This document shows, piece by piece, positions 1 through 64,000 of a stretch of 64,000 nt of DNA. Within the stretch, counting starts at the first letter, position 1; the number at the start of each line of letters is the position of its first letter. The notes under the pieces were generated by a model. That model was not told the origin of the DNA, made no database searches, and was given only the letters and a program-made list of their open reading frames with translations. This DNA comes from Patescibacteria group bacterium. Lineage in GTDB: Bacteria > Patescibacteriota > Patescibacteriia > Veblenbacterales > UBA10138. Both the position numbers and the translations under genes were made by a program. Location of the stretch: assembly GCA_018817715.1 (NCBI GenBank), contig JAHITT010000006.1:11147-75146 (forward strand), given 5' to 3'.

Positions 1-10
1 GTTATCTACT

Positions 11-274
11 TTGTTGTTATTAGTGGCTGGCTGGTTAGTAGTTGGGCAAGTGATAGATTATGATAAGAAATTTTTATATAGTCGATTAATTAAAATAGGC
101 CTGGCTGGTTTATTAATGGCTGCTGTAGTTTTATTATTAATAAACAGTTTTAATTTTGTAGTGGTTATTTTAATTGGGGCTATTTGTTATGGTATATTAC
201 TTGTGCTTTGGGGTGGTATAACTTTAGCGGAAATTCGGCAGCTCTGGTCTCTTATTAAGCGTAAAGCGGTTTAA
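11..274 (+). CDS. small hydrophobic membrane protein (hypothetical)
   Basis: 87 aa ORF with two predicted TM stretches. No recognisable family motif. Confidence 0.35.
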   Translation: MLLLVAGWLVVGQVIDYDKKFLYSRLIKIGLAGLLMAAVVLLLINSFNFVVVILIGAICYGILLVLWGGITLAEIRQLWSLIKRKAV

Positions 275-279
275 GTATT

Positions 280-1368
280 ATGGCGGATATTATTTTATTT
301 ACTACAGACTTTTATCCTAATTTAGGTGGGGTAGCTCGTTATTATGAGGGATTACGGAAATATTGTGATAATTTTCAGGTAGTCAGTCATTTAGTGGGCG
401 CGGAAAAAATAAATAAAGTTAGGCGGTTAAAGTTTTTTTGGCCGTGGTGGCCGCATTGGTTGCCTTTGGTTTGGCAAATTTTTAAAGTCGGTCGTCAGAA
501 TCCGTTAGCGATTTTAGCGGCTGGTCAGATTTTACCCGTGGGCACAGCTTTATGGTTATGGCATTTTTTTACTAGGCGCCGTTATTTTGTTTTTCTGCAT
601 GGCTTAGATGTTAATTTACTTTTAGTTAATCCCTATAAAAAATGGTTGGGTAGGAAAATTTTAAAAGCAGCTTCTTTTGCGGTAGTTAATAGCCAGTATA
701 CCTCTAGTTTGCTTAAAAATTTAATCAGTGATCAATCGAAAATTTTAATTATTTATCCTTGTCCGGATTTGCCATTAGATGTTCCTTCTGGGGCGGCTGC
801 GCAAAGATTGGTTAAATATAATTTAACAGACAAAAAAGTTATTTTAACTGTTGGGCGCTTGGTTAAACGTAAAGGTATTGCCGAGACTTTGGATAGTTTA
901 GCTCCTTGGCTTAAGTCAGATGAAAGTTTGGTTTATGTAATTGTGGGCGATGGACCAGAAAAATCATCTTTGCTTAAAAGGATTGCTGTTGACAATTTGC
1001 CGGTTATTTTAACAGGCGCGGTTGATTCTTTGACTAAAATTGCTTGGTATAACCGGGCGGATATTTTTGTTATGCTACCTTTGGCTGATAGTTTAGATGT
1101 GGAGGGGTTTGGTATTGTTTATTTGGAAGCTCAGGCGGCTGGTTGTTTAGTTATTGGTAATAAACAAGGTGGTGTACCCGAAGCTGTTGGTCAAGCTGGT
1201 TTAATCTTAGATAAGCAGACTGAATTAGTGGGGCTATGCCAAAGGTTATTAGCCGATGAATTTTTGGCTGAAAAATTAAGACAGGCTGGCCGGCAAAGAT
1301 TAGTCCAGTGTTTTAATTGGCCTGAGCAAGTTTCTAAGTTAAAAATTTTTTTGAAAAATAATTTATGA
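280..1368 (+). CDS. glycosyltransferase family 1 (GT4-like)
   Basis: C-terminal GT1 signature EAQAAGCLVIGNKQGGVPEAV (E-x7-E-like motif). About 360 aa, a typical size. ATG at 280. Confidence 0.8.
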   Translation: MADIILFTTDFYPNLGGVARYYEGLRKYCDNFQVVSHLVGAEKINKVRRLKFFWPWWPHWLPLVWQIFKVGRQNPLAILAAGQILPVGTALWLWHFFTRRRYFVFLHGLDVNLLLVNPYKKWLGRKILKAASFAVVNSQYTSSLLKNLISDQSKILIIYPCPDLPLDVPSGAAAQRLVKYNLTDKKVILTVGRLVKRKGIAETLDSLAPWLKSDESLVYVIVGDGPEKSSLLKRIAVDNLPVILTGAVDSLTKIAWYNRADIFVMLPLADSLDVEGFGIVYLEAQAAGCLVIGNKQGGVPEAVGQAGLILDKQTELVGLCQRLLADEFLAEKLRQAGRQRLVQCFNWPEQVSKLKIFLKNNL

Positions 1369-2609
1369 AAAATGACAGAATAGATGTAGTCATGTTTAAT
1401 ATGTCCAGATATGCTGATTGGCAGACTGGTGTGGAGAATCGAAATTTTCATGTTTTGCATACCTTATTGACTGATGCTCGGGTAAGAAAAATAGTGGCTA
1501 TTGATTATTTACCTTTTACTTTTAAAAGGGCCGTGAAACAGTGGTGGCAGGATATTATGTTTGGGTCTTTAGGGGGTAAAGTTTTGTCTCGAGGTTTGTG
1601 GCACAAATTAACAGCTCTTGATAATAAATCAATCACCACTACTGGCTATGGTTCAGCGGAGGCCGAACAATCAGAAGTGTCTTATAAGTTATTTGTTTAC
1701 AGCGATGTTAGTTCTTTTTGGTCAGAGAAATTTTTTTTAAAAAGGTTACATAAACAATTAGAACGTTTAGATTTAAAAAATGTTGTTTTGTGGTCTTATT
1801 TGCCGACTATGGTGGGTATGTATGGTACCAGTTCAGAAATTTGTTCGGTTTTTGACGCTGTAGATAATTGGTTGGAGCATTCTGCTTATCAAGGTTATTT
1901 GGACAGACTCAAGATAAATTATCAGATTATTAGATATAAAGCGGACTTAATTTTTACTACCTCTCCCTTATTAGTAGATTTTTTTGACCGAGCTAAGGGT
2001 TGTTTATTTGTACCTAATGGAGTTAATGTCGACAGAATAAACAAACCACTTAAATTAGTCGGTCGTGATATATTGGATTTACCTAGGCCGATAATTGGTT
2101 ATGTCGGTGTTATTCAACAAGATAGGATAGATATTGATTTGATAGAATATGTGGCTAAACAACATCCTAGCAAGTCTTTGGTTTTTATTGGTCCGGTTTG
2201 GGCTAGTCTGAAATCAATTATTAAAGCCAGGTTATTACCTCTGCCTAATGTATATTTTTTTGGTTATAAATCAAGTTTAGAAATGCCGGCTTATTTGCGG
2301 GAATTTGATGTGGCTATTATGCCTCATTTGGTTAATGATTTTATTCGTTCGACTAATCCGATGAAAATTTACGAATATTTGGCAGCTGGTAAACCTATCG
2401 TGGCTACGCCGGCTGAAGGTTTGAATAATTTTAAGGAATATATTTATTCAGCCCCCACGCCTTTAGAATTCAGTCAGGCTATTAATCAAGCTATTAAAGA
2501 AAATAATCCTGAGTTAGTTGAAAAAAGGCGGGCGGTGGCGGCAATGAATACTTGGCAGAATCGTGTGGATAGCATGATGGAAAAAATAATTAATTGTTTG
2601 CCTGAGTAA
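1365..2609 (+). CDS. glycosyltransferase family 1-like
   Basis: ATGA start/stop overlap with the upstream gene. The C-terminal half resembles the GT1 fold region (FGYKSSLEMPAYLREFDVAIMP...YEYLAAGKPIVATP). Confidence 0.6.
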   Translation: MKNDRIDVVMFNMSRYADWQTGVENRNFHVLHTLLTDARVRKIVAIDYLPFTFKRAVKQWWQDIMFGSLGGKVLSRGLWHKLTALDNKSITTTGYGSAEAEQSEVSYKLFVYSDVSSFWSEKFFLKRLHKQLERLDLKNVVLWSYLPTMVGMYGTSSEICSVFDAVDNWLEHSAYQGYLDRLKINYQIIRYKADLIFTTSPLLVDFFDRAKGCLFVPNGVNVDRINKPLKLVGRDILDLPRPIIGYVGVIQQDRIDIDLIEYVAKQHPSKSLVFIGPVWASLKSIIKARLLPLPNVYFFGYKSSLEMPAYLREFDVAIMPHLVNDFIRSTNPMKIYEYLAAGKPIVATPAEGLNNFKEYIYSAPTPLEFSQAINQAIKENNPELVEKRRAVAAMNTWQNRVDSMMEKIINCLPE

Positions 2610-2610
2610 T

Positions 2611-3468
2611 TTGGTATTTATGAACAATTCTTATACCGTAATTATAATCTCTTGGAATGTTCGGGAGTTACTGAGGCGCTGTTTAGTTTCTTTACAACCT
2701 TGGTCTAAACAAGTGCAGGTAATAGTGGTTGATAATAATTCCCAAGATAATAGTGTTTCTATGGTTAGCCGGGAGTTTTCTTGGGTGGAATTAATATCCT
2801 TACAAGAGAATAAAGGCTTTGCGGTAGCTAATAATTTAGCGGTTCTAAAGGCTCGGGGAGATTATTTGGTTTTGCTTAATCCTGATACTTATATTGCTCA
2901 GGATTTTTTTAATCGTTTAGATGATTTTTGGCAAGTTTACCCACTAGCAGCTGTAGTTGGTGGACAAATAAGGAACGAAGATGGTTCTATACAGCCTTCG
3001 GTTAGAAAATTTCCCACTGTTTGGTCCCAGTTAGTTGTTTTATTAAAATTAAGTCGTTGGTTGCCTGGTTTATTGTCGGATTATTTATGTGCCAATTTTG
3101 ATTATAATAAGCCGTCGGTGGTCGACCAGGTTATGGGTGCTTGTTTTATTTGTTCTAAACAAACTTGGCAAGTTACCGGTGGTTTCGATGTTAATTTTTT
3201 TGTTTGGTTTGAAGAAGTGGATTTTTGTCGACGTTTAAAAGAAGTAAACCATCTTACACGTTACGAGCCAACCATTAAGGTTTGGCATAGTCAAAAAGCC
3301 AGTTTCAGTCAGCTTGATTTTTTAACTAGACATAAAATGTTTAGTCGTAGTTTGCTTTATTATTCACGTAAGTATTTTAATTTTTGGTCTAACTGGTTAC
3401 TTGTGGTAGCTTCTTTTTTGGGTTATCTTTTAGCTTATGCTGGAAAATTTTTTTACCGACAAAAATAA
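2611..3468 (+). CDS. glycosyltransferase family 2
   Basis: N-terminal VIIISWN...VIVVDNNSQDNS (GT2 DXD-region signature) and LNPDT motif. Confidence 0.7.
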   Translation: MVFMNNSYTVIIISWNVRELLRRCLVSLQPWSKQVQVIVVDNNSQDNSVSMVSREFSWVELISLQENKGFAVANNLAVLKARGDYLVLLNPDTYIAQDFFNRLDDFWQVYPLAAVVGGQIRNEDGSIQPSVRKFPTVWSQLVVLLKLSRWLPGLLSDYLCANFDYNKPSVVDQVMGACFICSKQTWQVTGGFDVNFFVWFEEVDFCRRLKEVNHLTRYEPTIKVWHSQKASFSQLDFLTRHKMFSRSLLYYSRKYFNFWSNWLLVVASFLGYLLAYAGKFFYRQK

Positions 3469-4948
3469 ACCTGATTTTTTATTCAAATATCGTTATTGGT
3501 TAGTCGGTTTGGTGGTTTTTTTTGCTTTGGATATTGTCTCCTGGCTGGGGTGGCAATATAAAGGTTGGGGAAGCTTATTGGCCATAGGATTAGCCTTAGG
3601 GTGGTTATGGTTAGCTAGTCGAAAAATATCTTGGGGATTAATTTGGTTAGTAGCTGAACTTATTGTGGGTTCTTTTGGGCGTTTATTCATCGTGGAATGG
3701 GCCGGTTGGTGGTTACCTTGGCGCTATTTAATTTTTATATTTGCTAGCGGTTTGTTAATAGTTAAAATTTGGTCCCATAAAGAATATTTTTTAAAACAGC
3801 CAAAGGAAATTGGTTGGTGGTTAGTTAGTTTGTTTGTTTTGTTGAGTTCTCTGGTGGTGGCCATAGTTAAAGGTAATAGTTTTTATAATATTTTTTTGGA
3901 TATGAACGGATATTTGTATCTTTTGCTTTGGCCCATGTTTTTGTTGGCTAAAAAAGAATCAGCTGATTTATGGTTACAAGCTAAGGAGATTTTATCAGCG
4001 GCTGTGATATGGTTAGGTTTAAAAACTTTATTCATGTTTTTTCTTTTTGGTCACTATCCGGCCTATGAGTTATCTTTGGTTTATAGTTGGTGGCGCGATA
4101 CTGGTTTGGGAGAAATAACCAGTTTAGGTACTGGTTATTATCGTATTTTTTCCCAGAGTCATCTTTGGTCAACTTTGGCAGCTATTAGTGGTTTAGCTTA
4201 TTTAGCTGTAACAAAAGTAAAAAATAATAAAAATTTTGTAGTAGAACCTATTTTAGGATTATTTATTTGGTTTAATTTAATGGTGGTGCTGGTTAGTATG
4301 TCGCGTAGTTTGTGGTTGGGTTTACTGGTTGGTTGGTTTATTTTGTTGGTAGTCATAATGATTAAAGCTGGCAGTAGATCGTTTTTTGTTTATGGTTTGG
4401 TTAGTTTTATTTTGTTGTTGTCCGCTTGGGGTGGTCTTAAGGTCTTGTCTAATTTGACTACTTTGGGTCAGCCCACCATTAGTTCGATTGATTTAAGTGG
4501 GCGTTTTAGTAGCAACGAAGCCGCCGGGCAAAGCCGTTTGCAATTATTAGGGCCTTTAGTTAAGGCGACGGTTGATAATTTATGGTTAGGAGCTGGTTTT
4601 GGGGCAACGGTTGAGTATCAGACCAGTGATCCCAGAGTCGTTAAAGCCACAGCCGGCGGTACTGGCTGGGTAACAACTTATGCTTTTGAGTGGGGTTATT
4701 TAGATTTATTGTATAAATTGGGTTTAATTGGTGCTATTATTTATTTGTGGTTTTTTTTACGTTGGTTAGATTATACTATTTTAAAATCTGGCCAGCTAAT
4801 TACTTTTTATAAATTAGCGGCTGTGGGTACTTGGGGGGTTTTGTTGGTAACTAATTTGACCACACCTTATTTAAATCATCCTTTGGGTATTGGAGCGGCT
4901 ATGGCTATAATGATATTTTTGGTGAATAAAAAAACAATTTATGTTTAA
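3437..4948 (+). CDS. O-antigen ligase/polymerase-like (Wzy_C) polytopic membrane protein
   Basis: At least 10 hydrophobic helices. Periplasmic-loop motif R-x-L...NLWLGAGFGATVEY and W-rich helices are typical of the Wzy_C family. Confidence 0.5.
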   Translation: MLENFFTDKNKPDFLFKYRYWLVGLVVFFALDIVSWLGWQYKGWGSLLAIGLALGWLWLASRKISWGLIWLVAELIVGSFGRLFIVEWAGWWLPWRYLIFIFASGLLIVKIWSHKEYFLKQPKEIGWWLVSLFVLLSSLVVAIVKGNSFYNIFLDMNGYLYLLLWPMFLLAKKESADLWLQAKEILSAAVIWLGLKTLFMFFLFGHYPAYELSLVYSWWRDTGLGEITSLGTGYYRIFSQSHLWSTLAAISGLAYLAVTKVKNNKNFVVEPILGLFIWFNLMVVLVSMSRSLWLGLLVGWFILLVVIMIKAGSRSFFVYGLVSFILLLSAWGGLKVLSNLTTLGQPTISSIDLSGRFSSNEAAGQSRLQLLGPLVKATVDNLWLGAGFGATVEYQTSDPRVVKATAGGTGWVTTYAFEWGYLDLLYKLGLIGAIIYLWFFLRWLDYTILKSGQLITFYKLAAVGTWGVLLVTNLTTPYLNHPLGIGAAMAIMIFLVNKKTIYV

Positions 4949-6002
4949 TAAACAAGCAGCACCTGCTTTAACAATTAGTTTAGTAACTCATAATGGGCAG
5001 CGTTGGTTACCTTATTGCTTAGCGGCCGTAGCTAATCAGATTTATCAAGATTTCTTTTTTTTAATTATTGATAATGGCTCTTTGGATAATACTGTAGCTA
5101 TAATTAAAGATTTTTTAATAAAGAATCCCGAATTTAAAAACCGATCTCGTTTGATACAACACAAAAATAATATTGGTTTTGCTCGAGCTCATAACCAAGC
5201 CATTGCTTGGACCGACAGTAAATATATTTTGCTTTTGAATCAGGATGTTAAATTATCTAAATTTTATTTAGCCACTCTTATTAAACAAATGGCTAAACAG
5301 CCGACTGTGGCGGCGGCCAGTGGCAAGTTGATTCGTTGGGTTTTATCAGCCGCTGAAGGTGGTTTGGAAGCTTCAACCACTTTAGGGGCTGAATATTTGG
5401 ATTCAGCTGGTTTGGTAATTAAAAAAACCAGGCGGGTTATGGAGCGGGGCGGTGGCCAGCCAGACACAGGTCAGTATGATAAGGCTAGTTTAGTTTTTGG
5501 TATTAGCGGGGCAGCGCCTATTTATAAACGGTCGGCTTTATTGGCGGTGGCCAGTGATTGGGAAATTTTGGATGAAGATTTTTTTTCTTATAAAGAAGAT
5601 GTTGATTTGGCTTGGCGTTTACAACGAGCTGGTTATGAGGCTTTTTATTTGCCCGAGGCCGTGGCTTACCATGATCGTTCTTTGGTGTTAAGTGATTCTT
5701 GGCGTAATTATCGTTTAACTAGGCGACAGCGCGCTCCGGTTTGGCGTATTTATTCTTGGTCTAATCATTTGTTTGTTTTGTTAAAGAATGATGGTTGGTT
5801 TAATCTTTTAAGAGATTTACCTTGGTGGTTGGGCTATGAATTAGCTAAATTTTTTTATATGTTGCTGTTTGAGCCTATTTTATTAAAAAAAGCTGTCAGT
5901 AGATTTTTTTATTTATTGCCAACCATACTTAGAAAAAGAAAAATTTTACGCCAGAGTTGGCAAAGACCTTCTGGCCAGTTGAGACGTTGGTGGTTAAAAT
6001 AA
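4941..6002 (+). CDS. glycosyltransferase family 2
   Basis: LTISLVTHNGQRWL...FLIIDNGSLDNT and LLLNQDV motifs (GT2-like). C-terminal extension. Confidence 0.65.
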   Translation: MFNKQAAPALTISLVTHNGQRWLPYCLAAVANQIYQDFFFLIIDNGSLDNTVAIIKDFLIKNPEFKNRSRLIQHKNNIGFARAHNQAIAWTDSKYILLLNQDVKLSKFYLATLIKQMAKQPTVAAASGKLIRWVLSAAEGGLEASTTLGAEYLDSAGLVIKKTRRVMERGGGQPDTGQYDKASLVFGISGAAPIYKRSALLAVASDWEILDEDFFSYKEDVDLAWRLQRAGYEAFYLPEAVAYHDRSLVLSDSWRNYRLTRRQRAPVWRIYSWSNHLFVLLKNDGWFNLLRDLPWWLGYELAKFFYMLLFEPILLKKAVSRFFYLLPTILRKRKILRQSWQRPSGQLRRWWLK

Positions 6003-6006
6003 TATT

Positions 6007-6816
6007 ATGGATCTTTCAATAATTATTTTAAATTACAAAACTGGTGGCTTGGTTCGTCAGTGTTTAAGGGGTGTAATTGAGGCGGAGCTAAAATTAGATT
6101 ATGAAATTTTATTAGTGGATAATCACTCTCAAGATGATAGTTTGTCTTGGGTACAGGATAATTATCCAACGGTTAGAACAATAAGTTTACCTGTTAATCG
6201 GGGATATTCAGCTGGTAATAATGAGGGTATTAGGCGAGCCAAAGGAAAATATTTGCTCATTTTAAATCCAGATGTCACTATTTTTGCCGGCAGTTTAGAA
6301 AGGTTGGTAGCTTTTATGGAAAATAATCCAACAGTCGGTTTAGCTGGGCCAAGATTAAACAATCCCGATGGTAGTTTGCAGTATTCCGCTTATAGTTTTC
6401 CTAATTTTTGGTTACCTTTAATCAGACGAACCTGGTTGCGGCATTTGGGTTGGTTTAAACCCTTATTAAGGAAATATCAGTTAATGGATTGGTCTCATCA
6501 GGATAATCAGCCGGTTGATTGGTTATTAGGGGCTTGTTTAATTGCTCGAGCAGCCGCTGTGGAGCAAGTGGGTCTGCTTGATGAAAGATTTTTTCTTTAT
6601 GTGGAAGACACGGATTGGTGCCGACGTTTTTGGCAAAAAGGTTGGCAGGTTTATTATGCAGCTGATGTGGAGTTAGTTCATTTTCATGAACGTTTATCAG
6701 CGCAGGCTAATTTTGGCGCTCTTTTTAAAAAAATAACTTGGATTCATATAGCTTCCTGGTTTAAGTATTTTTTTAAATGGAGGATGAGATATCAAGACAA
6801 ATTAGACAGATTTTAA
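6007..6816 (+). CDS. glycosyltransferase family 2
   Basis: LSIIILNYKT...LLVDNHSQDDS, LILNPDV and DEDFFLYVEDTDWCRR, a classic GT2 (rhamnosyltransferase-like) motif set. Confidence 0.75.
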   Translation: MDLSIIILNYKTGGLVRQCLRGVIEAELKLDYEILLVDNHSQDDSLSWVQDNYPTVRTISLPVNRGYSAGNNEGIRRAKGKYLLILNPDVTIFAGSLERLVAFMENNPTVGLAGPRLNNPDGSLQYSAYSFPNFWLPLIRRTWLRHLGWFKPLLRKYQLMDWSHQDNQPVDWLLGACLIARAAAVEQVGLLDERFFLYVEDTDWCRRFWQKGWQVYYAADVELVHFHERLSAQANFGALFKKITWIHIASWFKYFFKWRMRYQDKLDRF

Positions 6817-6861
6817 GGTTCCAATTTTTAAGCTTTTTTGAATTGACAAATAAGCTTTTTT

Positions 6862-7887
6862 TTGTTAGATTTTGTTCATATGTTTGTTAAAAAAATTGGT
6901 ATAGATTTGGGTACAGCTTATTGTTTGGTGCACGTGCCAGCCAGAGGCATAGTTATTAATGAACCATCGGTGGTGGCTATTGCTACGGCCGATCGGAGTG
7001 TTTTGGCAGTTGGCGAAGAAGCTAAAGAAATGCTTGGTCGAACACCAGATACTATTGTGGCTTTACGTCCTTTAAAAGATGGGGTGATTGCCGATTATCA
7101 TACAACCGAAGCCATGTTAAGGTATTTTATAAATAAAGCTTTAGGTGGTATACGGTTTTTTAAACCCGAAGTTATGATTGCGGTACCAGCCGGTATAACT
7201 TCAACTGAACGTCGGGCGGTTATCGACGCTACTATGGCCGCTGGAGCTAAGGCTGCTTATATTATAAAAGAACCGATTGCGGCGGCTATTGGAGCTAATA
7301 TTCCCATTGGCTCGGCTTCTGGGCACATGATAGTGGATATGGGTGGAGGAACCAGTGAAGTGGCGGTAATTTCTTTGGGTGGTATTGTGGCTAATACTTC
7401 GGTTAGGATTGGCGGTAATAAATTGGATTCGGCTATAGCTGATTTTATTCGTAAAAAATATGGTTTAGCTGTAGGTGAACAAACAGCAGAAGATGTTAAA
7501 ATTCGTATTGGTTCGGCTTTATATTTGGAAGATAAATTAACTATGGACGTACGTGGTCGGGATATGGTTTCTGGGTTGCCACGAACTGTGGCTATAACTT
7601 CGGATGATGTTACTGAGGCTATTCAGAATGAATTAGAAGGTATAATTCACGCTCTTAAATCAGTTTTGCAAATAACGCCACCGGAGTTGTCGGCTGACGT
7701 TATAGATAAAGGTATGGTTTTGTCTGGTGGTACAGCCTTATTAAGGAATATTGATAAACTTTTTGCCCAAGCCACTGGCGTTTCAGCCTATGTGGCAGAT
7801 GAGCCTTTGTTATGCGTAGCTAAGGGTACAGGTGTAGCTTTGGATAATTTGGAATCTTATAAGAGGAGTATCTTGTCGACTAAATAA
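6862..7887 (+). CDS. mreB: rod-shape determining actin homologue MreB
   Basis: KIGIDLGTAYCLVHV N-terminal phosphate-1 motif and actin/Hsp70 fold motifs (DMGGGTSEVAVIS, LSGGTALLRNIDKL). About 340 aa. The true start may be the ATG at 6880. Confidence 0.85.
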   Translation: MLDFVHMFVKKIGIDLGTAYCLVHVPARGIVINEPSVVAIATADRSVLAVGEEAKEMLGRTPDTIVALRPLKDGVIADYHTTEAMLRYFINKALGGIRFFKPEVMIAVPAGITSTERRAVIDATMAAGAKAAYIIKEPIAAAIGANIPIGSASGHMIVDMGGGTSEVAVISLGGIVANTSVRIGGNKLDSAIADFIRKKYGLAVGEQTAEDVKIRIGSALYLEDKLTMDVRGRDMVSGLPRTVAITSDDVTEAIQNELEGIIHALKSVLQITPPELSADVIDKGMVLSGGTALLRNIDKLFAQATGVSAYVADEPLLCVAKGTGVALDNLESYKRSILSTK

Positions 7888-7961
7888 AGTTTAGCTACTT
7901 ATTTAATTAGGCAATTAAATCATTAAGGTCAGTGGGTGTTTGGGATTTATAAACTTACTTA

Positions 7962-9245
7962 ATGTCTTTAGAAATTTTATCATTTTTATTATTAATTCCT
8001 CTAGCCGGTCTAACTTGGTTTAACTGGCCAAAGGCGGTGGCCGGATTGTTATTTTTTTTGCCAGCCTATCTTATTAAGGTTGAAATATTTTCTTTGCCAA
8101 TTAACTGGTTAGAGGCGGCTGTGATAATACTTTTTGCTATAGCCTTGTTTAAGGGGTATGGTTTATCTTTGGTAAAATTTTTAATAGATAAAAAATATCG
8201 TTCCTGGTTAGTAATTATTTTGCTGTGGTTGCTGGCGGCGGTTTTAGGAGTTTGGTTGGCTAAGGATTCAAGGCTAGCTTTGGGTATTCTTAAGGGTTGG
8301 TTTATAGTGCCTTTTATGTGGCTGTGGTTGGCTGGTTTTACTGTTAAGTCGGGCCAAAAATTAGGTTGGGGGCGTTTAGCAGCTAAAGCCTTGGTAGCCA
8401 ACGGTTTTATTACGGCTTTGATTAGTTTATTGTTGTGTTTGTGGTTAGGCGGCCGGTCTGGTGGCTGGTATAATTCACCCAATGTTTTGGCTATGTATCT
8501 TTTGCCGATTTTTTGGTTGAGTGTTTGGCAATTATTTTATGGTAAAGATTTTTACTGGTCGGGTCGGTGGAATAATTTGGTGGGGGCTATGGTTGGAGTA
8601 GTAATTTTGGTAGCTATAATATTAACCGGTTCATACAGTGCTTTAGCTAGTTTAGTTATAACAGCTGCCTTGTGGGGTATTGTTAAAAAATATTCTCAGA
8701 GTAGAATTAAAGTAATACTGGTAGCTTTAGTTTTTTTATTGGGTTTAGTTGTGCCGGTTTTTGTAACAGTTAATAATAATTGGCCTTGGTTTAGTCATTC
8801 TAATAATCTTTATGGTTTAACTTCCGGTCAAATTAGACAAGTTTTTTGGCGCGAAGCCTTAGTGGTAATAAAACAGCGGCCTTTATGGGGAATTGGTTTG
8901 GGCGGCTGGCAACCATTATTCAAACAAGACATTCAACCTGGTTTACCCGAGAATAAACAACCTGGTTATAGTATAGAGTTTCATTATGCCAGTTTATTTC
9001 CTCATAATTTATATTTAACGGTTTGGTTGTTTCAGGGAATTTTTGGTTTAGGGTTGTTACTGTGGTTGTTTTTAAAAATTGCTGACAGTCAATCCAATTT
9101 AGCTTGGCTGATGTTGTTTCCTTGGCTTTTGTATTCAATAGTAGATACACCTCTTTATAAAAATGATTATGCTTTTTTATTTGTTTTTATATTATTAATT
9201 GCTTGGGCTTGGGAGGCTGATGAATTAACAGCAACTTATTCATAA
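7962..9245 (+). CDS. O-antigen ligase/polymerase-like (Wzy_C) polytopic membrane protein
   Basis: Polytopic protein. Loop motif RQVFWREAL...PLWGIGLGGW...FHYASLFPHNLYL (the H-N-x-Y-L signature of Wzy_C/O-antigen ligases). Confidence 0.55.
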   Translation: MSLEILSFLLLIPLAGLTWFNWPKAVAGLLFFLPAYLIKVEIFSLPINWLEAAVIILFAIALFKGYGLSLVKFLIDKKYRSWLVIILLWLLAAVLGVWLAKDSRLALGILKGWFIVPFMWLWLAGFTVKSGQKLGWGRLAAKALVANGFITALISLLLCLWLGGRSGGWYNSPNVLAMYLLPIFWLSVWQLFYGKDFYWSGRWNNLVGAMVGVVILVAIILTGSYSALASLVITAALWGIVKKYSQSRIKVILVALVFLLGLVVPVFVTVNNNWPWFSHSNNLYGLTSGQIRQVFWREALVVIKQRPLWGIGLGGWQPLFKQDIQPGLPENKQPGYSIEFHYASLFPHNLYLTVWLFQGIFGLGLLLWLFLKIADSQSNLAWLMLFPWLLYSIVDTPLYKNDYAFLFVFILLIAWAWEADELTATYS

Positions 9246-9248
9246 TTT

Positions 9249-10244
9249 ATGGCTACTTTAATTGGGCATTTAGAAATATATGATTATTTAATTAAAGCTA
9301 TTAACCAAGCGGCTGGGCATGCTTTTTGTTTGGTGGGTCCCAAGCATGTTGGTAAAACCACTTTAGTTGAACTAATGATTAATAAAATTTTTTGTGAGAG
9401 GCTACAGCAAAAATGGCCGGATAATTCTTGTTTTAGTTGTCGCCAGAATATTAATCGTCAGCATAGTGAAGTGTTGTGGCTGACTAAATCGGCTGATAAA
9501 AAAAATATAGGTATTGATGAAATTAGAGCTTTAAAGAATTTTGCTCAGTTGTCTAGCGGTTCGTCCATTCGTCGAGTAGCTGTTATTGAAGGGGTAGAGG
9601 ATTTAAATGATCAGTCGGCTAATGCTTTAATTAAAATATTAGAAGAACCGCCTAAAGGATTTTTATTTTTTTTATTAGCCGACAGCACCTTAGACACTCC
9701 GGCGACTATTTTATCACGTTGTCAGTTGGTTAAGGTTGGTTTAGTTAAGCCCGCTTTGATTAGCCAGGCTTTACAGGACCGAGGATATAATACAGAACAA
9801 AGCGAGCAGTTAGCGGATTTTTCTAAAGGCCGACCCGGTTGGGCTTTATTATACGGTCAGGATGAAGTCGCTTGGCAGGAGGTTTATCAAAAAGCTGATA
9901 GTTTATTAACCATTTTAAATAGTTCAAATATTTGGCAAGCAGCTCAGGATTTTTATGAGCAGGAATTTAAAAAGACAGCTACTAAAGGATTAGATGTAAC
10001 TAAGGCAGAAGAATTGCTTAGTATTTGGGGTGAAGTAGTTAGGGATTTATTATTGTTTAAATTAGGCTTAATTACTTATTTGCGTTATCAAAACTTAAAA
10101 AATAAGCTAGAATTAATAGCAGGGAAGTATCCGCTTAGTAAAATGTTGGGTTGGCTTTATGCTATTTTATTGGCTGGTCGTCAATTGCGCCAAAATGTTC
10201 AAGTTAAATTGGTTTTAGATGCTTTAATCAGTCGATTAATTTAA
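9249..10244 (+). CDS. holB: DNA polymerase III delta-prime subunit
   Basis: Degenerate Walker A GPKHVGKTT, a Zn-module CFSCRQN and sensor SRCQLVK. 331 aa, a typical HolB length. Confidence 0.7.
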   Translation: MATLIGHLEIYDYLIKAINQAAGHAFCLVGPKHVGKTTLVELMINKIFCERLQQKWPDNSCFSCRQNINRQHSEVLWLTKSADKKNIGIDEIRALKNFAQLSSGSSIRRVAVIEGVEDLNDQSANALIKILEEPPKGFLFFLLADSTLDTPATILSRCQLVKVGLVKPALISQALQDRGYNTEQSEQLADFSKGRPGWALLYGQDEVAWQEVYQKADSLLTILNSSNIWQAAQDFYEQEFKKTATKGLDVTKAEELLSIWGEVVRDLLLFKLGLITYLRYQNLKNKLELIAGKYPLSKMLGWLYAILLAGRQLRQNVQVKLVLDALISRLI

Positions 10245-10250
10245 AGAAGT

Positions 10251-11297
10251 ATGTTTAATTATCCAAGAAATTTTTTTTATCTGTTTTTATTTATATGTTT
10301 GTTGTTAGGTGGCGCTTCCTGCGGTTTAAAGGTTACTAGTAAGGTGTCGGGGGGTGTTTATGTTTCTGATAATCAAGGGACTAGTTGGCAGGTAAAATCT
10401 TATATTGGTAAACAAAAAAATAAGGATATAACTTTACAAAATAATAGTATTAAACAAATAATTTTTAACCAGTCGGATACTAAAATTATTTATGCTATTA
10501 GTGAGGGCAAATTAGCTGGTTTGTTTAAAACTTCTGACCAGGGAGTTAATTGGCAGGTGGTAGTAACTGGTCAATTGAACGGTTTGGCCCTGCAACCTAA
10601 AAATGACCAAGTTATTTATGCTATTTCGGATAGTAAGGTGGCTCGCAGTAAGGATGGGGGGGAGGCTTGGGTGGAGGTTTATTTAGAAACAACTAAAGAC
10701 GTTAAACTTAATCAAATAGCCGTTGATAGTTTTAATCCAGAGGTAGTTTATGTAGGAAACGACAAAGGAGTAATTTTGCTTAGCCAAGATCAAGGGACTA
10801 GTTGGCAGCAGGTTCATTATTTAACTGGTGGTTTAGCCCACTTGATTGTAAAAAATAATATTATTTATGCTTCTCAGCCATCGGGCAAGTTGTGGCGTTC
10901 TTATGACCGGGGAAAGAATTGGGAAGATTTAACAACTAATCTGCGCCGAGAAATAAAAGGTAATTTAGGTTCAGCTCGGGCTTTAGTTTTTTTACCCGAG
11001 TCTGATAAAGCTTTACTTTATGCTACTAACTATGGTTTAAGTCGTAGTTTAGATGGTGGGCAAAATTGGGACAACCTTAAATTGGTTACTTCGTCTGGTA
11101 GTATTGCTATAACTGCTTTGGCCGTTGGGCCTTTGAACGGCCGACAGATATATTACACCAGTGATCAGGCTTTTTATCGCTCCAGTGATGCTGGTGTAAC
11201 TTGGGAAACTTTAGCTTTGCCCATTAGCGCCCGACCTTTGAATTTAGCAGTTTCGCCCCAGAATAATAATTTAATATTTATGGGTTTTAATCGTTAA
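10251..11297 (+). CDS. secreted BNR/Asp-box repeat protein (Ycf48/sialidase-like beta-propeller)
   Basis: N-terminal signal peptide with a Cys (possible lipoprotein). At least 7 Asp-box repeats S-x-D-x-G-x-(T/S)-W (DQGTSWQ, DQGVNWQ, DGGEAWV, DQGTSWQ, DRGKNWE, DGGQNWD, DAGVTWE). Confidence 0.6.
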   Translation: MFNYPRNFFYLFLFICLLLGGASCGLKVTSKVSGGVYVSDNQGTSWQVKSYIGKQKNKDITLQNNSIKQIIFNQSDTKIIYAISEGKLAGLFKTSDQGVNWQVVVTGQLNGLALQPKNDQVIYAISDSKVARSKDGGEAWVEVYLETTKDVKLNQIAVDSFNPEVVYVGNDKGVILLSQDQGTSWQQVHYLTGGLAHLIVKNNIIYASQPSGKLWRSYDRGKNWEDLTTNLRREIKGNLGSARALVFLPESDKALLYATNYGLSRSLDGGQNWDNLKLVTSSGSIAITALAVGPLNGRQIYYTSDQAFYRSSDAGVTWETLALPISARPLNLAVSPQNNNLIFMGFNR

Positions 11298-11307
11298 TTA
11301 TTTATTT

Positions 11308-11862
11308 ATGTCGTTATCAGTTAGTAATTATTTGATAGATTTTGATAAGGTAGTAGAACATTTTAAACAGGAATTAAAATTAATAAGATCGGGCCGAGCT
11401 ATGCCGACTTTGGTAGAAAATATTAAAGTGGAAGCTTATGGAACTTTGACCCCTTTAATAGAATTAGCTTCTATTTCCGCGCCGGAACCTAAATTAATAG
11501 TTATACAACCTTGGGATAAAAGTATTATAAAAGAAGTTGAGAGAAGTTTGCAGTCGGCTAATTTGGGAGCCTCGCCGGTAATTGATGGAGCAATAATTAG
11601 ACTTAATTTTCCACCACTTAATGAAGAAAGGCGCCGGGAAATTGTTAAGTTATTAAATGGTAAATTAGAAGAGGCTAAGGTTGGTGTACGCAATACTCGG
11701 GAACAGGTTTTAAAAGATTTTAAAGCAGCCAAGACTGAAGGTACAGCCACGGAGGATGATTGGTTCCTCGCCCAAAAAGAATTACAAAAAACTGTTGATG
11801 ATTATAATGATAAATTAAAAAATTTATCAGCCGACAAAGAAAAGGAAGTAATGACTATTTAA
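11308..11862 (+). CDS. frr: ribosome recycling factor
   Basis: 184 aa. N-terminal region and VPRLSEERRRE-like motif (NFPPLNEERRREIVK) are characteristic of RRF. Confidence 0.85.
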   Translation: MSLSVSNYLIDFDKVVEHFKQELKLIRSGRAMPTLVENIKVEAYGTLTPLIELASISAPEPKLIVIQPWDKSIIKEVERSLQSANLGASPVIDGAIIRLNFPPLNEERRREIVKLLNGKLEEAKVGVRNTREQVLKDFKAAKTEGTATEDDWFLAQKELQKTVDDYNDKLKNLSADKEKEVMTI

Positions 11863-11902
11863 AAAATATTAAAAATTTTAATCGTTAATTATTGTTTATT
11901 TC

Positions 11903-13021
11903 ATGTTGATTACAATTATCGCCGTTATTGGTTTGTTTGCTTTATTGGTTTTGGCACATGAGTGGGGGCATTATATAGCGGCTCGGCGCTTAGGTGTTAA
12001 AGTTACCGAGTTTGGTTTTGGTTTTCCGCCTCGTCTGTGGGCTTACCGGGACAAGGCTCGGCAAATGGACTGGTCTATAAATTTATTGCCTTTGGGTGGT
12101 TTTGTACGCATCAAAGGGGAAGGTGGTGATTTTCGCGAAGAAGTTGATAGTTTTTCTAATCAACCAGCTTGGCGGAGGATAATTATTTTGGTGGCTGGTG
12201 TGGCAATGAATATAATTTTAGCTTATGGGTTGTTAACAGCCGGTTTGATGATTGGCTTACCAACTGCTTTAGAACAAACAGATTTAACCAGTGCTCGGGA
12301 TATTAAAGTACAAATTGTTTCCGTAGAGCCCAATTCAGCGGCTGCTCAAGCTGGTTTACGGCCTGGTGACGCCATTTTACGTGTAGGAGATACTTTGGTA
12401 ACCCAAACAGCCCAGGTGACGGATTACGTGGCTTCTCATAGCAATAGTTCTTTTGAGATTTTTTATCAAAGAGGCGATCAGGAAAAATTAGTATCCATCC
12501 AGCCCCAGGTTTTGGATCAAGCGGTTGGTCGGCCGGTTTTGGGCGTTAGCTTGCTGACGACTGGTACGGTGGCTTATCCGTGGTACCAGGCTTTGTGGCG
12601 GGGCGGACAGGCTACTTATTATTTAACTAGGGAAATAGTTTTTGGTTTTGGGCGATTATTACACGATTTGTTTTTGGGTGGTCGGGTGCCAGCCGATATT
12701 GCTGGACCAGTCGGCATAGCGGTTTTAACCGGTCAGGTAGTGGATTTGGGTTGGATTTATTTACTACAATTTGCTGCTTTGTTATCTATCAACCTGGCTA
12801 TTATTAATATATTTCCTTTTCCAGCTTTGGATGGCGGTCGTTTGTTGTTTGTTTTAATAGAAAAAATTCGTCGTAAAGCTAATGACCAAAAAATAGAAAT
12901 GATCGTACATAACTTAGGTTTTATGTTACTAATGTTGTTGGTGATAGTTATTACTTATCGTGATGTAATGAAATTTGGCGGTGGTATTTTAAAATCTTTA
13001 GGTAGTTTTTGGGGGGCTTAG
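11903..13021 (+). CDS. rseP: RIP site-2 metalloprotease RseP-like
   Basis: HEWGH zinc motif in the first TM helix, a central PDZ-like segment, and the C-terminal NIFPFPALDGGRLL motif. Confidence 0.8.
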   Translation: MLITIIAVIGLFALLVLAHEWGHYIAARRLGVKVTEFGFGFPPRLWAYRDKARQMDWSINLLPLGGFVRIKGEGGDFREEVDSFSNQPAWRRIIILVAGVAMNIILAYGLLTAGLMIGLPTALEQTDLTSARDIKVQIVSVEPNSAAAQAGLRPGDAILRVGDTLVTQTAQVTDYVASHSNSSFEIFYQRGDQEKLVSIQPQVLDQAVGRPVLGVSLLTTGTVAYPWYQALWRGGQATYYLTREIVFGFGRLLHDLFLGGRVPADIAGPVGIAVLTGQVVDLGWIYLLQFAALLSINLAIINIFPFPALDGGRLLFVLIEKIRRKANDQKIEMIVHNLGFMLLMLLVIVITYRDVMKFGGGILKSLGSFWGA

Positions 13022-13033
13022 CAGGTATAAATT

Positions 13034-14551
13034 ATGAAAAATGATAAGTTTATTATCGCTCGGGAATACGTAGTAAGCTTATTCCCGATTTTTCAGTTAG
13101 CGGATAGTTTTGGTGATTCTATTAAAAAAATAATTGGTACTTCTATTGGTGAATTTGCTGGTCGTCTAGAAGGGCATTCTATATGGTGGATAGCCAGGGA
13201 AAAGGGTTGGTTTCTTGGTCATCAGGCAGTTGTTAGTAGAATAAAAAACAATCCCCAATGGTTTAATAACATTTTGCAGCAAATAGAACAACAAGGTGGA
13301 GCTTTAGGTAGGTTATCTAAGAATTTAGCTAAGGGTCGCCTGGATAAAATTTCTAATCGGGAATTAGCTAATCGTTACTTGAATTTTTCTCAAAAGAATA
13401 CTCATTTATACGACTTAGGTTTGGTTTGTTCTTTGTTGGATTATCAGAATAATACTTATTTAAGTGATTCGGTTAATGGTATTTTATCTAAGAAATTATT
13501 AATTAAAAATATAAGCGAAGTTTTTACTCTGCTGACCACTTCTAGCCGGTTATGGCCCGATAAAGAACAGGAATTAAAATTGGTTGGAATCTATAAAAAA
13601 ATTATAACTCGTAAAATTTTAAAAGAACTTTTATTAGCCAAGAGTAGTTCAGATTTTTTATTAGATCTTTGGAAGATTGATAAGGATATTTATCATCTTT
13701 TGGTTAAACATGGTGATCGCTATGCTTATTTGACCTATGTTTATGAGGGGCCAGCTGTTGGTTTGGATTTTTATATTGATATTATGAAGAACTGGTTACT
13801 TAATAAATTAAAACCAGTTGATCTAAAGAAAAAGCAAACTAAGGATAAAAATAAATTAATTAAGGAACAAAAAAAATTATTAAGTAAGTTAAAATTATCA
13901 GCCGAAGAATTAGTTTTGATTAAATTTGCTCAGAAGGTTTCTTTTGTTAAGCCTTATCGTCGATTATTACAAAGCCAAGCTTATTATTATTTTGAACCTG
14001 TTTTGGCAGAAGTAGCTCGTCGATTGAATTTAACTTTAAGGCAAGTTCGTTATTTATTACCTCAGGAGGTCCAGAAAGGTTTATTAGTAGGTCGAGTATC
14101 GGTTGATTTAGTTAATACTAGAATTAAATCATGTGTCTATATTAACTTTAATGGTCAGAAGAGATTATTAATTGGTCGGTCAGCAATTAATTTTTGGAAA
14201 ACTGTTAAAAAAGAGCAAGAATTTATTAATCTTAAAAAAATTAAAGGTTCAACCGCTTATCCAGGAAAAATAAGCGGCCGGGTAGTTTTAGTTAATATGC
14301 CGGCTGATATGGTTAATATGAAATTAGGTGATATTTTAGTATCTTCAGCCACTAGCCCTAATCTTATGCCAGCTATTAGAAAGGCTGGTGCCATAGTGAC
14401 TGATGAAGGTGGTATAACCTGTCATGCAGCGATAGTCAGCCGAGAATTAAAAATACCTTGTTTGATTGGCACTAAAATAGCCACCAAAGTTTTAAAAACA
14501 GGTGACAAGGTTTTAGTTAATGCTACTGCAGGCGTGGTTTATAAAAAATAA
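13034..14551 (+). CDS. PEP-utilizing-enzyme mobile (phospho-His) domain protein, paralog 1. N-terminal alpha-rich domain of unknown function.
   Basis: C-terminal about 85 aa ...PGKISGRVVLV...GDILVSSATSPNLMPAIRKAGAIVTDEGGITCHAAIVSRELKIPCLIGTK is a PF00391-type swivelling His domain. It has the same architecture as the rifampin-phosphotransferase C-terminal part. Confidence 0.8.
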   Translation: MKNDKFIIAREYVVSLFPIFQLADSFGDSIKKIIGTSIGEFAGRLEGHSIWWIAREKGWFLGHQAVVSRIKNNPQWFNNILQQIEQQGGALGRLSKNLAKGRLDKISNRELANRYLNFSQKNTHLYDLGLVCSLLDYQNNTYLSDSVNGILSKKLLIKNISEVFTLLTTSSRLWPDKEQELKLVGIYKKIITRKILKELLLAKSSSDFLLDLWKIDKDIYHLLVKHGDRYAYLTYVYEGPAVGLDFYIDIMKNWLLNKLKPVDLKKKQTKDKNKLIKEQKKLLSKLKLSAEELVLIKFAQKVSFVKPYRRLLQSQAYYYFEPVLAEVARRLNLTLRQVRYLLPQEVQKGLLVGRVSVDLVNTRIKSCVYINFNGQKRLLIGRSAINFWKTVKKEQEFINLKKIKGSTAYPGKISGRVVLVNMPADMVNMKLGDILVSSATSPNLMPAIRKAGAIVTDEGGITCHAAIVSRELKIPCLIGTKIATKVLKTGDKVLVNATAGVVYKK

Positions 14552-14553
14552 TT

Positions 14554-16101
14554 ATGGCTATTATTTGGTGTAAAAATTTTGAAATACCTAGAGTGGATTT
14601 AAATATCTGTAGTGAATCGGCTATAGGTTTTCATACCTTACAATCCAAAACAGTCGGCCGGAATATAATTAACGAATCAATTTGGGTTTTTAAAAATTTG
14701 GACAATATTGGAACATATTTTTTCAAAAGACAATTAAGAAAAATAATAGAAAAAACCTTAAGTATTATTATAAATCAACCTGGCAAAATTGATATTCTTC
14801 ACCAAAAAACTATTCTTTATAATAAAAAATATTATATTTTTGCGGAAAAAATAAGAAAATTATCCTTAAAAAAGTTAACTACTAAACAACTTTTGTCTTG
14901 GCATAAAAAGCTTTTCTATTGGCAATATTTAAGCCATGGTTATAGTTTACCTACTACCTGGTTTGTGGATTCTGATGGTGAGGATCTTACCAAACATCTT
15001 ACAAGATTAATAAAAATGCGGATTGAGGAATTAGGTTTAACTTTATCATCGGCCGTAGTTTTTAGTAAATTAACAACTCCCACCAAACAGTCTTTGGCTC
15101 AGAAGGAGGAGTTAGAATCTTTAGCTATTTTAAAGTTAATAAAGAAACATAAATCTTTGGCTAAGAAATTATCTTATTTAAAAAAAACTACGAGCCTGTT
15201 AAGTTGGCTGGAGAGCTGCCCGAAAGCGTTAAATAAAGTTATTATAAAACATTATAAAAAATGGTGTTGGTTTCCTTATACTTATTTAGGGCCCGCTTAC
15301 TCCTTAGATTATTATTTGCAGGTTTGGCAGGGATTATTAAGAGAAAGGGTAAATTCAGATAGAGAGATTGCTAAAATAATAAGCCAATCAAAAAAGGCTC
15401 AAACAAAAAGAAGCCAGTTATTAAAAATTTTGAAGCCAGGTAACCACTTAAAACACCTGTTAATCATAGCTTCTGATATTGTTTGGCTTAAGGGTTATCG
15501 TAAGGATTGTTATTATCATGGTTTTTATGTTTTGGATATCTTATTAGCGGAGATTGCCCGGCGAACTAATTTATCTTTGTTACAAGTAAAATATTTATTA
15601 CCAGAAGAGTTGCCACTTTTATTGTTAGATAATAATAAAGATTGGGCGGATCTAGCCAATCAGCGGATGAAATTTTCTGTTTTATATCATAAAGATAGCC
15701 AGGTTAAAATTTTAGTAGGTAAAAAGGCTAAACAGTTTTTAAGTAAACGAAAATTTGAAAAAATATCAATTAAAAAAACTAAAGAAATATTGGGTACCTG
15801 CGCTTGTCCGGGTCAAGTTAGTGGTCGAGTTTGCTTAGTTAATATTCCAGCTGATATGGTAAAAATGAAAAAAGGGGACATTATGGTGTCTCACACTACT
15901 TACCCTGCTTTGATACCAGCCATGAAACTAGCGGCTGGTTTAATTACAGAAGATGGTGGGGTAACTTGCCATGCGGCTATAGTAGCCAGAGAGCTACAAA
16001 TTCCTTGTGTAGTTGGTACCAAAATAGCAGCTCAAGTTTTAAAAGATGGTGATAGAGTTGAAGTTCAAGCGGAGCAGGGGATAATTAAAGTCATTAAATA
16101 A
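14554..16101 (+). CDS. PEP-utilizing mobile-domain protein, paralog 2
   Basis: Same C-terminal motif (GGVTCHAAIVARELQIPCVVGTK). It shares the internal paralog motifs Y-x-Y-x-GP and K-x-YR-x(15)-LAE-x-ARR with the neighbouring genes. 3 bp intergenic gap. Confidence 0.8.
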   Translation: MAIIWCKNFEIPRVDLNICSESAIGFHTLQSKTVGRNIINESIWVFKNLDNIGTYFFKRQLRKIIEKTLSIIINQPGKIDILHQKTILYNKKYYIFAEKIRKLSLKKLTTKQLLSWHKKLFYWQYLSHGYSLPTTWFVDSDGEDLTKHLTRLIKMRIEELGLTLSSAVVFSKLTTPTKQSLAQKEELESLAILKLIKKHKSLAKKLSYLKKTTSLLSWLESCPKALNKVIIKHYKKWCWFPYTYLGPAYSLDYYLQVWQGLLRERVNSDREIAKIISQSKKAQTKRSQLLKILKPGNHLKHLLIIASDIVWLKGYRKDCYYHGFYVLDILLAEIARRTNLSLLQVKYLLPEELPLLLLDNNKDWADLANQRMKFSVLYHKDSQVKILVGKKAKQFLSKRKFEKISIKKTKEILGTCACPGQVSGRVCLVNIPADMVKMKKGDIMVSHTTYPALIPAMKLAAGLITEDGGVTCHAAIVARELQIPCVVGTKIAAQVLKDGDRVEVQAEQGIIKVIK

Positions 16102-16105
16102 AGAT

Positions 16106-17632
16106 ATGGCTAAATCTAAAATAAATTGGTTTTTGATAAATGAAAATTATGGGGCTAATTTATGTCCTTATATTTTTCATTTTGATGCTGATTATCACTT
16201 ATTCAAAAAAATATTGGGTCGGGGTATGAATTATCAAGGAGTAGGCACGGCCAAAGGTTTTTTGCGTCAAACTTATGATTTAACAGATTATAATAATTTT
16301 GCTGCTTTTGTATTTTTAAAATTAAAAAATGACAAAAAGTTTGCCCGAAAAATGCTTAAGAATATTTTTAAGGTCACTGGAAGTTTTCTTAAATTTAACA
16401 GGGAACTTTTGTCTCAAGATTTAAAAGATCTTACCGCCAGACAGTTAGTTGGTTTATTTAGAAAATTTTATGATAAGTTTGGCTTAATGAGTGCTTGGAG
16501 CGTGCCATTTGCTTTTACTGAGTACGGTACACCTTTATGGTCTAACAGTTTGTTAGAATATATTAACAGTAAAAAATTGTCGGTTGGAATGAGCGTTCAA
16601 GAAGTTTATCAATTATTAGTAGATACCAATAAAAAAACCTTTACAGCTTTAGAAAAAGAAAGTCTGTTAAGGTTAGCGACTATGGTAGTTAAGTCAAAAG
16701 GACTTAAAAAAGTTTTTAATCAGCCCATAAGCCAGATGAAGAAAATTTTGCAATCTGATTATCCATTATTTTATAAATACTTACACACCCATTATGTTAG
16801 TTTTAAATGGATAAATTTTGGCTTCGAAGGGCCAGTTTTAGATGAATTTTATTTTTTATCAGTTATTAAGGACTGGGTTTTTAATAAGAAGCCAGTTGAA
16901 GAGACAGTCAAGCGCAAAAAATACTTAGCTAGCTTAAAAAGTCGGCAGAATCAATTAATCAAAAAATTAAATATAGACAAAGAACATCAGTGGATGCTTT
17001 GGGTGGTTAGGGAATTTAGTTATCAGAAGGCTTATCGTAAAGATGTAGAATATCACAGCTATTATACTTATGATTTTTTATTAGCCGAATTAGCCAGACG
17101 TTTTGGTATGGCGGTTGATCAGGCACATTATTTATTAATGCCAGAAATAAAGGATATCTTATTGGGTAAGAAAAAAGTTAACATTAATGAACTTAATAAA
17201 AGGATGGAAAATAATTTTTATGTAGTTGTAAAAGGTAAGCCTAAATTGTTAGTTGGTCAGTCGGCGGCTAGGTTTGTTAAATTAATAAAAAAAAGAGATA
17301 AATCTAATAATACTAACAATTTATCTGGGCAATGTGCTTGTCCGGGTAAATATAAGGGAAGAATAAAAGTTATAAAAAATAAATCGGATTATACTAAGTT
17401 TAAAAAAGGTGATATTTTGGTAAGTTATGCCACTAATCCTAACATGGTGTCTTTAATGAAAATGGCTGGAGCTATAATAACGGACGAAGGTGGTGTCACC
17501 TGCCACGCCGCCATTGTTTCCAGAGAGTTGGGAGTTCCTTGTGTAATAGGCACCAGATTTGCCACCCAGGTTTTTAAGGATAATGATTTGGTGGAGGTGG
17601 ATGCCGTTAAGGGTACTGTTAAGAAAATTTAA
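16106..17632 (+). CDS. PEP-utilizing mobile-domain protein, paralog 3
   Basis: GGVTCHAAIVSRELGVPCVIGTR C-terminus and paralog motifs (FGFEGP, KAYRKD...LAELARR). Confidence 0.8.
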   Translation: MAKSKINWFLINENYGANLCPYIFHFDADYHLFKKILGRGMNYQGVGTAKGFLRQTYDLTDYNNFAAFVFLKLKNDKKFARKMLKNIFKVTGSFLKFNRELLSQDLKDLTARQLVGLFRKFYDKFGLMSAWSVPFAFTEYGTPLWSNSLLEYINSKKLSVGMSVQEVYQLLVDTNKKTFTALEKESLLRLATMVVKSKGLKKVFNQPISQMKKILQSDYPLFYKYLHTHYVSFKWINFGFEGPVLDEFYFLSVIKDWVFNKKPVEETVKRKKYLASLKSRQNQLIKKLNIDKEHQWMLWVVREFSYQKAYRKDVEYHSYYTYDFLLAELARRFGMAVDQAHYLLMPEIKDILLGKKKVNINELNKRMENNFYVVVKGKPKLLVGQSAARFVKLIKKRDKSNNTNNLSGQCACPGKYKGRIKVIKNKSDYTKFKKGDILVSYATNPNMVSLMKMAGAIITDEGGVTCHAAIVSRELGVPCVIGTRFATQVFKDNDLVEVDAVKGTVKKI

Positions 17633-17633
17633 T

Positions 17634-18848
17634 ATGCCTAAATACATAAAGCAATTAACCAGAGAGAATACTTTATTGGATAGGGCTTTTAGGACTATAG
17701 CTTATGCCAAAAGCCTTCCGGAAATAGGTCGGGCTAAAATAAAAAAAAGCCCCATAGTTGGTTTTGGTCGGGTGACTTCTTTGTATTATGATCCAGTGGA
17801 TTACAAAAAACAACAATCTATAATAATGAAAGAATTTTCTGGACAGAATATTAAGGTAATGTCCTATGAAATCATTAAGTATTTAGAGAAGGGTTATATT
17901 TGGGCCAAAAAAGTAAGTAACAACAGATTAACTAAAGCTGATTTGATTGATTTGATAAAAGATTTTAATTATTGCCACGCTCATGCCAGGGGAGCTATTG
18001 TTTATGGTTATTGGGGAGAACCAGTTATAACAAAATTATTAAAAAACAGTCTTAAAGTTAAAAAAGATAAATTAGATGAGATAGTGTCTGTTTTATCAAC
18101 TCCCCATAAAATAGCCGGCCCTTTAAACAAACTACATAAAACTTCTTCGTTTTTGTATCAAAAAAGAAACGAATTGATTAAATCTTTAAAGTTGACAGGT
18201 AGACAAAATGAATTAGTTGAGATTTTATCTTGGTTTACTTTATTTTATGAAATGGGCGAGAGGGTGTCTGGTTCTATATATAGTTTGCTTTTGAAAAAAA
18301 TTAACCAAATTTTAAAAAAAGATAAAATATATAAGGATATTGATTGGTACGATCCTCAATCTTTAATTACATATTTATCTAAAGGGAAAGCATTATCAAA
18401 GAAGGAATTAAGTAGCAGAAAAGTTTGTTATATATTATTTGTTAAAAAGGATGGGCTAAGAGTTATCAGCGGGCAGTCCGCTTTAAGACAATATAATAAA
18501 ATTTTCAAAGAAAAATTTAATACTAACGTTAGTTTGTTAAAAGGCACAGTGGCTTGCGCTGGCAATGCTAAAGGAAAAATTAAAATAGTGATAACCAAAC
18601 AAGATCAAGCGAAATTTAAACCAGGTGATATTTTAATTTCTACTATGACCACACCTAATTTAATGGGTGCCGTTAAAAAGGCTGCGGCTATAGTAACCGA
18701 TGAGGGTGGTATGACTGCTCACGCTGCCATAATTAGCCGAGAATTAAATATTCCTTGTTTGGTAGGTACTAAAGTAGCTACCAAAGTGTTTAAAGATGGA
18801 GATTTGGTGGAAGTAGATGCTAATAATGGTATAATTAAGAAAATTTAG
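17634..18848 (+). CDS. PEP-utilizing mobile-domain protein, paralog 4 (shorter, most divergent)
   Basis: The ATG at 17634 lies 2 nt after the paralog 3 stop, whereas the track ORF starts inside the upstream gene. C-terminus GGMTAHAAIISRELNIPCLVGTK. The N-domain is about 100 aa shorter than in the other paralogs. Confidence 0.7.
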   Translation: MPKYIKQLTRENTLLDRAFRTIAYAKSLPEIGRAKIKKSPIVGFGRVTSLYYDPVDYKKQQSIIMKEFSGQNIKVMSYEIIKYLEKGYIWAKKVSNNRLTKADLIDLIKDFNYCHAHARGAIVYGYWGEPVITKLLKNSLKVKKDKLDEIVSVLSTPHKIAGPLNKLHKTSSFLYQKRNELIKSLKLTGRQNELVEILSWFTLFYEMGERVSGSIYSLLLKKINQILKKDKIYKDIDWYDPQSLITYLSKGKALSKKELSSRKVCYILFVKKDGLRVISGQSALRQYNKIFKEKFNTNVSLLKGTVACAGNAKGKIKIVITKQDQAKFKPGDILISTMTTPNLMGAVKKAAAIVTDEGGMTAHAAIISRELNIPCLVGTKVATKVFKDGDLVEVDANNGIIKKI

Positions 18849-18852
18849 TCTT

Positions 18853-20379
18853 ATGTCTAAAAAATCATTAAACAATAAAGATGTTTGGATGTTGGCCGAA
18901 GATATTCCGGATATAGATTTATTTTTTGCTCAAATTTGGTTGTCGGCTTTTGTTAATGATATGTCTAAGTCAGTCGGGACTAATTATCAAGAAGTGATGT
19001 GTGTGTTTAAGGGTACCAACATCAAGTTTTATTATAAACAAAAAGACTCAGAAAGGTTTTCTAATCATGTTTTTAATTTAATTAAAAAAAGTCCGGCCTT
19101 TGGAGAAAAAATTAACAAACAAATCAAATTACATACGGATGGGTTGGTGGCTTTGGCGGAAGAAGTCAGGAAAATTAATCTTAAAAAATTAACTAATAAA
19201 GAATTGTGGCAGATTTGGCAAAAACATGATGATATCCATACAGAACTTTATATTTGGGGTTGGTTACCTAATGTTACAGATATGTTTCATAGTAACTTCA
19301 CTCATTATCTGCAATCTTATTTAAACAGTTGTGGGGTTGAAGAAGATTTAATTAATGAATATTTGGTAGTATTAACTAATCCTTCGGCCAAAAGCGTTAT
19401 AAATCAGGAAAGGGAGGAATTCTTAAAATTAGTTGAAGAAATAAAAAAGGTTAAGGCTTTTAAAAAACTTCTTAAATTATCGCCAAGCCAGTTTATAAAA
19501 AAATTACCACTTAGTCGCCGGGTGTTGCTACAGCGCCATTGGGAAAAGTGGCATCATTTAAAATATAATTTTATTGGACCTAAAGTAACAACCTTGGAAG
19601 AATATGCTGAAGAGATACAAAAATTATTATTAAGCGGGATTAATCCTTATAATTTATTAAAGCAAGAAGTAGAAAAAAGAGTTTTGTCTGTTAAAGAAAA
19701 AAATAAATTATTGGCTAAAATTAAACCAGATAAAAAGCATCTGGCCTTGTTTGAATTATGGGGCCATTTTATGTTGACTAAATTTTATAGGCGAAATGGT
19801 CAAATAAGAGCTGTAGCCATATTTAATAATTTATTAAAAGAAACAGCTAGAAGATTGGGTATTTCTTTATTACAAGTTAGGTTGATGTTGAATAGTCAGG
19901 TTAAACAAGGATTGCTTAATAAGAAGGTTAATAAAAAAACGCTTAAAAAACAGAGTCAGTTGGCTGTTTATTGGAGTGCTAAAAACCGGGAATATTTATA
20001 TATTGGAAATAAAGCACAAAAATTTATTAAGACTATACCGCAGGATGGTAATCATGAGGTCGCCGAGCTTAAAGGGCAGTGTGGTAGTTTAGGTAAAGCT
20101 AGTGGTACAGTTAAGTTAATTTTTAGACCGCGTGATATTCCTAAAATGTCTAAAGGCGACATATTGGTTTCGGCGGCTACTGATCCTGATATTGTGCCGG
20201 CTATGAAATTGGCGGGGGCTATTGTAACGGATCAAGGTGGTGTTACAGCTCATGCCGCCATTGTGGCGCGGGAATTAGGTATTCCGTGTTTAATTGGTAC
20301 CAAAATAGCCACTAAAGTTTTTAAAGATGGAGATAGGGTAGAGGTAGACGCTACCAAAGGGGTGGTTAAAAAGTTATAA
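18853..20379 (+). CDS. PEP-utilizing mobile-domain protein, paralog 5
   Basis: GGVTAHAAIVARELGIPCLIGTK C-terminus. Paralog motifs HLKYNFIGP and KFYRRN...LKETARRLG. Confidence 0.8.
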   Translation: MSKKSLNNKDVWMLAEDIPDIDLFFAQIWLSAFVNDMSKSVGTNYQEVMCVFKGTNIKFYYKQKDSERFSNHVFNLIKKSPAFGEKINKQIKLHTDGLVALAEEVRKINLKKLTNKELWQIWQKHDDIHTELYIWGWLPNVTDMFHSNFTHYLQSYLNSCGVEEDLINEYLVVLTNPSAKSVINQEREEFLKLVEEIKKVKAFKKLLKLSPSQFIKKLPLSRRVLLQRHWEKWHHLKYNFIGPKVTTLEEYAEEIQKLLLSGINPYNLLKQEVEKRVLSVKEKNKLLAKIKPDKKHLALFELWGHFMLTKFYRRNGQIRAVAIFNNLLKETARRLGISLLQVRLMLNSQVKQGLLNKKVNKKTLKKQSQLAVYWSAKNREYLYIGNKAQKFIKTIPQDGNHEVAELKGQCGSLGKASGTVKLIFRPRDIPKMSKGDILVSAATDPDIVPAMKLAGAIVTDQGGVTAHAAIVARELGIPCLIGTKIATKVFKDGDRVEVDATKGVVKKL

Positions 20380-20386
20380 TTTATTT

Positions 20387-21937
20387 ATGAAAAAGCAGCA
20401 AAATATTTATACTTTTAGTAATATTAAAAAAGTTAGGTGGGGGGTGCTGGAAGAAAATCAACCCATTCATCTTTTTCCAGTAATGTATCCTTGTTGGTGT
20501 GGTATTGTTAAGGATGTGGGGAAGATTTTAGGTAAACCACAAACTAACATCATCAACTTCAATCATTATGATAAAAGTACAATATTCATTGATCATGATG
20601 AGTGGAATAAATTAGGCCTTTTTACTTTGCGTAAAATTTTACGAGATCCTAAGTGGGGATTTTACATAAGTAAAAAAATTATCAAACTTTCTGATATTTT
20701 GACTAAGTTTACTAGTCAAAAAATACATAAAGTAGATTTAACCAAAAAAACTAATCAGCAATTATATCATTTGTACAAGGAGTATCTAGATAAAGATGTT
20801 GTTGCATATAATTATGCCGCCATACCTGTGTATTTGGATTTATATAAACCTCATTTAACAACATATTTATTAAAATATTTAGATAAGCTTATATCTAAAT
20901 TAGATTATAAAATGACAGCTCGGGAGTGTTTTGTTGGTTTAACTATGCCAGTTGGGTTATCTAAGGTACAAAACGAAGAACTTGATTTATATAAATTAAC
21001 CATCAAAATAAAATCATTTATCAAGAACAATAAATTACCAAAGCTTTCTCAATTATCTGGGAGGAGTTTAAATTTATTCAAAAAGCACACGGATAAATAT
21101 AGATACTTGGGTTATAATTGGGAAGGGCCGGCCTTTTCTGATTATTATTTTTGGAAAAGATTAGAAAATTTATTTAAAGATAAAGTCACTCCACAAACAA
21201 AAATTAAGGATTTTTTTGCCAATAAGAAAAAAGGTATAAGGCTAGCTGAAAAAATAAAGAAGGACTTACATATTGATAATAAACATAATAAGTTGTTGGA
21301 GCTGACTAAACATATAATTTATTCAAAAGAGTATCGAAAAATGGCTTTTGTACAGTCGTATTATGAGGTGGAGAAATTATTAAAGGAGATAGCTGATAGA
21401 TTGTCATTAAGTTTGGATGAAGTTAGGGTGAGCTTATTAACTGAAGTCAGATTAATGTTAACCAGCAAGCTAACCAGACCAAAAGAACTATCAGATAGAA
21501 TAGAGGGGCATTTATTTGTGGTTTTGAGCCAAAAATTACCTGGTCGGGTTTTTACGGATAATCTTTATTTAAAGACCAAGGAATATTTATTAAAGCGACA
21601 GGATTTACACGAAATTAATTATTTCCACGGGCAGACAGCTTGTTTAGGTAAAGCTGAGGGTCTAGTTAAAATAATTAATTCAGTTAAGGATATTGGAAAA
21701 ATGAGAAAAGGGGATATTTTAGTTTCTACTCAGACAAATCCTGATTTAGTACCAGCCATGCGTAAAGCAGCCGCTATAGTGACTGATTTAGGTGGTATAA
21801 CCTGCCACGCAGCTATTGTTTCCAGAGAATTAGGAATACCTTGTGTTATTGGTACTAAAGTGGCTACCAAAGTGCTTAAAGACGATGATAGGGTAGTGGT
21901 GGATGCTAGTAGAGGCGAGATTAAAAAGATTAATTAA
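20387..21937 (+). CDS. PEP-utilizing mobile-domain protein, paralog 6
   Basis: GGITCHAAIVSRELGIPCVIGTK C-terminus. Paralog motifs YLGYNWEGP and KEYRKM...LKEIADRL. Confidence 0.8.
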   Translation: MKKQQNIYTFSNIKKVRWGVLEENQPIHLFPVMYPCWCGIVKDVGKILGKPQTNIINFNHYDKSTIFIDHDEWNKLGLFTLRKILRDPKWGFYISKKIIKLSDILTKFTSQKIHKVDLTKKTNQQLYHLYKEYLDKDVVAYNYAAIPVYLDLYKPHLTTYLLKYLDKLISKLDYKMTARECFVGLTMPVGLSKVQNEELDLYKLTIKIKSFIKNNKLPKLSQLSGRSLNLFKKHTDKYRYLGYNWEGPAFSDYYFWKRLENLFKDKVTPQTKIKDFFANKKKGIRLAEKIKKDLHIDNKHNKLLELTKHIIYSKEYRKMAFVQSYYEVEKLLKEIADRLSLSLDEVRVSLLTEVRLMLTSKLTRPKELSDRIEGHLFVVLSQKLPGRVFTDNLYLKTKEYLLKRQDLHEINYFHGQTACLGKAEGLVKIINSVKDIGKMRKGDILVSTQTNPDLVPAMRKAAAIVTDLGGITCHAAIVSRELGIPCVIGTKVATKVLKDDDRVVVDASRGEIKKIN

Positions 21938-21941
21938 ATAT

Positions 21942-23474
21942 ATGAAGTATCAGTTATTACATCAAGAAACTTCTGTTACACCTCTAACTTTGGGTATGAA
22001 TCACCGGGGATTTCATCATCGCCTGCATACGAAATATACTAGACCTTTTTATTTTAAAGATAGCGTAATTGTTTATAAAAATTATAAGGTTGATTGGTAT
22101 GGTGATATAGATAATTTTTGTGAACTGGGTCAAAAAGTTATTGATAATGTTAAAAAAGACAAAACATTTAGCAAGCGTTTGTTATTAGATGTGGTTAAGA
22201 TTGGACAAGAGTTAGATGAATTGGATAGCATAATAATTAGTGAAAATTTTGCACGATTGACAAAACTAAATTTGCTAAATCAATTTAAAAAATTATTTAA
22301 ATTGTCTTATGATATTTGTGATTTGGGTGCAGTAGCAGTTTATCCTGATTTAAGACATTATAAATTATCAACATTACTTAAGAATATTATTAAGGAAAAA
22401 ATAGTTAAATACAATTTACCTAGAAAAACTAATGACTACTTTTCAATATTAATTACACCTACAATTACTGGTTTGGTGCAGCGGGAAAAGAATGTCATAC
22501 AAGAATTAGCAATTGAAATTCAGAGAGATAAAGCGCTAAAAAATGATTGGCTTAGGTTGAAAGCTAAAGACGTTTTAAAGAAACAAGCAGGCCACCTGCA
22601 CAAAACTATTGATAGTTTATATAAATTATATAGTAATTATCGATGGTCAGCTTTTGGGCAATTAGGGCCAAGTAAAACATTGGATGATTATATCGTTGAC
22701 ATAAAAAGCGAAATAAAAAATCCAATTTTAAAAAAACAAATATTAGAAGCTAAAAAACATTTAAATCAGATATTTAAACTTCAAAATTTATATTATAAAG
22801 AACTTCGTTTGACTAAAGTAGAAATTAACCTGTTTAAAGCGGCTCGAGATTTTAGTGAAAACAAGGTTTATAGATTTGATATTTTACTTAAAACTTGGTT
22901 AGCACTTGATTTGCTTTTGAGAGAAATTGCCAACAGAACAAAATATACGGTTAATGATTTAAGATTTATGTCTCCAGAGGAGATTGTTAGTTTATTAACT
23001 GGTCGGAAAATAATTCCAATTAGTATAATTAAAAATAGGCAAAAATTTTGTTTGACACTTATTAAGAATAATTCAATTATCCATTTAACAGGGGAGCAAG
23101 CCAAATCATACCTACGCCATAATATAGAAGCGGAAAATATTCAAAATAACATTAAGACATTGCATGGTAGTGTGGCTTATATGGGTCGGGTTAGCGGACG
23201 AGTAAAAATAGTTAATAGTCCTAAGGATATTAGTAAGGTTAAAAAAGGAGATATTTTAGTTTCTACTCAGACAAATCCAGATTTATTGCCGGCCATGCGA
23301 AAAGCTGGAGCTTTTGTAACTGATGTAGGTGGTATAACCTCCCATGCTGCTATTGTGGCTAGGGAATTAAAGAAACCTTGTATAATAGGTACAAAGATTG
23401 CTAGTAAAATATTTAAAGATGGTGATAGAGTAGATGTAGATGCTATTAAAGGTAATGTAACATTAATTAAATAA
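21942..23474 (+). CDS. PEP-utilizing mobile-domain protein, paralog 7
   Basis: Start moved to the ATG at 21942, after the TAA at 21935-21937. C-terminus GGITSHAAIVARELKKPCIIGTK, with the canonical TSH form of the catalytic His motif. Confidence 0.75.
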   Translation: MKYQLLHQETSVTPLTLGMNHRGFHHRLHTKYTRPFYFKDSVIVYKNYKVDWYGDIDNFCELGQKVIDNVKKDKTFSKRLLLDVVKIGQELDELDSIIISENFARLTKLNLLNQFKKLFKLSYDICDLGAVAVYPDLRHYKLSTLLKNIIKEKIVKYNLPRKTNDYFSILITPTITGLVQREKNVIQELAIEIQRDKALKNDWLRLKAKDVLKKQAGHLHKTIDSLYKLYSNYRWSAFGQLGPSKTLDDYIVDIKSEIKNPILKKQILEAKKHLNQIFKLQNLYYKELRLTKVEINLFKAARDFSENKVYRFDILLKTWLALDLLLREIANRTKYTVNDLRFMSPEEIVSLLTGRKIIPISIIKNRQKFCLTLIKNNSIIHLTGEQAKSYLRHNIEAENIQNNIKTLHGSVAYMGRVSGRVKIVNSPKDISKVKKGDILVSTQTNPDLLPAMRKAGAFVTDVGGITSHAAIVARELKKPCIIGTKIASKIFKDGDRVDVDAIKGNVTLIK

Positions 23475-23476
23475 AT

Positions 23477-24082
23477 ATGATTAAGCTTATTATTTTTGAT
23501 TTGTATGGTCTTATATTAAGTTCGGGTTATCCAGATACTTCCAAATATCTGGCTAAGAAGTTTGGTGGAGATTGGCGGGATTATCAGGCCATAATATATA
23601 AAAAGTATTTTAACCAGGCGGCGGTACGACAAATAACTCAAAAACAGGCTTGGGTTTTGGCGGCTAAAGAATTAAAGTTACCGATTTCTTGGCAGGAGTT
23701 AAGAAAAATACATTATAAACTAATGACCTTGGATAAGCGGTTGGTTAAGTTAGATAAGGAATTAAACAAAAAAGGTTATATTACTTTAGTGCTTTCCAAG
23801 AATACCCGTAGTCAATTGGCCGATAACTGTAAGCGTTTTGGAATTAAAAAAATATTTAAAAATGTGATTAATACTTGGGAACTTAATTTACCTAAAGCCA
23901 GTAAAAAAACATTGGCCTTGGTTTTAAAGCGTTTTAAGGTTAAGCCGGAAGAGGTTATTTATGCGGATGATCAAAAGGCTAATTTAGTAGACGCTAAAGA
24001 AATGGGCATTAAAACAATTTTTGTTAAGAATTATCAGCAGTTTAAAAAAGAATTGGATGGTTATCTTTCTTATGATAAATAA
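23477..24082 (+). CDS. HAD-superfamily hydrolase-like protein (non-canonical motif I)
   Basis: N-terminal LIIFDLYGLIL is a HAD motif-I position but reads D-L-Y rather than DxD. C-terminal IYADDQKANLVDAKEMGIKTIFV is HAD motif-IV-like. 201 aa, embedded in the paralog array. Confidence 0.5.
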   Translation: MIKLIIFDLYGLILSSGYPDTSKYLAKKFGGDWRDYQAIIYKKYFNQAAVRQITQKQAWVLAAKELKLPISWQELRKIHYKLMTLDKRLVKLDKELNKKGYITLVLSKNTRSQLADNCKRFGIKKIFKNVINTWELNLPKASKKTLALVLKRFKVKPEEVIYADDQKANLVDAKEMGIKTIFVKNYQQFKKELDGYLSYDK

Positions 24083-24107
24083 ATTTAAAGAAAAAGGTTG
24101 GCGTTTA

Positions 24108-25568
24108 ATGTCTCAACGACAAAGGTTAAGCCCTTTCCCTAACTATATGTCTATGGAAGCTATGACGGGTTTAGTTAAGGAGTATGTTGGTGAAAATATA
24201 GATTGGCTGGTTTTATTTTTTGAAGACAGGATAATGAATGGGTTTAGTCCGTCTAAATCTTTTTTTGCTTCAGCTAATGATATTGTGAATAGGCTGGAGA
24301 ATAATCCTGGTATTTATGCTGATTTAATTAAAAAGCAGAATTATTGGGGAAAAAAATTGGTTAAACACGCTAAATTGAGTTTTAATAAAGTAGATAGTAC
24401 AAGTACGGCTCGAGATTTGTATAATTTTTGGATGAATTTTGAACGTATTTATAAACAGGTTTATGCTACTTATGGATCAGTTTGGATGATAGAGGATGTT
24501 TTTAATAATCGTTTATTACAGATAGTTAAAGAAAGGATTAGTAATGAAGTAAAATCTGTGGAGTTGCTTAATCTTTTGACATTACAACCAAAAGCTATGG
24601 TAGCGAGATTGGAAAAACAGGCTTTGTTAGAAGTGGCTGTTAAAATAGGTATTCGTTCTGGTTGGCGGCAGCAAGTTTTAAAAGGCAATTTTAAATCATT
24701 TGATAAAGGTTTAGTTGCTTTGATAGTTAAACACGAACGTGATTATTTTTGGGTAACTAGGGATTATGAGGATCCTATTTTGGACAAAGAAAGGATTATC
24801 AGCAAACTAAAAGACGTTTTACGAGAGAATTATAAAACTAACTTATTAGCCATGAAAAAAGAGTTGGTTAAATGGCGACAGCAGCAAGATTTTTTGACAA
24901 AGAAATTGCAATTGACTAATAAGGAAAAAAAGTTATTCTCGGCTATGCAGGATGTAGCTTACTTGAAGGAATTACGTAAGCATTATGTTTCAGAATCTTT
25001 ATATTATTTTGATAGGGTCTTATTGGAAATCGGCCGCCGTAGTTGTTTAAGTATTAAACAAGTTAGATTTTTAAAAACAGAAGACTTAAGCAGTGTTTTA
25101 TTTAGTAAAAAAGATTTTAGTAAAACAATTAATGATAGAATAAAATTATCTGTTTGGATAAGTCATCAAGGTAAAACAAAAGTAATAACTGGTAAAAAGG
25201 CTGAAATTTTAAAGAAAAAATTTATTCAAAAACCAAAAAATCTTTTGGAATTTATAGGTACCCCGGTGAGTCCTGGCAAAGCCCGTGGTCCAGTTAAAAT
25301 AGTATTGAATCCAGATGAGTGTTCTAAGGTTAAAAAAGGGGATATTATCGTTAGTATTCAAGTCGTGCCTAGTTTTTCAGCAGCCATTCAACGAGCGGCT
25401 GGTTTAATTTGCGATGGTGGACATGGCATTACTACTCATCCTGCTATTTTAGCTAGAGAAGCTAAAATTCCAGCAATTATTCAAACTAGGTTTGCTCGAG
25501 AAGTTTTAAAAGATGGTGATATAGTGGAGGTTGATGGTTATAAAGGTATGGCAAGAAAAATAAAATAA
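24108..25568 (+). CDS. PEP-utilizing mobile-domain protein, paralog 8 (divergent)
   Basis: The ATG at 24108 lies after the HAD gene stop at 24082. C-terminus GGHGITTHPAILAREAKIPAIIQTR with the His retained. Paralog motif KELRKH...LLEIGRR. Confidence 0.7.
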   Translation: MSQRQRLSPFPNYMSMEAMTGLVKEYVGENIDWLVLFFEDRIMNGFSPSKSFFASANDIVNRLENNPGIYADLIKKQNYWGKKLVKHAKLSFNKVDSTSTARDLYNFWMNFERIYKQVYATYGSVWMIEDVFNNRLLQIVKERISNEVKSVELLNLLTLQPKAMVARLEKQALLEVAVKIGIRSGWRQQVLKGNFKSFDKGLVALIVKHERDYFWVTRDYEDPILDKERIISKLKDVLRENYKTNLLAMKKELVKWRQQQDFLTKKLQLTNKEKKLFSAMQDVAYLKELRKHYVSESLYYFDRVLLEIGRRSCLSIKQVRFLKTEDLSSVLFSKKDFSKTINDRIKLSVWISHQGKTKVITGKKAEILKKKFIQKPKNLLEFIGTPVSPGKARGPVKIVLNPDECSKVKKGDIIVSIQVVPSFSAAIQRAAGLICDGGHGITTHPAILAREAKIPAIIQTRFAREVLKDGDIVEVDGYKGMARKIK

Positions 25569-25596
25569 ACCCTCTTTAAGAGGGTTTATTTTATTA
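25567..25596 (+). terminator. rho-independent terminator hairpin (likely bidirectional)
   Basis: AAACCCTC/GAGGGTTT 8 bp stem followed by ATTTTATT. It lies between the convergent ends of paralog 8 (+) and the histidine phosphatase gene (-). Confidence 0.55.
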
Positions 25597-25610
25597 ATAG
25601 CAGTTGTTAA

Positions 25611-26474
25611 CTAAATTTCAGTTGCTATTTTTTCTATATTTTTACCTACGGGCTTAGCTTTTTTCTTATTTTGTCCATAAAAATCCAGCCTCACCCCTTC
25701 GGCATTTTCCACTTCGCCAACTTTTTCTAAAGGAATATTTAATTCATCAGCTACTATTAAGGAAGTCATTGAAGCGTGGCTATTGGCAATGTAAACTATT
25801 CTTTTTTCTTGACCTTTGTTAGACAACCAATCAGCTATTTTTTCCACTTTAGCCATATCAATATTTTTTCTTTTTAACATTTGGCTTTTAGTTTCAACTG
25901 CTGTAGGAATTTCATCATCTGGTGTTAAAGCCCAAGCCACAATTTCATCTTTGGCTCCTAATTTTTCTTGGTAAGAAGTATCTCCCAATTTTTTTCTAAA
26001 ATCTGGCTCATGTTCAATACCTTGAATACCTTTTAATCTTTTTTCTACACCCGGCCCAGCTTCGGTTGGTATATTTTCTCCTTTCCATTCATAGGCGCTC
26101 TTTGGTAAGTCTATTTGGTCAGGCCTAGCGCCCAGTTCAATTAAAGTATCATTCATTACCCAGTCTTGCTCGCAAGTGCGATCAGTTTTTGAATCACGAA
26201 TAAATAACTTTATTTTATCTAAGGATTTTTGTAAAACTTCGGCATAGGCTTGTTTGTTGTTCCAATCTTTAAAATCCGATTGTTCGTCGCTTATAATCTG
26301 TTTGGCAATATTAGTAATGGTTTCTTTTACTTGTTCACGACCCTTATCAGTTAAACCTCGTTTGGGATTAGTTTTATCTTTACCAGATTCGCCGTGACGG
26401 ATAAGATAAACAGTTATATTTGGTTGTTCTTTTAATACTTCTTTGGATTCTGTAAATAATTGTTTTTCATTCAT
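25611..26474 (-). CDS. histidine phosphatase superfamily (PGAM/SixA-like) protein
   Basis: N-terminal YLIRHGESGKD (RHG catalytic motif) and a downstream ANSHASM second-His motif. 287 aa. Confidence 0.6.
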   Translation of the reverse strand: MNEKQLFTESKEVLKEQPNITVYLIRHGESGKDKTNPKRGLTDKGREQVKETITNIAKQIISDEQSDFKDWNNKQAYAEVLQKSLDKIKLFIRDSKTDRTCEQDWVMNDTLIELGARPDQIDLPKSAYEWKGENIPTEAGPGVEKRLKGIQGIEHEPDFRKKLGDTSYQEKLGAKDEIVAWALTPDDEIPTAVETKSQMLKRKNIDMAKVEKIADWLSNKGQEKRIVYIANSHASMTSLIVADELNIPLEKVGEVENAEGVRLDFYGQNKKKAKPVGKNIEKIATEI

Positions 26475-26521
26475 ATAGTTTGATGAGTATTAACTAAGTA
26501 CTTAAATATTAGCACATTTTA

Positions 26522-26558
26522 GTAAAAAAATAGAAGGTTCCAATGTTTTGGAACCTTC
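26522..26558 (-). terminator. rho-independent terminator for the upstream minus-strand gene
   Basis: Perfect 11 bp stem GAAGGTTCCAA/TTGGAACCTTC with a 4 nt loop, followed on the minus strand by TATTTTTTTAC. Confidence 0.6.
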
Positions 26559-26584
26559 GAAGGATTGTTTGTAAATTTAGTTAT

Positions 26585-27298
26585 TTATTTTGTAAATATT
26601 TTTTCCAGATGTTTTACTTCATCCGGTAGACGAAATTCTTCAACAGATACCGGAACAGCAATTCCATTATTAACGTCGAAAGTGTATATAAGGCCTTCGC
26701 AAGTTGATAAGGGACCGCCAATTGAACCAACAGATATGTTTTGCGGATAAACTTCTTTTACATCGTATGTTAGAGCTTTAATTAAAGAGCCAACAGCTTC
26801 TACAGCTACTCCGTGGCGGCAGCAAAGTATATTTGTGTTTTCTGTGCATCCTGCGGCATAAGCTAACATAGCTTGTACCTGTTCTGAGGCTCGTTTAAAC
26901 ACATAATCGCGTATTTCGCCGGGTTGGGTTAGGAAAACATGTTCCACTGTCATAGAGTTTTCTTTTTCCAATTGTTTGGCAATTTTAATTAAATTTTTGG
27001 CGTTGGGGTCTGAACCGATGTCGTCAAAAATAAGATCGGTTTTTACATCAAAGCTATGTCCAAGAGTGTCAAGGATAATTCGGGCTAGTTTCCAAGCGCG
27101 GGGTTGAGGACTAGTAATAGCTTTTTGAAACTTCACGCCAGAAAATTTTAGAATAGAAGCAACTATGTAGCTCGTCATCAAGCCGTATAAAGTAGGATTT
27201 TGATCCTTCTTTATTTTGTCTTGAAGGGTAGCATTTTGATCTTCAGCTGCTTTTTGTCTTTCGTAGTGACGGAAATCATAAATTTTTACAGTTGCCAT
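26585..27298 (-). CDS. hypothetical protein
   Basis: 237 aa ORF with an AAGGTG Shine-Dalgarno 6 nt upstream of the ATG. No confident family assignment. A mid-protein CCRHG segment was noted but is not diagnostic. Confidence 0.4.
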   Translation of the reverse strand: MATVKIYDFRHYERQKAAEDQNATLQDKIKKDQNPTLYGLMTSYIVASILKFSGVKFQKAITSPQPRAWKLARIILDTLGHSFDVKTDLIFDDIGSDPNAKNLIKIAKQLEKENSMTVEHVFLTQPGEIRDYVFKRASEQVQAMLAYAAGCTENTNILCCRHGVAVEAVGSLIKALTYDVKEVYPQNISVGSIGGPLSTCEGLIYTFDVNNGIAVPVSVEEFRLPDEVKHLEKIFTK

Positions 27299-27336
27299 TA
27301 GTGCACCTTTTGTTTTTTTGTGGGTTTTTGTTTATT

Positions 27337-27395
27337 AAGTTTAAGATTCGTCTGACGACGCATTTTTTACACGCTTTCAGATGAATCTTAAACTT
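27337..27395. promoter_or_regulatory. 19 bp inverted repeat (one mismatch) with a 21 nt spacer in a divergent intergenic region
   Basis: AAGTTTAAGATTCGTCTGA ... TCAGATGAATCTTAAACTT lies between the divergently transcribed hypothetical gene (-) and the PPDK_N gene (+). Confidence 0.4.
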
Positions 27396-27513
27396 GTTTG
27401 TTAAGGTACTATAAAACAGTCTATAATAGCGCATTTTTGGGTTTTTGTCAATGGTAGCTTTTATTTTATGGCTAGGTTAAAATAAAAATAGATTAATATT
27501 TAAAAAGATTTTT

Positions 27514-28461
27514 ATGAAAATAACTTTTAGTTTACCTTTTTCCAAAATTAGCAAAAAAGACGTTAGCTTAGCTGGTGGTAAGGGTGCTAGTTTAGGCGAA
27601 ATGGCCAAGGCCGGCATTCCGGTGCCGCCGGGTTTTGTGGTACTGGCCACAGCTTTTAATAGGTTTTTACAGGAAACGGATTTAGAGCAAGATATTCAAG
27701 CCCAGCTTAATAAAGTTAATTATCACGATGTCAATTCGGTTGATAGATATTCTAATGTTATAAGGGCAATGATTACCAAAGCTAAAATGCCTAAAGATTT
27801 GCAAGAAGAAATAGTAAAAGAGTTTAAAAAATTAAAAGTTAAATATGTGGCAGTTCGTTCTTCAGCCACAGCCGAAGATTCTAGTTCAGCTTCGTGGGCG
27901 GGGGAGTTAGAAACTTATTTAAATACCACTGACAAGGATTTGTTAAAGAGAGTTAAGGACTGCTGGTCTTCGCTGTTTACACCACGGGCTATTTTTTATC
28001 GGCATGAAAAAAAATTGCATAAAGTTAAAGTGGCGGTGGCGGTGGTTGTGCAGGCCATGGTGCAGTCGGAAATTTCTGGCATTGCTTTTACAGTTCATCC
28101 TGTTACCAAAGATAAAAAACAAATGATTATTGAAGCTGGTTATGGTTTGGGGGAATCTATTGTTTCTGGACAAATAACTCCCGATGCTTATGTAGTCAGT
28201 AAAAAGGATTTATCTTTAATAGATATAAATATTGCTGAACAAACTAAAAAATTAATAGGTTTACCTGGTGGAGGAAATAAGTGGATGGGTTTGAATAAAA
28301 AAGACGGTAGTAAGCAAAAATTAACTGGCAAACAAATAATAGAATTATCTAAAATTTGTTTGCATATAGAAAAGCATTATAAATTTCCCTGTGATATAGA
28401 ATGGGCTTTGGTAAAAAATAAATTTTATATAACCCAATCTAGACCTATTACCACTTTATAA
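27514..28461 (+). CDS. stand-alone PEP-synthase/PPDK N-terminal ATP-grasp domain protein (PPDK_N-like)
   Basis: Collinear with the E. coli PEP synthase N-terminus: GGKGASLGEM...GIPVPPGF, VRSSATAEDSSSASWAGELETYLN, DIEWALVKNKFYITQSRP. The ORF stops where the mobile His domain would begin. Confidence 0.85.
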   Translation: MKITFSLPFSKISKKDVSLAGGKGASLGEMAKAGIPVPPGFVVLATAFNRFLQETDLEQDIQAQLNKVNYHDVNSVDRYSNVIRAMITKAKMPKDLQEEIVKEFKKLKVKYVAVRSSATAEDSSSASWAGELETYLNTTDKDLLKRVKDCWSSLFTPRAIFYRHEKKLHKVKVAVAVVVQAMVQSEISGIAFTVHPVTKDKKQMIIEAGYGLGESIVSGQITPDAYVVSKKDLSLIDINIAEQTKKLIGLPGGGNKWMGLNKKDGSKQKLTGKQIIELSKICLHIEKHYKFPCDIEWALVKNKFYITQSRPITTL

Positions 28462-28472
28462 ATTCATATTAC

Positions 28473-28500
28473 CATTCCACCCATTCGCGCGAATGGGGGA
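28473..28500. repeat. GC-rich palindromic repeat copy 1 (CATTCCACCCATTCGCGCGAATGGGGGA)
   Basis: Stem CCCATTCGCG/CGCGAATGGG. It lies immediately 3' of the PPDK_N gene. A near-identical copy is at 57774-57801. Confidence 0.6.
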
Positions 28501-28556
28501 TAGGTTAAAGTAATATATACCAATTTGGTAGGATTTATGCTATAATTGTAAAACCT

Positions 28557-28961
28557 ATGTTTTTTCAACTATCTGCCAAGGCCGAATACGGCTTAATGAT
28601 GCTGAAACATTTAGCCGCTCTTAAACCTAAGGAATTAGGTTGTTTAAGGTCTATTGCTAAGGAACAGAATTTACCTATTAAATTTTTGGAAAGGATTGCT
28701 TCGGATTTATTAAAAGCTGGTTTAGTAATTAGTCAGCCTGGTAGTGCCGGTGGTTATCGTCTTAAAAAATCGGCTAACCAAATAAAACTGTCTGAGATTC
28801 TAAGCGCTTTAGGTGAGGATGTTACCCCGACGGTGTGTAAACACGACGGCAATTGTTGTAAGCGTCAATCAGCTTGCCCTAATAAAACCGGTTGGTTAAA
28901 AGTACAAAAAGATTTAGCTAAAATAATCAATGCTTATAGATTAAGCGATCTAATTAATTAA
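28557..28961 (+). CDS. Rrf2-family transcriptional regulator (IscR/SufR-like, probable Fe-S sensor)
   Basis: N-terminal wHTH AEYGLMMLKHLA...LRSIAKEQNLPIKFLERIASDLLKAGLVISQPGSAGGYRL and a C-terminal Cys cluster CKHDGNCCKRQSACP. Confidence 0.75.
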   Translation: MFFQLSAKAEYGLMMLKHLAALKPKELGCLRSIAKEQNLPIKFLERIASDLLKAGLVISQPGSAGGYRLKKSANQIKLSEILSALGEDVTPTVCKHDGNCCKRQSACPNKTGWLKVQKDLAKIINAYRLSDLIN

Positions 28962-28972
28962 TTTTTTATTTT

Positions 28973-29572
28973 ATGTTTACTTTACCCAATTTACCTTACA
29001 GTTATGATGCTCTAGGGCCCCATTTAGACAAACAAACTATGGAATTGCATCATACTAAGCATCATGCTACTTACGTGAACAAATTGAACGAAGCTTTGGC
29101 TAAAGCACCACAGTTGAAGGAAAAATCCATTGAGTGGTTACTAACTAATTTAAGTGAAGTGCCCGAAGATATTAGAACTGCGGTAGTTAATCACGGTGGC
29201 GGGCATTATAACCATAGTTTATTTTGGCAAATGATGTCACCGGATAAAGTAGAGCCACCTGTTGAATTAGTTTCTGTTATTAATAATAATTTTGGTTCTG
29301 TAGAAAAATTTCAAGAACAATTTAATCAAGCGGCTGTTAGTTTATTTGGTAGCGGTTGGGTTTGGTTGGTAAAAAAAGCCGATAATAATTTGGCGATAAC
29401 AACCACCTTTAATCAAGGCAGCCCGCTTAGTCAGGGTTTGCAGCCGTTATTGGGTTTGGATGTTTGGGAGCATGCTTATTATTTGAAGTGGCAAAATAAA
29501 CGGGCTGATTATGTGGCCACTTGGTGGCAGGTAGTTAATTGGCCAGTGGTGGCTAAGAATTTGCTTAGTTAA
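28973..29572 (+). CDS. Fe/Mn superoxide dismutase
   Basis: LPNLPYSYDALGPHLDKQTMELHHTKHH and the C-terminal DVWEHAYYL motif. Metal-ligand His/Asp residues conserved. Confidence 0.9.
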   Translation: MFTLPNLPYSYDALGPHLDKQTMELHHTKHHATYVNKLNEALAKAPQLKEKSIEWLLTNLSEVPEDIRTAVVNHGGGHYNHSLFWQMMSPDKVEPPVELVSVINNNFGSVEKFQEQFNQAAVSLFGSGWVWLVKKADNNLAITTTFNQGSPLSQGLQPLLGLDVWEHAYYLKWQNKRADYVATWWQVVNWPVVAKNLLS

Positions 29573-29579
29573 ATAGGCA

Positions 29580-30323
29580 ATGTCCTTGTTAAGAATTAGC
29601 CGTTTAAGTTTAACGGTTGAGACTAAGCCGATATTAAAAGATTTTAATTTAACTATTAACAAAGGTCAGGTACAAGCTTTGGTTGGGCCTAACGGTTCTG
29701 GTAAAAGCAGTTTGGCTGCTTTGTTAATGGGTCAGCCGGCTTATCAGTTAACTTACGGCCAACTATTTTTTAATGGAAAAAATTTATTAAACTTAAAACC
29801 AGCCGAACGCTCTAAGGCTGGTTTGTTTGTGGCTTGGCAAAATCCCATTAGAGTGTCTGGTTTAAACGTGGAGGAATTTTTAATAAAACTTTTTAGGATG
29901 CATTCGTCAGCTAGTCAAAGAAGTTGGCCGATAATTAAAGTTAGGCAGCAGATTATTAAACAAGCGCGCCGGTTTAAAGCTGTGGATTTGTTGGCCCGTG
30001 ATTTAAACGACGGTTTGTCTGGTGGCGAACAGAAACGTTTAGAAGCTTTACAAATGGCTGTTATTAAGCCGAAGTTGGCGATTCTTGATGAAATAGACTC
30101 AGGTTTAGATATGGCTAGTCTTGGGGCTGTTAGCCGTTTAATTAGGGAGTTAAATAAGCAAGGCACGGCTTTTTTGATTATTTCCCATCATTGGCGCTTA
30201 TTAAAAGAGGTTAAAGCCCAATCAATTAATGTTTTATTAAAGGGTAGTGTTGTGGCCAGTGGTGGCTTAGAGTTAATAAACACCTTAAACCGTCGGGGTT
30301 TTAAAGATTGGTTAAAGGAATAA
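29580..30323 (+). CDS. sufC: Fe-S cluster assembly ATPase SufC
   Basis: ABC ATPase with Walker A GPNGSGKSS, signature LSGGEQKR and Walker B ILDEIDSGLD. Its operon position is before sufB. Confidence 0.85.
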   Translation: MSLLRISRLSLTVETKPILKDFNLTINKGQVQALVGPNGSGKSSLAALLMGQPAYQLTYGQLFFNGKNLLNLKPAERSKAGLFVAWQNPIRVSGLNVEEFLIKLFRMHSSASQRSWPIIKVRQQIIKQARRFKAVDLLARDLNDGLSGGEQKRLEALQMAVIKPKLAILDEIDSGLDMASLGAVSRLIRELNKQGTAFLIISHHWRLLKEVKAQSINVLLKGSVVASGGLELINTLNRRGFKDWLKE

Positions 30324-30328
30324 ATTAT

Positions 30329-31726
30329 ATGCCGGTTGTTGATAGGGATTTTGTAATTAAGCGCGGACAGTGGGTAGATAAAATAAAACCGTTAGAAAAA
30401 ATAGGCCTTGGTTTGTCGGATAATATAATTAGGCAGATTTCTGGTTTTAAGCAGGAGCCTGATTGGATGCTCAAAAGGCGTTTGCAGGCTTTTAGAATTT
30501 TTAAACAAAAAAAATATCCTCAGTGGGGGCCGGATTTGTCTAAACTTAATTTTAATAAAATTTGTTATTATTCTCGAATTAATTACAGCAGCCAATCAAC
30601 TTGGGCTAATATTCCCTCGCCAGTTAAAAAAACTTTTGAACGTTTGGGTGTGCCTAAATTAGAAGCGGCTGTTTTGGCTGGTAGCGGTTTGCAATATGAT
30701 TCGGAAATAGTTTACCAAGCTTTGCAAGCTGATTTAAAAAAAATAGGCGTGATTTTTTTAAGTATGGAGCAAGGTTTAAGGCAATATCCTAAACTAGTAA
30801 AAAAGTATTTTGGGCAGGTGGTGCCGGCCAGGGATAATAAATTAGCCGCCTTAAACAGCGCTGTTTGGTCGGGCGGCAGTTTTATTTATGTGCCACCCGG
30901 TCTAAAAGTGTCTAAGCCGCTGCAGGCTTATTTTCGTTTAAATGCTCGTAATTTAGGCCAATTTGAGCGGACTTTAATAATCGCTGATAAAAATAGTGAA
31001 TTGGAATATATTGAAGGATGCACGGCGCCTTATTTTAACGTGGATTCTTTACACGCCGCTGTGGTGGAGATTGTTGTGGAAGCGGGCGCTAAGGTTCGTT
31101 ATACTACGGTTCAAAATTGGTCCACTAGTGTTTATAATTTGGTTACTAAACGCGCCTTGGTAAAAAGGAATGCTTATATGGAATGGTTAGATGGTAATTT
31201 TGGCAGTCGGGTAACTATGAAATATCCGTCTATAATTTTAAGTCAACCTGGTGCCAAGGGTAAAATTGTTTCTTTGGCTGTGGCTGGCAAGGGGCAGGTG
31301 ATCGAAACCGGCGCTAAAGCTATTCATTTGGCGCCCTTAACCAGTTCACAAATTATTTCTAAATCTATTGCTTTGGCCAAGGGTCGTACTAATTATCGTG
31401 GTTTGTTAAAAATAACGCCAGCCGCCAACAATAGCCGGAGCAGTGTGTGCTGTGACGCTTTATTATTATCGCCCCAGGCGCGATCGGATTCTTACCCCAA
31501 GGTAGATGTTAAAAATCAAAAAGTTCACCTAGAGCACGAAGCTAGTGTAGCCCGTTTAAGTCAAGAGCAGTTGATTTATTTGCAAAGCCGAGGATTTTCC
31601 AAAAGTGAAGCTGTTAACTTGATTGTTAATGGTTTTGTGGCTCCGGTTCGTCAGGCTTTGCCAGCCGAATTCGCTATTGAGCTGGAAAAGCTTTTGGATT
31701 TGGAAATGGAAGAAGCGGTGGGTTAA
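30329..31726 (+). CDS. sufB: Fe-S cluster assembly protein SufB
   Basis: About 465 aa. AAGGAA RBS 9 nt before the ATG at 30329. C-terminal SufB/SufD beta-helix motifs and the SRGFSKSEAVNLIVNGF tail. Confidence 0.85.
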   Translation: MPVVDRDFVIKRGQWVDKIKPLEKIGLGLSDNIIRQISGFKQEPDWMLKRRLQAFRIFKQKKYPQWGPDLSKLNFNKICYYSRINYSSQSTWANIPSPVKKTFERLGVPKLEAAVLAGSGLQYDSEIVYQALQADLKKIGVIFLSMEQGLRQYPKLVKKYFGQVVPARDNKLAALNSAVWSGGSFIYVPPGLKVSKPLQAYFRLNARNLGQFERTLIIADKNSELEYIEGCTAPYFNVDSLHAAVVEIVVEAGAKVRYTTVQNWSTSVYNLVTKRALVKRNAYMEWLDGNFGSRVTMKYPSIILSQPGAKGKIVSLAVAGKGQVIETGAKAIHLAPLTSSQIISKSIALAKGRTNYRGLLKITPAANNSRSSVCCDALLLSPQARSDSYPKVDVKNQKVHLEHEASVARLSQEQLIYLQSRGFSKSEAVNLIVNGFVAPVRQALPAEFAIELEKLLDLEMEEAVG

Positions 31727-31747
31727 TTATTTTTTTTAGTTTATTTA

Positions 31748-32404
31748 ATGGGTACTGTAAAACAAATAATCATTAATAAAAAGCAGATTAGGCATTTTGA
31801 TTTGTCTAACTTTTTGCCAGATAAAATAGAATTTAAATTAGCGGCCGAAGCTGTGCTACGGTTAAATAATAGTTCGGCTTTTAGCTTTAAACATTTGCAT
31901 TTTATTATTGGTTTAAGGGCCAGAGTAGATTTTGATTGTTTGTTTAAACAATTGGTTGGTAAAAGACAATATTATGTAACAGCTGATTTAATGGGCGCTT
32001 ATAGTCAATTAAACGTTAATTTATTGCATAATGGCCAAGACCAATCAGAAGCTGATTATTTTTTAACAATAAATCATCAGGCGGCTAATAGTTTTTCCAA
32101 AATTACAATTCGTCGTTTATTGCAAGGTCGGGCCCGTTCAAATCTTTATGGTTTGGTAAAGGTTTGGCCACAAGCTAAAGCGGTGGATTCATTTTTATTA
32201 GATAAAACTTTGTTAATGGGTCGTAGGGCGCAGGTTGTATCCAAACCGGATTTAAAAATATTAAATAACCAAGCTGCTGTTTATCATGGAGTGACTGTTA
32301 GCCGTCCCGACCATAAAGAAATTGACTATTTGACCAGTCGAGGTTTTACCAACCGGCAGGCTCTTAATTTAGTCGTTCAAGGATTTATTAAAGGAAAAAA
32401 TTAA
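31748..32404 (+). CDS. SufD-like protein (short form, C-terminal core only)
   Basis: 218 aa. Tail SRGFTNRQALNLVVQGFIKG parallels the SufB tail. Canonical SufD is about twice this length. Confidence 0.5.
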   Translation: MGTVKQIIINKKQIRHFDLSNFLPDKIEFKLAAEAVLRLNNSSAFSFKHLHFIIGLRARVDFDCLFKQLVGKRQYYVTADLMGAYSQLNVNLLHNGQDQSEADYFLTINHQAANSFSKITIRRLLQGRARSNLYGLVKVWPQAKAVDSFLLDKTLLMGRRAQVVSKPDLKILNNQAAVYHGVTVSRPDHKEIDYLTSRGFTNRQALNLVVQGFIKGKN

Positions 32405-32446
32405 AGCGTTTGCCTAAAAATATTTATCCTTATAGAATAACTAGGT

Positions 32447-33661
32447 ATGGATTTACATAATATTCGTCAGCAGTTTCCTTTGTTTAATCAGCCAGCCAAT
32501 AAGGATTTGGCTTATTTTGATAATGCCGCTTCAACACAAAAGCCAGAAGTTGTTTTAAAGGCTATGGATGAATTTTATCGTACAACTTACGCTAATGTTC
32601 ATCGGGGTGTTTATAAAATAGCCGAACAAGCCACGGCTAAGTTTGAAGGTGTTCGGGCAGCTACGGCTGATTATTTAGGCGCTGCTTCAGCTAATAATAT
32701 AGTTTTTACCCGTAATGCTACGTCAGCTTTGAATCTTTTAGCACAAAGTTATAGCCGTACTTTAAAACCAGGAGATGAGGTTGTATTAACCGAAATGGAG
32801 CACCATGCCAATTTAGTGCCTTGGCAACAGGCGGCCAAGCATAATGATTTAGTTCTTAAATTTTTACCAGTTAATCAAAACGGCCGTCTGGAATTAGATA
32901 AATTATCTGTTTTGATAAATAAAAAAACTAAAGTTGTTAGTTTAACAGCTATGTCCAATGTCTTGGGTACTATGCCGGAGCTTAAAGAAATAATTTCTTT
33001 AGCTAAGTCTGTGGGGGCGCGAGTAATAGTGGATGCTGCTCAGGCTTTACCGCATAAATATTTAAACGTTAAAGAATTGGATTGTGATGCTTTGGTTTTT
33101 ACAGCCCATAAGTTTTTTGGACCTTCTGGTTTGGGTATTTTGTACGCCAGTCAGGAATTATTGGAGATTATGCCGCCGATTGAATACGGCGGGCATATGA
33201 TAGCGGAAGTTAATTGGTATGATTCTACTTGGGCCGAGCCACCAACTAAATTTGAAGCTGGTACGCCACCGATTGCCGAAGTAATTGGTTGGGGCGAGGC
33301 TTTAAATTTTATTAAGCAGTTGGATTGGGTGGCTGTGGAAGCTTATGAAAAAAATTTAACAGAGTATGGTTTAAAATTATTAACTGCTTTACCAGGTTTA
33401 ACAATTGTTGGACCAGAAGATAGTTTGGCGCGTGGTCCAGTATTTGCTTTTAGTTTAGATAAAGTTCACCCCCATGATTTAGGTAGTTGGTTGGATTCTT
33501 TAAATATTGCCGTGCGGTCCGGACATCATTGTACCCAGCCTTTGCATCGTAAATTCGGTTTATTAGCTACGACTCGAGCCAGTTTATCTATTTATAATAC
33601 TCCAGCCGAGTTAGACAGATTGGCTGACGGTATTAAACAAGCTCAAAAAATGTTTACTTAA
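32447..33661 (+). CDS. sufS: cysteine desulfurase SufS (class V aminotransferase fold)
   Basis: YFDNAASTQKP, the PLP-lysine region FTAHKFFGPSGLG and the active-site loop RSGHHC. Confidence 0.85.
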   Translation: MDLHNIRQQFPLFNQPANKDLAYFDNAASTQKPEVVLKAMDEFYRTTYANVHRGVYKIAEQATAKFEGVRAATADYLGAASANNIVFTRNATSALNLLAQSYSRTLKPGDEVVLTEMEHHANLVPWQQAAKHNDLVLKFLPVNQNGRLELDKLSVLINKKTKVVSLTAMSNVLGTMPELKEIISLAKSVGARVIVDAAQALPHKYLNVKELDCDALVFTAHKFFGPSGLGILYASQELLEIMPPIEYGGHMIAEVNWYDSTWAEPPTKFEAGTPPIAEVIGWGEALNFIKQLDWVAVEAYEKNLTEYGLKLLTALPGLTIVGPEDSLARGPVFAFSLDKVHPHDLGSWLDSLNIAVRSGHHCTQPLHRKFGLLATTRASLSIYNTPAELDRLADGIKQAQKMFT

Positions 33662-33664
33662 TTT

Positions 33665-34021
33665 ATGGATTTATATCAAGCGACTATTTTAGAACATTAT
33701 AAAAACCCTCATAATCAGGGTGATTTACCTAAGGCTACCAATCGGGGTAGTGTTTCTAATCCGTTATGTGGTGATGCCATTTCTATGGCTTTTAAAATTG
33801 TTGATGATCAAGTGGAGGAAGTGGCTTGGCAGGGTGAGGGCTGTGTGTTAACTCAGGCCACAGCCTCAATATTATCCGAAAGCATTAAAGGCCAAAAAAT
33901 AGCTGATTTAAAAAATATTAATCAGGAAGCTATTGTGAAAATGTTGGGTATTACTCCAGGTCCTAATAGGTTGGAATGCGCGCTGTTGCCCTTACGGGCT
34001 TTGCTTAAAGCTTTGGACTAG
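33665..34021 (+). CDS. sufU: SufU/IscU-like Fe-S scaffold (SufE-like sulfur acceptor)
   Basis: NPLCGDAI, GEGCVL and LECALLP, the three-Cys NifU-N-like pattern. 118 aa. Confidence 0.7.
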   Translation: MDLYQATILEHYKNPHNQGDLPKATNRGSVSNPLCGDAISMAFKIVDDQVEEVAWQGEGCVLTQATASILSESIKGQKIADLKNINQEAIVKMLGITPGPNRLECALLPLRALLKALD

Positions 34022-34394
34022 GTTTTTTATTAGCCAGTAAAAAACCGGCTAAGCCTAGGATTAAATGCCAAACATTTTCAGCCGGTTCTAAATGAAAAAT
34101 GTCTCTAAAGTTGGGCCAGCTTAAGCCTAGTAAAAATAAAGCCCAGCCCATAAAGCCTAATATTTTAAGATAAGACGGTAAAGTTACTGAAGAGTTTTTA
34201 CTATAGCTTAATTTAAGACCAACAGCGCCTAAAATTAAATAAATTAATCCTGGGAACATATCTAAATAAACCAGTTGCCCCAAAGAAGGATGTAAAAAGG
34301 CTGTTAGACCCAATAACAATAAAGCGGCGGCTAATAATTTAGTTAGGTGATGTCTCATATTAATAATTATAACCTTAGCTGTTCCTTTGCTCAA
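34005..34394 (-). CDS. hypothetical membrane protein
   Basis: 129 aa with four hydrophobic helices. Convergent with sufU. Confidence 0.4.
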   Translation of the reverse strand: MSKGTAKVIIINMRHHLTKLLAAALLLLGLTAFLHPSLGQLVYLDMFPGLIYLILGAVGLKLSYSKNSSVTLPSYLKILGFMGWALFLLGLSWPNFRDIFHLEPAENVWHLILGLAGFLLANKKPSPKL

Positions 34395-34419
34395 GTTTTT
34401 TTGCTAAACTGTTTAGTAT

Positions 34420-35364
34420 ATGAATAATAAAATTTGTGTTATTGGGGGAGCTACTTGGGATGTTTTTTTTACTACACCCCAGGCTAGTTTGGGGCGTTGT
34501 AACAATGATGATTATTTAATGTTTCCTTATGGCGGAAAAATAGACGCTCTTGATGTTAAATATGGTTTTGGCGGCGGAGCGGCTAATGTGGCCATAAGTT
34601 TGAGCCGTTTGGGTTTGTCTGTTAGTTTATTGAGCCGTTTAGGTAAAGATTGGCGAGGTAAGGAGGTTGTAAAAAATTTAAATTATCATCAAGTTAAAAC
34701 TAATTTGATTCAATACGATAGTCAGCAAGTTACGCCTCTGTCTTTTATAGCCACTAGTGGCGGTTCGCGTGACCATGTGGCTTTTGTAGATAGAGGGGCA
34801 GCTAAGCATTTAAAAATGCCAGCCAAATTGGCTAAGGATTTTGATTGGTTTTATGTGACTAGTTTAGCTAATAAAGCTTGGCCAGTTTTTTTAACTAAGT
34901 TGTTTACAACGGCAGTTAAACAAGGACAAAAAAATTTTTGGAATCCAGGAGCCAGACAATTGGCTGACAAAAAATCTCTTATTAAGCTTTTGCCTTTAGT
35001 GGATATTTTAGATGTTAATAAGGAAGAAGCGGAAACCTTAACCAATCTTAATAATGTTGCCGTACCTGTTTTGTTGGTAAAATTAAAAGCTTTAGGTTCT
35101 AAAGCAGTGTTAATAACCGATGGATCTAACGGCGCTTATTATTTTGACGGCCAAAGTTTAGTTCATCAACCTTCTTTTAAAGTAAAACCCGTTAATACTA
35201 CCGGCGCTGGAGATAGTTTTGGTTCAGCTTGGTTAGCTGGTTATACATATTCTAAGGGTAATGTTAAGCAGGCTATGCTGTGGGGTATGCGTAACGCTTC
35301 GTCGGTTATTAAAACTGTTGGCGCCCAAAACGGCTTGTTGAGTTTAAAGCAGATAAAAAAATAA
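34420..35364 (+). CDS. PfkB-family carbohydrate/nucleoside kinase
   Basis: N-terminal GGATWDV...GG(G)AANVA and C-terminal NTTGAGDSFGSAWLAG (PfkB motif 2). Confidence 0.7.
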   Translation: MNNKICVIGGATWDVFFTTPQASLGRCNNDDYLMFPYGGKIDALDVKYGFGGGAANVAISLSRLGLSVSLLSRLGKDWRGKEVVKNLNYHQVKTNLIQYDSQQVTPLSFIATSGGSRDHVAFVDRGAAKHLKMPAKLAKDFDWFYVTSLANKAWPVFLTKLFTTAVKQGQKNFWNPGARQLADKKSLIKLLPLVDILDVNKEEAETLTNLNNVAVPVLLVKLKALGSKAVLITDGSNGAYYFDGQSLVHQPSFKVKPVNTTGAGDSFGSAWLAGYTYSKGNVKQAMLWGMRNASSVIKTVGAQNGLLSLKQIKK

Positions 35365-35374
35365 TTTTAGTTTT

Positions 35375-36205
35375 GTGATAAAACCGGCTGTTAAATTATT
35401 AAAGGAAGCAAATGTTATAGATTATTTGCGCAGCAAGTCCAGATATTTACCGTTTTCGGTTAGTCAAATTAAATCTGTTAAAATAGTTGATAAGTATAGC
35501 AATAGTAATTTTTTGTATAGAATAGTTGTTAGTCAAGGTAAAAAAGTTCAAATTTATTTTTTAAAACAGGCCTGGCAGTATAACAAACGAAGTTATTTAG
35601 CAGGTCAGCCAATAGCCGTAGATAGTAGCCGGATTATCGGTGAGGTTTATTTAATTCGTTATTTAAATAAATTGTGGCCAGCTGGTACTGTGCCCAAAGT
35701 GTATTTTTTTGACAAACAGGCTAAGGTTTTTTTAATGTCAGATGTTTCTAAAAAAGGTAAATTATTGGCTGATGAGTTTGATAAAAATAAAATTCACCCA
35801 GAAATTGCCCCAGTTTTGGCCAAGCATTTATCTTTGCTTCATATCAAGTCGTATAAAAGGAGGCTAAAAACCGGTAGCAATGAATCTTATGAAAAAATGA
35901 TGAAAGATTTTTTATTTGGTAAAAAGTGGTGGGGTTATGCTTTAGATAAATTTTTTAACAAAAAAGAAATAAATGATTTTTATAAAGAAGTGAAAAAAAA
36001 CTCCAATTGTTTAATTTGGGGTGATCCGATTAATAGGAATATTTTTGTTAGACCTAATGGCAGGGTTGGTTTAGTTGATTTTGATTTTACTATGAATTAT
36101 GACCCTATGCTGGATGTGGGTGTTTTGTTGGCACATTGGTTATGGATGAAAGAAAAAGGTAATTCCAAATTAAGCCGTGATTGCCAGAAGTTTTTGGGTG
36201 AATAA
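35375..36205 (+). CDS. protein-kinase-like fold phosphotransferase (APH/MTR-kinase-like)
   Basis: Brenner-type motif LIWGDPINRNIFV followed by GLVDFDF (catalytic and Mg-binding D). 276 aa, shorter than typical APH or MtnK. Confidence 0.45.
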   Translation: MIKPAVKLLKEANVIDYLRSKSRYLPFSVSQIKSVKIVDKYSNSNFLYRIVVSQGKKVQIYFLKQAWQYNKRSYLAGQPIAVDSSRIIGEVYLIRYLNKLWPAGTVPKVYFFDKQAKVFLMSDVSKKGKLLADEFDKNKIHPEIAPVLAKHLSLLHIKSYKRRLKTGSNESYEKMMKDFLFGKKWWGYALDKFFNKKEINDFYKEVKKNSNCLIWGDPINRNIFVRPNGRVGLVDFDFTMNYDPMLDVGVLLAHWLWMKEKGNSKLSRDCQKFLGE

Positions 36206-36209
36206 TTTT

Positions 36210-36998
36210 ATGGTGGGTGATTATTTAATGTCGGATGAAAAAGGTAAAAGAATAATATGCCAAGCGTTATTAGATAGCCAAGCTTTGGTGTTTGGTAAAA
36301 TTATTCCAGCCATTTGCGCTACACCTTATTATATAGAAACCAGAAATCTTTTTAGCAAAAAATCAACTTTTGATATAATTGTTAAAGAGATGACTAAGTT
36401 GATAAAACAGTTAAACGTTGATTTAATTGCTGGTTGTGAATTTGCTGGTGTACCTTTGGCGGCAGCATTATGTTTGGAAACAGGTTTGCCTACTGTTTAC
36501 CTTAGAAAAAAACCAAAAGAATATGGCAGTAAAACAGCCGTAGTTGGACAAATTATTGGTAAAAAAGCTGTTTTGATAGACGATGCATCCGGCAGAGGTG
36601 CGGGTAAAGAAAAATTTGCTACTTATTTACAAGAAAAAGATGTTAAGGTGACTGACATGTTAGTTATATATTGGACAAACCATCCCTTAATACCCTGGTA
36701 TAAAAATAATGGAATTAGGCATCATCAATTAATTATGGCCGAAGATTTTATAAACTACGCCAAAGATGTTGGTTATATTTCCGATGATTTGCACGCTCTA
36801 ATATGGGATTGGTGGAAAGATTATAATATAGAAAAAAGATCACTAGATTGGAAACGTTGGGATAAGGTATTTGCACAAGCTAAAAAAGAAGGTTTTGTTA
36901 TATCCAATGAAAAGCAGTCTTATGAAGAAATGTTGGCTGAATCAAAAAGATTGGGTAAATGGGTAGAACCATTAGACGGAAAATACGAATATATATAA
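36210..36998 (+). CDS. type I phosphoribosyltransferase-domain protein
   Basis: The ATG at 36210 follows the stop at 36203-36205. PRPP-binding motif AVLIDDASGRGAG and LIAGCEFAGVPLAAAL. Confidence 0.55.
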   Translation: MVGDYLMSDEKGKRIICQALLDSQALVFGKIIPAICATPYYIETRNLFSKKSTFDIIVKEMTKLIKQLNVDLIAGCEFAGVPLAAALCLETGLPTVYLRKKPKEYGSKTAVVGQIIGKKAVLIDDASGRGAGKEKFATYLQEKDVKVTDMLVIYWTNHPLIPWYKNNGIRHHQLIMAEDFINYAKDVGYISDDLHALIWDWWKDYNIEKRSLDWKRWDKVFAQAKKEGFVISNEKQSYEEMLAESKRLGKWVEPLDGKYEYI

Positions 36999-37062
36999 TT
37001 CTAAAAATTTGCGCTTAAAAAATTCAAGCCCTCTTTGTAAATTATTTAAAGAGGGCTTGGGT

Positions 37063-37632
37063 TTAGGATATTAGGAAATCAGTTATTTTTTGTGCTTGGT
37101 TAATTTCAAAGTGAGCAAACCAATTTGAGTCGCGTGAAATATTGAACTGTTTCATAATTGCTGCCACTTCTTCAGGTGGCCAGCCAACTAATGCTACCGG
37201 GCGGGGGGTATTGTTTTTAACCCAACCTTTAGTGGCATGGGCCAGCACAGGAAACAAATGAGCCAGGGTACCCTCACGTCCGTGAAAAAATAAGAAAGCG
37301 TTAGAAGTCGCGATGAATAATCCAATGCGTATTCCCCAGGCTATCTCCTTAAGCATTGATGGTATAAAACTTTCATCTCGTCCGAATAATTCATTGGCTA
37401 TTTTTACACAATCAACAGCTTCAATTTCCTCATAGGTTACCTGGCGGTTAACATCCATTTCGTGGGGATGGATTGTTATACCTGATTCTTGGAATAGTTT
37501 TACAAAGCCGCCGTAAGCGCCAACGTTGGCTTCATAACCGGCTTGGTGTAAAAGCTTACCTATTTCCAAAGCGGTTTCGCGAATCTGACCTTGAGGATCA
37601 CGGTCGCCTTAAACAAATATTCTTTTTTTCAA
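37063..37632 (-). pseudogene. LOG-family (cytokinin riboside 5'-monophosphate phosphoribohydrolase-like) gene with an in-frame TAA at codon 8
   Basis: GGAGGT RBS, then TTG, then MKKRIFV-TAA-GDRDPQGQIRETALEIGKLLHQAGYEANVGAYGGF... and FFHGREGTLAHLF (PGGxGTxxE). The LOG N-terminal ICVFGGS strand is cut by the stop (plus 37609-37611, TTA). Confidence 0.5.
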
Positions 37633-37717
37633 TTTTAACCTCCGCGGTTTTTATTTTTGTATTTTGTTATTTAAATGATTTATTTTTAACTATATAGTAT
37701 AATCCATTTATAAGCTT

Positions 37718-38410
37718 TTGTCAATGATTATGAAGAATATTGCATTGTTAAACGCCTATGCTGAAATGAGGCAATACTTTAAAGGCCCAGTATATCGCGG
37801 TGATGGCGCAATCGTGCCTTTTGCTATAGATTCCCGGCCTTTGCAGTGGCGGCCTAAGTTAGCCATGGTAGCGGTTAAAGCTTTAGCTAAGGAAGCTAAA
37901 AAATTTAAGCCCCAGGCAATTGCCGGCGGTTTGACTGGCGGGGCTTTATGGGGCGTGCAAGTAGCGGCGGAATTAAAATTACCTTTTATTTTGGTGCGTA
38001 AGGAGCCTAGAGGAAGAAGTATTGACCGGGGTTTATTGGAAGGGGAAATTGTAAAAGATCGACAGGTAGTTATGATAGACGATTCTTTAATATCAGGACG
38101 CAGCGCTGACAAATTTATTAAGGCTCTTAAAAAAGGTAAATTAAAAATAGTCGGCTATGTGGCTATACAAGTTATGAATTTATCTTATGTAAAAAAATGG
38201 TCCAGCCGGCATAAAATACCAGTTAAATATTTACTTACTTATAAGGAGCAGGCAGATAATTTTTATAAAAGAGGATTAATTGATAAAGAGCTTTTGTATT
38301 TATTGCACAAATTTATAATTAAGCCTTATACTTGGCACAAAAACAAAGCGGATTATAAAATTTTTAAACATAGATTAATTAAACAAAAAATTTGGCGGGT
38401 AAAAAAATAA
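37718..38410 (+). CDS. type I phosphoribosyltransferase-domain protein (OPRT-like)
   Basis: PRPP motif QVVMIDDSLISGRS and LPFILVRKEP. Confidence 0.55.
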   Translation: MSMIMKNIALLNAYAEMRQYFKGPVYRGDGAIVPFAIDSRPLQWRPKLAMVAVKALAKEAKKFKPQAIAGGLTGGALWGVQVAAELKLPFILVRKEPRGRSIDRGLLEGEIVKDRQVVMIDDSLISGRSADKFIKALKKGKLKIVGYVAIQVMNLSYVKKWSSRHKIPVKYLLTYKEQADNFYKRGLIDKELLYLLHKFIIKPYTWHKNKADYKIFKHRLIKQKIWRVKK

Positions 38411-38413
38411 TTT

Positions 38414-39037
38414 ATGTCTCATCGATTAGGAACGATACCGGGCATTGTTATTAAAGAAGCTAGCCTAGCTAATGGTTCAAGCTTGGTTTCCATAATGAAG
38501 GCAGTGGCGGAAGGTGAAGTGGAAGTAAGAACTAAAGGTTTAGTAGTGGCTATTTGCGGTGGAAGTAGTTTGGCTCAGGATGATATTAATTGTTATAAAG
38601 CTCAGCAATTAGCCGCTGGTGTAGCTGCTCGAGGCGGGGTAATTGTCAACGGTGGAGAAAATAGCGGCCTTATGTTGGCGGTAGCCAGTGTGATTAGGGA
38701 TAGTGTTTTGGGAGTGGCTTGTCCTTATCATCAAACTATTCCTTATATAAACAAAACTATAGTGAATTCTTACCAAACTAGAAAAATGATAATAACAGTT
38801 ATGCCAACCGTGGTATTTTTTACCGGCCAGGTCGGCACTTTGGACGAGCTTATGACGACCATTGGTTGGGTTAAATCTTTGCTTAAACAAAATGCTTTAC
38901 CGCCTAATATATGGGTAGATGATTATTGGTGGGATGTGTTAGACTTACTAAACAATAAAAATGCCATTCAGGATAACGTTTGGCAGTATATTCATAAATT
39001 TACAGAAGTTGATGAAATATTAAAGTCTTTTGTTTAA
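38414..39037 (+). CDS. LOG-family Rossmann-fold protein (intact)
   Basis: VAICGGSSL, GGENSGLMLAV and FFTGQVGTLDELMTTIGW (GGxxGxMG and PGGxGTxxE equivalents). Confidence 0.6.
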   Translation: MSHRLGTIPGIVIKEASLANGSSLVSIMKAVAEGEVEVRTKGLVVAICGGSSLAQDDINCYKAQQLAAGVAARGGVIVNGGENSGLMLAVASVIRDSVLGVACPYHQTIPYINKTIVNSYQTRKMIITVMPTVVFFTGQVGTLDELMTTIGWVKSLLKQNALPPNIWVDDYWWDVLDLLNNKNAIQDNVWQYIHKFTEVDEILKSFV

Positions 39038-39061
39038 ATTATTAGTAATTATTTATAAGTT

Positions 39062-39334
39062 ATGAGTCAAAAATCTTTACGTTTGGAAATATTAGAAAAA
39101 GTTTCCCAGTTAGCCACAGCTGGTTTTGGTTTAGTGGCGGCTTTAGCTTGGAACGACGCCATTCAAACCTTATTCAAGGAATTATTCGGTACTCAATCGG
39201 CGGTCTGGGCCAAATTCGGTTATGCTATATTAATAACTGTTTTAGTAGTACTGGTAACTTATAAATTGGGAAATTTAATAAATAAATTAAAAGAGCAGTT
39301 AGGTCTAAACGACCAAGAGGATAAGAAAAATTAA
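39062..39334 (+). CDS. small membrane protein (hypothetical)
   Basis: 90 aa with two hydrophobic helices. Confidence 0.4.
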   Translation: MSQKSLRLEILEKVSQLATAGFGLVAALAWNDAIQTLFKELFGTQSAVWAKFGYAILITVLVVLVTYKLGNLINKLKEQLGLNDQEDKKN

Positions 39335-39353
39335 TTGTAAACAGTACTTAATA

Positions 39354-41081
39354 ATGGTTTTAGAAAAAAATTGGGTCGTAGCCGAGCCTGTCCAGGAAGA
39401 AATAATTGCTCGTTTTCCTAAAATAGGAAAACTGCTTTTACAATTATTGTGGAACAGGGGGATTAAACAAGCCGAGCAAATAGAAGAATATTTAAAGCCA
39501 GATTGGTTTAAAAACGTTTTGGATCCTTATTTGTTTAAACACATGACCAAAGCGGTTAAACGAATTTATGAAGCTATTGGCAATAAAGAAGTTATTGCGG
39601 TTTATGGCGATTACGACGCCGACGGCGTTTGCGCGGCTACTATTTTGTTAGATACTTTAAATAAATTAGGCGCCCAAACCGAATATTATATACCGCATCG
39701 AGAAAAAGAAGGTTATGGTTTAAAAAAGGAAGCTATTAATTATTTACAAACCAAAAAAGTTAGTTTAATAATAACTTGTGATTGTGGAATTGCTAATTTA
39801 ACTGAAGTGGCTTTTGCTAACAGTCAGGGCATAAATGTTATTATAACCGACCATCACCAAGCGCAAGACGCTTTGCCCGAAGCTTATGCTATTTTACATG
39901 CTGGTTTAGCAGAGGAAAAATATCCTTTTAAAAAACTTTCCGGTGGTGGTACAGCTTTTAAATTAGTTCAAGGTTTGTTGCGTTACGATGGTTGCCCCAT
40001 GCCAGCTAAAGCCGGGGAAGCTTGGGAAAAATGGTTATTAGATTTAGTAGCTATTTCTACTATTGCCGATATGGTTCCAGTGCAAGGAGAAAATAGAGTT
40101 TTAGTTAATTATGGTTTAACCGTGCTTAAAAAAACTCAACGTTTGGGTTTACAAAAATTAATGCAAGTAGCTAATATAAATGTTGATAAAATTAGTGCTC
40201 AAACTGTTTCTTTTCAAATTGCTCCGCGTTTAAACGCAGCTGGTCGCCTAGACCATGCCAATACGGCTTTGGCCTTATTAATGGCTAATAATGAGCAGGA
40301 AGCGACGGAATTAGCTAAATCAATTTCTTTAACCAATAGCCGCCGCCAAAAAATAACCGAAGAAATGTTTGAAGCGGCCAAAAAACAAATAGGCGAGCTG
40401 GCGGTGGATAAATATTTAGTCCAGGCCTATCAGGCTGATTGGCAATTGGGTATGGTTGGTTTAGTGGCTGGCAAGCTGGTTCAGTATTATAATCGTCCGG
40501 CTTTGGTTTTATGTGATAATAATGGGCAAATTATGGGTTCGGGCCGCAGTGGTATAGGTGATTTTGATTTAGCCGCCACTTTTACTGATTTAAAAGAATA
40601 TTTAACTAATTATGGCGGGCATAAAGAAGCGGCTGGTTTAAGTTTGCCTAAAGCCAATTTAGAAATATTTTTACAAGCCATGGATAAAGCCGCGGCTCTT
40701 AAATTAAATAAACAAAATTTATCAGCCGAGCTTAAGATTGACGCCGAACTTAAATTAGCGGAAATAAATTGGGATCTTTTACAAACAGTGTCTAAGGTTG
40801 AGCCGGTGGGCCAAACTAATCCCGGTGTATTGTTGGTTAGTCGGGGCTTGCGTTTAGAGGAAATAAATCCGGTTGGCTCGGATGGCCAGCATATTAGATT
40901 AATTATTTCTCAAGCCGGAACTAGCCAAAAGTTTATTTTTTTTAACGGAGCAACCAAAGTAATTAATTTAACCAAGGGTGCTATAATAGATGTGGTTTAT
41001 CAAGTGGGGATAAACGAATGGAATGGTAATCAAGAATTGCAATTAAAAATTATTGATATTAAAAGCCATGACCAGTCATAA
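39354..41081 (+). CDS. recJ: single-stranded-DNA-specific exonuclease RecJ
   Basis: DHH motifs VYGDYDADGVCAA, ITCDCG, ITDHH, and a DHHA1 region GGGHKEAAG. 575 aa. Confidence 0.85.
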   Translation: MVLEKNWVVAEPVQEEIIARFPKIGKLLLQLLWNRGIKQAEQIEEYLKPDWFKNVLDPYLFKHMTKAVKRIYEAIGNKEVIAVYGDYDADGVCAATILLDTLNKLGAQTEYYIPHREKEGYGLKKEAINYLQTKKVSLIITCDCGIANLTEVAFANSQGINVIITDHHQAQDALPEAYAILHAGLAEEKYPFKKLSGGGTAFKLVQGLLRYDGCPMPAKAGEAWEKWLLDLVAISTIADMVPVQGENRVLVNYGLTVLKKTQRLGLQKLMQVANINVDKISAQTVSFQIAPRLNAAGRLDHANTALALLMANNEQEATELAKSISLTNSRRQKITEEMFEAAKKQIGELAVDKYLVQAYQADWQLGMVGLVAGKLVQYYNRPALVLCDNNGQIMGSGRSGIGDFDLAATFTDLKEYLTNYGGHKEAAGLSLPKANLEIFLQAMDKAAALKLNKQNLSAELKIDAELKLAEINWDLLQTVSKVEPVGQTNPGVLLVSRGLRLEEINPVGSDGQHIRLIISQAGTSQKFIFFNGATKVINLTKGAIIDVVYQVGINEWNGNQELQLKIIDIKSHDQS

Positions 41082-41490
41082 TAATTTAATTATTCGAACC
41101 GACGGTGGTGCTCGAGGCAACCCAGGGCCGGCGGCTATTGGCGTGGTGATAGAAACCTGCGCCGGCCAGGTGGTTAAAAAATTTGGACGTTATATAGGCA
41201 AGGCCACCAATAATCAGGCAGAATACCAAGCTTTATTAGCGGCCTTACAAGAAGTTCAAAAATTAAAAGCCGAGATGGTAACTTGTTATTTGGACAGTGA
41301 ATTAGTTGTTAAACAATTAAATAGAGAATATCGGGTTAAAGATCAGGCTTTAGCAGTTTTGTTTATTAAGATTTGGAATCTTTCCCAGGGTTTTAAAAAA
41401 ATCTCTTTTCATCATGTGTTAAGAGAACATAATAAAGCAGCTGATGCTTTAGTGAATGAGGCTTTGGATAAGCAGGAATTAGAAGTTTAA
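41068..41490 (+). CDS. rnhA: ribonuclease HI
   Basis: IRTDGGARGNPGPAAIGVVI and NNQAEYQALLAAL (the DEDD catalytic residues of RNase H). Starts at the ATG at 41068, overlapping the recJ 3' end. Confidence 0.8.
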   Translation: MTSHNNLIIRTDGGARGNPGPAAIGVVIETCAGQVVKKFGRYIGKATNNQAEYQALLAALQEVQKLKAEMVTCYLDSELVVKQLNREYRVKDQALAVLFIKIWNLSQGFKKISFHHVLREHNKAADALVNEALDKQELEV

Positions 41491-41497
41491 ATTTAGT

Positions 41498-41536
41498 CTA
41501 AACGCCTCAACCTAAATATAGGTTGAGGCGTTTAAG
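41498..41536. terminator. bidirectional terminator hairpin
   Basis: AAACGCCTCAACC-(8 nt)-GGTTGAGGCGTTT perfect 13 bp stem. It lies between rnhA (+) and the 3' end of RNase P RNA (-). Confidence 0.6.
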
Positions 41537-41541
41537 TATTT

Positions 41542-41936
41542 GCCAAACATATTCTATAAGCCGAATTCTGTATCCCGCGAACGCGGGACGATAGTTATCT
41601 ATCTAGATCGCTTTTCGCAAAGCGACTCAAGCTACCAACCCGCTCCCGCCAAGGCGGGAGCCTATTTGGTATTGCACCGAGTAGAGTTTGCCTAGCCTTT
41701 ATTGTCGCCAATAAAGCTGGTGAGCTTTTACCTCACCGTTTCACCCATCACTCCCGCCAAAAGGCGGGGGCTGGTTTGTTTTCTGTTGCACTTGTCCTGC
41801 TAATCAGGTTAAAAACTGATTAACGGTTCCTGTTAGGAATTACTCTTCCCTAAAGACGGGAACGCTATGGTGTTCGGACTTTCCTCTCCTTACCCTTATA
41901 AAGAGTAAAGGAGCAACTATCCGAATAAGCTTGGCC
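41542..41936 (-). ncRNA. rnpB: RNase P RNA (bacterial type A)
   Basis: The minus strand contains GAGGAAAGTCCGAAC (P4 5' strand) and CAACAGAAAACAAACC. It also contains GGGTGAAACGGTGAGGTAAAAGCTCACCAGC (P10.1/P11 universally conserved block) and ACAGAATTCGGCTTAT (P4 3' strand). A P1 helix is formed by GCCAAGCTTATTC/GAATATGTTTGGC. About 395 nt. Confidence 0.8.
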
Positions 41937-42034
41937 TAAAAAAACTAACATAAGGGTAGTAATTGTCAAGTGTTTTAAGGACCAGCTTAAGCATAGACTA
42001 AGTAGTGGTTTTTTTGCTAAAATAAAATAAGTTT

Positions 42035-43411
42035 ATGCCTAAATTACGTCTTTTTTTAGCTACTTTGGCCTTACCACTGGATTATGTACTGGTTTTTTTA
42101 GCCGGTCTAACAGCTTATCGACTTCGTTTTGAAGGTTTTATAACAGAGTTAAGGCCGGTTTTATTTGATATTGCCTGGTCTAATTTTGTTTTGACTATGG
42201 TAGTGGCGGCCGGGGTCGTAGTTGTTTTGTTTTCTTTAAACGGTTTGTATCAGTTAAATAGGCACTTAAAATTTGTTCAGGAGATAAGTCGAATAATCGC
42301 AGCCAGCACTTTAGGCCTGGCTATAATAATGGGTTGGTTCTTTTTTAACCCCACCTTGTTTGGTTCTCGTTTTATTGTTTTAGCCGCTTGGCTTTTGGTT
42401 ATAATTTTTGTTAGTTTAGGCCGAGTTTTTTTAAGATGGTTGCGTTACTATTTTTATAAAGTAGGTTATGGTGTTAGTCGTTTAGCTTTAATTGGTCAGG
42501 ATACAGCTAGTCAGGAATTAATTAATTTATTTATTAAAAATAAATCTTTGGGTTTCCAAGTCGTTGTTCAGTTAGGTATTGACCAAATAAGTAATTTAGC
42601 GGCTTGGCAAAATAAAATAGATGAAGTAATAGTTGGTGACCCTAAAAATAGCCATGATAATAATTTAAAATTATTAGAATTTTGTTCAGCTAATCATTTG
42701 GGTTTTCGTTACGCCGCCGATATGTTTGAGGCCCAAACCCATAATGTGGTAGTGCAAACTTTAGCCGGCGTGCCTTTAATTGAAATTAAAAGAACGCCCT
42801 TAGATGGTTGGGGCCGGGTGGTTAAAAGAATTTTTGATATAGTTTTTTCTTTAAGTGGTTTAATTATTTTAAGTCCGGTATTTTTGGTGTTGGCCTTGTT
42901 GGTGCTTATAGATTCTGGCCGACCGATTTGGGTGGTGTTGGATAGGGTAGCCGAAAGCAATAAATTGTTTAAACTTTATAAATTTCGTTCCATGATAAAA
43001 CAGGCGGCAGCTCTAAAATCTGATTTAATAAAGTATAATGAACGATCGGATGGACCTTTGTTTAAAATGAGCAACGACCCCAGGGTAACTTCTTTGGGCA
43101 AGCATTTGCGACGCTGGTCCTTAGACGAATTACCTCAGTTATGGAATGTTTTAAAGGGGGATATGTCTTTGGTTGGCCCTAGGCCGCATGAACCGGCCGA
43201 AGTAGCTAATTATTCTATTTATCAAAAAAAACTTTTAAATATTAAACCAGGTATTACCGGTTTAGCTCAAATATCCGGCCGGTCTAATTTAAGTTTTAAT
43301 GAAGAAGTTAAGTTAGATTTATTTTATATAGAAAATTGGTCTCTAACTCAGGATTTGTTTATATTATTCAAAACCATTTTTGTTGTTTTGGGTCGGCGTA
43401 ACGCGGTTTAA
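42035..43411 (+). CDS. undecaprenyl-phosphate sugar phosphotransferase (WbaP/bacterial sugar transferase family)
   Basis: N-terminal TM bundle. C-terminal YKFRSM...DELPQLWNVLKGDMSLVGPRP...ENWSL family signature. Confidence 0.8.
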   Translation: MPKLRLFLATLALPLDYVLVFLAGLTAYRLRFEGFITELRPVLFDIAWSNFVLTMVVAAGVVVVLFSLNGLYQLNRHLKFVQEISRIIAASTLGLAIIMGWFFFNPTLFGSRFIVLAAWLLVIIFVSLGRVFLRWLRYYFYKVGYGVSRLALIGQDTASQELINLFIKNKSLGFQVVVQLGIDQISNLAAWQNKIDEVIVGDPKNSHDNNLKLLEFCSANHLGFRYAADMFEAQTHNVVVQTLAGVPLIEIKRTPLDGWGRVVKRIFDIVFSLSGLIILSPVFLVLALLVLIDSGRPIWVVLDRVAESNKLFKLYKFRSMIKQAAALKSDLIKYNERSDGPLFKMSNDPRVTSLGKHLRRWSLDELPQLWNVLKGDMSLVGPRPHEPAEVANYSIYQKKLLNIKPGITGLAQISGRSNLSFNEEVKLDLFYIENWSLTQDLFILFKTIFVVLGRRNAV

Positions 43412-43465
43412 AACTTTTTTATTTTCTATTGTTTTTAAGTACTGGTTAAGTTATTGTTACCAAAT

Positions 43466-44563
43466 ATGAAAATAGCTTTAGCTCATGATCATTTGAATCA
43501 AATTGGTGGCGCCGAAAACGTTTTAGCTGAATTTCATCGCTTTTATCCCGAAGCGCCGATTTTTACGTTATTACATGATCAGGAAGCCATGGCTAATTTT
43601 ACTAAAGATTGGGATGTACGAACTTCTTTTATACAAGATTTACCCGGGGGTTTAAGATTTTTTAAATGGTTTTTGTCTCTTATGCCGGCGGCCGTGGAGC
43701 ATTTTGATTTAAGAGATTATGATTTGGTTATTACTTCGGCTTCAGCTTTAATAAAAGGTGTTCTAGTTCAACCGGAAGCAGTAAATATTTGTTATTGCCA
43801 TACGCCGACTCGCTATTTATGGAGCGATACACATAGTTATACTTCCGATTTGCCTCAACCAAGAATTATTAAAAAGGTTTTACCTTTGGTTCTTAGTAAA
43901 TTAAGGCAGTGGGATTTTGTGGCTGCTCAAAGAGTAGACCATTATGTGGCCAATTCTAATTTTGTGGCGGCTCGCATTGCTAAATATTATCGGCGCCAGG
44001 CTAAAGTTATTTATCCGCCGGTTAATACTGATTTGTGGGGCGAACCTCAAGAGCCAGAAGATTTCTTTTTGTTGGTCTCGCGCTTACGGCCTTATAAAAA
44101 AGTGGATTTAGCCATTAAAGCCTTTAATAAACTGGGCATTCCCTTAAAAATAATCGGCAGCGGTGAGCAAACAGAAGAATTAAAAGCTTTGGCTGGAAAA
44201 AATATAGAATTTTTAGGTCAGGTAACCGATCAGGTTAAGGCGGATTATTTGGCCCGTTGTCGCGCTTTAATTCATCCCCAAGAAGAAGATTTTGGTTTAA
44301 CAGTCATTGAAGCTATGGCGGCTGGCCGGCCGGTTATCGCTTACGCGGCTGGCGGTGCTTTAGAAACCATTAACCCTGGTCAAAATGGGGTATTTTTTAA
44401 AGAACAAAGTTGGGAAGCTTTAGCCGACGCGGTTATACGTTTTCGTTATCAAGATTTTGATCAGTTGGCTATTCAACAAACCGCTACTCGTTTTTCTCGC
44501 CAGCAATTCGCTCAAAATTGGCAAGCTTATGTAGACGGTTTAAAAATAAAAAATAATTTATGA
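43466..44563 (+). CDS. glycosyltransferase family 1
   Basis: Starts MKIALAHDHL, a typical GT1 N-terminus. C-terminal FGLTVIEAMAAGRPVIAYAAGG motif. Confidence 0.75.
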   Translation: MKIALAHDHLNQIGGAENVLAEFHRFYPEAPIFTLLHDQEAMANFTKDWDVRTSFIQDLPGGLRFFKWFLSLMPAAVEHFDLRDYDLVITSASALIKGVLVQPEAVNICYCHTPTRYLWSDTHSYTSDLPQPRIIKKVLPLVLSKLRQWDFVAAQRVDHYVANSNFVAARIAKYYRRQAKVIYPPVNTDLWGEPQEPEDFFLLVSRLRPYKKVDLAIKAFNKLGIPLKIIGSGEQTEELKALAGKNIEFLGQVTDQVKADYLARCRALIHPQEEDFGLTVIEAMAAGRPVIAYAAGGALETINPGQNGVFFKEQSWEALADAVIRFRYQDFDQLAIQQTATRFSRQQFAQNWQAYVDGLKIKNNL

Positions 44564-45711
44564 TTATCGGCCTAGATTTAAGATGTTTGCAGGATAATTG
44601 GCGAACCGGCGTGGGGGAATATGCCTGGCAAACCATTAAGCATTTAGCAGAACCTAATTTTAAATTAAATTTAATTGGTTACGCCAATGCGGCCGGTTCT
44701 ATAAAGTTGCCGGAGGATTTACCTGCTAACTTAAAATTAATCAGACAAAGAATTCCTAATCGTCTTAAGAATTTATCCTTTTATTTGGGCTTAGAAAATA
44801 TTGAATCCGCTTTAACCATTAATAAGCAGGCGCCAGATGTTTTGTGGTTACCTAATCCCATGTTTGTTAATTGGTCAGCCAGCCAGCCAGCTGTTTTAAC
44901 CGTGCATGATTTATCTTTTATTCATTATAAAAAATTTTTCCCTGGGCGTGGCCGTTTATGGTATTTTCCTATGGTTAAAAAACTTTTGCGACAATTACCC
45001 AAAACTACTAAAATTGCGGCGGTTTCTAATTATACAGCCGATGATTTGTTGGAGCAGTATCCTAATTTAACCGGTCAGGTGGAAGTTGTTTACCCAGGGG
45101 TGGAAGAAAAATATTTTCCACAAATAGCAATCGATAAACTCACGCCCGTATTGGCTAAATATAATTTGTCGCGGCCCTATTTTTTAACCTTGGGAACTAT
45201 TGAGCCTAGGAAAAATCATTTATTGCTACTTAATTTATACAGCCGTTTAGTACAAAAAAATCCAGCTTATCCCTATGATTTAGTAATAGCTGGCGCTTGG
45301 GGTTGGCGGACTAAAAAAATTTCTGCTTTATTAAAAAAATTAAAATTAGGTGATCGGGTAAAAGTTTTAGGTTATCTACCGGCTGAGGATAAACCGTTTC
45401 TTTATCAAGGCGCTAAATTATTTCTTTATCCGTCCTTTTACGAAGGCTTTGGTATGCCGGTTTTAGAAGCTATGGCTTCGGGCTTACCAGTCTTAGCCAG
45501 TCAAACTTCCTCTTTACCCGAAGTGGTGGGTGAGAGCGGTTTATTACTTAATCCTTATGATTTAAAGCCCTGGCTTAAAGCTGTGGAGCAATTAATTAGT
45601 GATGATTCTTTAGCCAGTCAATTTAGCCAAGCTGGAAGAATTAGAGCTAAAGATTTTACTTGGTCCAAAACAGCTGCCAGTTACGTGGCTTTGTTTGTAA
45701 ATAGTCAATAA
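44560..45711 (+). CDS. glycosyltransferase family 1
   Basis: EGFGMPVLEAMASGLPVLAS motif. ATGA overlap with the upstream gene. Confidence 0.7.
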   Translation: MIIGLDLRCLQDNWRTGVGEYAWQTIKHLAEPNFKLNLIGYANAAGSIKLPEDLPANLKLIRQRIPNRLKNLSFYLGLENIESALTINKQAPDVLWLPNPMFVNWSASQPAVLTVHDLSFIHYKKFFPGRGRLWYFPMVKKLLRQLPKTTKIAAVSNYTADDLLEQYPNLTGQVEVVYPGVEEKYFPQIAIDKLTPVLAKYNLSRPYFLTLGTIEPRKNHLLLLNLYSRLVQKNPAYPYDLVIAGAWGWRTKKISALLKKLKLGDRVKVLGYLPAEDKPFLYQGAKLFLYPSFYEGFGMPVLEAMASGLPVLASQTSSLPEVVGESGLLLNPYDLKPWLKAVEQLISDDSLASQFSQAGRIRAKDFTWSKTAASYVALFVNSQ

Positions 45712-45714
45712 ATT

Positions 45715-46821
45715 ATGCGCTTAGCTATTGATGCCAGATTATTCGGTCCCAGGCAACATCGCGGTTTAGGCCGTTATCTTAGTAATTTGATTAATCAATT
45801 AGCTAAACAGGATAAGCTGAATGATTATTTTTTATTGATTAATCCCAAAAATAGCGAACAGCCTGAAAATTTGCCCAGTAATTTTCATTTAGTAAAGGCT
45901 CCTTGGCCAGTTTATGGTTTAGCTGAGCAATTTTTTTTACCCAGGTTAATTGTCAAATTAAAAGTTGATTTAGTCCACTATCCTCATTTTAATGTACCCT
46001 GGTTAACACCGCGGCCTTATTTGGTTACAGTACATGATCTTATTATTCATCATTTTCCTTTTAGTCGAACCAGTTCTTTGCCTAAGTTTTTATATTTTAT
46101 AAAATTGTCGGTTTATTATGCCGTAATTAAACGGGCAGTTAGTCGGGCCGCCCAAGTTTTAACAGTCAGCCACAGCACGGCTCAAGACTTAATAAGTCAC
46201 TATCCAAAAATTAAAAGTAAAATAGCGGTTATTTATTTGGCCCCGACCCCTAGCCAGCCAACGGATTTGCAAGTTGGTTATGATTATTTTTTGGTGGTTG
46301 GAGCAGCTTATCCGCACAAAAATTTAGAGCGTTTAATTTTAGCTTATGCGGCTGGTAATTTTGCCAATAAAAATATTAAATTGCTAGTGGTTGGTCGGGA
46401 AGATTTTTTTACTAATCGTTTAAAAAAATTAATTAAAGATAAAAATTTAGACTCGGCTGTTATTTTTTGGGGCCCAGCCAGCGAAGGGGATTTAGCCGCC
46501 CTTTATAGCCAGGCCACAGCTTATGTTTTACCTTCTTTGTGGGAGGGGTTTGGTTTTGGTCCCTTAGAAGCCCTGGCTTACCATAAGCCGGTGGTAGTAT
46601 CGGCTTTGCCAGTTCTTAAAGAAATACTCGGCCAAGCGCCAATTTATTTTAATCCGCAACAGGTGGAGGATATAAAAAATAAATTACAAGAAGCACTGGA
46701 CAAGCCAATTGCCAAAGTTTTTTCACCAGCCACCTTGCCACGGATTTATGATTGGTCTATTACTGGACAGCAAGTTTTAGCCATTTATCAATCATTTAAA
46801 ACACGACTACAGGTTGAATAA
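45715..46821 (+). CDS. glycosyltransferase family 1
   Basis: EGFGFGPLEALAYHKPVVVS motif. 368 aa. Confidence 0.7.
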   Translation: MRLAIDARLFGPRQHRGLGRYLSNLINQLAKQDKLNDYFLLINPKNSEQPENLPSNFHLVKAPWPVYGLAEQFFLPRLIVKLKVDLVHYPHFNVPWLTPRPYLVTVHDLIIHHFPFSRTSSLPKFLYFIKLSVYYAVIKRAVSRAAQVLTVSHSTAQDLISHYPKIKSKIAVIYLAPTPSQPTDLQVGYDYFLVVGAAYPHKNLERLILAYAAGNFANKNIKLLVVGREDFFTNRLKKLIKDKNLDSAVIFWGPASEGDLAALYSQATAYVLPSLWEGFGFGPLEALAYHKPVVVSALPVLKEILGQAPIYFNPQQVEDIKNKLQEALDKPIAKVFSPATLPRIYDWSITGQQVLAIYQSFKTRLQVE

Positions 46822-46851
46822 TTGCTCAGCTTCTCCTACAATTAACTTGTT

Positions 46852-49407
46852 ATGACTGCTAAAAATAATTTAAGTAAACAAAAATCCGATAATGGTTGGC
46901 AATGGTGGAGTTTAAACTTGTCCACCTCAGCCAATCAGCTTAAAAAAAGTAAAATTAGTTTATCGCGTCACGTACTTAATTTAAGGGCTGATTTAAAGCC
47001 AATTATTGAAGAGGCGCCAATTAAACAGGTGCCCAACGTAGTTTTACCAAAAGTCTGGCCTAAAAAAAATAATGACTTTAAATTAAAAAAATCTGTCAAA
47101 GGATTAAATCATTATTTTAATCAGGTATTAAAAAGGGGGAGTGGTCGTTATTATAACCAAGCGCGCGATGTTAGTTTAATAGTTTTAGTCGAAACGGTTT
47201 TGTGGTTAAGCGAAGCTGTTTGGTACTTATTGTTATCAGCTTTTTTAAATGTTTATCAAGAATCCGGCCCTTTAATAAAGGATATTAAGGCGGATATTAA
47301 AGAGTTTAAACGTCTACTTGGTTTGGCTATGTTTTCTCCGTGGCGTTTAATAACTGTTAGTCAAAGTTCTAACTCTAAATCTTCGGCTGGTCAGCGGGTG
47401 GATTTAACTTTGCCGGTTGATAAAAAAAAGATAGTTTGGTTGCAAGCGGCCGGCTTTATGATTTTGTCGTTGGTTATAGTGGTGCCCTTTAAAGTAGTGG
47501 CCACTTGGCAATCTTTGCAGGAGCGTCAGTCCACGGTTATGTCTTTATCACATCAAGCTATTGAGATGATTAAAAATGGCACAGTTAATTTGAGTAATGG
47601 TGATATTGATATGGCTGGTGATAATTTCAATCAGGCCGCCGCTACTTTTGACCAAGCGGCTAAACAATTACAGCTCTGGCCAGAAAGAGTTATGGTTCTG
47701 TTATCCCGTTTGCCGGGCAAACCGCAACAGTATGTGGCCGGTAGTTATTTACTTCAAGCTAGTCGGGAGGTTTCTCAGGCAGCTGTTTTGGCTGTGGAAT
47801 CTTGGCGCAGTATTATTGGCGCCACACCAGAGCAATTAGGTAACCACTTAGGGGATACCTTATCTGTTTTAGAAAATACTTTACAAGAAATTCAACCTCA
47901 TTTGGATAAAGCCGCTGATAATTTAAGCAAAGTGGATCCAGATTCTCTACCCCAAGAACTTAAAGAACGTTTTGTTTTACTGCGTCAGGAACTTAATCAG
48001 TTAAATGGTTTGCTCCATAATTTAATGGCTTTACCGGTTTTTTTACAGCGAGTTGTTGGCCAAACCGAAAGCAAAACTTATGTAGTAGTTTTTCAAAATT
48101 CTAGTGAACTTAGGCCCACTGGCGGTTTTATGGGTAGTTTAGCTTTTTTGGATATAAGTCAGGGTGCGGTACAAAAAGTTAATATTCCTGGGGGCGGACC
48201 TTATGATTTTCAAGGTTCTTTAAGTCGTTTAATCAGCCCACCACCGCCTTTACGTTTGGTGCGGGGTACTTGGCAATTGCAAGATGCTAATTGGTGGTTT
48301 GATTGGCCAACCTCGGCTAAAAAAATTCAATGGTTTATTACTGAATCAGGCGGTCCCAGTACCAACGGCGTAATTGCTATAACACCGGACTTGGTACTGG
48401 ATTTGCTTAAATTAACCGGCCCGCTGGATTTTCCAACTTACAACAAAGTTTTAACGGCTGATAATTTTTTGCGGGAAACCCAACTGGCTGTGGAAGTGGA
48501 TTATGATAGACAGGCTAATAGACCTAAACAATTCATTGCCGATTTAGCACCTTTGTTAGTGGAAAAAGTTATGCAGTTGTCGCCGGCTAAAAAAGGCCAG
48601 GCCTTATTGTTGTTGGAAAAAGCTTTAGCTAGTCGCAGTTTGCAATTTTATTTAAGCGATCCTAATTTACAAGCGGAAATTTTAACTTATGGTTGGGCCG
48701 GCCAAGTAAAAAGCGTGCCCATGGATTATTTAGCCGTGGTGCGCACTAATATCGGTGGCGGTAAAACCGATTTAGTTACCCAAGATACTTTGCGCCACAG
48801 TGTAGAAATAACCCCGACTGGCGAAATGATTGCCAAAATTAGTTATCAGCGCCAACATCAAGGGCGAGCTGAGGATATTTTTGAAAAAAGACGAAATGTT
48901 GATTATGTTAGATTTTATTTACCTTTAGGTTCTACTCTTTTATTGGCTCGTGGTTTTACACCGCCGCCAGATAATTATTTTAGAGCCGTGCCCGAGGAAG
49001 CGGAATTGGACGAAGATTTAAGATTGCACGAAGAATATATAGCTACAGATAAAGAGTCGGGCACCAGAATTAGCGAAGAATCTGGTAAAACGGTTTTTGC
49101 TAACTGGCTTAGCGTAGCTCCTGGGGAAACGCAAGAAGTAAACTTGGTTTATAAATTACCTTTTGTTTTGCCCTCCACCGCTGGTTGGCAAGATTTACGG
49201 CGTTATCAAATATATTTCCAAAGGCAGGCTGGTGTTCAGCCAATTGATTTTTTGTCTACAGTCACTTGGCCTAAAGATTGGTCGGTCCGTTGGCAAAACT
49301 CTTCCGATAGTTTGCGCAAACAAGACAATCAACTAATTTTTACCAGTGATTTATCCAAAGACGCTTATTATGGTTTGATTTTAGAAAATTTATCAGCAGC
49401 TAATTAG
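46852..49407 (+). CDS. large membrane-anchored protein of unknown function (N-in, single TM near aa 195, about 640 aa extracytoplasmic part)
   Basis: 851 aa ORF directly downstream of three GT1 genes. Hydrophobic segment IVWLQAAGFMILSLVIVVPF. No catalytic motif recognised. Confidence 0.5.
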   Translation: MTAKNNLSKQKSDNGWQWWSLNLSTSANQLKKSKISLSRHVLNLRADLKPIIEEAPIKQVPNVVLPKVWPKKNNDFKLKKSVKGLNHYFNQVLKRGSGRYYNQARDVSLIVLVETVLWLSEAVWYLLLSAFLNVYQESGPLIKDIKADIKEFKRLLGLAMFSPWRLITVSQSSNSKSSAGQRVDLTLPVDKKKIVWLQAAGFMILSLVIVVPFKVVATWQSLQERQSTVMSLSHQAIEMIKNGTVNLSNGDIDMAGDNFNQAAATFDQAAKQLQLWPERVMVLLSRLPGKPQQYVAGSYLLQASREVSQAAVLAVESWRSIIGATPEQLGNHLGDTLSVLENTLQEIQPHLDKAADNLSKVDPDSLPQELKERFVLLRQELNQLNGLLHNLMALPVFLQRVVGQTESKTYVVVFQNSSELRPTGGFMGSLAFLDISQGAVQKVNIPGGGPYDFQGSLSRLISPPPPLRLVRGTWQLQDANWWFDWPTSAKKIQWFITESGGPSTNGVIAITPDLVLDLLKLTGPLDFPTYNKVLTADNFLRETQLAVEVDYDRQANRPKQFIADLAPLLVEKVMQLSPAKKGQALLLLEKALASRSLQFYLSDPNLQAEILTYGWAGQVKSVPMDYLAVVRTNIGGGKTDLVTQDTLRHSVEITPTGEMIAKISYQRQHQGRAEDIFEKRRNVDYVRFYLPLGSTLLLARGFTPPPDNYFRAVPEEAELDEDLRLHEEYIATDKESGTRISEESGKTVFANWLSVAPGETQEVNLVYKLPFVLPSTAGWQDLRRYQIYFQRQAGVQPIDFLSTVTWPKDWSVRWQNSSDSLRKQDNQLIFTSDLSKDAYYGLILENLSAAN

Positions 49408-49409
49408 TA

Positions 49410-49438
49410 TTGACTTTATCTTTAATATGTGGTATCAT
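49410..49438 (+). promoter_or_regulatory. sigma70-type promoter (TTGACT-17 nt-TATCAT)
   Basis: Near-consensus -35 and -10 hexamers with 17 nt spacing, about 175 nt upstream of the murJ start. Confidence 0.5.
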
Positions 49439-49614
49439 TAGTAATATAAGATCCTGACTGGTTGGAGGACATTAGAGAATGACTATAGAGGACTGTACGG
49501 GTAAGCCATTAGATGGTTTAAGCTGTGCACCTTCGTTTGCTTGGATACCAACATTTGGTCACTCTAAGCCTTCTCACCTCCAGCCAATCGGGATTTTTTT
49601 TGGCCAAAATTATT

Positions 49615-51204
49615 ATGAAGCCAACTACTAGCAGTCTTAGTTTAATTAGTCGCGGCGCTATTATTATAGCCGCTTTTTCAATTTTATCGCGCTTGTTAGG
49701 CCTGGTCAGAGATCGTTTATTAGCCTCAACCTTTGGTGCTACCGCTACCCTGGACGCTTACTACGCCGCTTTTAAATTGCCGGACTTTATTTTTAATACC
49801 TTTGTTTTAGGGGCTTTAGCCGTGGCTTTTATTCCTTCTTACATTCGTTTAAAAAACGAGGCCGGCCCTAACCAAGCTTGGTTATTGGTTAGTCGACTGT
49901 TAAATTGGTTAGTAATTTTTTTATTAGCCGCCGCTATTGTAGGCATAATTTTTGCTAATCACTTGGTGCCCATTATTGCACCGGGTTTTTCTTTGGAGAC
50001 CTTGGCCTTGTCTGTTAGATTAACCAGGTTAATGCTCTTGTCTATAGTGGTTTTTGGCGCTTCTAATTTATTAGGTTCGGTTTTACAAGCCGAGCGTAGG
50101 TTTACCGCTTATGCTTTGGCTCCAGTTTTATACAACCTGGGTTTAATTTTTGGCATTGTTTTATTAGTGCCGTATGTGGGTATTATTGGTTTGGCTTGGG
50201 GAGTTTTAATCGGTAGCTTCGGCCACTTACTGGTTCAATTACCAGCTGTTTTAAAGTTAGGTTTTAAATGGCAAGCCAGTTTTGATTGGCGAGATAAATA
50301 TTTTAAGCAAGTTTTTAAATTATTATTACCTCGAACCTTCGGTTTAGCGGCCAGTTCTTTAAACGATATTATTACAGCCGCTTTTATTTCTCATTTAGCC
50401 GCTGGTAGTTTGGCGGCTTTTGCTTTAGCTGTTAATTTACACAGTTTTCCCATAAATGTTTTTGGCGTTTCTTTAGCCATAGCGGTTTTTCCTTTGTTTA
50501 GCCAAGCTTTTAGTTTAAGCCGGCCCGATGATTTTAGGCAGCAATTTGTAGCTAGTGTACGGCGTATTTTATTTTATATTTTGCCAGTGGCGGTCATGCT
50601 CCTTGTTTTACGAGCCCAAATTGTTCGAGTGGTTTTAGGTAGCGGTTCCTTTGATTGGTTAGCTACTATTCGCACCGCTCAAATGTTGGGCTTTTTGGCT
50701 TTAGCTTTGGTATCAGACAGTTTAATACCTTTAGTGGCGCGGGCTTTTTACGCTTTACCCGACACCAAAACTCCGGTGATTGCCTCACTAGCAAGTTTGC
50801 TGGTCAATGTATCTTTATTAATAACACTGCGGCCCTTAGGTTTAACCGGCATTGGCTTAGCTTATGTGGCAGCCAGTTTAACCAATTTATGTTTACTGCT
50901 GTGGTTATTAAGCCGGCGTTTAGGTTCTTTGGGTAGCCAAGAAATTATTGCTGGCCTTAAACCAATGATGGCGGCTGCTTTTTTAGCCGGCAGCGTGGCT
51001 TATCTAGTTTTGCGCTTAATGGCGCCTGTGGTAGATATGCGCACTTTTGTCGGTATTTTTAGCCAAGGCTTGGTGGCCGGCTTATCAGGTGTAGCGGTTT
51101 ATGTTACTTTAGTTTATATTTGGCGCTTGGCTGAAGTTAAATTTATAAAACAAATCTGGTTAAGCGGCCAAACTTTTGTAAAAAGATTATGGATCAGAAA
51201 TTAA
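49615..51204 (+). CDS. murJ: lipid II flippase MurJ (MviN family)
   Basis: Polytopic MOP-superfamily protein. Characteristic N-terminal SRxLGxxRD (SRLLGLVRDRLLASTFG) and FxxP motifs. Start set at the ATG at 49615. Confidence 0.8.
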   Translation: MKPTTSSLSLISRGAIIIAAFSILSRLLGLVRDRLLASTFGATATLDAYYAAFKLPDFIFNTFVLGALAVAFIPSYIRLKNEAGPNQAWLLVSRLLNWLVIFLLAAAIVGIIFANHLVPIIAPGFSLETLALSVRLTRLMLLSIVVFGASNLLGSVLQAERRFTAYALAPVLYNLGLIFGIVLLVPYVGIIGLAWGVLIGSFGHLLVQLPAVLKLGFKWQASFDWRDKYFKQVFKLLLPRTFGLAASSLNDIITAAFISHLAAGSLAAFALAVNLHSFPINVFGVSLAIAVFPLFSQAFSLSRPDDFRQQFVASVRRILFYILPVAVMLLVLRAQIVRVVLGSGSFDWLATIRTAQMLGFLALALVSDSLIPLVARAFYALPDTKTPVIASLASLLVNVSLLITLRPLGLTGIGLAYVAASLTNLCLLLWLLSRRLGSLGSQEIIAGLKPMMAAAFLAGSVAYLVLRLMAPVVDMRTFVGIFSQGLVAGLSGVAVYVTLVYIWRLAEVKFIKQIWLSGQTFVKRLWIRN

Positions 51205-52979
51205 TAAGAAATTTTTGCATTATCGCGCACATTGATCACGGTAAATCTACCTTGGCCGATCGTTTTTTGGAAATTACCAAAACTGTTAACAGTCGGGAAA
51301 TGAAAAATCAACTGCTGGACCAAATGGATTTAGAAAGAGAGCGGGGAATAACCATTAAACTTCAGCCGGTCAGTATGCAATGGCAAGGCCATTATTTGAA
51401 TTTAATTGATACACCCGGCCACGTGGATTTTAGTTATGAAGTTTCTCGGTCTTTGCAGGCGGTGGAAGGCGCTATTTTGTTGGTGGATGCCACTCAGGGT
51501 ATTCAAGCGCAAACTTTAGCTAATTTTGAATTGGCTAAAGAACAAGGTTTAACTATAATACCGGTTATTAATAAATTAGATTTGCCAGCGGCCGATCCCG
51601 ACAAGGTGGCCGCCGAATTAGCTGATTTATTACAAATTGAACCTTCGGAGGTGCTGCGAGTTTCGGCCAAAGAGGGTAGTGGGGTAGCCGAGGTGCTTAA
51701 TGAGGTAATAAAAAAAGTTCCCTCACCTAAATTTAATTTACAAACTACTGGTCGAGCTTTAATTTTTGATTCACGTTACGATGATTTTCGCGGAGTGGTG
51801 GCTTCGGTCCGTTTAACTGACGGACAAATTAAAACCGGTGATAAATATTGGTTATTAGGCAGTCAGGATAATGGTGAAATTTTAGAAACCGGAGTTTACT
51901 CACCCAAGTATAACAAAACTAAAGATTTAGTAGCTGGCCAAATTGGTTACATAGTTACTGGTCTAAAAGATATTAGGCAGGTCCGGGTGGGGGATACTTT
52001 AGCTGTTAGTAAACAAGCCCAGCCCTTGCCTGGTTATGTGGAAGTAAAACCTATGGTCTATGCTGGTTTATACCCGGGAGCTGGGGAAAATCCTTCTAAA
52101 TTACGGGAAGCTTTAGAAAAATTAAAATTAAACGATGCTAGTTTAATGTATGAAGGTGAACATTCACCAGCCTTAGGCTATGGCTTTCGTTGTGGCTTTT
52201 TAGGTTTATTACATTTAGATGTAACTCGCGAGAGATTACAACGGGAATATGATTTAGCGGTTATTATTACCACGCCGTCTGTGGCCTATGAAGTTGTTAC
52301 TAATAAAAATGAAACTTTTATTGTACGAGGTGCTTTGGATTTACCAGCTAGGGAAAACATAAAATCCATTAAAGAGCCGATGGTGCGGGTGGATATGGTA
52401 ACACCTTCAGAATACATTGGTAATTTAATGGGCGTGGCCCAGGATTTTCGTGGACTTTATTTAACCACTGATTATTTAGGTGGCCAACACAATCAGGCGC
52501 GAGCTGTTTTGCGTTATGAAATGCCTTTAAGCGCGATTTTGGTGGATTTTTATGATCAAATTAAAGGAGTAAGCGCTGGTTATGCTTCTTTGAATTATGA
52601 ATTTTTAGAATATCGGGATTGTGATATAAAACGTTTGGATATTTTAGTGGCCGATGAAGTGGTGGAAGCTTTAGCCACTATAGTTTACACAGACGAAGCT
52701 TATCGCCGAGCCAGAACCATTGTTGGCAAATTAAAAGATTTATTGCCTCGCCAAATGTTTGAAGTAAAAATTCAAGCCGCTTTTGGTGCCAAGGTTTTAG
52801 CTTCGGAGCGAATTCCCGCTATGCGCAAGGATGTTACGGCTAAATTATACGGCGGTGATGTTACTCGAAAAAGAAAATTATTAGAAAAACAAAAAGCCGG
52901 TAAAAAGCGTATGCGTTTGCAGGGTAAGGTGGCTATACCAAGCAAAGCCTATTTAGCTTTAATCAGCCGGCAAGAGTAG
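51189..52979 (+). CDS. lepA: elongation factor 4 (LepA)
   Basis: IRNFCIIAHIDHGKSTLADR G1 motif, DTPGHVDF, NKLD, and the LepA-specific C-terminal domain. 596 aa. Overlaps the murJ 3' end by 16 nt. Confidence 0.9.
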   Translation: MDQKLIRNFCIIAHIDHGKSTLADRFLEITKTVNSREMKNQLLDQMDLERERGITIKLQPVSMQWQGHYLNLIDTPGHVDFSYEVSRSLQAVEGAILLVDATQGIQAQTLANFELAKEQGLTIIPVINKLDLPAADPDKVAAELADLLQIEPSEVLRVSAKEGSGVAEVLNEVIKKVPSPKFNLQTTGRALIFDSRYDDFRGVVASVRLTDGQIKTGDKYWLLGSQDNGEILETGVYSPKYNKTKDLVAGQIGYIVTGLKDIRQVRVGDTLAVSKQAQPLPGYVEVKPMVYAGLYPGAGENPSKLREALEKLKLNDASLMYEGEHSPALGYGFRCGFLGLLHLDVTRERLQREYDLAVIITTPSVAYEVVTNKNETFIVRGALDLPARENIKSIKEPMVRVDMVTPSEYIGNLMGVAQDFRGLYLTTDYLGGQHNQARAVLRYEMPLSAILVDFYDQIKGVSAGYASLNYEFLEYRDCDIKRLDILVADEVVEALATIVYTDEAYRRARTIVGKLKDLLPRQMFEVKIQAAFGAKVLASERIPAMRKDVTAKLYGGDVTRKRKLLEKQKAGKKRMRLQGKVAIPSKAYLALISRQE

Positions 52980-53203
52980 AAAAATTAAAAGTTAGAATTT
53001 AGAATAATTAAAAATCTTAATTCATACTTCATAATTCGTAATTCTTATTCTAAAGAAAGGCTGGGCTAACAGTTAGCAAAACCATCATTACAGCCACGAT
53101 AATGCTTACTACCAACCAAACTTTATTGCGCCAAGAATGTTTTTTCGACATAATAAATTAACAGAATAAAAAAGTTAGGCTTAAGAATTTAACAAAATTC
53201 AAA

Positions 53204-53641
53204 TTAATTAAAACTATTAAAGTTTTTTAATTTATTTATAACTTCCGGATATTCTTTAAACAAATTAATTACAGGTAGCATTAATGGTTTGGGTAAATTA
53301 TTTAAAGAATACCAACCAATTTCCTTAATTTTATCCGGTTCTCCTATAATCGGTTTTCCAGAAACACCCTTAGCTATAAAATCAACATTTACATAATGTT
53401 TTTTTGGAGAAAAAATATTATTTACTACACCAATTATTTCAATATCTGTTAAATTTAAACCTACTTCTTCTTTTACTTCTTTTTTACAGCAATCTAAAAA
53501 ACTTTCGTTCATTTCTAGGTGTCCACCAGGCGGGCACCATGTACCAGGTTCATGAGCGCTGGTCCGCAATGTTAACAAAAGATTACCTTTGCCGTCGGAT
53601 ATGTATATACCAATACCTACCTTAGGCCTGATTATATCCAT
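53204..53641 (-). CDS. Nudix hydrolase
   Basis: Nudix box PGGHLEMNESFLDCCKKEVKEEVGL (GX5EX7REUXEEXGU). Confidence 0.8.
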   Translation of the reverse strand: MDIIRPKVGIGIYISDGKGNLLLTLRTSAHEPGTWCPPGGHLEMNESFLDCCKKEVKEEVGLNLTDIEIIGVVNNIFSPKKHYVNVDFIAKGVSGKPIIGEPDKIKEIGWYSLNNLPKPLMLPVINLFKEYPEVINKLKNFNSFN

Positions 53642-53684
53642 AATTTTAAATTAAAAGTATAATGCACTTAAGTAATTAACTTAT

Positions 53685-54170
53685 ATGATTAACCTTAGCA
53701 AATACTTGGAACCTGGTGAAGTGGTTACAGCAACTTATCAGCCAATCTTACTAAGCCAAGGCTGGACTATTTTTTGGGGCAGTTTAGCGTGGGCCTTGGC
53801 TTTATTTTTAGTTTGGCCCTTAATTAACCAAGGCCAGTGGGGATTAATTGGTTTAGGCTTATTAATTATTGTCGGTAGTTATTGGTTACTGAGGGCACGG
53901 TTATTGTGGCGCGGTACTTTATTATTACTCACCGAAAAACGTTTAATTGATATTAATCGCTTAGGTTTATTTAAAGAAGTTGTTTCTCAGGTGGCCTATG
54001 TAAATTTGGAAGATGTTAATTGGACTAAGCCTGGTTTAGCAGCTCAATTATTAAATTACGGCACCGTGGCGGTAAGTTATAGCCACGGCACTATAAAATT
54101 AAATTTTAGTCACATAAAAAATCCTAAGGAATTGGCCACTAAAATTATTAGCCAGCAAAATTCTGTTTAA
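53685..54170 (+). CDS. membrane protein with bacterial PH-like domain (YdbS/YdbT-like)
   Basis: Two N-terminal TM helices, then a LTEKRLIDINRLGLFKEV...VAVSYSHGTIKLNF beta-rich segment. Confidence 0.4.
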   Translation: MINLSKYLEPGEVVTATYQPILLSQGWTIFWGSLAWALALFLVWPLINQGQWGLIGLGLLIIVGSYWLLRARLLWRGTLLLLTEKRLIDINRLGLFKEVVSQVAYVNLEDVNWTKPGLAAQLLNYGTVAVSYSHGTIKLNFSHIKNPKELATKIISQQNSV

Positions 54171-54207
54171 TTTTTGTGATTAAGGGTTTAAGTTATATAA
54201 TGTAAAT

Positions 54208-54597
54208 ATGAGCAAACGTTATGATTTTTGGAGCATAGTAACTTCGCGAATTTTTTTGTTAGTGGCTTTGGTAGCTATAGTTATTATTGGTGTTGGAATA
54301 ACCAAAAGTTTATTAAGGCGGGCTGAACTGCAAAAAGAAATAAACCAATTGGAAAGCGACACCGCTGTTTTGGAAAATAAAAACAGTGAGTTGGGGAAAT
54401 TAATAGATTATTTAGCTACTGAGGAATTTAAAGAAAGAGAAGCTAGATTACGTTTAGGTTTGCAAAAGCCTGGTGAAACCGTGGTCGTTATACCTAGTTT
54501 AACTAATACTAACAGCCAAACCAATTTAACAAATCAACAATCTACTGCAGAATTAAGTAATTGGCAACGCTGGTTAAATTATTTTTTTAAGAAATAA
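54208..54597 (+). CDS. septum formation initiator (FtsB/DivIC-like)
   Basis: N-terminal TM, then coiled-coil LQKEINQLESDTAVLENKNSEL, then ARLRLGLQKPGETVVVIP, the family hallmark. Confidence 0.6.
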   Translation: MSKRYDFWSIVTSRIFLLVALVAIVIIGVGITKSLLRRAELQKEINQLESDTAVLENKNSELGKLIDYLATEEFKEREARLRLGLQKPGETVVVIPSLTNTNSQTNLTNQQSTAELSNWQRWLNYFFKK

Positions 54598-54629
54598 TAA
54601 AAAGAATTCAGAATTAAGAGGGCTTGTTT

Positions 54630-55148
54630 TTAGACTATAGACAACACTCTGTTAATAAATTCTATTTTTTTACGATAGTATTCTTGTACGCTAAGGCCGT
54701 TACTTTTTTCTTTTAATTGTTGATAATCTTTAAGGCTTTTGGGATTATTTCGTAAATATGTTTCAAATTTAACAGCTTTTTTCCAATCAGCATGTTTTTT
54801 GTTAATTAAAAAAATATCAATATGCTTTCCTTGATACTTTGTTACAAATCTAATCCTTTCCAAGGGGTATAAACTTTTTGGCTCCCCGTACATTTTTTTT
54901 AAAGGTTTAATTAAAGAATTGAATTCAGTAGCTAAAACCGGAAGGTAAATATCAATTTCATCTTGTCCAGATATTCCCAAACTTGTTGCTCCATGATGTT
55001 CTACTTTTATTTTTTGACCTAGTACATTTTGAATTTTTTGCTTAACCTTTAAAAATTTTTCTTCAGCTGTTTGGTCAAAAGGAATAATTTTGATTTTATC
55101 AATAGTAGATAGGTGTTTAAGCCATTTTTCTTGTTTAAAGGTTATCAT
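54630..55148 (-). CDS. GrpB-family (UPF0157) nucleotidyltransferase-fold protein
   Basis: VEHHGATSLGISGQDEIDIYLPV resembles the GrpB HIGSTAVPGL...IDI motif. 172 aa. Confidence 0.55.
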   Translation of the reverse strand: MITFKQEKWLKHLSTIDKIKIIPFDQTAEEKFLKVKQKIQNVLGQKIKVEHHGATSLGISGQDEIDIYLPVLATEFNSLIKPLKKMYGEPKSLYPLERIRFVTKYQGKHIDIFLINKKHADWKKAVKFETYLRNNPKSLKDYQQLKEKSNGLSVQEYYRKKIEFINRVLSIV

Positions 55149-55179
55149 ATTTACGGTTGATTATGGCTTTAGCAAAAAC

Positions 55180-55253
55180 TGGAGCCCTCTGCCAGAATCG
55201 AACTGGCGTATGCGGTTTACGATACCGCTGTTCTACCACTGAACTAAGAGGGC
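55180..55253 (-). tRNA. tRNA-Thr (anticodon CGU), CCA encoded
   Basis: The reverse complement folds as GCCCTCT acceptor, anticodon arm GCGGT-ATCGTAA-ACCGC and T-arm CCAGT-TCGATTC-TGGCA, ending TCCA. Confidence 0.85.
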
Positions 55254-55333
55254 TTGTTTGTTTATAAAACTGTACTAGGCTAAATTATTGCTTTTAAAAT
55301 GTGGCGTAAGTCAGCTGAAGCTTTAGCGAAAGC

Positions 55334-55407
55334 TGGAGCGGGTAACGGGACTCGAACCCGTCTCTCAACCTTGGGAAGGTCGCATAATACCCCTATACTA
55401 TACCCGC
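55334..55407 (-). tRNA. tRNA-Gly (anticodon CCC), CCA encoded
   Basis: The reverse complement folds as GCGGGTA acceptor, anticodon loop TTCCCAA with U33, and T-arm GGGTT-CGAGTCC-CGT..., ending TCCA. Confidence 0.8.
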
Positions 55408-55632
55408 TTAATTTTGGGGAAGTTTACCTTGTAGCCAAGCAATAGCTTGTGCTGCAGGGCTGACGTACTACCATTATACTAATTCCGCTAAGGACTCTTA
55501 ATTTAACCAAGACTTTTTATAGTATATCGTAATTTAGCTTAACAAGTATAGTAATCAAACAATCAAAAATCAAGGTTGGTTAAGATAAAAATTACCTAGC
55601 CTAGATAAATTTATGCTATAGTATAAAATATT

Positions 55633-56322
55633 ATGGCTTTAATTGAATTTCGCAACATTAGCAAAATATACCCTGGCAATATTACAGCCTTAAAAGAGGT
55701 TAACTGGTCTATTGAAGAAGGGGAATTTGTTTCTTTGGTGGGCCAAAGCGGTACTGGTAAAACCACTTTGGTACGTTTGTTAATTGCCGAAGAAAAGCCA
55801 ACAGCTGGTCGTATTTTGATTAGTGGTTGGGATATTACCAATGTCTCGGACAAAGAAATTCCTTTATTGCGTAAACAAATCGGTGTAGTTTTTCAAGATT
55901 TTAAGTTATTACCCCGTAAAACTGTTTACGAAAATATAGCTTTTGCTTTGGAAGTTTCTGGTTTAACTAAAGAAAAAATTGCCGGTATTGTCCCGCAGTT
56001 GTTAAAAATAGTGGGTCTAGATGAAAAGGCTAACCGTTTTCCTAAAGAAATTTCCGGTGGCGAGCAACAACGAGTGGTAATTGCCCGAGCCTTGGCTCAT
56101 CGGCCAAAAATTTTGGTAGCCGACGAACCAACTGGCAACTTGGATTCCATTAACACCAAAGAAATAATCGAACTGCTTAAAAAAATAAATGAATTTGGCA
56201 CCACGGTTATTTTGGTTACTCATAACAAAGAAGTAGTTAACGATCTTAAACGTCGCGTGGTTATGATAGACAATGGACAAATATTATCCGACCATGCCAA
56301 AGGCCGTTACATACTTAAATAA
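55633..56322 (+). CDS. ftsE: cell-division ABC ATPase FtsE
   Basis: IEFRNISKIYPG..., GQSGTGKTTL Walker A, LSGGEQQRV signature, ILVADEPTGNLD Walker B. Directly upstream of ftsX. Confidence 0.85.
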   Translation: MALIEFRNISKIYPGNITALKEVNWSIEEGEFVSLVGQSGTGKTTLVRLLIAEEKPTAGRILISGWDITNVSDKEIPLLRKQIGVVFQDFKLLPRKTVYENIAFALEVSGLTKEKIAGIVPQLLKIVGLDEKANRFPKEISGGEQQRVVIARALAHRPKILVADEPTGNLDSINTKEIIELLKKINEFGTTVILVTHNKEVVNDLKRRVVMIDNGQILSDHAKGRYILK

Positions 56323-56384
56323 TTTAAACTTTGCTATTAATTTGAAATTTAGAATTTGTTATTAGAAATTAGGATTTAAACTTT

Positions 56385-57299
56385 ATGTTTGTTTCTTTTT
56401 ATCGCGCTTTACGCTTTGCCGGCCAAAACTTTTGGCGAAACATTTGGCTGTCGGTAGTTACCGTAACTATTTTAACTTTAAGTATTTTTTCCGTGTCTAT
56501 TTTAGGCGTTATTAACACTTTGTCTAACGTGGCTTTAAATAAGTTGGAAGAAAAAATAGACATTTCGGTTTATTTAAAGCCGGAATTAAAAACCGACGAC
56601 ATTCAATTAGTTAAAACTAATTTAGAAAGCATTCCGGGCGTAAAAAGCGTGGCTATTGTGCCAGCTGAAGAAGCTTTAAAAATTTTTAAAGAAAAATATC
56701 AAAATAATCCTTTAATTGCTGAAGCGCTTTTGGAATTAGGCACCAATCCTTTGGGTTCCAGTTTAACTGTTAAAGCTTTAACCGAAGAAGGTTACACCAC
56801 TATTTTAAACGAACTGGAAGGGGACACTTATGAAAAATATATTCAAGAAACCAGGTTCGAAGATTATCGCACGGTTATTCAATCATTTGCCAAAATAACC
56901 GATCGGGTTAAAAAAGGTGGCCTGGCAGTTAGCTTACTTTTTATAATTATTTCTCTGTTGGTGGTGTTTAATACCATTAGGATGAATATTTACACTCATC
57001 GCGAGGAATTGGGCATTATGCGCTTGGTTGGCGCTACCAGCTGGTTTATACGGGCTCCCTTGCTTATAGAAAGCCTTATTTACGCCTTTTTAGCTACCGC
57101 TGTGACTTCTATACTGTTTTACCCACTTTTAACCGCCCTACAGCCTTATATAAGCTCGTTTTTCAACGGTTACGACTTTAATATCGTACAGTACTTTACC
57201 GAACGTTGGTTTGTCTTCTTTGGCAGCCTATTCCTAGGTTCGGCTGTTTTAAGTATGTTGGCTTCTACAGTGGCTATGCGAAGATACCTTAAGGTATAA
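56385..57299 (+). CDS. ftsX: cell-division permease-like protein FtsX
   Basis: One N-terminal TM, a periplasmic domain, three C-terminal TMs including the MRLVGATSWFIR motif. Follows ftsE. Confidence 0.75.
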   Translation: MFVSFYRALRFAGQNFWRNIWLSVVTVTILTLSIFSVSILGVINTLSNVALNKLEEKIDISVYLKPELKTDDIQLVKTNLESIPGVKSVAIVPAEEALKIFKEKYQNNPLIAEALLELGTNPLGSSLTVKALTEEGYTTILNELEGDTYEKYIQETRFEDYRTVIQSFAKITDRVKKGGLAVSLLFIIISLLVVFNTIRMNIYTHREELGIMRLVGATSWFIRAPLLIESLIYAFLATAVTSILFYPLLTALQPYISSFFNGYDFNIVQYFTERWFVFFGSLFLGSAVLSMLASTVAMRRYLKV

Positions 57300-57413
57300 A
57301 ATTCCAAATCCTAATATCTAAATCCTAAATAAATTACAATACCCTAAATTGGAAATTAAAATATTGGGTATTATTTAGACATTAGGATTTAAGATTTAGA
57401 ATTTATTAAATTT

Positions 57414-57749
57414 ATGTCTACTGATCTCTTATCTAAAAAGTGTGTGCCTTGCGAAGGCGGGGTAGAGCCTTTAACTGAATCCCAAGCTTTAGATTATTTA
57501 AAATTGGTACCGGGTTGGGTTTTGGCTACCAATATTAAGTCTATTAGTCAAGATTTATCTTTTAAAGATTTTAAACAAACTATTGCTTTTATAAATCAAT
57601 TGGCTGAACTTGCCGAAAGCGAAGGACATCATCCGGATTTTACTTTACACAATTGGAACAAACTTAATATCACTTTATCTACCCACGCTATTAATGGTTT
57701 ATCTATCAACGACTTTATTTTAGCCGCCAAAATAAACCAGTTATTATAA
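57414..57749 (+). CDS. pterin-4a-carbinolamine dehydratase (PCD/DCoH)
   Basis: EGHHPDFTLHNWNKLNITLSTHAINGLS matches the PCD [EDKH]-x3-H-[HN]-P signature. 111 aa. Confidence 0.7.
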   Translation: MSTDLLSKKCVPCEGGVEPLTESQALDYLKLVPGWVLATNIKSISQDLSFKDFKQTIAFINQLAELAESEGHHPDFTLHNWNKLNITLSTHAINGLSINDFILAAKINQLL

Positions 57750-57773
57750 CTTGTTATTCTGGACAGTGTTTAT

Positions 57774-57801
57774 CATTCCACCCATTCGCGCGAATTGGGG
57801 G
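57774..57801. repeat. GC-rich palindromic repeat copy 2 (CATTCCACCCATTCGCGCGAATTGGGGG)
   Basis: 27/28 identical to 28473-28500, with one inserted T. It also lies immediately 3' of a plus-strand gene stop. Confidence 0.6.
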
Positions 57802-57915
57802 TGATGTAGTAATTATTCATAATTCTAACTTCTATATTCTATTAGTTGTCTTGACTAGTCTTATTAGTACAATTAAGCTACAGGGCAAATAATTAAAACA
57901 AAAAGAGAGGGTACT

Positions 57916-58424
57916 TTGAAAACTAAAATATCAGTTTTTATAGCTTCCGGCTTGGGTGTGGGTTTTATTCCTTTGGCTCCAGGAACTTTTGGCAGTATTT
58001 TAGCTTTACCAATCTGCCATTACGCTTTGCAAATATCCCAAAACAACTGGTTTTACTATCCTTTAATAATCATTGCTATTTATATACTTGGTTATTTAAG
58101 TATAGAGCCAGCCAGAATTTTCCTAGGCACTAGAAAAATTCTTACGGGGAGGAAGTGGAGTATGACCAAAAAGAGATTATTATAGATGAAATTTTGGGTA
58201 TGCTGGTTGCTTTTGCCCCTTTATTAAAAGTAAAACCGCATAACTATCTTTTGTCAGCTATTATACTGCTTATTCTGTTCCGTATTTTTGATATATTAAA
58301 ACCCTGGGGAATAAACAGAATTGATGCCGGTAAAACACCGCACCATATTTTGCTGGATGATTACGTAGCCGGCTTATATAGCGCCGGTTGCTATATCCTA
58401 ATAAACTTAATGTTTCCAATATAA
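57916..58424 (+). pseudogene. pgpA: phosphatidylglycerophosphatase A (PgpA) split by a frameshift into two ORFs
   Basis: ORF1 (57916-58185) carries the PgpA N-terminal SGLGVGFIPLAPGTFGS motif. ORF2 (58155-58424) carries the C-terminal DEILGM...FRIFDILKPWGI...DDYVAGLYS. Together about 170 aa, the PgpA length. The frames switch near 58150-58185. Confidence 0.55.
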
Positions 58425-58429
58425 CCAAA

Positions 58430-58459
58430 AGCCCCGCTTATATTAAATAAAGCGGGGCT
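58430..58459 (+). terminator. hairpin terminator after pgpA
   Basis: AGCCCCGCTT-(10 nt)-AAGCGGGGCT 10 bp stem. The downstream T-tract is weak (GAATTATTATATA). Confidence 0.4.
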
Positions 58460-58576
58460 GAATTATTATATAGCAATATCTTGACCTTTAAGCTAACAAA
58501 ATCTAGAATAATACAGCCAGTATTAATATTGGGTAGCCAGTTTAATTTACAATTTATAGAGTTTCGTATTTCCAGC

Positions 58577-58647
58577 TGGGGGATCGTCTAATGGTAGGAC
58601 TCAGGCCTTTGAAGCCTGCTATGATGGTTCGAATCCATCTCCCCCAG
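58577..58647 (+). tRNA. tRNA-Gln (anticodon UUG)
   Basis: TGGGGGA acceptor, anticodon arm CAGGC-CTTTGAA-GCCTG, 4 nt variable loop, T-arm GATGG-TTCGAAT-CCATC, 3' acceptor TCCCCCA plus discriminator G. CCA not encoded. A plausible TTGACC/TAGAAT promoter lies about 90 nt upstream. Confidence 0.8.
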
Positions 58648-58696
58648 CTGGAAATAGGAGATATAATACTTAGGACTTCCCGCCTTGGCGGGACTA

Positions 58697-58723
58697 ATGA
58701 TGGTTCGAATCCATCTCCCCCAG
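58697..58723 (+). repeat. exact 27 bp duplicate of the tRNA-Gln 3' end (att-like remnant)
   Basis: ATGATGGTTCGAATCCATCTCCCCCAG is identical to 58621-58647. It is preceded by a degenerate anticodon-arm-like CCCGCCTTGGCGGG. Confidence 0.7.
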
Positions 58724-58754
58724 AGATAAAAAAGTAATGGACTTATCCGTTGCT
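58724..58754 (+). repeat. 31 bp direct repeat copy 1 (AGATAAAAAAGTAATGGACTTATCCGTTGCT)
   Basis: 30/31 identical to 60537-60567. Both copies are immediately preceded by CAG, and the similarity extends weakly for about 30 more bp (GGTATAT box). Confidence 0.65.
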
Positions 58755-58871
58755 TTTTTATCTTTTTATGGTATATGATAGATTCTAAGGGCGCGAGAAA
58801 AAGCGAACAGATGTAGTTTTGATACACACCGCCCAGGTGTCCGATTCGCCAACTGGCGAAGGAGTGAAGGA

Positions 58872-58888
58872 GAATCCATCTCCTCCAG
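58872..58888 (+). repeat. third copy of the tRNA-Gln 3'-end core (16/17 match)
   Basis: GAATCCATCTCCTCCAG versus GAATCCATCTCCCCCAG. Confidence 0.5.
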
Positions 58889-58960
58889 CCAGTCTGGACA
58901 CCGTACCTATGACCAGGACGGGTCTTCAGGTGCTCTTTGAATTATTAAGAGGTCTATAAC

Positions 58961-60418
58961 ATGGCAAAGATTAGTGACATATATCATTTAAATAAAACAC
59001 AGCGCGAGTTGGATTTTGTAAACATAAATATAGACAGAGACTTTCCTGTATATCTAAATCCATTCATTTTTTCCGCGCGTCCTGATCCATTTTCCATTGA
59101 TGCAATTCGAACAATTAGCGGATTTTTTCAATTTAATCTTGAGCTGATTAGGAATGGACAGATTGACCAAGCACGCGCCAACTTCCAACATTTAAATGAA
59201 CCAAACGAGACATGTCTTGGAATGTCTAGAAGGAGTCCTCGAGGGCGTGGTGTCGGAGAAGAAAATGCAGATGATTTATTCGATAGCATCTCCACAAGTA
59301 GAGCAGTGGCGTCAGGGCTAGTTGAGCACCTCGAAGACACGGCAATATTTATTGAGGGCATTGGCAAGGACAAGGTTTCAGATATGACTACCAATATTAT
59401 TCGTGCAAACCTCATTGCGTACACTCAGGCGCAATGCGCATTGCATGGGATTCCTATGACCACCGATGTTCCTTCGGGTTTTTTCTGGGACGCCACTAAC
59501 CGCAGATGGGAGCAAGTACACACAGAAATGTTGGTAGTAAATTATAAGAAAATTTTGCTGGTACCCAAAGCGGTAGTTTCTTATGTAAAGGAATTTAATC
59601 ATGGAAAATATCATCAGCACTACGCTCTTGAATTTCTCCAGGATGACCACTTGAGGAGAAATACGCCACTTGTTCAGACTACCCATAATAAAGACGGTTC
59701 CGTTAGACGTCGTTTCGTGACAAAGAAAGACCTTATTCAGCGCGAGTTAACTTCCAATAAAGAAGAACTAATCGACTTCACTAGGCGTCATCCAGAAGTT
59801 TTTAATAATTTTCGAACCGGTGCAGCATCACAGGTATTTCCAATGAATGATTCGGAGCTTGAATCTATTGATGTTAATCAGCTCATAAATCATCTCATTG
59901 CAAGACTGGGGACGATTAAGAGTGGAGATGCCACAGCATCTGCTTACCACACCCTGATGGTAGGTATTCTCGAATTTATATTCTATCCAAATCTCATTAA
60001 CCCCGTTAAAGAATTAGAGATTAATCAGGGAAGAAAAAGGATAGACATTGCTTTTGATAACGGCGCTCCTTCTGACGGGTTTTTCTACAGACTGCAACAT
60101 GCGTTTAGTATACCTTGTCCATATATCTTTATTGAGTGCAAGAATTACTCAAAAGATATACGTAATCCTGAGCTAGATCAAATGGTCGGTAGATTTTCCC
60201 CAAATAGGGGCAGGTTTGGAATTATTGTCTGTCGAGACATTGACGATGAAGATGTTTTTCTTAAACGATGTGCTGATTCGTATAAGGATCAACACGGATT
60301 GATTATTCCACTCACTGATGCAGACTTGATCAATATCTTGAACCAGAAGAAAGCGGGCATTGAACATCCAGAAGATGAAATTTTGTCACAGAAAGCTAGG
60401 AGAGTAATGAACTCATAA
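58961..60418 (+). CDS. hypothetical protein with C-terminal PD-(D/E)xK nuclease-like motif, compositionally foreign (GC-richer)
   Basis: C-terminal GRKRIDIAFDNG...(about 20 aa)...YIFIECKNYSK matches the D...(D/E)xK restriction-endonuclease-fold pattern. Codon usage is visibly more G/C-rich than in neighbouring genes. Bracketed by the 31 bp direct repeats. Confidence 0.5.
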   Translation: MAKISDIYHLNKTQRELDFVNINIDRDFPVYLNPFIFSARPDPFSIDAIRTISGFFQFNLELIRNGQIDQARANFQHLNEPNETCLGMSRRSPRGRGVGEENADDLFDSISTSRAVASGLVEHLEDTAIFIEGIGKDKVSDMTTNIIRANLIAYTQAQCALHGIPMTTDVPSGFFWDATNRRWEQVHTEMLVVNYKKILLVPKAVVSYVKEFNHGKYHQHYALEFLQDDHLRRNTPLVQTTHNKDGSVRRRFVTKKDLIQRELTSNKEELIDFTRRHPEVFNNFRTGAASQVFPMNDSELESIDVNQLINHLIARLGTIKSGDATASAYHTLMVGILEFIFYPNLINPVKELEINQGRKRIDIAFDNGAPSDGFFYRLQHAFSIPCPYIFIECKNYSKDIRNPELDQMVGRFSPNRGRFGIIVCRDIDDEDVFLKRCADSYKDQHGLIIPLTDADLINILNQKKAGIEHPEDEILSQKARRVMNS

Positions 60419-60536
60419 TAGTGTCGCATTTGTCGCTTTTGGGCTCATTCCGAGGAGCGTCAAAATGATAGAATAAAAGTAGTCAGAAAAGCCTTGTGGG
60501 GCTTGATGGGTAAATTTACGAGACCGAGTCAGTCAG

Positions 60537-60567
60537 AGATAAAAAAGTAATAGACTTATCCGTTGCT
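60537..60567 (+). repeat. 31 bp direct repeat copy 2 (AGATAAAAAAGTAATAGACTTATCCGTTGCT)
   Basis: See copy 1. It lies 47 bp upstream of the ATPase gene start (RBS AAAGAGGT). Confidence 0.65.
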
Positions 60568-60613
60568 CTCTTATTTTTTAAGGTATATTATAAACTAAAG
60601 AGGTAGAAATTAT

Positions 60614-61861
60614 ATGATAAAAGTAAATCCATTTACACCTAACAGTCCTGTACACAAAGATATGTTTGCTGGGCGTAAATCTGAAATTGATGCTATAGAT
60701 AAGGCCTTATTACAAACTGCTCATGGAAACCCGACTCATTTATTACTTCTTGGAGAAAGAGGAATAGGTAAAACTTCATTACTAAACGCTGCTGATTTTT
60801 TTGCTAGAGGTGATGTGCTATGGGAAGCGGAAAGAAAACATAATTTTTTAGTATCTAGAGTTAGTTTGAATGAAAATATAACACTAGTAGACCTAGCTAT
60901 TAGTTTAAAAAACTCTATAGAAAGGGAACTCGACAAAGAATACCCCCAAATAGCACTAATTAAAAAGGCTTGGAACTTTTTAAGTCGTTTTGAGGCGGTT
61001 GGAATTTCTTATAAAAAAGACGAGTCCAATAAAAACAACGCTCAAATTATCCAAGATTTTATATATTCTTTGTCTGATACACTAAAATTAATACAAAATA
61101 AAAGTCTATCTGTAAAAGACAAAAAAGATGGATTAGTGATACTGATAGACGAAGCAGATAAGGCTTCAAAAGAACTATTTATAGGATCTTTTTTAAAAAA
61201 TTTAACAGAAACACTAGTTAGGGAAAGTAATAATAATATACTTTTTATTGTAAGTGGTTTACCAAACACAAGAAATATACTATCTGACAGCCATGAATCT
61301 TCTTTACGCTTATTTCAGGAATTTGATCTTGGTCCACTTTCTTCAGAAGAAACATCTCAAGTTATTAATAACGGCTTAAAAGAATCAAAAAAAACATCCA
61401 ATATAGATACCGTTATTAATAAAGACGCCTTAATTAGTATATATGCCTATTCAGAAGGATATCCTCATTTTGTTCAACAAATAGGCTATTCTGTTTTTGA
61501 GGCAGATACAGATAATATTATATCAATAGAAGATGTCAAAAAAGGTGTTTTTATGAACCACGGGGCGTTAGAACTTATAGGAGATAGATATTATGTTAAG
61601 CCTTTTTACAAAGATATAAACGTAGAATCACAAAGAGAAATTTTAACGATAATGGCAGAAAAATGGAATGATTGGATTAAAAAAACAGATATACAAAAAA
61701 ATTTTTCAGGTAAAAAAACAGCTTTAAATAACGGTTTAAGAGCGCTAAAAGAAAAAGGGATAATTATTCCAAGAGAAGGTTATAATGGGCAGTACAGGCT
61801 ACAATGGGCAAGCTTTGCTTTTTGGATAAAAAACCATAAAAAAACAGAGAGAAGAAATTAA
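60614..61861 (+). CDS. AAA+/STAND-like P-loop ATPase (Arch_ATPase/AAA_16-like) with C-terminal winged-helix-like tail
   Basis: FAGRKSEIDAIDKAL...LLLLGERGIGKTSLL (Walker A), hhhhDE Walker B VILIDEADK, and the C-terminal ...NNGLRALKEKGIIIPREGYNGQYRL. Very AT-rich codon usage. Confidence 0.6.
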   Translation: MIKVNPFTPNSPVHKDMFAGRKSEIDAIDKALLQTAHGNPTHLLLLGERGIGKTSLLNAADFFARGDVLWEAERKHNFLVSRVSLNENITLVDLAISLKNSIERELDKEYPQIALIKKAWNFLSRFEAVGISYKKDESNKNNAQIIQDFIYSLSDTLKLIQNKSLSVKDKKDGLVILIDEADKASKELFIGSFLKNLTETLVRESNNNILFIVSGLPNTRNILSDSHESSLRLFQEFDLGPLSSEETSQVINNGLKESKKTSNIDTVINKDALISIYAYSEGYPHFVQQIGYSVFEADTDNIISIEDVKKGVFMNHGALELIGDRYYVKPFYKDINVESQREILTIMAEKWNDWIKKTDIQKNFSGKKTALNNGLRALKEKGIIIPREGYNGQYRLQWASFAFWIKNHKKTERRN

Positions 61862-61878
61862 TATAAAAAATAATTTTT

Positions 61879-62271
61879 ATGAAAACAATATTAGTAGACG
61901 CTGTAGATGCGTTTGTGGTAGAGGAGCGGGGGAGTTTTAAGGTTTTTCAAGATATGCATAATCTTTTGGAAACCTATCCCAATCCCAAAATCATTCTAAC
62001 TGGCGCCAATGATGAACAATATTTAAAATTCGGCCTGGATAAAATGCCTTATCCGGTTTTTACCTTAAAGCACAATCCCGAGAAAACCGACCCCAAATAC
62101 TTTGAAACTTTACTGCAAAGGTTTAATCTTAATAAAGACGAAGTTGTTTATTTTGAGCATAACCCCCAGGCGGTTAAAAGCGCTGAATCTGTTGGTCTAA
62201 AATCCTACTTTTACGACAGTGCCAAACAAGACCTTGTAGCGCTTAAGGAGTTTTTGGATAATAATATTTAA
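61879..62271 (+). CDS. hypothetical protein (possibly degenerate HAD-like)
   Basis: 130 aa. ILVDAVDAF N-terminus and C-terminal VYFEHNPQAVKSAESVGLKSYF loosely resemble HAD motifs I and IV. Weak. Confidence 0.3.
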   Translation: MKTILVDAVDAFVVEERGSFKVFQDMHNLLETYPNPKIILTGANDEQYLKFGLDKMPYPVFTLKHNPEKTDPKYFETLLQRFNLNKDEVVYFEHNPQAVKSAESVGLKSYFYDSAKQDLVALKEFLDNNI

Positions 62272-62275
62272 TTAG

Positions 62276-63049
62276 ATGAAACTAATTACCTTAAACACTT
62301 GGGGTGGGATTGTTTTTCAGCCTTTAATGGATTTTATTAAAAAACACTCGGTTAATACCGATATTTTTTGTTTTCAGGAAATGTTGTTTGGCCCTAAGCC
62401 CCAATTTACACCAGTAAACAAAGCTAGGGAAAATCTGTTTACAGAAATATCAGCCATTTTGCCCGATTTTGTTGCTTATAAACATATACCAGCCTCGGAT
62501 CATTTTGCTGGTGAAATAGTTAATTTTGGCACTGGCCAAGCTATTTTTGTTAAAAATACAATTAAAGTAATTAATAATGGGGCTTTTAAATGCTATGATA
62601 AAATGTTTTCTGAAATCGAAACACTGCAAAGGGATAGTGGTCGGGTTACAGGCAATGTTCAGCATATTGATTTGGAAATAGGTAATCAAATTTTTTCTAT
62701 TTTAAATTTTCATGGTCTATGGCAAAAGAATACGCATAAAGCCGATACAGCAGAAAGATTAAGGCAATCCGAAATAATAAAAACTTTTCTAAATAGTAAA
62801 AATAATAAAAAAATTCTCTGTGGGGATTTTAATTTAAAAGCCGACGGACAAAGTATAAAAATTTTAGAACAAGGCTTGGTTAATTTAGTAAAAAAGTATA
62901 ATGTCTTATCTACTCGCAGTAAATTTTATACTAAAGAAGAAAAAATGGCTGATTATATAATTGTTTCACCAGATATAGAGGTAAACAAATTTAAGGTTTT
63001 TTCCGACGACATTTCCGACCATTTACCTTTGTTAGTGGAATTTAAATAA
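62276..63049 (+). CDS. endonuclease/exonuclease/phosphatase (EEP) family protein
   Basis: LITLNTWGG, CFQE, ILCGDFNL and the C-terminal SDHLPLLVEF, the EEP catalytic motif set. Confidence 0.7.
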   Translation: MKLITLNTWGGIVFQPLMDFIKKHSVNTDIFCFQEMLFGPKPQFTPVNKARENLFTEISAILPDFVAYKHIPASDHFAGEIVNFGTGQAIFVKNTIKVINNGAFKCYDKMFSEIETLQRDSGRVTGNVQHIDLEIGNQIFSILNFHGLWQKNTHKADTAERLRQSEIIKTFLNSKNNKKILCGDFNLKADGQSIKILEQGLVNLVKKYNVLSTRSKFYTKEEKMADYIIVSPDIEVNKFKVFSDDISDHLPLLVEFK

Positions 63050-63054
63050 TAATT

Positions 63055-63537
63055 ATGAGTAATAATATTTATTTAAAAAAGATTTTAAAATTATATTATT
63101 TTTTTAAAAATCCTCTCTATAAGGTTTATTGTTTTATTTTTCGACCAAAATCCTTAGGAGTAAAAATAATAGTCGAAAACAATGGTAAACTATTAATGAC
63201 TAAATTAGGTTATGCCCATAAAAAATGGGTTTTTCCTGGTGGCGCGGTTAATAAAAAAGAAAATGCCGAACAAACAGCTGTTAGAGAATTAGAAGAGGAA
63301 ACCGGAATTAAAACCAATAAACTAATCGAAATAGGCGAATACACATCCGAAAGAAATTATAAGAAAAATATTGTAAAATGTTTTTATTTGCTTGCGGATT
63401 CTTCTTTTGTAAAAATAGACAATTTTGAGGTTATAGATTCAGGTTGGTATAACCCCCAAGAACTTCCCAAAGACTGCTCTGTATCTATTCCACAAATAAT
63501 AAAAATATATCAACAATATAAACTTAAGCAAAATTAA
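63055..63537 (+). CDS. Nudix hydrolase
   Basis: Nudix box GGAVNKKENAEQTAVRELEEETGI. Confidence 0.75.
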   Translation: MSNNIYLKKILKLYYFFKNPLYKVYCFIFRPKSLGVKIIVENNGKLLMTKLGYAHKKWVFPGGAVNKKENAEQTAVRELEEETGIKTNKLIEIGEYTSERNYKKNIVKCFYLLADSSFVKIDNFEVIDSGWYNPQELPKDCSVSIPQIIKIYQQYKLKQN

Positions 63538-63539
63538 TT

Positions 63540-64000
63540 ATGCTGGAATTTGGTATAAAACGGGAAAACGAAGAACGGCGGGACGGTGGTTGTGGTGTGG
63601 TGTTTAATCCAGCCAGCCAAAAATACGCCGTAGGGCAAGATTATGACGGCGGATTATTTAGGCTTTTTTCCGGCGGTGTTAGCGAGGGTGAAGGTATTGA
63701 GCAGGGTATTTTAAGAGAAGTTACCGAGGAAAGCGGCCTACATGATTTTTTATACATAGAAAAAATTTCCCAAGCCTTGGTGCGTTATCGTAACAGTCTT
63801 AAACAAGTAAACCGAGTCGGCTTGGCTACTTGTTTTTTAGTTGTTTTAAAATCAGCTGATTTATTAGACACTAAATTAGAAGAGCACGAAAAATTTAGTT
63901 TAACTTGGGCAACCGCCAATGAAATTATAAAAAACTGGGAACAAAGGAACCAAAATAAAGATTATGACCACTGGATTTATTTTTTAAAAAAGGCTGTAAA
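63540..64000 (+). CDS. Nudix hydrolase (3' end truncated by the window edge)
   Basis: Nudix box SGGVSEGEGIEQGILREVTEESGL. The ORF runs off the end of the window. Confidence 0.65.
   Translation, partial: MLEFGIKRENEERRDGGCGVVFNPASQKYAVGQDYDGGLFRLFSGGVSEGEGIEQGILREVTEESGLHDFLYIEKISQALVRYRNSLKQVNRVGLATCFLVVLKSADLLDTKLEEHEKFSLTWATANEIIKNWEQRNQNKDYDHWIYFLKKAV

Follow-up and report, generated by a model that had tools for sequence, protein, structure and literature searches.

Crossovers in integration at tRNA genes fall in the T-loop, the anticodon loop or the 3' end of the gene. Integration by large serine recombinases does not normally produce long direct repeats, and elements that are flanked by att sites and have no recombination module are known as CIMEs. 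Reiter in 1989 and Williams in 2002 reportedly described how prophages and genomic islands integrate at tRNA genes, with the 3' part of the tRNA repeated at attL and attR. tRNA fragments of integrative origin have been described (PMC9897764). In Prochlorococcus, tycheposons form tRNA-proximal islands by successive integrations in which older elements are pushed inward. They use tyrosine and, less often, large serine recombinases, they carry defence cargo, and their islands contain scattered partial tRNAs and degraded elements (bioRxiv 10.1101/2020.12.28.424599).

The window analyzed here is a 64,000-nt stretch of a Patescibacteria genome (GCA_018817715.1, contig JAHITT010000006.1) in which an intact tRNA-Gln gene is followed by partial copies of its own 3' end. 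Our analysis indicates that this locus is probably a tRNA-Gln-linked insertion hotspot with at least three layers. A tRNA hotspot is itself of a known kind; the undescribed part is one recurring insert family, module Y. The tRNA gene and the repeats of its 3' end are the following.

58481 to 58509, + strand: putative promoter 5' of tRNA-Gln (TTGACC-17-TAGAAT, from a consensus scan)
58564 to 58659, + strand: tRNA-Gln with complementary leader and trailer, an extended acceptor stem (inverted repeat I21)
58577 to 58647, + strand: intact tRNA-Gln(UUG), copy 1, without encoded CCA (ARAGORN; Rfam tRNA, 64.8 bits)
58648 to 58696, + strand: 49-nt insert between copies 1 and 2, with the leader-pairing trailer, TAGGAC and the tetraloop hairpin CCCGC-CUUG-GCGGG
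58697 to 58723, + strand: copy 2, tRNA positions 47 to 73 (T arm, acceptor 3' strand and G73), an exact 27-nt repeat
58872 to 58888, + strand: copy 3, tRNA positions 57 to 73, matching at 16 of 17 positions (one mismatch, C to T)
58889 to 58901, + strand: CCA and native trailer CCAGTCTGGACAC, a 10/12 match to the trailer CCAGTTAGGACA of the relative L182

ARAGORN and Rfam agree on a tRNA-Gln(UUG) at 58577 to 58647/8, and the sequence of its 3' end and trailer is GAATCCATCTCCCCCAGCCAGTYWGGACA. Upstream of the gene, 58477 to 58522 is 85% identical to the corresponding sequence of L182. The leader (58564 to 58583) pairs with 58640 to 58659 over 20 nt with 95% complementarity, and this pairing, which a preliminary description of the locus overlooked, covaries between genomes (CACTGC/GCAGTG in L007 and L010 versus CCAGC/GCTGG in the window). 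The 27-mer ATGATGGTTCGAATCCATCTCCCCCAG occurs exactly twice, at 58621 to 58647 and 58697 to 58723, and has no match in 100 dinucleotide shuffles even at ≤3 mismatches, which confirms the exact duplicate first reported there. The gap between copies 1 and 2 is 49 nt, within one base of the 50 bp originally given, and the hairpin 5' of copy 2 is as described (TAGGAC at 58671 to 58676, then CCCGC-CUUG-GCGGG at 58679 to 58692). The third core, reported as a 16/17 match at 58872 to 58888, also holds up: none of the 100 shuffles contains three matches of the 17-mer core. Copy 3 is directly followed by an encoded CCA, a previously overlooked feature that the intact gene lacks. The repeat periods are 76 and 175 nt. 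Neither copy 2 nor copy 3 is called a tRNA by ARAGORN or by the Rfam tRNA model RF00005 (E ≤ 1); copy 2 has a tetraloop hairpin as its anticodon arm, and copy 3 consists of positions 57 to 76 only. Among the loci that we fetched, which are mostly anchored on this one gene neighbourhood, a copy of the tRNA's own 3' end lies downstream on the same strand in 18 of 163 cases and upstream or in antisense in only 1.

A check for an empty site, set beforehand, identified one in L182/L183. These contigs have the same synteny as the window and carry a single tRNA-Gln, with no partial copy and none of the inserts described below (X, D or Y). With relatedness judged from one protein, L182 is the nearest of the relatives that reach the locus (its FtsX is 71% identical to that of the window), and its tRNA-Gln is 98.6% identical to that of the window. 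Positions 58872 to 58900 match the L182 tRNA end and native trailer at 26 of 29 positions. Since the native trailer of L182 corresponds to the sequence after copy 3, we read copy 3 (58872 to 58888) as the original 3' end of the tRNA-Gln gene. By the same alignment, 58648 to 58871 is inserted DNA, which besides copy 2 comprises 49 nt and a 148-nt block. A second relative, L009, has FtsX only 61% identical to that of the window, and 58697 to 58890 is collinear with its intact tRNA 3' end, terminator and module Y at 79% column identity; copy 2 aligns at the position of the intact L009 tRNA-Gln 3' end. The genes downstream of tRNA-Gln are singleton clusters that differ in every relative examined, which bears out the earlier expectation of variable cargo, and the conserved core (PDDEXK_1 ... 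Cupin_2) resumes only beyond the island, in L002 and L182. No integrase-like sequences were seen by eye among the first genes past tRNA-Gln in ten relatives. In L004, L018 and L079, the downstream tRNA fragments carry a tRNA-Gln allele unlike that of the adjacent gene.

The 148-nt block contains two features.

58721 to 58785, + strand: unit D, a 20-bp AT-rich hairpin and T-run (terminator-like) followed by GGTATATGATA; first copy of a 64-nt repeat
58777 to 58891, + strand: module Y, with left motif GATAGATTCTAA, a GGGCG...CGCCC stem, the hairpin TTCGCC-AACT-GGCGAA, and copy 3 with its CCA

Together, the 49-nt insert and copy 2 form module X, a tRNA-Gln that is truncated at its 5' end and has no anticodon loop. 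An X-like module also lies behind tRNA-Gln in L006 and is absent from L182 and L009. Unit D, which a simple terminator scan did not call, is homologous to the terminator that follows tRNA-Gln in L009. The repeats enclose only the 49 nt and 148 nt, both gene-free, and neither insert has a linked enzyme at any locus. The preliminary description gave decay of the elements as one option. The DNA between the copies is not random decay: because L009 contains a collinear counterpart of the 148-nt block with 79% identity, and relatives of the block lie behind other tRNA isotypes, we regard the inserts as defined, recurrent modules.

Beyond copy 3 lies a foreign cassette, followed by the rest of a variable island.

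58902 to 60533, + strand: DUF8370 cassette, consisting of a 5' UTR, an ORF at 58961 to 60418 (485 aa) and a 115-nt tail (GC shift; PF28123)
60490 to 60536, + strand: possible fourth tRNA-like remnant, weak and strongly degenerate (AGCCTTGTGGGGCT TGATGG ... CAG)
60534 to 60597, + strand: unit J, a terminator-like hairpin and -10-like TATATTATAAA just 5' of the ATPase gene; second copy of the 64-nt repeat
60614 to 61861, + strand: AAA_16/STAND-like ATPase (Pfam), first gene of the remaining variable island

This 1.6-kb cassette, missed in the preliminary description, starts 13 nt after copy 3. Its GC content is 0.39 to 0.44, compared with 0.28 to 0.38 in the flanks, and the shift spans 58.5 to 60.5 kb. 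Its protein belongs to Pfam PF28123 and matches PADLOC PDC-M36A (PDLC04597) over residues 3 to 224 with an E value of 2e-43, which makes it a homologue of PDC-M36 component A and, on that similarity, a candidate defence protein. A sequence search found no relative of solved structure, and a literature search found no mention of PDC-M36 or DUF8370. The neighbours of DUF8370 genes vary by locus and include a methylase, MutH, a recombinase and an ATPase. Units D and J bracket the 148-nt block and the cassette as a direct repeat, also unseen previously, that is about 90 to 91% identical (90% over 60 nt, E 1e-16). For the remnant at 60490 to 60536, the alignment with copy 2 is limited to TGATGG and the terminal CAG, which alone is not significant. 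The variable island extends past the end of the window, to ~67.3 kb in window coordinates. Homologues of its ATPase sit elsewhere in restriction-modification/defence islands, and following them did not lead to an empty site, since these islands are unrelated to this locus.

Relatives of the cassette indicate how it may have arrived. DUF8370 genes of 70 to 78% identity lie 82 to 100 nt past tRNA-Gln in L070/71, L081 and L082; the gap is 639 nt in L078/79, and the L073 gene comes after a tRNA 3' end. L079 contains a 3-kb low-GC island that carries a 78%-identical DUF8370 gene and abuts tRNA-Gln in a host of 55 to 65% GC. In L070, L073 and L081, a large serine recombinase (Resolvase, Recombinase and Zn-ribbon domains) adjoins DUF8370 genes of 70 to 75% identity. 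The cassette UTRs are homologous, with homology beginning 13 to 14 nt past G73 (in L081, the UTR starts 14 nt past a genuine tRNA-Gln), and every left junction reads (C/G)AG|C(A/C). Adjoining Resolvase+Recombinase+Zn-ribbon genes and short constant junctions are also what these cassettes share with phiC31/Bxb1-type serine-integrase elements, and we infer that the DUF8370 cassette was delivered by a large serine recombinase. In contrast to those elements, the window has no recombinase gene: tblastn and a motif search revealed no tyrosine or serine recombinase, intact or remnant, within the window or the 6.4 kb that follow it (from L002), in agreement with the original statement that no integrase is present. 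We recovered neither a circular form of the cassette nor an empty one. Proviruses provide a parallel. At the provirus end in L166/L171, a large serine recombinase prophage is joined at a tRNA-Gln-3'-end-like sequence that adjoins Y, with the junction 57 nt 5' of a Y module; the L171 provirus has an attP-like inverted repeat within the 3' end of its recombinase gene, and the L181 provirus junction has the same T-loop boundary (CCG|GAATCC...CCA).

In several respects the locus resembles attL/attR arrays at tRNA sites. The intact tRNA is followed by same-strand partial 3' copies that begin in the T-loop, at position 57, or just ahead of the T stem. The copy furthest downstream is the original end with its native flank, a relative has an empty site, and the downstream genes vary. 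It differs from tRNA-site elements in that the DNA between the repeats is 49 and 148 nt, gene-free and without an integrase, and it differs from att sites in that one insert is a conserved structured module with an inverted T-loop copy, which is not known from att sites. Like tycheposon arrays, it combines a streamlined genome, layered tRNA-proximal integrations, partial tRNAs and candidate defence cargo. Unlike tycheposons, it belongs to another phylum, the window contains no recombinase, replication module or hallmark gene, and the scars are miniature structured modules; given the missing hallmark gene, membership cannot be claimed. The core of the preliminary interpretation, an integration hotspot with tRNA 3'-end repeats and no remaining recombinase, is supported. 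The recombinase of homologous cassettes, however, is of the large serine type and these cassettes are joined ~13 nt past the tRNA end, which departs from the classic tyrosine-integrase att geometry.

Based on these comparisons, we propose the following history. The ancestral state would have been as in L182: promoter, tRNA-Gln, CCA and trailer GTTAGGACA. In layer 1, a protein-less block of ~148 nt (unit D and the GC-rich Y scaffold) would have entered the tRNA 3' region with a direct repeat that extends from position 57 in the T-loop as far as the 3' end, so that the original end and native trailer were displaced downstream as copy 3 and the gene-proximal end became what is now copy 2. In layer 2, a further 76 nt (49 unique nt and the 27-nt repeat) would have supplied a functional 3' end and the leader-pairing trailer upstream of copy 2, leaving copy 2 as a 5'-truncated, anticodon-less tRNA-like stub (module X). 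In layer 3, the 1.6-kb DUF8370/PDC-M36A-like cassette would have been joined 13 nt past the old tRNA end, and its recombinase would since have been lost. The order of layers 1 and 2 is our reading. How the small inserts move is likewise deduced: they presumably arose by site-specific recombination, or by another repeat-generating insertion, with the enzyme acting in trans. Several observations fit this history poorly. Besides the missing recombinase and the lack of any enzyme linked to the small inserts, the trailer behind the intact tRNA is complementary to the host leader and the pairing covaries in L007/L010, which makes a foreign origin of the trailer awkward. Also, the 27-, 17- and 64-nt repeats are not explained by large serine recombinases, which normally leave no such repeats.

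Module Y belongs to a recurring, previously undescribed family. We defined the family provisionally: the reverse complement of the cognate T-loop marks the start of a member, 38 to 85 nt past the tRNA end; a GC-rich scaffold with a GGGC..GCCC stem follows, and tRNA positions ~57 to 76 form the end. Positions 58777 to 58891 of the window have these features, in a copy that appears partly decayed. The left motif GATAGATTCTAA lies 53 nt after the last base of copy 2 and is the reverse complement of the T-loop and T-stem 3' strand with 2 mismatches; the tail is GAATCCATCTCCTCCAGCCA. We found Y behind tRNAs for Gln, Gly, Thr and Lys, in nine Patescibacteria contigs, and also next to one provirus, and in L054 three paralogous modules lie behind three different tRNAs within 16 kb. 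In 11 modules, which represent five T-loop sequences, the left motif reads as the reverse complement of the cognate T-loop; over the 7 nt of the loop itself, 9 of the 11 match exactly and the other 2 differ by one base. A Y nested in the T-loop of an older attR was rejected, as the left motif matches the reverse complement and not the direct T-loop (the non-palindromic T-loops behind this test are Gly TTCGATT, Thr TTCAATC and TTCGATC, and Lys TTCGATA). CCA shows no consistent direction: in 4 cases the copy has it and the gene lacks it, and in 3 it is the other way round. A reverse-transcription origin from the CCA on the copies was dropped on these counts.

Rfam has no match to Y: scans of 54 to 64 kb (E ≤ 1) and of the whole window (gathering thresholds) gave only tRNAs and RNase P, as did scans of four relatives (L009, L012, L054 and L063) at E ≤ 5. 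Weak Rfam miRNA/sRNA matches correspond to the AT-rich hairpin. A covariance model (R1) built from the three L054 paralogues retrieved only those three copies from 1.05 Mb and is too narrow, and a regex scan for the closing helix was uninformative (602 matches versus 988 in the reversed-sequence control). A strict scan of viral contigs found no Y; a looser one gave 10 matches, and among these L166 alone proved to be a real Y-like module.

Y has a tRNA-like 3' end with CCA, as does tmRNA, and GGAUUCGAAGGG resembles the tmRNA 5' motif, GGAUUCGAC(A)GGG. Unlike tmRNA, Y has no 5' acceptor strand or tag reading frame, and its tail follows the isotype of the neighbouring tRNA. ARAGORN and Rfam call no tmRNA in the window, L009, L012, L054 or L063. 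By these sequence criteria Y is not a tmRNA, and a permuted tmRNA is rejected on the same grounds. Two further candidates fared no better. An IS200/IS605- or IS110-type (guide/bridge RNA) reading was dropped, the geometry being unfit and no such gene lying nearby, and a relic of the small GIY-YIG gene often found 5' of tRNA-Gln gave only noise in tblastn against 58401 to 59000.

Y is short, protein-less, flanked by direct repeats, multicopy in L054 and patchy in distribution, with an inverted-repeat closing stem, all of which recall CIMEs and MITEs. In contrast to these, its repeat and inverted motif are copied from the target tRNA itself and change with isotype. One possible but doubtful reading is that Y and the X-type stubs are a new kind of protein-less structured mini-element of ~150 nt at tRNA 3' ends that doubles as a landing pad or decoy attB. 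Such elements may occur in Patescibacteria and at least one other host and at several isotypes, and each may duplicate the segment from T-loop to CCA and carry an inverted cognate T-loop that closes a conserved fold.

Somewhat less likely still is that copies 2 and 3 are not inert scars and instead are parts of functional structured RNAs, or of folded single-stranded DNA sites, under selection. Y would then be an RNA of ~115 nt whose closing helix sequesters the 3' half of the T-loop and whose acceptor 3' strand and CCA form a free tail that acts as decoy, guide or landing pad, which is compatible with a mobile origin. The tracking of five T-loop sequences by the left motif of 11 modules argues for it, as do compensatory changes in the closing helix, P1 and inner hairpins among the three L054 paralogues and between L061-Gly and L063-Gln (7/30 and 13/27 pairs), although this covariation comes from very few sequences and kinship can mimic covariation. 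Taken together, these changes and the closing helix that follows the cognate T-loop suggest selection on the fold rather than a passive scar. The window segment also folds better than shuffles (z scores of -3.2 and -4.8), Y is 79% identical to that of L009 despite the divergence in FtsX, the DUF8370 cassette uses the Y tail as other cassettes use a real tRNA end, and the prophage junction noted above lies just upstream of a Y module. However, Y is absent from the closest relative, L182, and patchy among the others, which indicates that it is dispensable; in the window, AT-rich sequence replaces the inner GC hairpins of L009, which suggests decay; Rfam has no such family; and the downstream genes are unrelated between loci.

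Local tandem duplication of the tRNA 3' region and terminator, by slippage or unequal crossing-over and followed by decay, would make the array a tRNA pseudogene array and the DUF8370 gene a separate arrival. Repeat units that contain the terminator (D/J at this locus; L068 and L047 elsewhere), the short periods and the absence of a recombinase are in its favor, but the unique DNA between the repeats is not derived from tRNA and forms a conserved module found in other genomes and behind other isotypes, the three L054 paralogues lie behind three different tRNAs, and the L004, L018 and L079 fragments come from a different tRNA-Gln allele and so cannot be local copies. We disfavor this explanation and consider it improbable. 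Least credible of all is a false tandem array assembled from mis-joined reads of related strains that share tRNA-Gln, since, even though Logan contigs break in this gene (L001 ends and L002 starts within 58584 to 58613) as in graph branching, L002 (run SRR6514274) matches the window with 0 mismatches across 5,417 nt, copies 2 and 3 and the cassette included, so that the repeats are not an artefact of one assembler, and homologous arrangements occur in independent metagenomes (L009 and L006).

We return to the tRNA-Gln insertion hotspot and what it means for these bacteria. If the small modules are only scars, the locus is one more ordinary case of a known and well-documented phenomenon. Downstream tail copies can also mislead tRNA annotation. 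Patescibacteria have tiny genomes with few recognizable mobile elements, and the ways in which defence genes reach them are poorly understood. One concrete route is seen here: a tRNA-Gln hotspot that is empty in one relative and holds other cargo elsewhere, and a candidate defence cassette that recurs at tRNA-Gln beside large serine recombinases. If the small structured modules are mobile or functional, they would be a new class of tRNA-linked element and would account for the downstream tail copies of about one in nine tRNA genes among the fetched loci. If the mini-element reading is true, islands such as the DUF8370 cassette would land on the extra site and the real tRNA gene would be shielded, and defence islands would be seeded in genomes otherwise without mobile-element machinery.

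The intact tRNA-Gln(UUG) gene of this Patescibacteria metagenome-assembled genome is followed by two partial copies of its own 3' end, which lie among the following features.

Features of the tRNA-Gln locus (window coordinates)
58577-58647: copy 1, intact tRNA-Gln(UUG), called by ARAGORN and Rfam
58697-58723: copy 2, exact repeat of the last 27 nt of the tRNA (positions 47-73), after a 49-nt gap
58721-58785: unit D, AT-rich hairpin, T-run, and GGTATATGATA
58777-58891: module Y, structured block with closing motif (2 mismatches in 12), GGGCG/CGCCC stem, and tail kept
58872-58888: copy 3, 17-nt core GAATCCATCTCCCCCAG with one C-to-T change
60534-60597: unit J, repeat of unit D at ~90% identity

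The 27-nt repeat comprises two variable-loop bases, the T arm, the acceptor 3' strand, and G73. It was matched in none of 100 shuffles, even with three mismatches allowed, and three matches to the 17-nt core were likewise found in 0/100. A Logan contig assembled independently (run SRR6514274) agrees with the window at every one of 5,417 nt, a stretch that includes both partial copies. The repeated 3' ends noted in the preliminary description (27 nt exact and 16/17) are therefore real. ARAGORN and Rfam (E ≤ 1) call neither partial copy a tRNA, and CCA is encoded after copy 3 only, not after the intact gene or copy 2.

Over 20 nt, the leader of the intact gene is complementary to its trailer (58564-58583 and 58640-58659). 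The pairing forms an extended acceptor stem of 10 to 13 bp in the window and in relatives L007, L010, L018, L006, and L079, and it covaries across genomes (CCAGC/GCTGG, CACTGC/GCAGTG, and TCTCTGC/GCAGAGA; leader-trailer covariation is seen in L007 and L010). This stem may be a pre-tRNA processing signal in the clade; it is missing where module Y directly follows the tRNA (L009 and L063). The Logan graph breaks in the 5' half of tRNA-Gln, where contigs L001 and L002 overlap (58584-58613), which suggests that the tRNA is shared, with different flanks, by several of the strains or species sampled, so that variation within the population may be recoverable at this locus. Upstream, the phosphatidylglycerophosphatase A (PgpA) gene (57916-58424) is split into overlapping 89-aa ORFs (57916-58185 and 58155-58424), and the identical split is called in L001. 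Because these ORFs cover PF04608 positions 1 to 57 and 66 to 140, PgpA is a frameshift or a pseudogene.

FtsE-FtsX-(pterin dehydratase)-tRNA-Gln synteny is kept in 67 species-level Patescibacteria genomes. The closest relative with a contig reaching the locus is L182/L183, whose FtsX is 71% identical to that of the window (L004, 65%; L006, 62%; L009, 61%; L007/L010, 59%). The upstream genes are shared with L182, whose promoter region is 85% identical and whose tRNA-Gln, with an encoded CCA, is 98.6% identical; downstream of this tRNA there is no partial copy, hairpin stub, unit D, or GC-rich block. Window positions 58872-58900 (GAATCCATCTCCTCCAGCCAGTCTGGACA) match the L182 tRNA end and trailer (GAATCCATCTCCCCCAGCCAGTTAGGACA) at 26/29 positions, including 10 of 12 trailer bases. 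Given this match, the best reading of copy 3 is the original tRNA-Gln 3' end with its native flank, which makes the whole interval 58648-58871 added DNA. Such an empty site, a single tRNA-Gln whose native trailer is matched after copy 3, is what the preliminary description proposed to look for, and it supports an integration hotspot. Gene content past the tRNA varies as well: the window's six downstream ORFs share no cluster with the ORFs that follow tRNA-Gln in 42 relatives. The conserved core (PDDEXK_1 252 aa ... Cupin_2) resumes ~8.6 kb past the tRNA in the window genome and 4.9 kb past it in L182, and the genes in between are unrelated.

Partial copies in L004 (3541-3570), L018 (11400-11430), and L079 (3382-3401) represent another tRNA-Gln allele than the adjacent intact gene, differing in the T stem or acceptor, and therefore either the fragment or the gene came from another lineage. 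An ~81-aa GIY-YIG-type ORF is the usual upstream neighbor of tRNA-Gln in several relatives (L005, L013, L019, L034, and L064). In L025 (2745-3273), such an ORF lies between the intact tRNA-Gln and a second copy with a destroyed 5' acceptor strand, a duplication of the tRNA on either side of a nuclease gene.

Part of the added interval has a counterpart in L009. Window 58697-58890 is collinear with L009 5059-5258 (column identity, 79%), where an intact tRNA-Gln 3' end is followed by a terminator and a GC-rich block that closes with a tRNA-Gln 3' end and CCA, so that copy 2 occupies the place of the functional L009 tRNA end. The 148-nt block (unit D plus scaffold, 58724-58871) is common to the window and L009 but missing from the closer relative L182, which implies independent gain or clean loss. 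Unit D, the 46 to 64 nt past copy 2, consists of an AT-rich 20-bp hairpin with a T-run and then GGTATATGATA. Units D and J enclose copy 3 and an ORF of 485 aa (58961-60418), and the GC content there is 0.39 to 0.44 (flanks, 0.28 to 0.38). The preliminary description did not mention the D/J repeat, this ORF, the CCA after copy 3, or the leader-trailer complementarity.

Of the 163 tRNAs in all the fetched loci, 18 (Gln, Thr, Gly, Arg, and Lys) are followed within 600 nt by their own 3' end on the same strand; an upstream or antisense copy occurs for only one. Eleven of the 18 share the architecture that we name module Y. It starts 38 to 85 nt past the tRNA end (46 to 55 nt in 9/11; in the window, 53 nt past the last base of copy 2) with a left motif that is the reverse complement of the cognate T-loop and T-stem 3' strand (Gln, ATTCGAA; Gly, AATCGAA; two Thr genes, GATTGAA and GATCGAA; Lys, TATCGAA). 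There follow GAA, a GGGCNN...NNGCCC stem around hairpins, and the last tRNA positions (~57 to 76). Since the left motif matches the reverse complement even where the T-loop is not palindromic, Y is more than a second element inside an older att site. Compensatory changes affect 13 of 27 pairs between the L061 Gly and L063 Gln modules and 7 of 30 predicted pairs among the L054 paralogues. In L054, all three tRNA genes within 16 kb (Thr, Gly, and Gln) have a paralogous Y ending in their own tRNA 3' end, and the tRNA-Gln has a second partial copy besides.

Module Y copies in L054 (model R1, 103 to 120 bits)
1796-1899, minus strand
2934-3043, minus strand
6529-6637, plus strand

Copy 2 and the 49-nt insert before it make up module X, a tRNA-Gln without its 5' third that has a hairpin, CCCGC-CUUG-GCGGG, in place of the anticodon arm. 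The design recurs in L006 (CCCGC-UGUA-GCGGG). In L018 (Gln) and L042 (Thr), a related hairpin (..GAC-GAAT-GTC..) lies inside the anticodon loop of a 5'-truncated copy, and in L010, L059, and L060 hairpins are inserted at ~G57/A58 of the T-loop in partial copies. The 14-nt CUUG-tetraloop hairpin of the stub before copy 2 (58679-58692) occurs once more in the 64 kb (0.01 expected), as CUCCCGCCUUGGCGGGAG (41645-41658) within the bacterial class A RNase P RNA (41541-41932, minus strand, 236.7 bits). Module Y matches no Rfam family, and we found no description of X or Y in Rfam or the literature searched. The inserts are miniature conserved modules, unlike the decayed elements that the preliminary description gave as one alternative; the window's Y nonetheless looks partly decayed, because AT-rich sequence replaces the GC hairpins of L009.

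As the preliminary description stated, no integrase is present: tblastn with three large serine recombinases and a crude serine/tyrosine motif search found no recombinase in the window or the next 6.4 kb. A Y-signature scan of viral contigs gave one real match, at the end of a 53.8-kb provirus (L166/L171). Its large serine recombinase gene parts from its eight relatives at ...GCCCCACCAA^GC (^, junction), and at that point the relatives have an attP-like inverted repeat. In L171-L179 (~3370-3470) this repeat (GTTCGGATTTGAAAGCG...CAAATCCGAAC) lies within the 3' end of the recombinase gene, and integration therefore replaces the C terminus of the protein, as seen in L171. Past the divergence are 57 nt with a hairpin and then a Y-like module, which has the GCC-GGT-GGC hairpin loop of the L054 copies and terminates with GAATCCATCTTCCCCAACCA, a tRNA-Gln 3' end. 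This Y module is thus host flank beside a serine-recombinase prophage joined at a tRNA-Gln-end-like sequence. The L181 provirus junction, CCG^GAATCC...CCA, has the same T-loop boundary.

The 485-aa protein, whose record is "Patescibacteria group bacterium" on a 531-kb contig, belongs to PF28123 (DUF8370) and matches the PADLOC candidate PDC-M36A (E = 2e-43). No protein in the PDB is related to it by sequence, and one source labels a Bacillus homologue (51% identity) "restriction endonuclease type IV Mrr domain-containing". Homologues with 70 to 78% identity lie 82 to 100 nt past tRNA-Gln (L070/L071, L081, and L082), 639 nt past it (L078/L079), or after a tRNA 3' end (L073), and homologues at 55% or less have no tRNA-Gln link. 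In L079, the gene is in a 3-kb island of 37 to 46% GC abutting tRNA-Gln in a host of 55 to 65% GC. A large serine recombinase gene adjoins the DUF8370 gene in L073 and L081 and is 2 kb off in L070; the hotspot reading stands, with serine recombinases as the family beside homologous cassettes and not the classic tyrosine type. The window 5' UTR (CGTACCTATGACCAGGACGGGTC, from ~58902) is homologous to that of L081, starting 13 nt past G73 of copy 3 in the window and 14 nt past a genuine tRNA-Gln in L081, and all cassette junctions are (C/G)AG^C(A/C). The cassette is therefore attached to copy 3 as its relatives are to real tRNA-Gln genes; it lies past copy 3, not among the copies.

Past the cassette, a run of small hydrolase genes (60614-64000 and L002 2031-8600) is missing from L182. 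It comprises an AAA_16 ATPase, HAD-like genes, an endonuclease/exonuclease/phosphatase, at least five NUDIX genes, and an RNase T-like gene, and may be a variable island of nucleotide-metabolizing or defense-like genes. The ATPase (60614-61861) is elsewhere also found in variable defense or restriction-modification islands. In L160 (Wildermuthbacteria, 1188-8981), its homologue accompanies Vsr, HNH, two cytosine methylases, and a LexA-like repressor, in an unusual location between the ribosomal protein genes S10 and L3.

The best-supported interpretation, given the empty site and the variable cargo, is a layered insertion hotspot at tRNA-Gln. Copy 3, followed by its native trailer, would be the original tRNA end; a structured block of 148 nt would have been inserted with the 17-nt repeat, and a further 76-nt addition would have supplied the present functional tRNA-Gln 3' end. 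The candidate defense cassette would have joined 13 nt past the old tRNA end, and the recombinase would have been lost or would act in trans. The array resembles those described for Prochlorococcus tycheposons, in which islands near tRNA genes contain partial tRNAs and degraded elements and some tycheposons rely on large serine recombinases (bioRxiv 10.1101/2020.12.28.424599), and the partial copies fit the tRNA gene fragments that have been attributed to element integration (PMC9897764). The hotspot phenomenon itself is of a known kind, of which modules X and Y are a variant. The more interesting reading, which we keep because the closing helix of the Y fold tracks the cognate T-loop, is that Y may function as an RNA or as a folded site in the DNA, or may represent a new kind of non-autonomous element by which tRNA-end landing sites are multiplied.

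Follow-up and report, generated by a model that had tools for sequence, protein, structure and literature searches.

A single-gene islet encoding a DUF8370 protein with a PD-(D/E)xK domain beside tRNA-Gln in a Patescibacteria genome

The tRNA-Gln locus and its direct repeats

The window, i.e., the whole stretch of 64,000 nucleotides of Patescibacteria DNA that was analyzed, contains on the plus strand a tRNA-Gln(TTG) gene (58577..58648), two copies of a direct repeat (R) enclosing one gene for a 485-aa DUF8370 protein (58961..60418), and a gene for a 415-aa AAA_16/ORC-Cdc6-like P-loop ATPase (60614..61861; Pfam AAA_16, E = 1e-11). The tRNA gene, which anchors an insertion hot spot, was called by ARAGORN and scored 64.8 bits with the Rfam tRNA model. 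It is near-identical in relatives L091 and L093, and a promoter-like TTGACC-17-TAGAAT lies upstream of it at 58481-58509. An Rfam scan of 58300-60700 gave tRNA alone above threshold, the sub-threshold matches of MIR8008 and SpF25 to the first repeat copy reflecting a generic hairpin.

The tRNA gene is followed by module M1 (58649..58723, plus strand), a spacer with a GC hairpin (58679-58692) and 27 nt that repeat the 3' end of tRNA-Gln without a mismatch (58697-58723; repeat family D4, 27/27). The hairpin GGACTTCCCGC..GCGGGACTA and a decayed tRNA end were also found 3' of tRNA-Gln in L093, and L120 carries a relic comparable to M1 after its tRNA-Gln. Because these relatives share the hairpin and the tRNA-3'-end relic, the tRNA-Gln duplicate mentioned in an earlier note on this DNA is ancestral and not a product of this insertion, and M1 is an ancestral tRNA-end relic. 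Further along, the GC-rich left end of the insert (58796..58889, plus strand; GC 51-52%) includes module M2, with a hairpin at 58845-58860 and a decayed tRNA-Gln 3' end at 58865-58889 (repeat family D3); the similarity between M1 and M2 exceeded that in all 2000 shuffles. The GC-rich tail of the insert (60419..60536, plus strand; GC 44%) ends in module M3, i.e., a hairpin (60489-60504), GATGG and then a segment closing with CAG. M3 resembles M1 and the 3' half of the tRNA only marginally (p about 0.03-0.05) and may derive from a tRNA-Gln 3' half that has decayed strongly. When M1, M2 and the leader of the DUF8370 gene were assessed for tRNA-like folding, M1 had no convincing structure (z = -0.3) and M2 a moderate one (z = -3.0). 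The gene content on the 3' side of this tRNA gene varies between relatives, as in genomic islands, and in L093 the relic is nested. These results indicate that insertions have long accumulated on the 3' side of tRNA-Gln, a hot spot with nested relics and single-gene accessory modules.

The two copies of R (58721-58795 and 60534-60608) extend over ~72-75 nt. The earlier note had reported a 31-mer at 58724-58754 and 60537-60567, each copy preceded by CAG, and our analysis confirmed this core (30/31 identical) and showed that the repeat is in fact longer. The best-aligned segment spans 46 nt at 91% identity (58721-58766 and 60534-60579), and likeness runs on past the GGTATAT boxes (58770-58776 and 60582-60588) as far as ~58795 and 60608. 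The left limit is abrupt at the CAG, which in copy 1 forms the last bases of the perfect 27-nt tRNA-Gln 3'-end copy, as had been noted. Thus, the unambiguous repeat begins where the tRNA-end relic ends, not within it, and the tRNA-like M3 before copy 2 is marginally similar. A search for the 31-mer with up to 3 mismatches gave two matches, where shuffles expect 0, and no further copy was found in 74 kb of host genome (the window and L006, an independent Logan assembly in which both copies are present) or in the upstream regions of ATPase homologues. The core AAGTAATNGACTTATCCGTTGC had no match in genome, metagenome and viral contig collections, i.e., neither an empty site nor a second copy was found there. 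The 31-mer is, therefore, not a common promoter motif.

Repeat copy R1 (58721..58795, plus strand) holds an 18-bp-stem hairpin, then a terminator-like U-run, then the GGTATAT box; its predicted RNA fold is strong (-24 kcal/mol, z = -7.3) and its GC content of 31.9% is host-like. In R2 (60534..60608, plus strand; GC 23.4%) the hairpin intact in R1 has decayed (-7.4 kcal/mol, z = -0.4), and the GGTATAT box is kept together with a ribosome-binding site, AAAGAGG (60597-60603), upstream of the ATPase gene. R as a whole is AT-rich like host spacers, and both copies are host-type spacer. Copy 2 stands directly upstream of the ATPase gene, as the earlier note had it. Its description of R as a promoter-carrying att site fared less well. 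The GGTATAT box bears a weak resemblance to the consensus, a promoter/terminator scan of the locus called neither R nor the boxes, and copy 1 is chiefly a strong terminator-like hairpin. Nothing in the data demonstrates an att site: no recombinase was found among the genes scanned in the 10 kb on either side, and no second instance of R.

The ATPase gene belongs to the accessory genome and is not fixed in the host. Its homologues sit in restriction-modification (R-M) and defense islands (L007, L009), and in L120 one lies directly after tRNA-Gln(CTG) and its relic, without DUF8370. A functional partnership between the ATPase and DUF8370 was rejected, since the two do not co-occur elsewhere, the ATPase never clustered as a DUF8370 neighbor, and R is absent upstream of the ATPase homologues.

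Composition of the insert and origin of its gene

The islet (58724-60536) measures 1,813 bp, of which 1,738 bp (~1.74 kb) lie strictly between the repeats and carry one intact 485-aa gene. By sequence reading, its leader (58890..58960, plus strand) holds the hairpin GACCAGGACGGGTC and a ribosome-binding site, AAGAGG (58947-58952); by eye, a GAC..GGGTC hairpin like this one can be seen in L001 and L010, 50-75 nt before the gene, which there too is downstream of tRNA-Gln. The insert was said in the earlier note to be conspicuously GC-richer than the genome. Its GC content is 41.5% against a window mean of 35.9%, which places it in the top 0.9% of equal-sized windows. The claim stands for its non-coding parts (44-52%, compared with 32.6% in host intergenic DNA and 23-32% in R) but was overstated for the ORF, whose modest values (GC 40.2%, GC3 36%) are equalled by core genes at 47-52 kb and so fall within the host range.

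The DUF8370 proteins of the window and L001 are 74% identical, whereas FtsX and FtsE from the same pair are 32% and 49% identical, respectively. At the DNA level, similarity to relatives begins at the ATG and ends at the stop codon. In the syntenic relatives L091-L094, FtsE-FtsX-PCD-tRNA-Gln is followed by other genes and DUF8370 is absent, and the backbone common to relatives resumes ~8 kb downstream. In the closest host relative, L090 (FtsX 87%), the visible gene content ends with the contig just past PCD. The gene between the repeats is foreign and horizontally acquired, as shown by its 74% identity against 32% for FtsX, its absence from syntenic relatives, and its GC-rich non-coding flanks. 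It is, therefore, not a housekeeping orthologue with conserved synteny, and the proposal that the segment is foreign and carries a nuclease-fold gene of a defense-candidate family is supported.

The DUF8370 protein and its family

The 485-aa protein consists of an N-module (residues ~1-300) and a PD-(D/E)xK domain (~305-485) with catalytic residues D362, E392 and K394. Precomputed Pfam matches to PF28123 (DUF8370) exist for an identical protein (P0001) and for each of the 120 homologues listed. The PADLOC profile PDC-M36A (PDLC04597) matched with E = 2e-43, its best stretch being residues 3-224, i.e., the N-module only. The RIDI...ECK motif that had been recognized in the ORF was verified: RIDI (D362) and ECK (E392, K394) are invariant in 69 homologues. 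In an AF2 model (pLDDT 90.5), D362 and E392/K394 lie on strands E360-367 and E388-394 of a restriction-endonuclease-like alpha-beta-beta-beta-alpha-beta core fold. The fold search proposed in the earlier note returned for the C-domain best PDB matches that were all of the PD-(D/E)xK fold, namely the FokI cleavage domain (TMq 0.55-0.59), Nt.BspD6I, VC1899, Can2, Cap4, EcoT38I and the Rpb5 N-domain, all at weak fold E-values (0.01-0.1). A BFVD structure search gave Mrr-type matches, and MspJI was the top full-length PDB fold match, with a weak E-value of 0.023. Sequence searches against the PDB, with the single sequence and with a profile, gave no meaningful match. The two parts are modular. Elsewhere, the N-module is fused to PNP_UDP_1 or CHAT, or stands alone, and a B. 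cereus plasmid encodes the C-domain joined to a C5 methyltransferase. The cognate DNA methyltransferase that a Type II R-M system would have beside its nuclease is absent from the window locus, and a C5 methyltransferase was found nearby at only 5 of ~80 homologous loci. Altogether, the protein has a C-terminal PD-(D/E)xK fold with its catalytic residues and a modular N-terminal part, and it is predicted to be a sensor-plus-nuclease of an uncharacterized, probably antiviral family.

The family occurs in at least 420 GTDB species representatives from many phyla, patchily, and clustering of its highly conserved N-module at 50% identity gave 2,141 clusters. The homologue is immediately preceded by a tRNA gene in L001 (Gln), L010 (Gln, with a partial 3' copy), L005 (Asn), L021 (Leu), L061 (Arg) and L074 (Ala), and three Patescibacteria have the DUF8370 gene beside tRNA-Gln; the neighborhoods in L001, L010 and L005 differ from one another. 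The classic form, in which the flanking repeats take in the tRNA 3' end, is seen in L021, where an islet of tRNA-Leu, DUF8370 and a PIN toxin pair has a 46-nt tRNA-end repeat at both ends and no integrase. The commonest neighbors are large serine recombinases (9 of ~80 loci, as well as L001, L005 and L118), with tyrosine integrases second. Homologues also lie among R-M, Shedu-type and other defense genes (in L117, with a YhcG/NucS nuclease on one side and a Shedu SduA_C nuclease on the other), and some reside on small plasmids or within predicted proviruses. The family is, thus, associated with mobile elements and with tRNA genes.

The catalogue entries for DUF8370 are so far limited to a Pfam DUF and to a place in a candidate PADLOC system, PDC-M36, a three-gene candidate cassette of the form FAM_01399>>FAM_00303>>FAM_00303 (Payne et al. 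2024, bioRxiv 10.1101/2024.01.29.577857). The N-terminal ~220 residues of our protein match component A (PDC-M36A), and both are predicted defense genes in or near R-M and defense loci. However, the gene is solitary here: its neighbors are the tRNA gene and the AAA_16 ATPase gene, the ATPase has no PDC-M36 match, and the two FAM_00303 partners are not adjacent. A complete PDC-M36 system was rejected, as these partner genes are absent. The protein resembles Mrr, MspJI and FokI enzymes in its C-terminal fold, its D...ExK triad and its order of an N-terminal non-catalytic module followed by a cleavage domain, and it differs from them in having no sequence similarity to solved structures and an N-module like no known DNA-reading domain found here. 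This N-module is far more conserved than is usual for specificity domains and is also paired with the non-nuclease effectors PNP and CHAT. The gene stands alone, with no methyltransferase beside it, as is the case for Type IV enzymes; together with the modeled Mrr-like fold and MspJI as the top full-length match, this may point to kinship with the Type IV (modification-dependent) enzymes.

Entry of the islet and alternative explanations

The islet shares with tRNA-associated islands and those of their derivatives that lack an integrase, the cis-mobilizable elements (CIMEs), its place on the 3' side of a tRNA gene, direct repeats, foreign composition, absence from relatives, the lack of an internal integrase and relics of earlier events; it differs in that its repeat consists of the spacer following a tRNA-end relic instead of the tRNA 3' end, and in its size of 1.8 kb with one gene. 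Its likeness to integron cassettes lies in a single promoter-less-looking ORF, bounds that are repeated and contain an imperfect palindrome, and a tandem arrangement with the next gene. However, it has no IntI, attI or attC core sites (RYYYAAC/GTTRRRY), and the palindrome is intact in one of the two copies. An integron cassette was rejected, as reading of R gave no attC-like cores, the genes scanned included no IntI, and Rfam gave tRNA alone. A transposase target-site duplication was likewise rejected, given a 72-nt repeat, no terminal inverted repeats and no transposase.

We favor, at about an even chance, a horizontally acquired single-gene islet that entered the tRNA-Gln hot spot by a single crossover and carries a stand-alone anti-phage nuclease. 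The incoming DNA, a circle or a piece of a larger element, would most likely have integrated through one reciprocal, Campbell-type crossover at or beside the CAG that closes the ancestral relic M1. The partners would have been the host M1|R, R being the native terminator/promoter spacer before the ATPase gene, and a similar M3|R on the incoming DNA. One such crossover, which we infer to have been either site-specific or homologous, would yield the duplicated ~72-nt spacer, the sharp left edge, the 9% divergence of the copies and the weakly tRNA-like M3 before copy 2. Afterwards, copy 1 would have retained the terminator hairpin behind the tRNA gene, and the ATPase gene would have kept its promoter-like box and ribosome-binding site in copy 2. 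Any recombinase would have acted in trans or been lost later: none was found among the called genes of ~58.6-73.5 kb (L006, precomputed Pfam) or among the Pfam-scanned window genes, a set that takes in a minority of the upstream ORFs, and large serine recombinases still accompany many of the close homologues. These enzymes normally use short, non-identical att sites and create no 70-nt repeats, which counts against this reading. The cargo would be a one-polypeptide sensor-effector in which the ~300-aa N-module is coupled to a Mrr/FokI-like PD-(D/E)xK DNase, most likely acting as a stand-alone anti-phage nuclease. With no cognate methyltransferase, self-protection would require either that the N-module gate the nuclease or that cleavage depend on modified DNA.

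A possible, if somewhat unlikely, alternative keeps the foreign gene and denies that R is a recombination site. R would then be native tRNA terminator and promoter spacer, doubled by RecA-dependent recombination or unequal crossing-over of related tRNA-Gln loci, or by accretion and decay of islets in which the relics M1, M2 and M3 each mark an old junction. The run of three successive tRNA-end relics fits this, as do the nested relic of L093, the absence of a recombinase and the host-like AT-richness of R; moreover, the insert's own tRNA-Gln-like relic and leader are arranged as in L001, which is expected if a donor fragment of tRNA-Gln followed by DUF8370 recombined into the recipient locus. 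However, the sharp CAG boundary and near-equal extents of the copies suit a single crossover better than slow decay, and homologous replacement by double crossover would not double the spacer.

The nature of the cargo admits other readings as well. We consider it improbable that the gene encodes a selfish or addiction-type nuclease, be it a toxin or an enzyme like a homing endonuclease, that spreads for itself and not for host defense. A solitary nuclease gene, patchy across phyla, inserted between genes beside tRNA genes, adjoined by a PIN toxin pair in L021 and found on small plasmids and in predicted proviruses could be of this kind, but PNP and CHAT effectors elsewhere carry the long, highly conserved N-module, a kind of swap typical of immune sensor-effectors, the gene's homologues are embedded among R-M, Shedu-type and other defense genes, and its flanks are not conserved, contrary to homing. 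Vertical inheritance of an ordinary gene, with the repeat a chance or regulatory doubling of the local promoter, is highly improbable and largely refuted: although the ORF's GC and GC3 lie inside the host core-gene range and three Patescibacteria have the gene beside tRNA-Gln, syntenic L091-L094 lack it, its identity of 74% compares with 32-49% for core proteins, the L001, L010 and L005 neighborhoods differ, and the non-coding flanks are compositionally foreign. A more far-reaching proposal, which we regard as unlikely, is that DUF8370 is a widespread, unrecognized single-protein immune system in which a new ~300-aa sensor gates swappable effectors (a Mrr-like DNase here; PNP or CHAT elsewhere), and that in ultra-small Patescibacteria it moves as recombinase-less mini-cassettes caught at the decoy tRNA-Gln 3' end, M1, by a trans-acting integrase, R being part of the att site. 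If this were true, every insertion would re-supply a promoter to the displaced downstream gene.

Patescibacteria (CPR) genomes are tiny, and to our knowledge the acquisition and retention of defense genes in them are poorly known. The horizontally acquired islet described here, fairly ordinary as a small genomic islet, is a compact example of such acquisition, if the predicted defense activity of the DUF8370 protein holds. The protein family is the more useful lead, as it is conserved, linked to mobile elements and built as a sensor-effector. Identifying the signal that its N-module detects would extend the known input domains of bacterial immune sensing by a new one.

Foreign origin of the insert

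The insert between the two copies of the direct repeat R is foreign, and the comparative evidence for this is stronger than its composition. It spans 1,738 bp and carries the DUF8370 gene (58961-60418), a 485-aa ORF with a good ribosome-binding site. Its GC content is 41.5%, versus 35.9% for the window, which ranks it within the top 0.9% among windows of that length. The earlier note described it as conspicuously GC-richer; the difference exists, but the wording was overstated, since the ORF alone (40.2% GC, GC3 of 36%) is equalled by core genes, and a clearer compositional signal comes from the non-coding parts of the insert (44-52% GC). The comparison with relatives bore out the proposal of a foreign cassette. 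The DUF8370 protein is 74% identical between the window and another Patescibacteria contig, L001, versus only 32% for FtsX and 49% for FtsE, and nucleotide similarity to all relatives extends from the start codon to the stop codon of the gene, with none beyond. The LepA...FtsE-FtsX-PCD-tRNA-Gln synteny is kept in L091/L092 and L093/L094 (FtsX 71% and 62%, respectively), where entirely different genes follow the tRNA and both DUF8370 and the ATPase gene that follows the insert in the window are absent. The common backbone (a PDDEXK_1 protein, a NUDIX protein and a cupin) returns ~8 kb downstream in the window genome. Because syntenic relatives lack the gene and R occurs only twice in 74 kb of the source genome (the window plus L006, an independent Logan assembly in which the entire tRNA, repeat and insert arrangement recurs), the protein is not a housekeeping orthologue with conserved synteny, and the repeat is not a common promoter motif.

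The next gene encodes an ATPase, as had been noted, which Pfam assigned to the AAA_16/ORC-Cdc6-like P-loop NTPases (60614-61861). This gene is itself accessory; its homologues lie within R-M-rich islands (L007, L009), and its co-occurrence with DUF8370 was not found in other loci. The gene-packed ~8 kb that follow it (window 61879-64000, L006 3296-10713) are variable relative to L091 and hold small NUDIX (at least five), HAD-like, EEP and RNase T genes. Elsewhere in the window, eight consecutive same-strand ORFs of 429-523 aa and low GC (29-33%) occupy 13034-25568; all three that were scanned end in a PEP-utilising-enzyme mobile domain (PF00391), and the region resembles a tandem paralogue array of an unusual kind.

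Repeats, tRNA relics and a possible route of insertion

The 31-mer reported previously was recovered at 58724-58754 and 60537-60567; allowing up to three mismatches gave no further match in the window (0 expected by chance). The repeat proved longer than this: 46 nt are 91% identical, starting at CAG (58721 and 60534), and similarity is recognisable past the GGTATAT boxes to ~58795 and ~60608, or roughly 72-75 nt in total. Its left edge is sharp, identity falling from ~97% to ~50% just 5' of CAG. The copies are AT-rich and host-spacer-like (31.9% and 23.4% GC, versus 32.6% in pooled host intergenic DNA); the R core had no match in genome, metagenome or viral contig collections, and R was absent from the upstream regions of ATPase homologues. 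Copy 1 (R1, 58721-58795) folds into a hairpin with an 18-bp stem and a U-run behind it (-24 kcal/mol, z = -7.3); this structure is terminator-like and is placed where the tRNA terminator would be expected. In copy 2 (R2, 60534-60608), every substitution in the first 46 nt weakens the hairpin (-7.4 kcal/mol, z = -0.4). The pattern TTGCT(T/C)-N15-17-TAT(A/T)(T/A)T is retained in R1 and R2, and downstream of R2 come AAAGAGG and then the ATPase start codon (ATG). A promoter role is only plausible, since the GGTATAT boxes were not called by a consensus promoter scan.

Upstream of R1 lies tRNA-Gln(TTG) (58577-58648, Rfam 64.8 bits), followed by a module, M1 (58649-58723), that consists of a hairpin, GGACTTCCCGC..GCGGGACTA, and a perfect 27-nt copy of the tRNA-Gln 3' end (58697-58723) that directly abuts R1. 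This hairpin, followed by a tRNA-Gln 3'-end relic, also lies 3' of tRNA-Gln in L093, where the relic (12138-12262) is split by a ~69-nt insertion with a strong hairpin and a further T-arm-like motif (GGGGTTCGACTTGCCCC), one relic being nested in another at this same hot spot. In L120, an ATPase homologue (73% identical) lies 47 nt past a relic that trails tRNA-Gln(CTG), and the DUF8370 gene is absent. Thus, the tRNA-Gln duplicate mentioned in the earlier note is present but pre-dates this insertion, since L093 and L120 share the relic, and the L120 order makes "relic then ATPase" a plausible prior state. The locus 3' of tRNA-Gln is an old insertion hot spot.

Two further modules lie inside the insert. 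M2 combines a hairpin (58845-58860) with a third, decayed copy of the tRNA-Gln 3' end found by repeat search (58865-58889), and its similarity to M1 exceeded that of all 2000 shuffles. Next comes a leader hairpin, GAC..GGGTC, seen by eye also 5' of the DUF8370 gene in L001 and L010, where this gene is likewise downstream of tRNA-Gln. M3 (60489-60536, the last ~50 nt of the insert) has the same layout, with a hairpin, GATGG and then ...CAG, but resembles M1 and the 3' half of the tRNA only marginally (p ~0.03-0.05).

Three other features were observed here. The tRNA-Gln acceptor stem is lengthened by complementary flanks, TTTCCAGC ... GCTGGAAA (58564-58583 and 58640-58659; 20 nt each, 95% complementary), which may form a precursor-processing helix. 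The GC hairpin of M1 (58678-58693) has a 16-nt exact inverted match at 41644-41659, probably a terminator-type hairpin shared by the two sites. Directly 5' of the tRNA, PgpA (phosphatidylglycerophosphatase A, 57916-58424) is split into two overlapping 89-aa ORFs spanning profile positions 1-57 and 66-140, which could reflect a frameshift, a pseudogene or a sequencing error.

The geometry would be explained most simply if a host site, M1|R, had recombined with an element site, M3|R, through a single reciprocal crossover at or beside CAG, yielding M1(host)-R1(element)...M3(element)-R2(host). Such an event would explain the duplicated spacer, the sharp left boundary of R, the 9% divergence of its copies and the poor match of M3 to M1. 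It could have been carried out by a site-specific recombinase acting in trans or by homologous recombination; no recombinase was seen near the insert among the called genes with Pfam hits over about 58.6-73.5 kb or among the window genes scanned against Pfam. After insertion, R1 would have kept the terminator hairpin and R2 the promoter-like box and ribosome-binding site.

The DUF8370 protein and its family

The 485-aa protein had no match in local Pfam or NCBIfam copies, and sequence searches against the PDB were negative. An identical database protein, KKC17_03390 (from a 531-kb contig of a Patescibacteria MAG), and all 120 of its listed homologues are assigned to a new Pfam family, PF28123 (DUF8370). 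The N-terminal half matches PDC-M36A (E = 2e-43, PADLOC), a component of one of 145 "guilt-by-embedding" candidates, which was defined as a three-gene cassette (Payne et al. 2024, bioRxiv 10.1101/2024.01.29.577857).

The PD-(D/E)xK assignment of the C-terminus held up: D362, E392 and K394 do not vary among 69 homologues, and the top PDB matches of the C-terminal domain, modelled separately (pLDDT 87.7; 90.5 for the confident whole-protein AF2 model), were mainly PD-(D/E)xK folds, with weak E-values of 0.01-0.1. These included the FokI cleavage domain (TMq 0.55-0.59), Nt.BspD6I, VC1899, Can2, Cap4, EcoT38I, BsoBI, BamHI and the Rpb5 N-domain; in a viral structure library, Mrr-type endonucleases were the top matches. 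The N-terminal ~300 residues are conserved even more than this domain. A profile search with the N-module returned 2,141 clusters at 50% identity, mostly of ~480 aa, with many of ~300 aa in which the module apparently stands alone, as it does on Bacillus and Acinetobacter plasmids. A few fusions join it to a PNP_UDP_1 phosphorylase-like domain (P0399, P0481) or a CHAT protease (P0422), and a B. cereus megaplasmid encodes the nuclease domain joined to a C5 DNA methyltransferase (L096 2927-4615). Such modular pairing of a sensor with interchangeable effectors is typical of immune proteins; here, the N-module would gate or target an Mrr/FokI-like DNase. Since no methyltransferase lies beside the gene, the nuclease would either act on modified DNA only (Type IV-like) or be activated when an infection is sensed (abortive infection). 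Overall, we lean towards an antiviral role for the protein.

At least 420 GTDB species representatives from many phyla encode a relative. Viral data yielded PHROG 27295 and 19 IMG/VR contigs, with none among GenBank phages. Across 80 loci there was no universal partner gene; the commonest neighbours were large serine recombinases (9), MazG-like proteins (7) and tyrosine integrases (7 and 5), then Schlafen-type helicases (6), C5 methyltransferases (5) and small resolvases (4). The gene is flanked by TraG/UvrD genes on one side and a serine recombinase on the other in L118, and in L117 by a YhcG/NucS nuclease and a Shedu SduA_C protein. Less than 700 nt upstream and on the same strand, a tRNA gene is present in half of the eight closest contexts and in 4 of the 80 GTDB loci (L010, L021, L061, L074). 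Gene orders among the closest relatives include tRNA-Gln(CTG), DUF8370, C5 methyltransferase, BglII-like and serine recombinase genes (L001); tRNA-Asn, DUF8370 and serine recombinase (L005); and tRNA-Gln(TTG) with a partial 3' copy, a small ORF and DUF8370 (L010). L010 also has a 76-nt direct repeat (87% identity; 4292-4367 and 5996-6071), one copy just 3' of the DUF8370 gene and the other within a 477-aa ORF that has no Pfam match; the repeat may represent part of a gene that was duplicated. The best analogue of the window islet is a 2.8-kb, integrase-free islet downstream of tRNA-Leu(CAA) in a Calditrichia MAG (L021 7717-10605). Its genes are DUF8370 and a PIN toxin-antitoxin pair, and its boundaries are the tRNA gene and a 46-nt repeat of the tRNA 3' end (96% identical).

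The window islet resembles a CIME-type remnant of an integrative element, and its gene a solitary restriction-type nuclease. An integron cassette was rejected, as were a complete PDC-M36 system, two of whose three genes are missing at this locus, and a Type II R-M system, which lacks its methyltransferase here. Altogether, the locus is a small tRNA-linked islet with a member of an uncharacterised, already catalogued defence-candidate family, and its interest lies mainly in the DUF8370 protein family and its N-terminal module.
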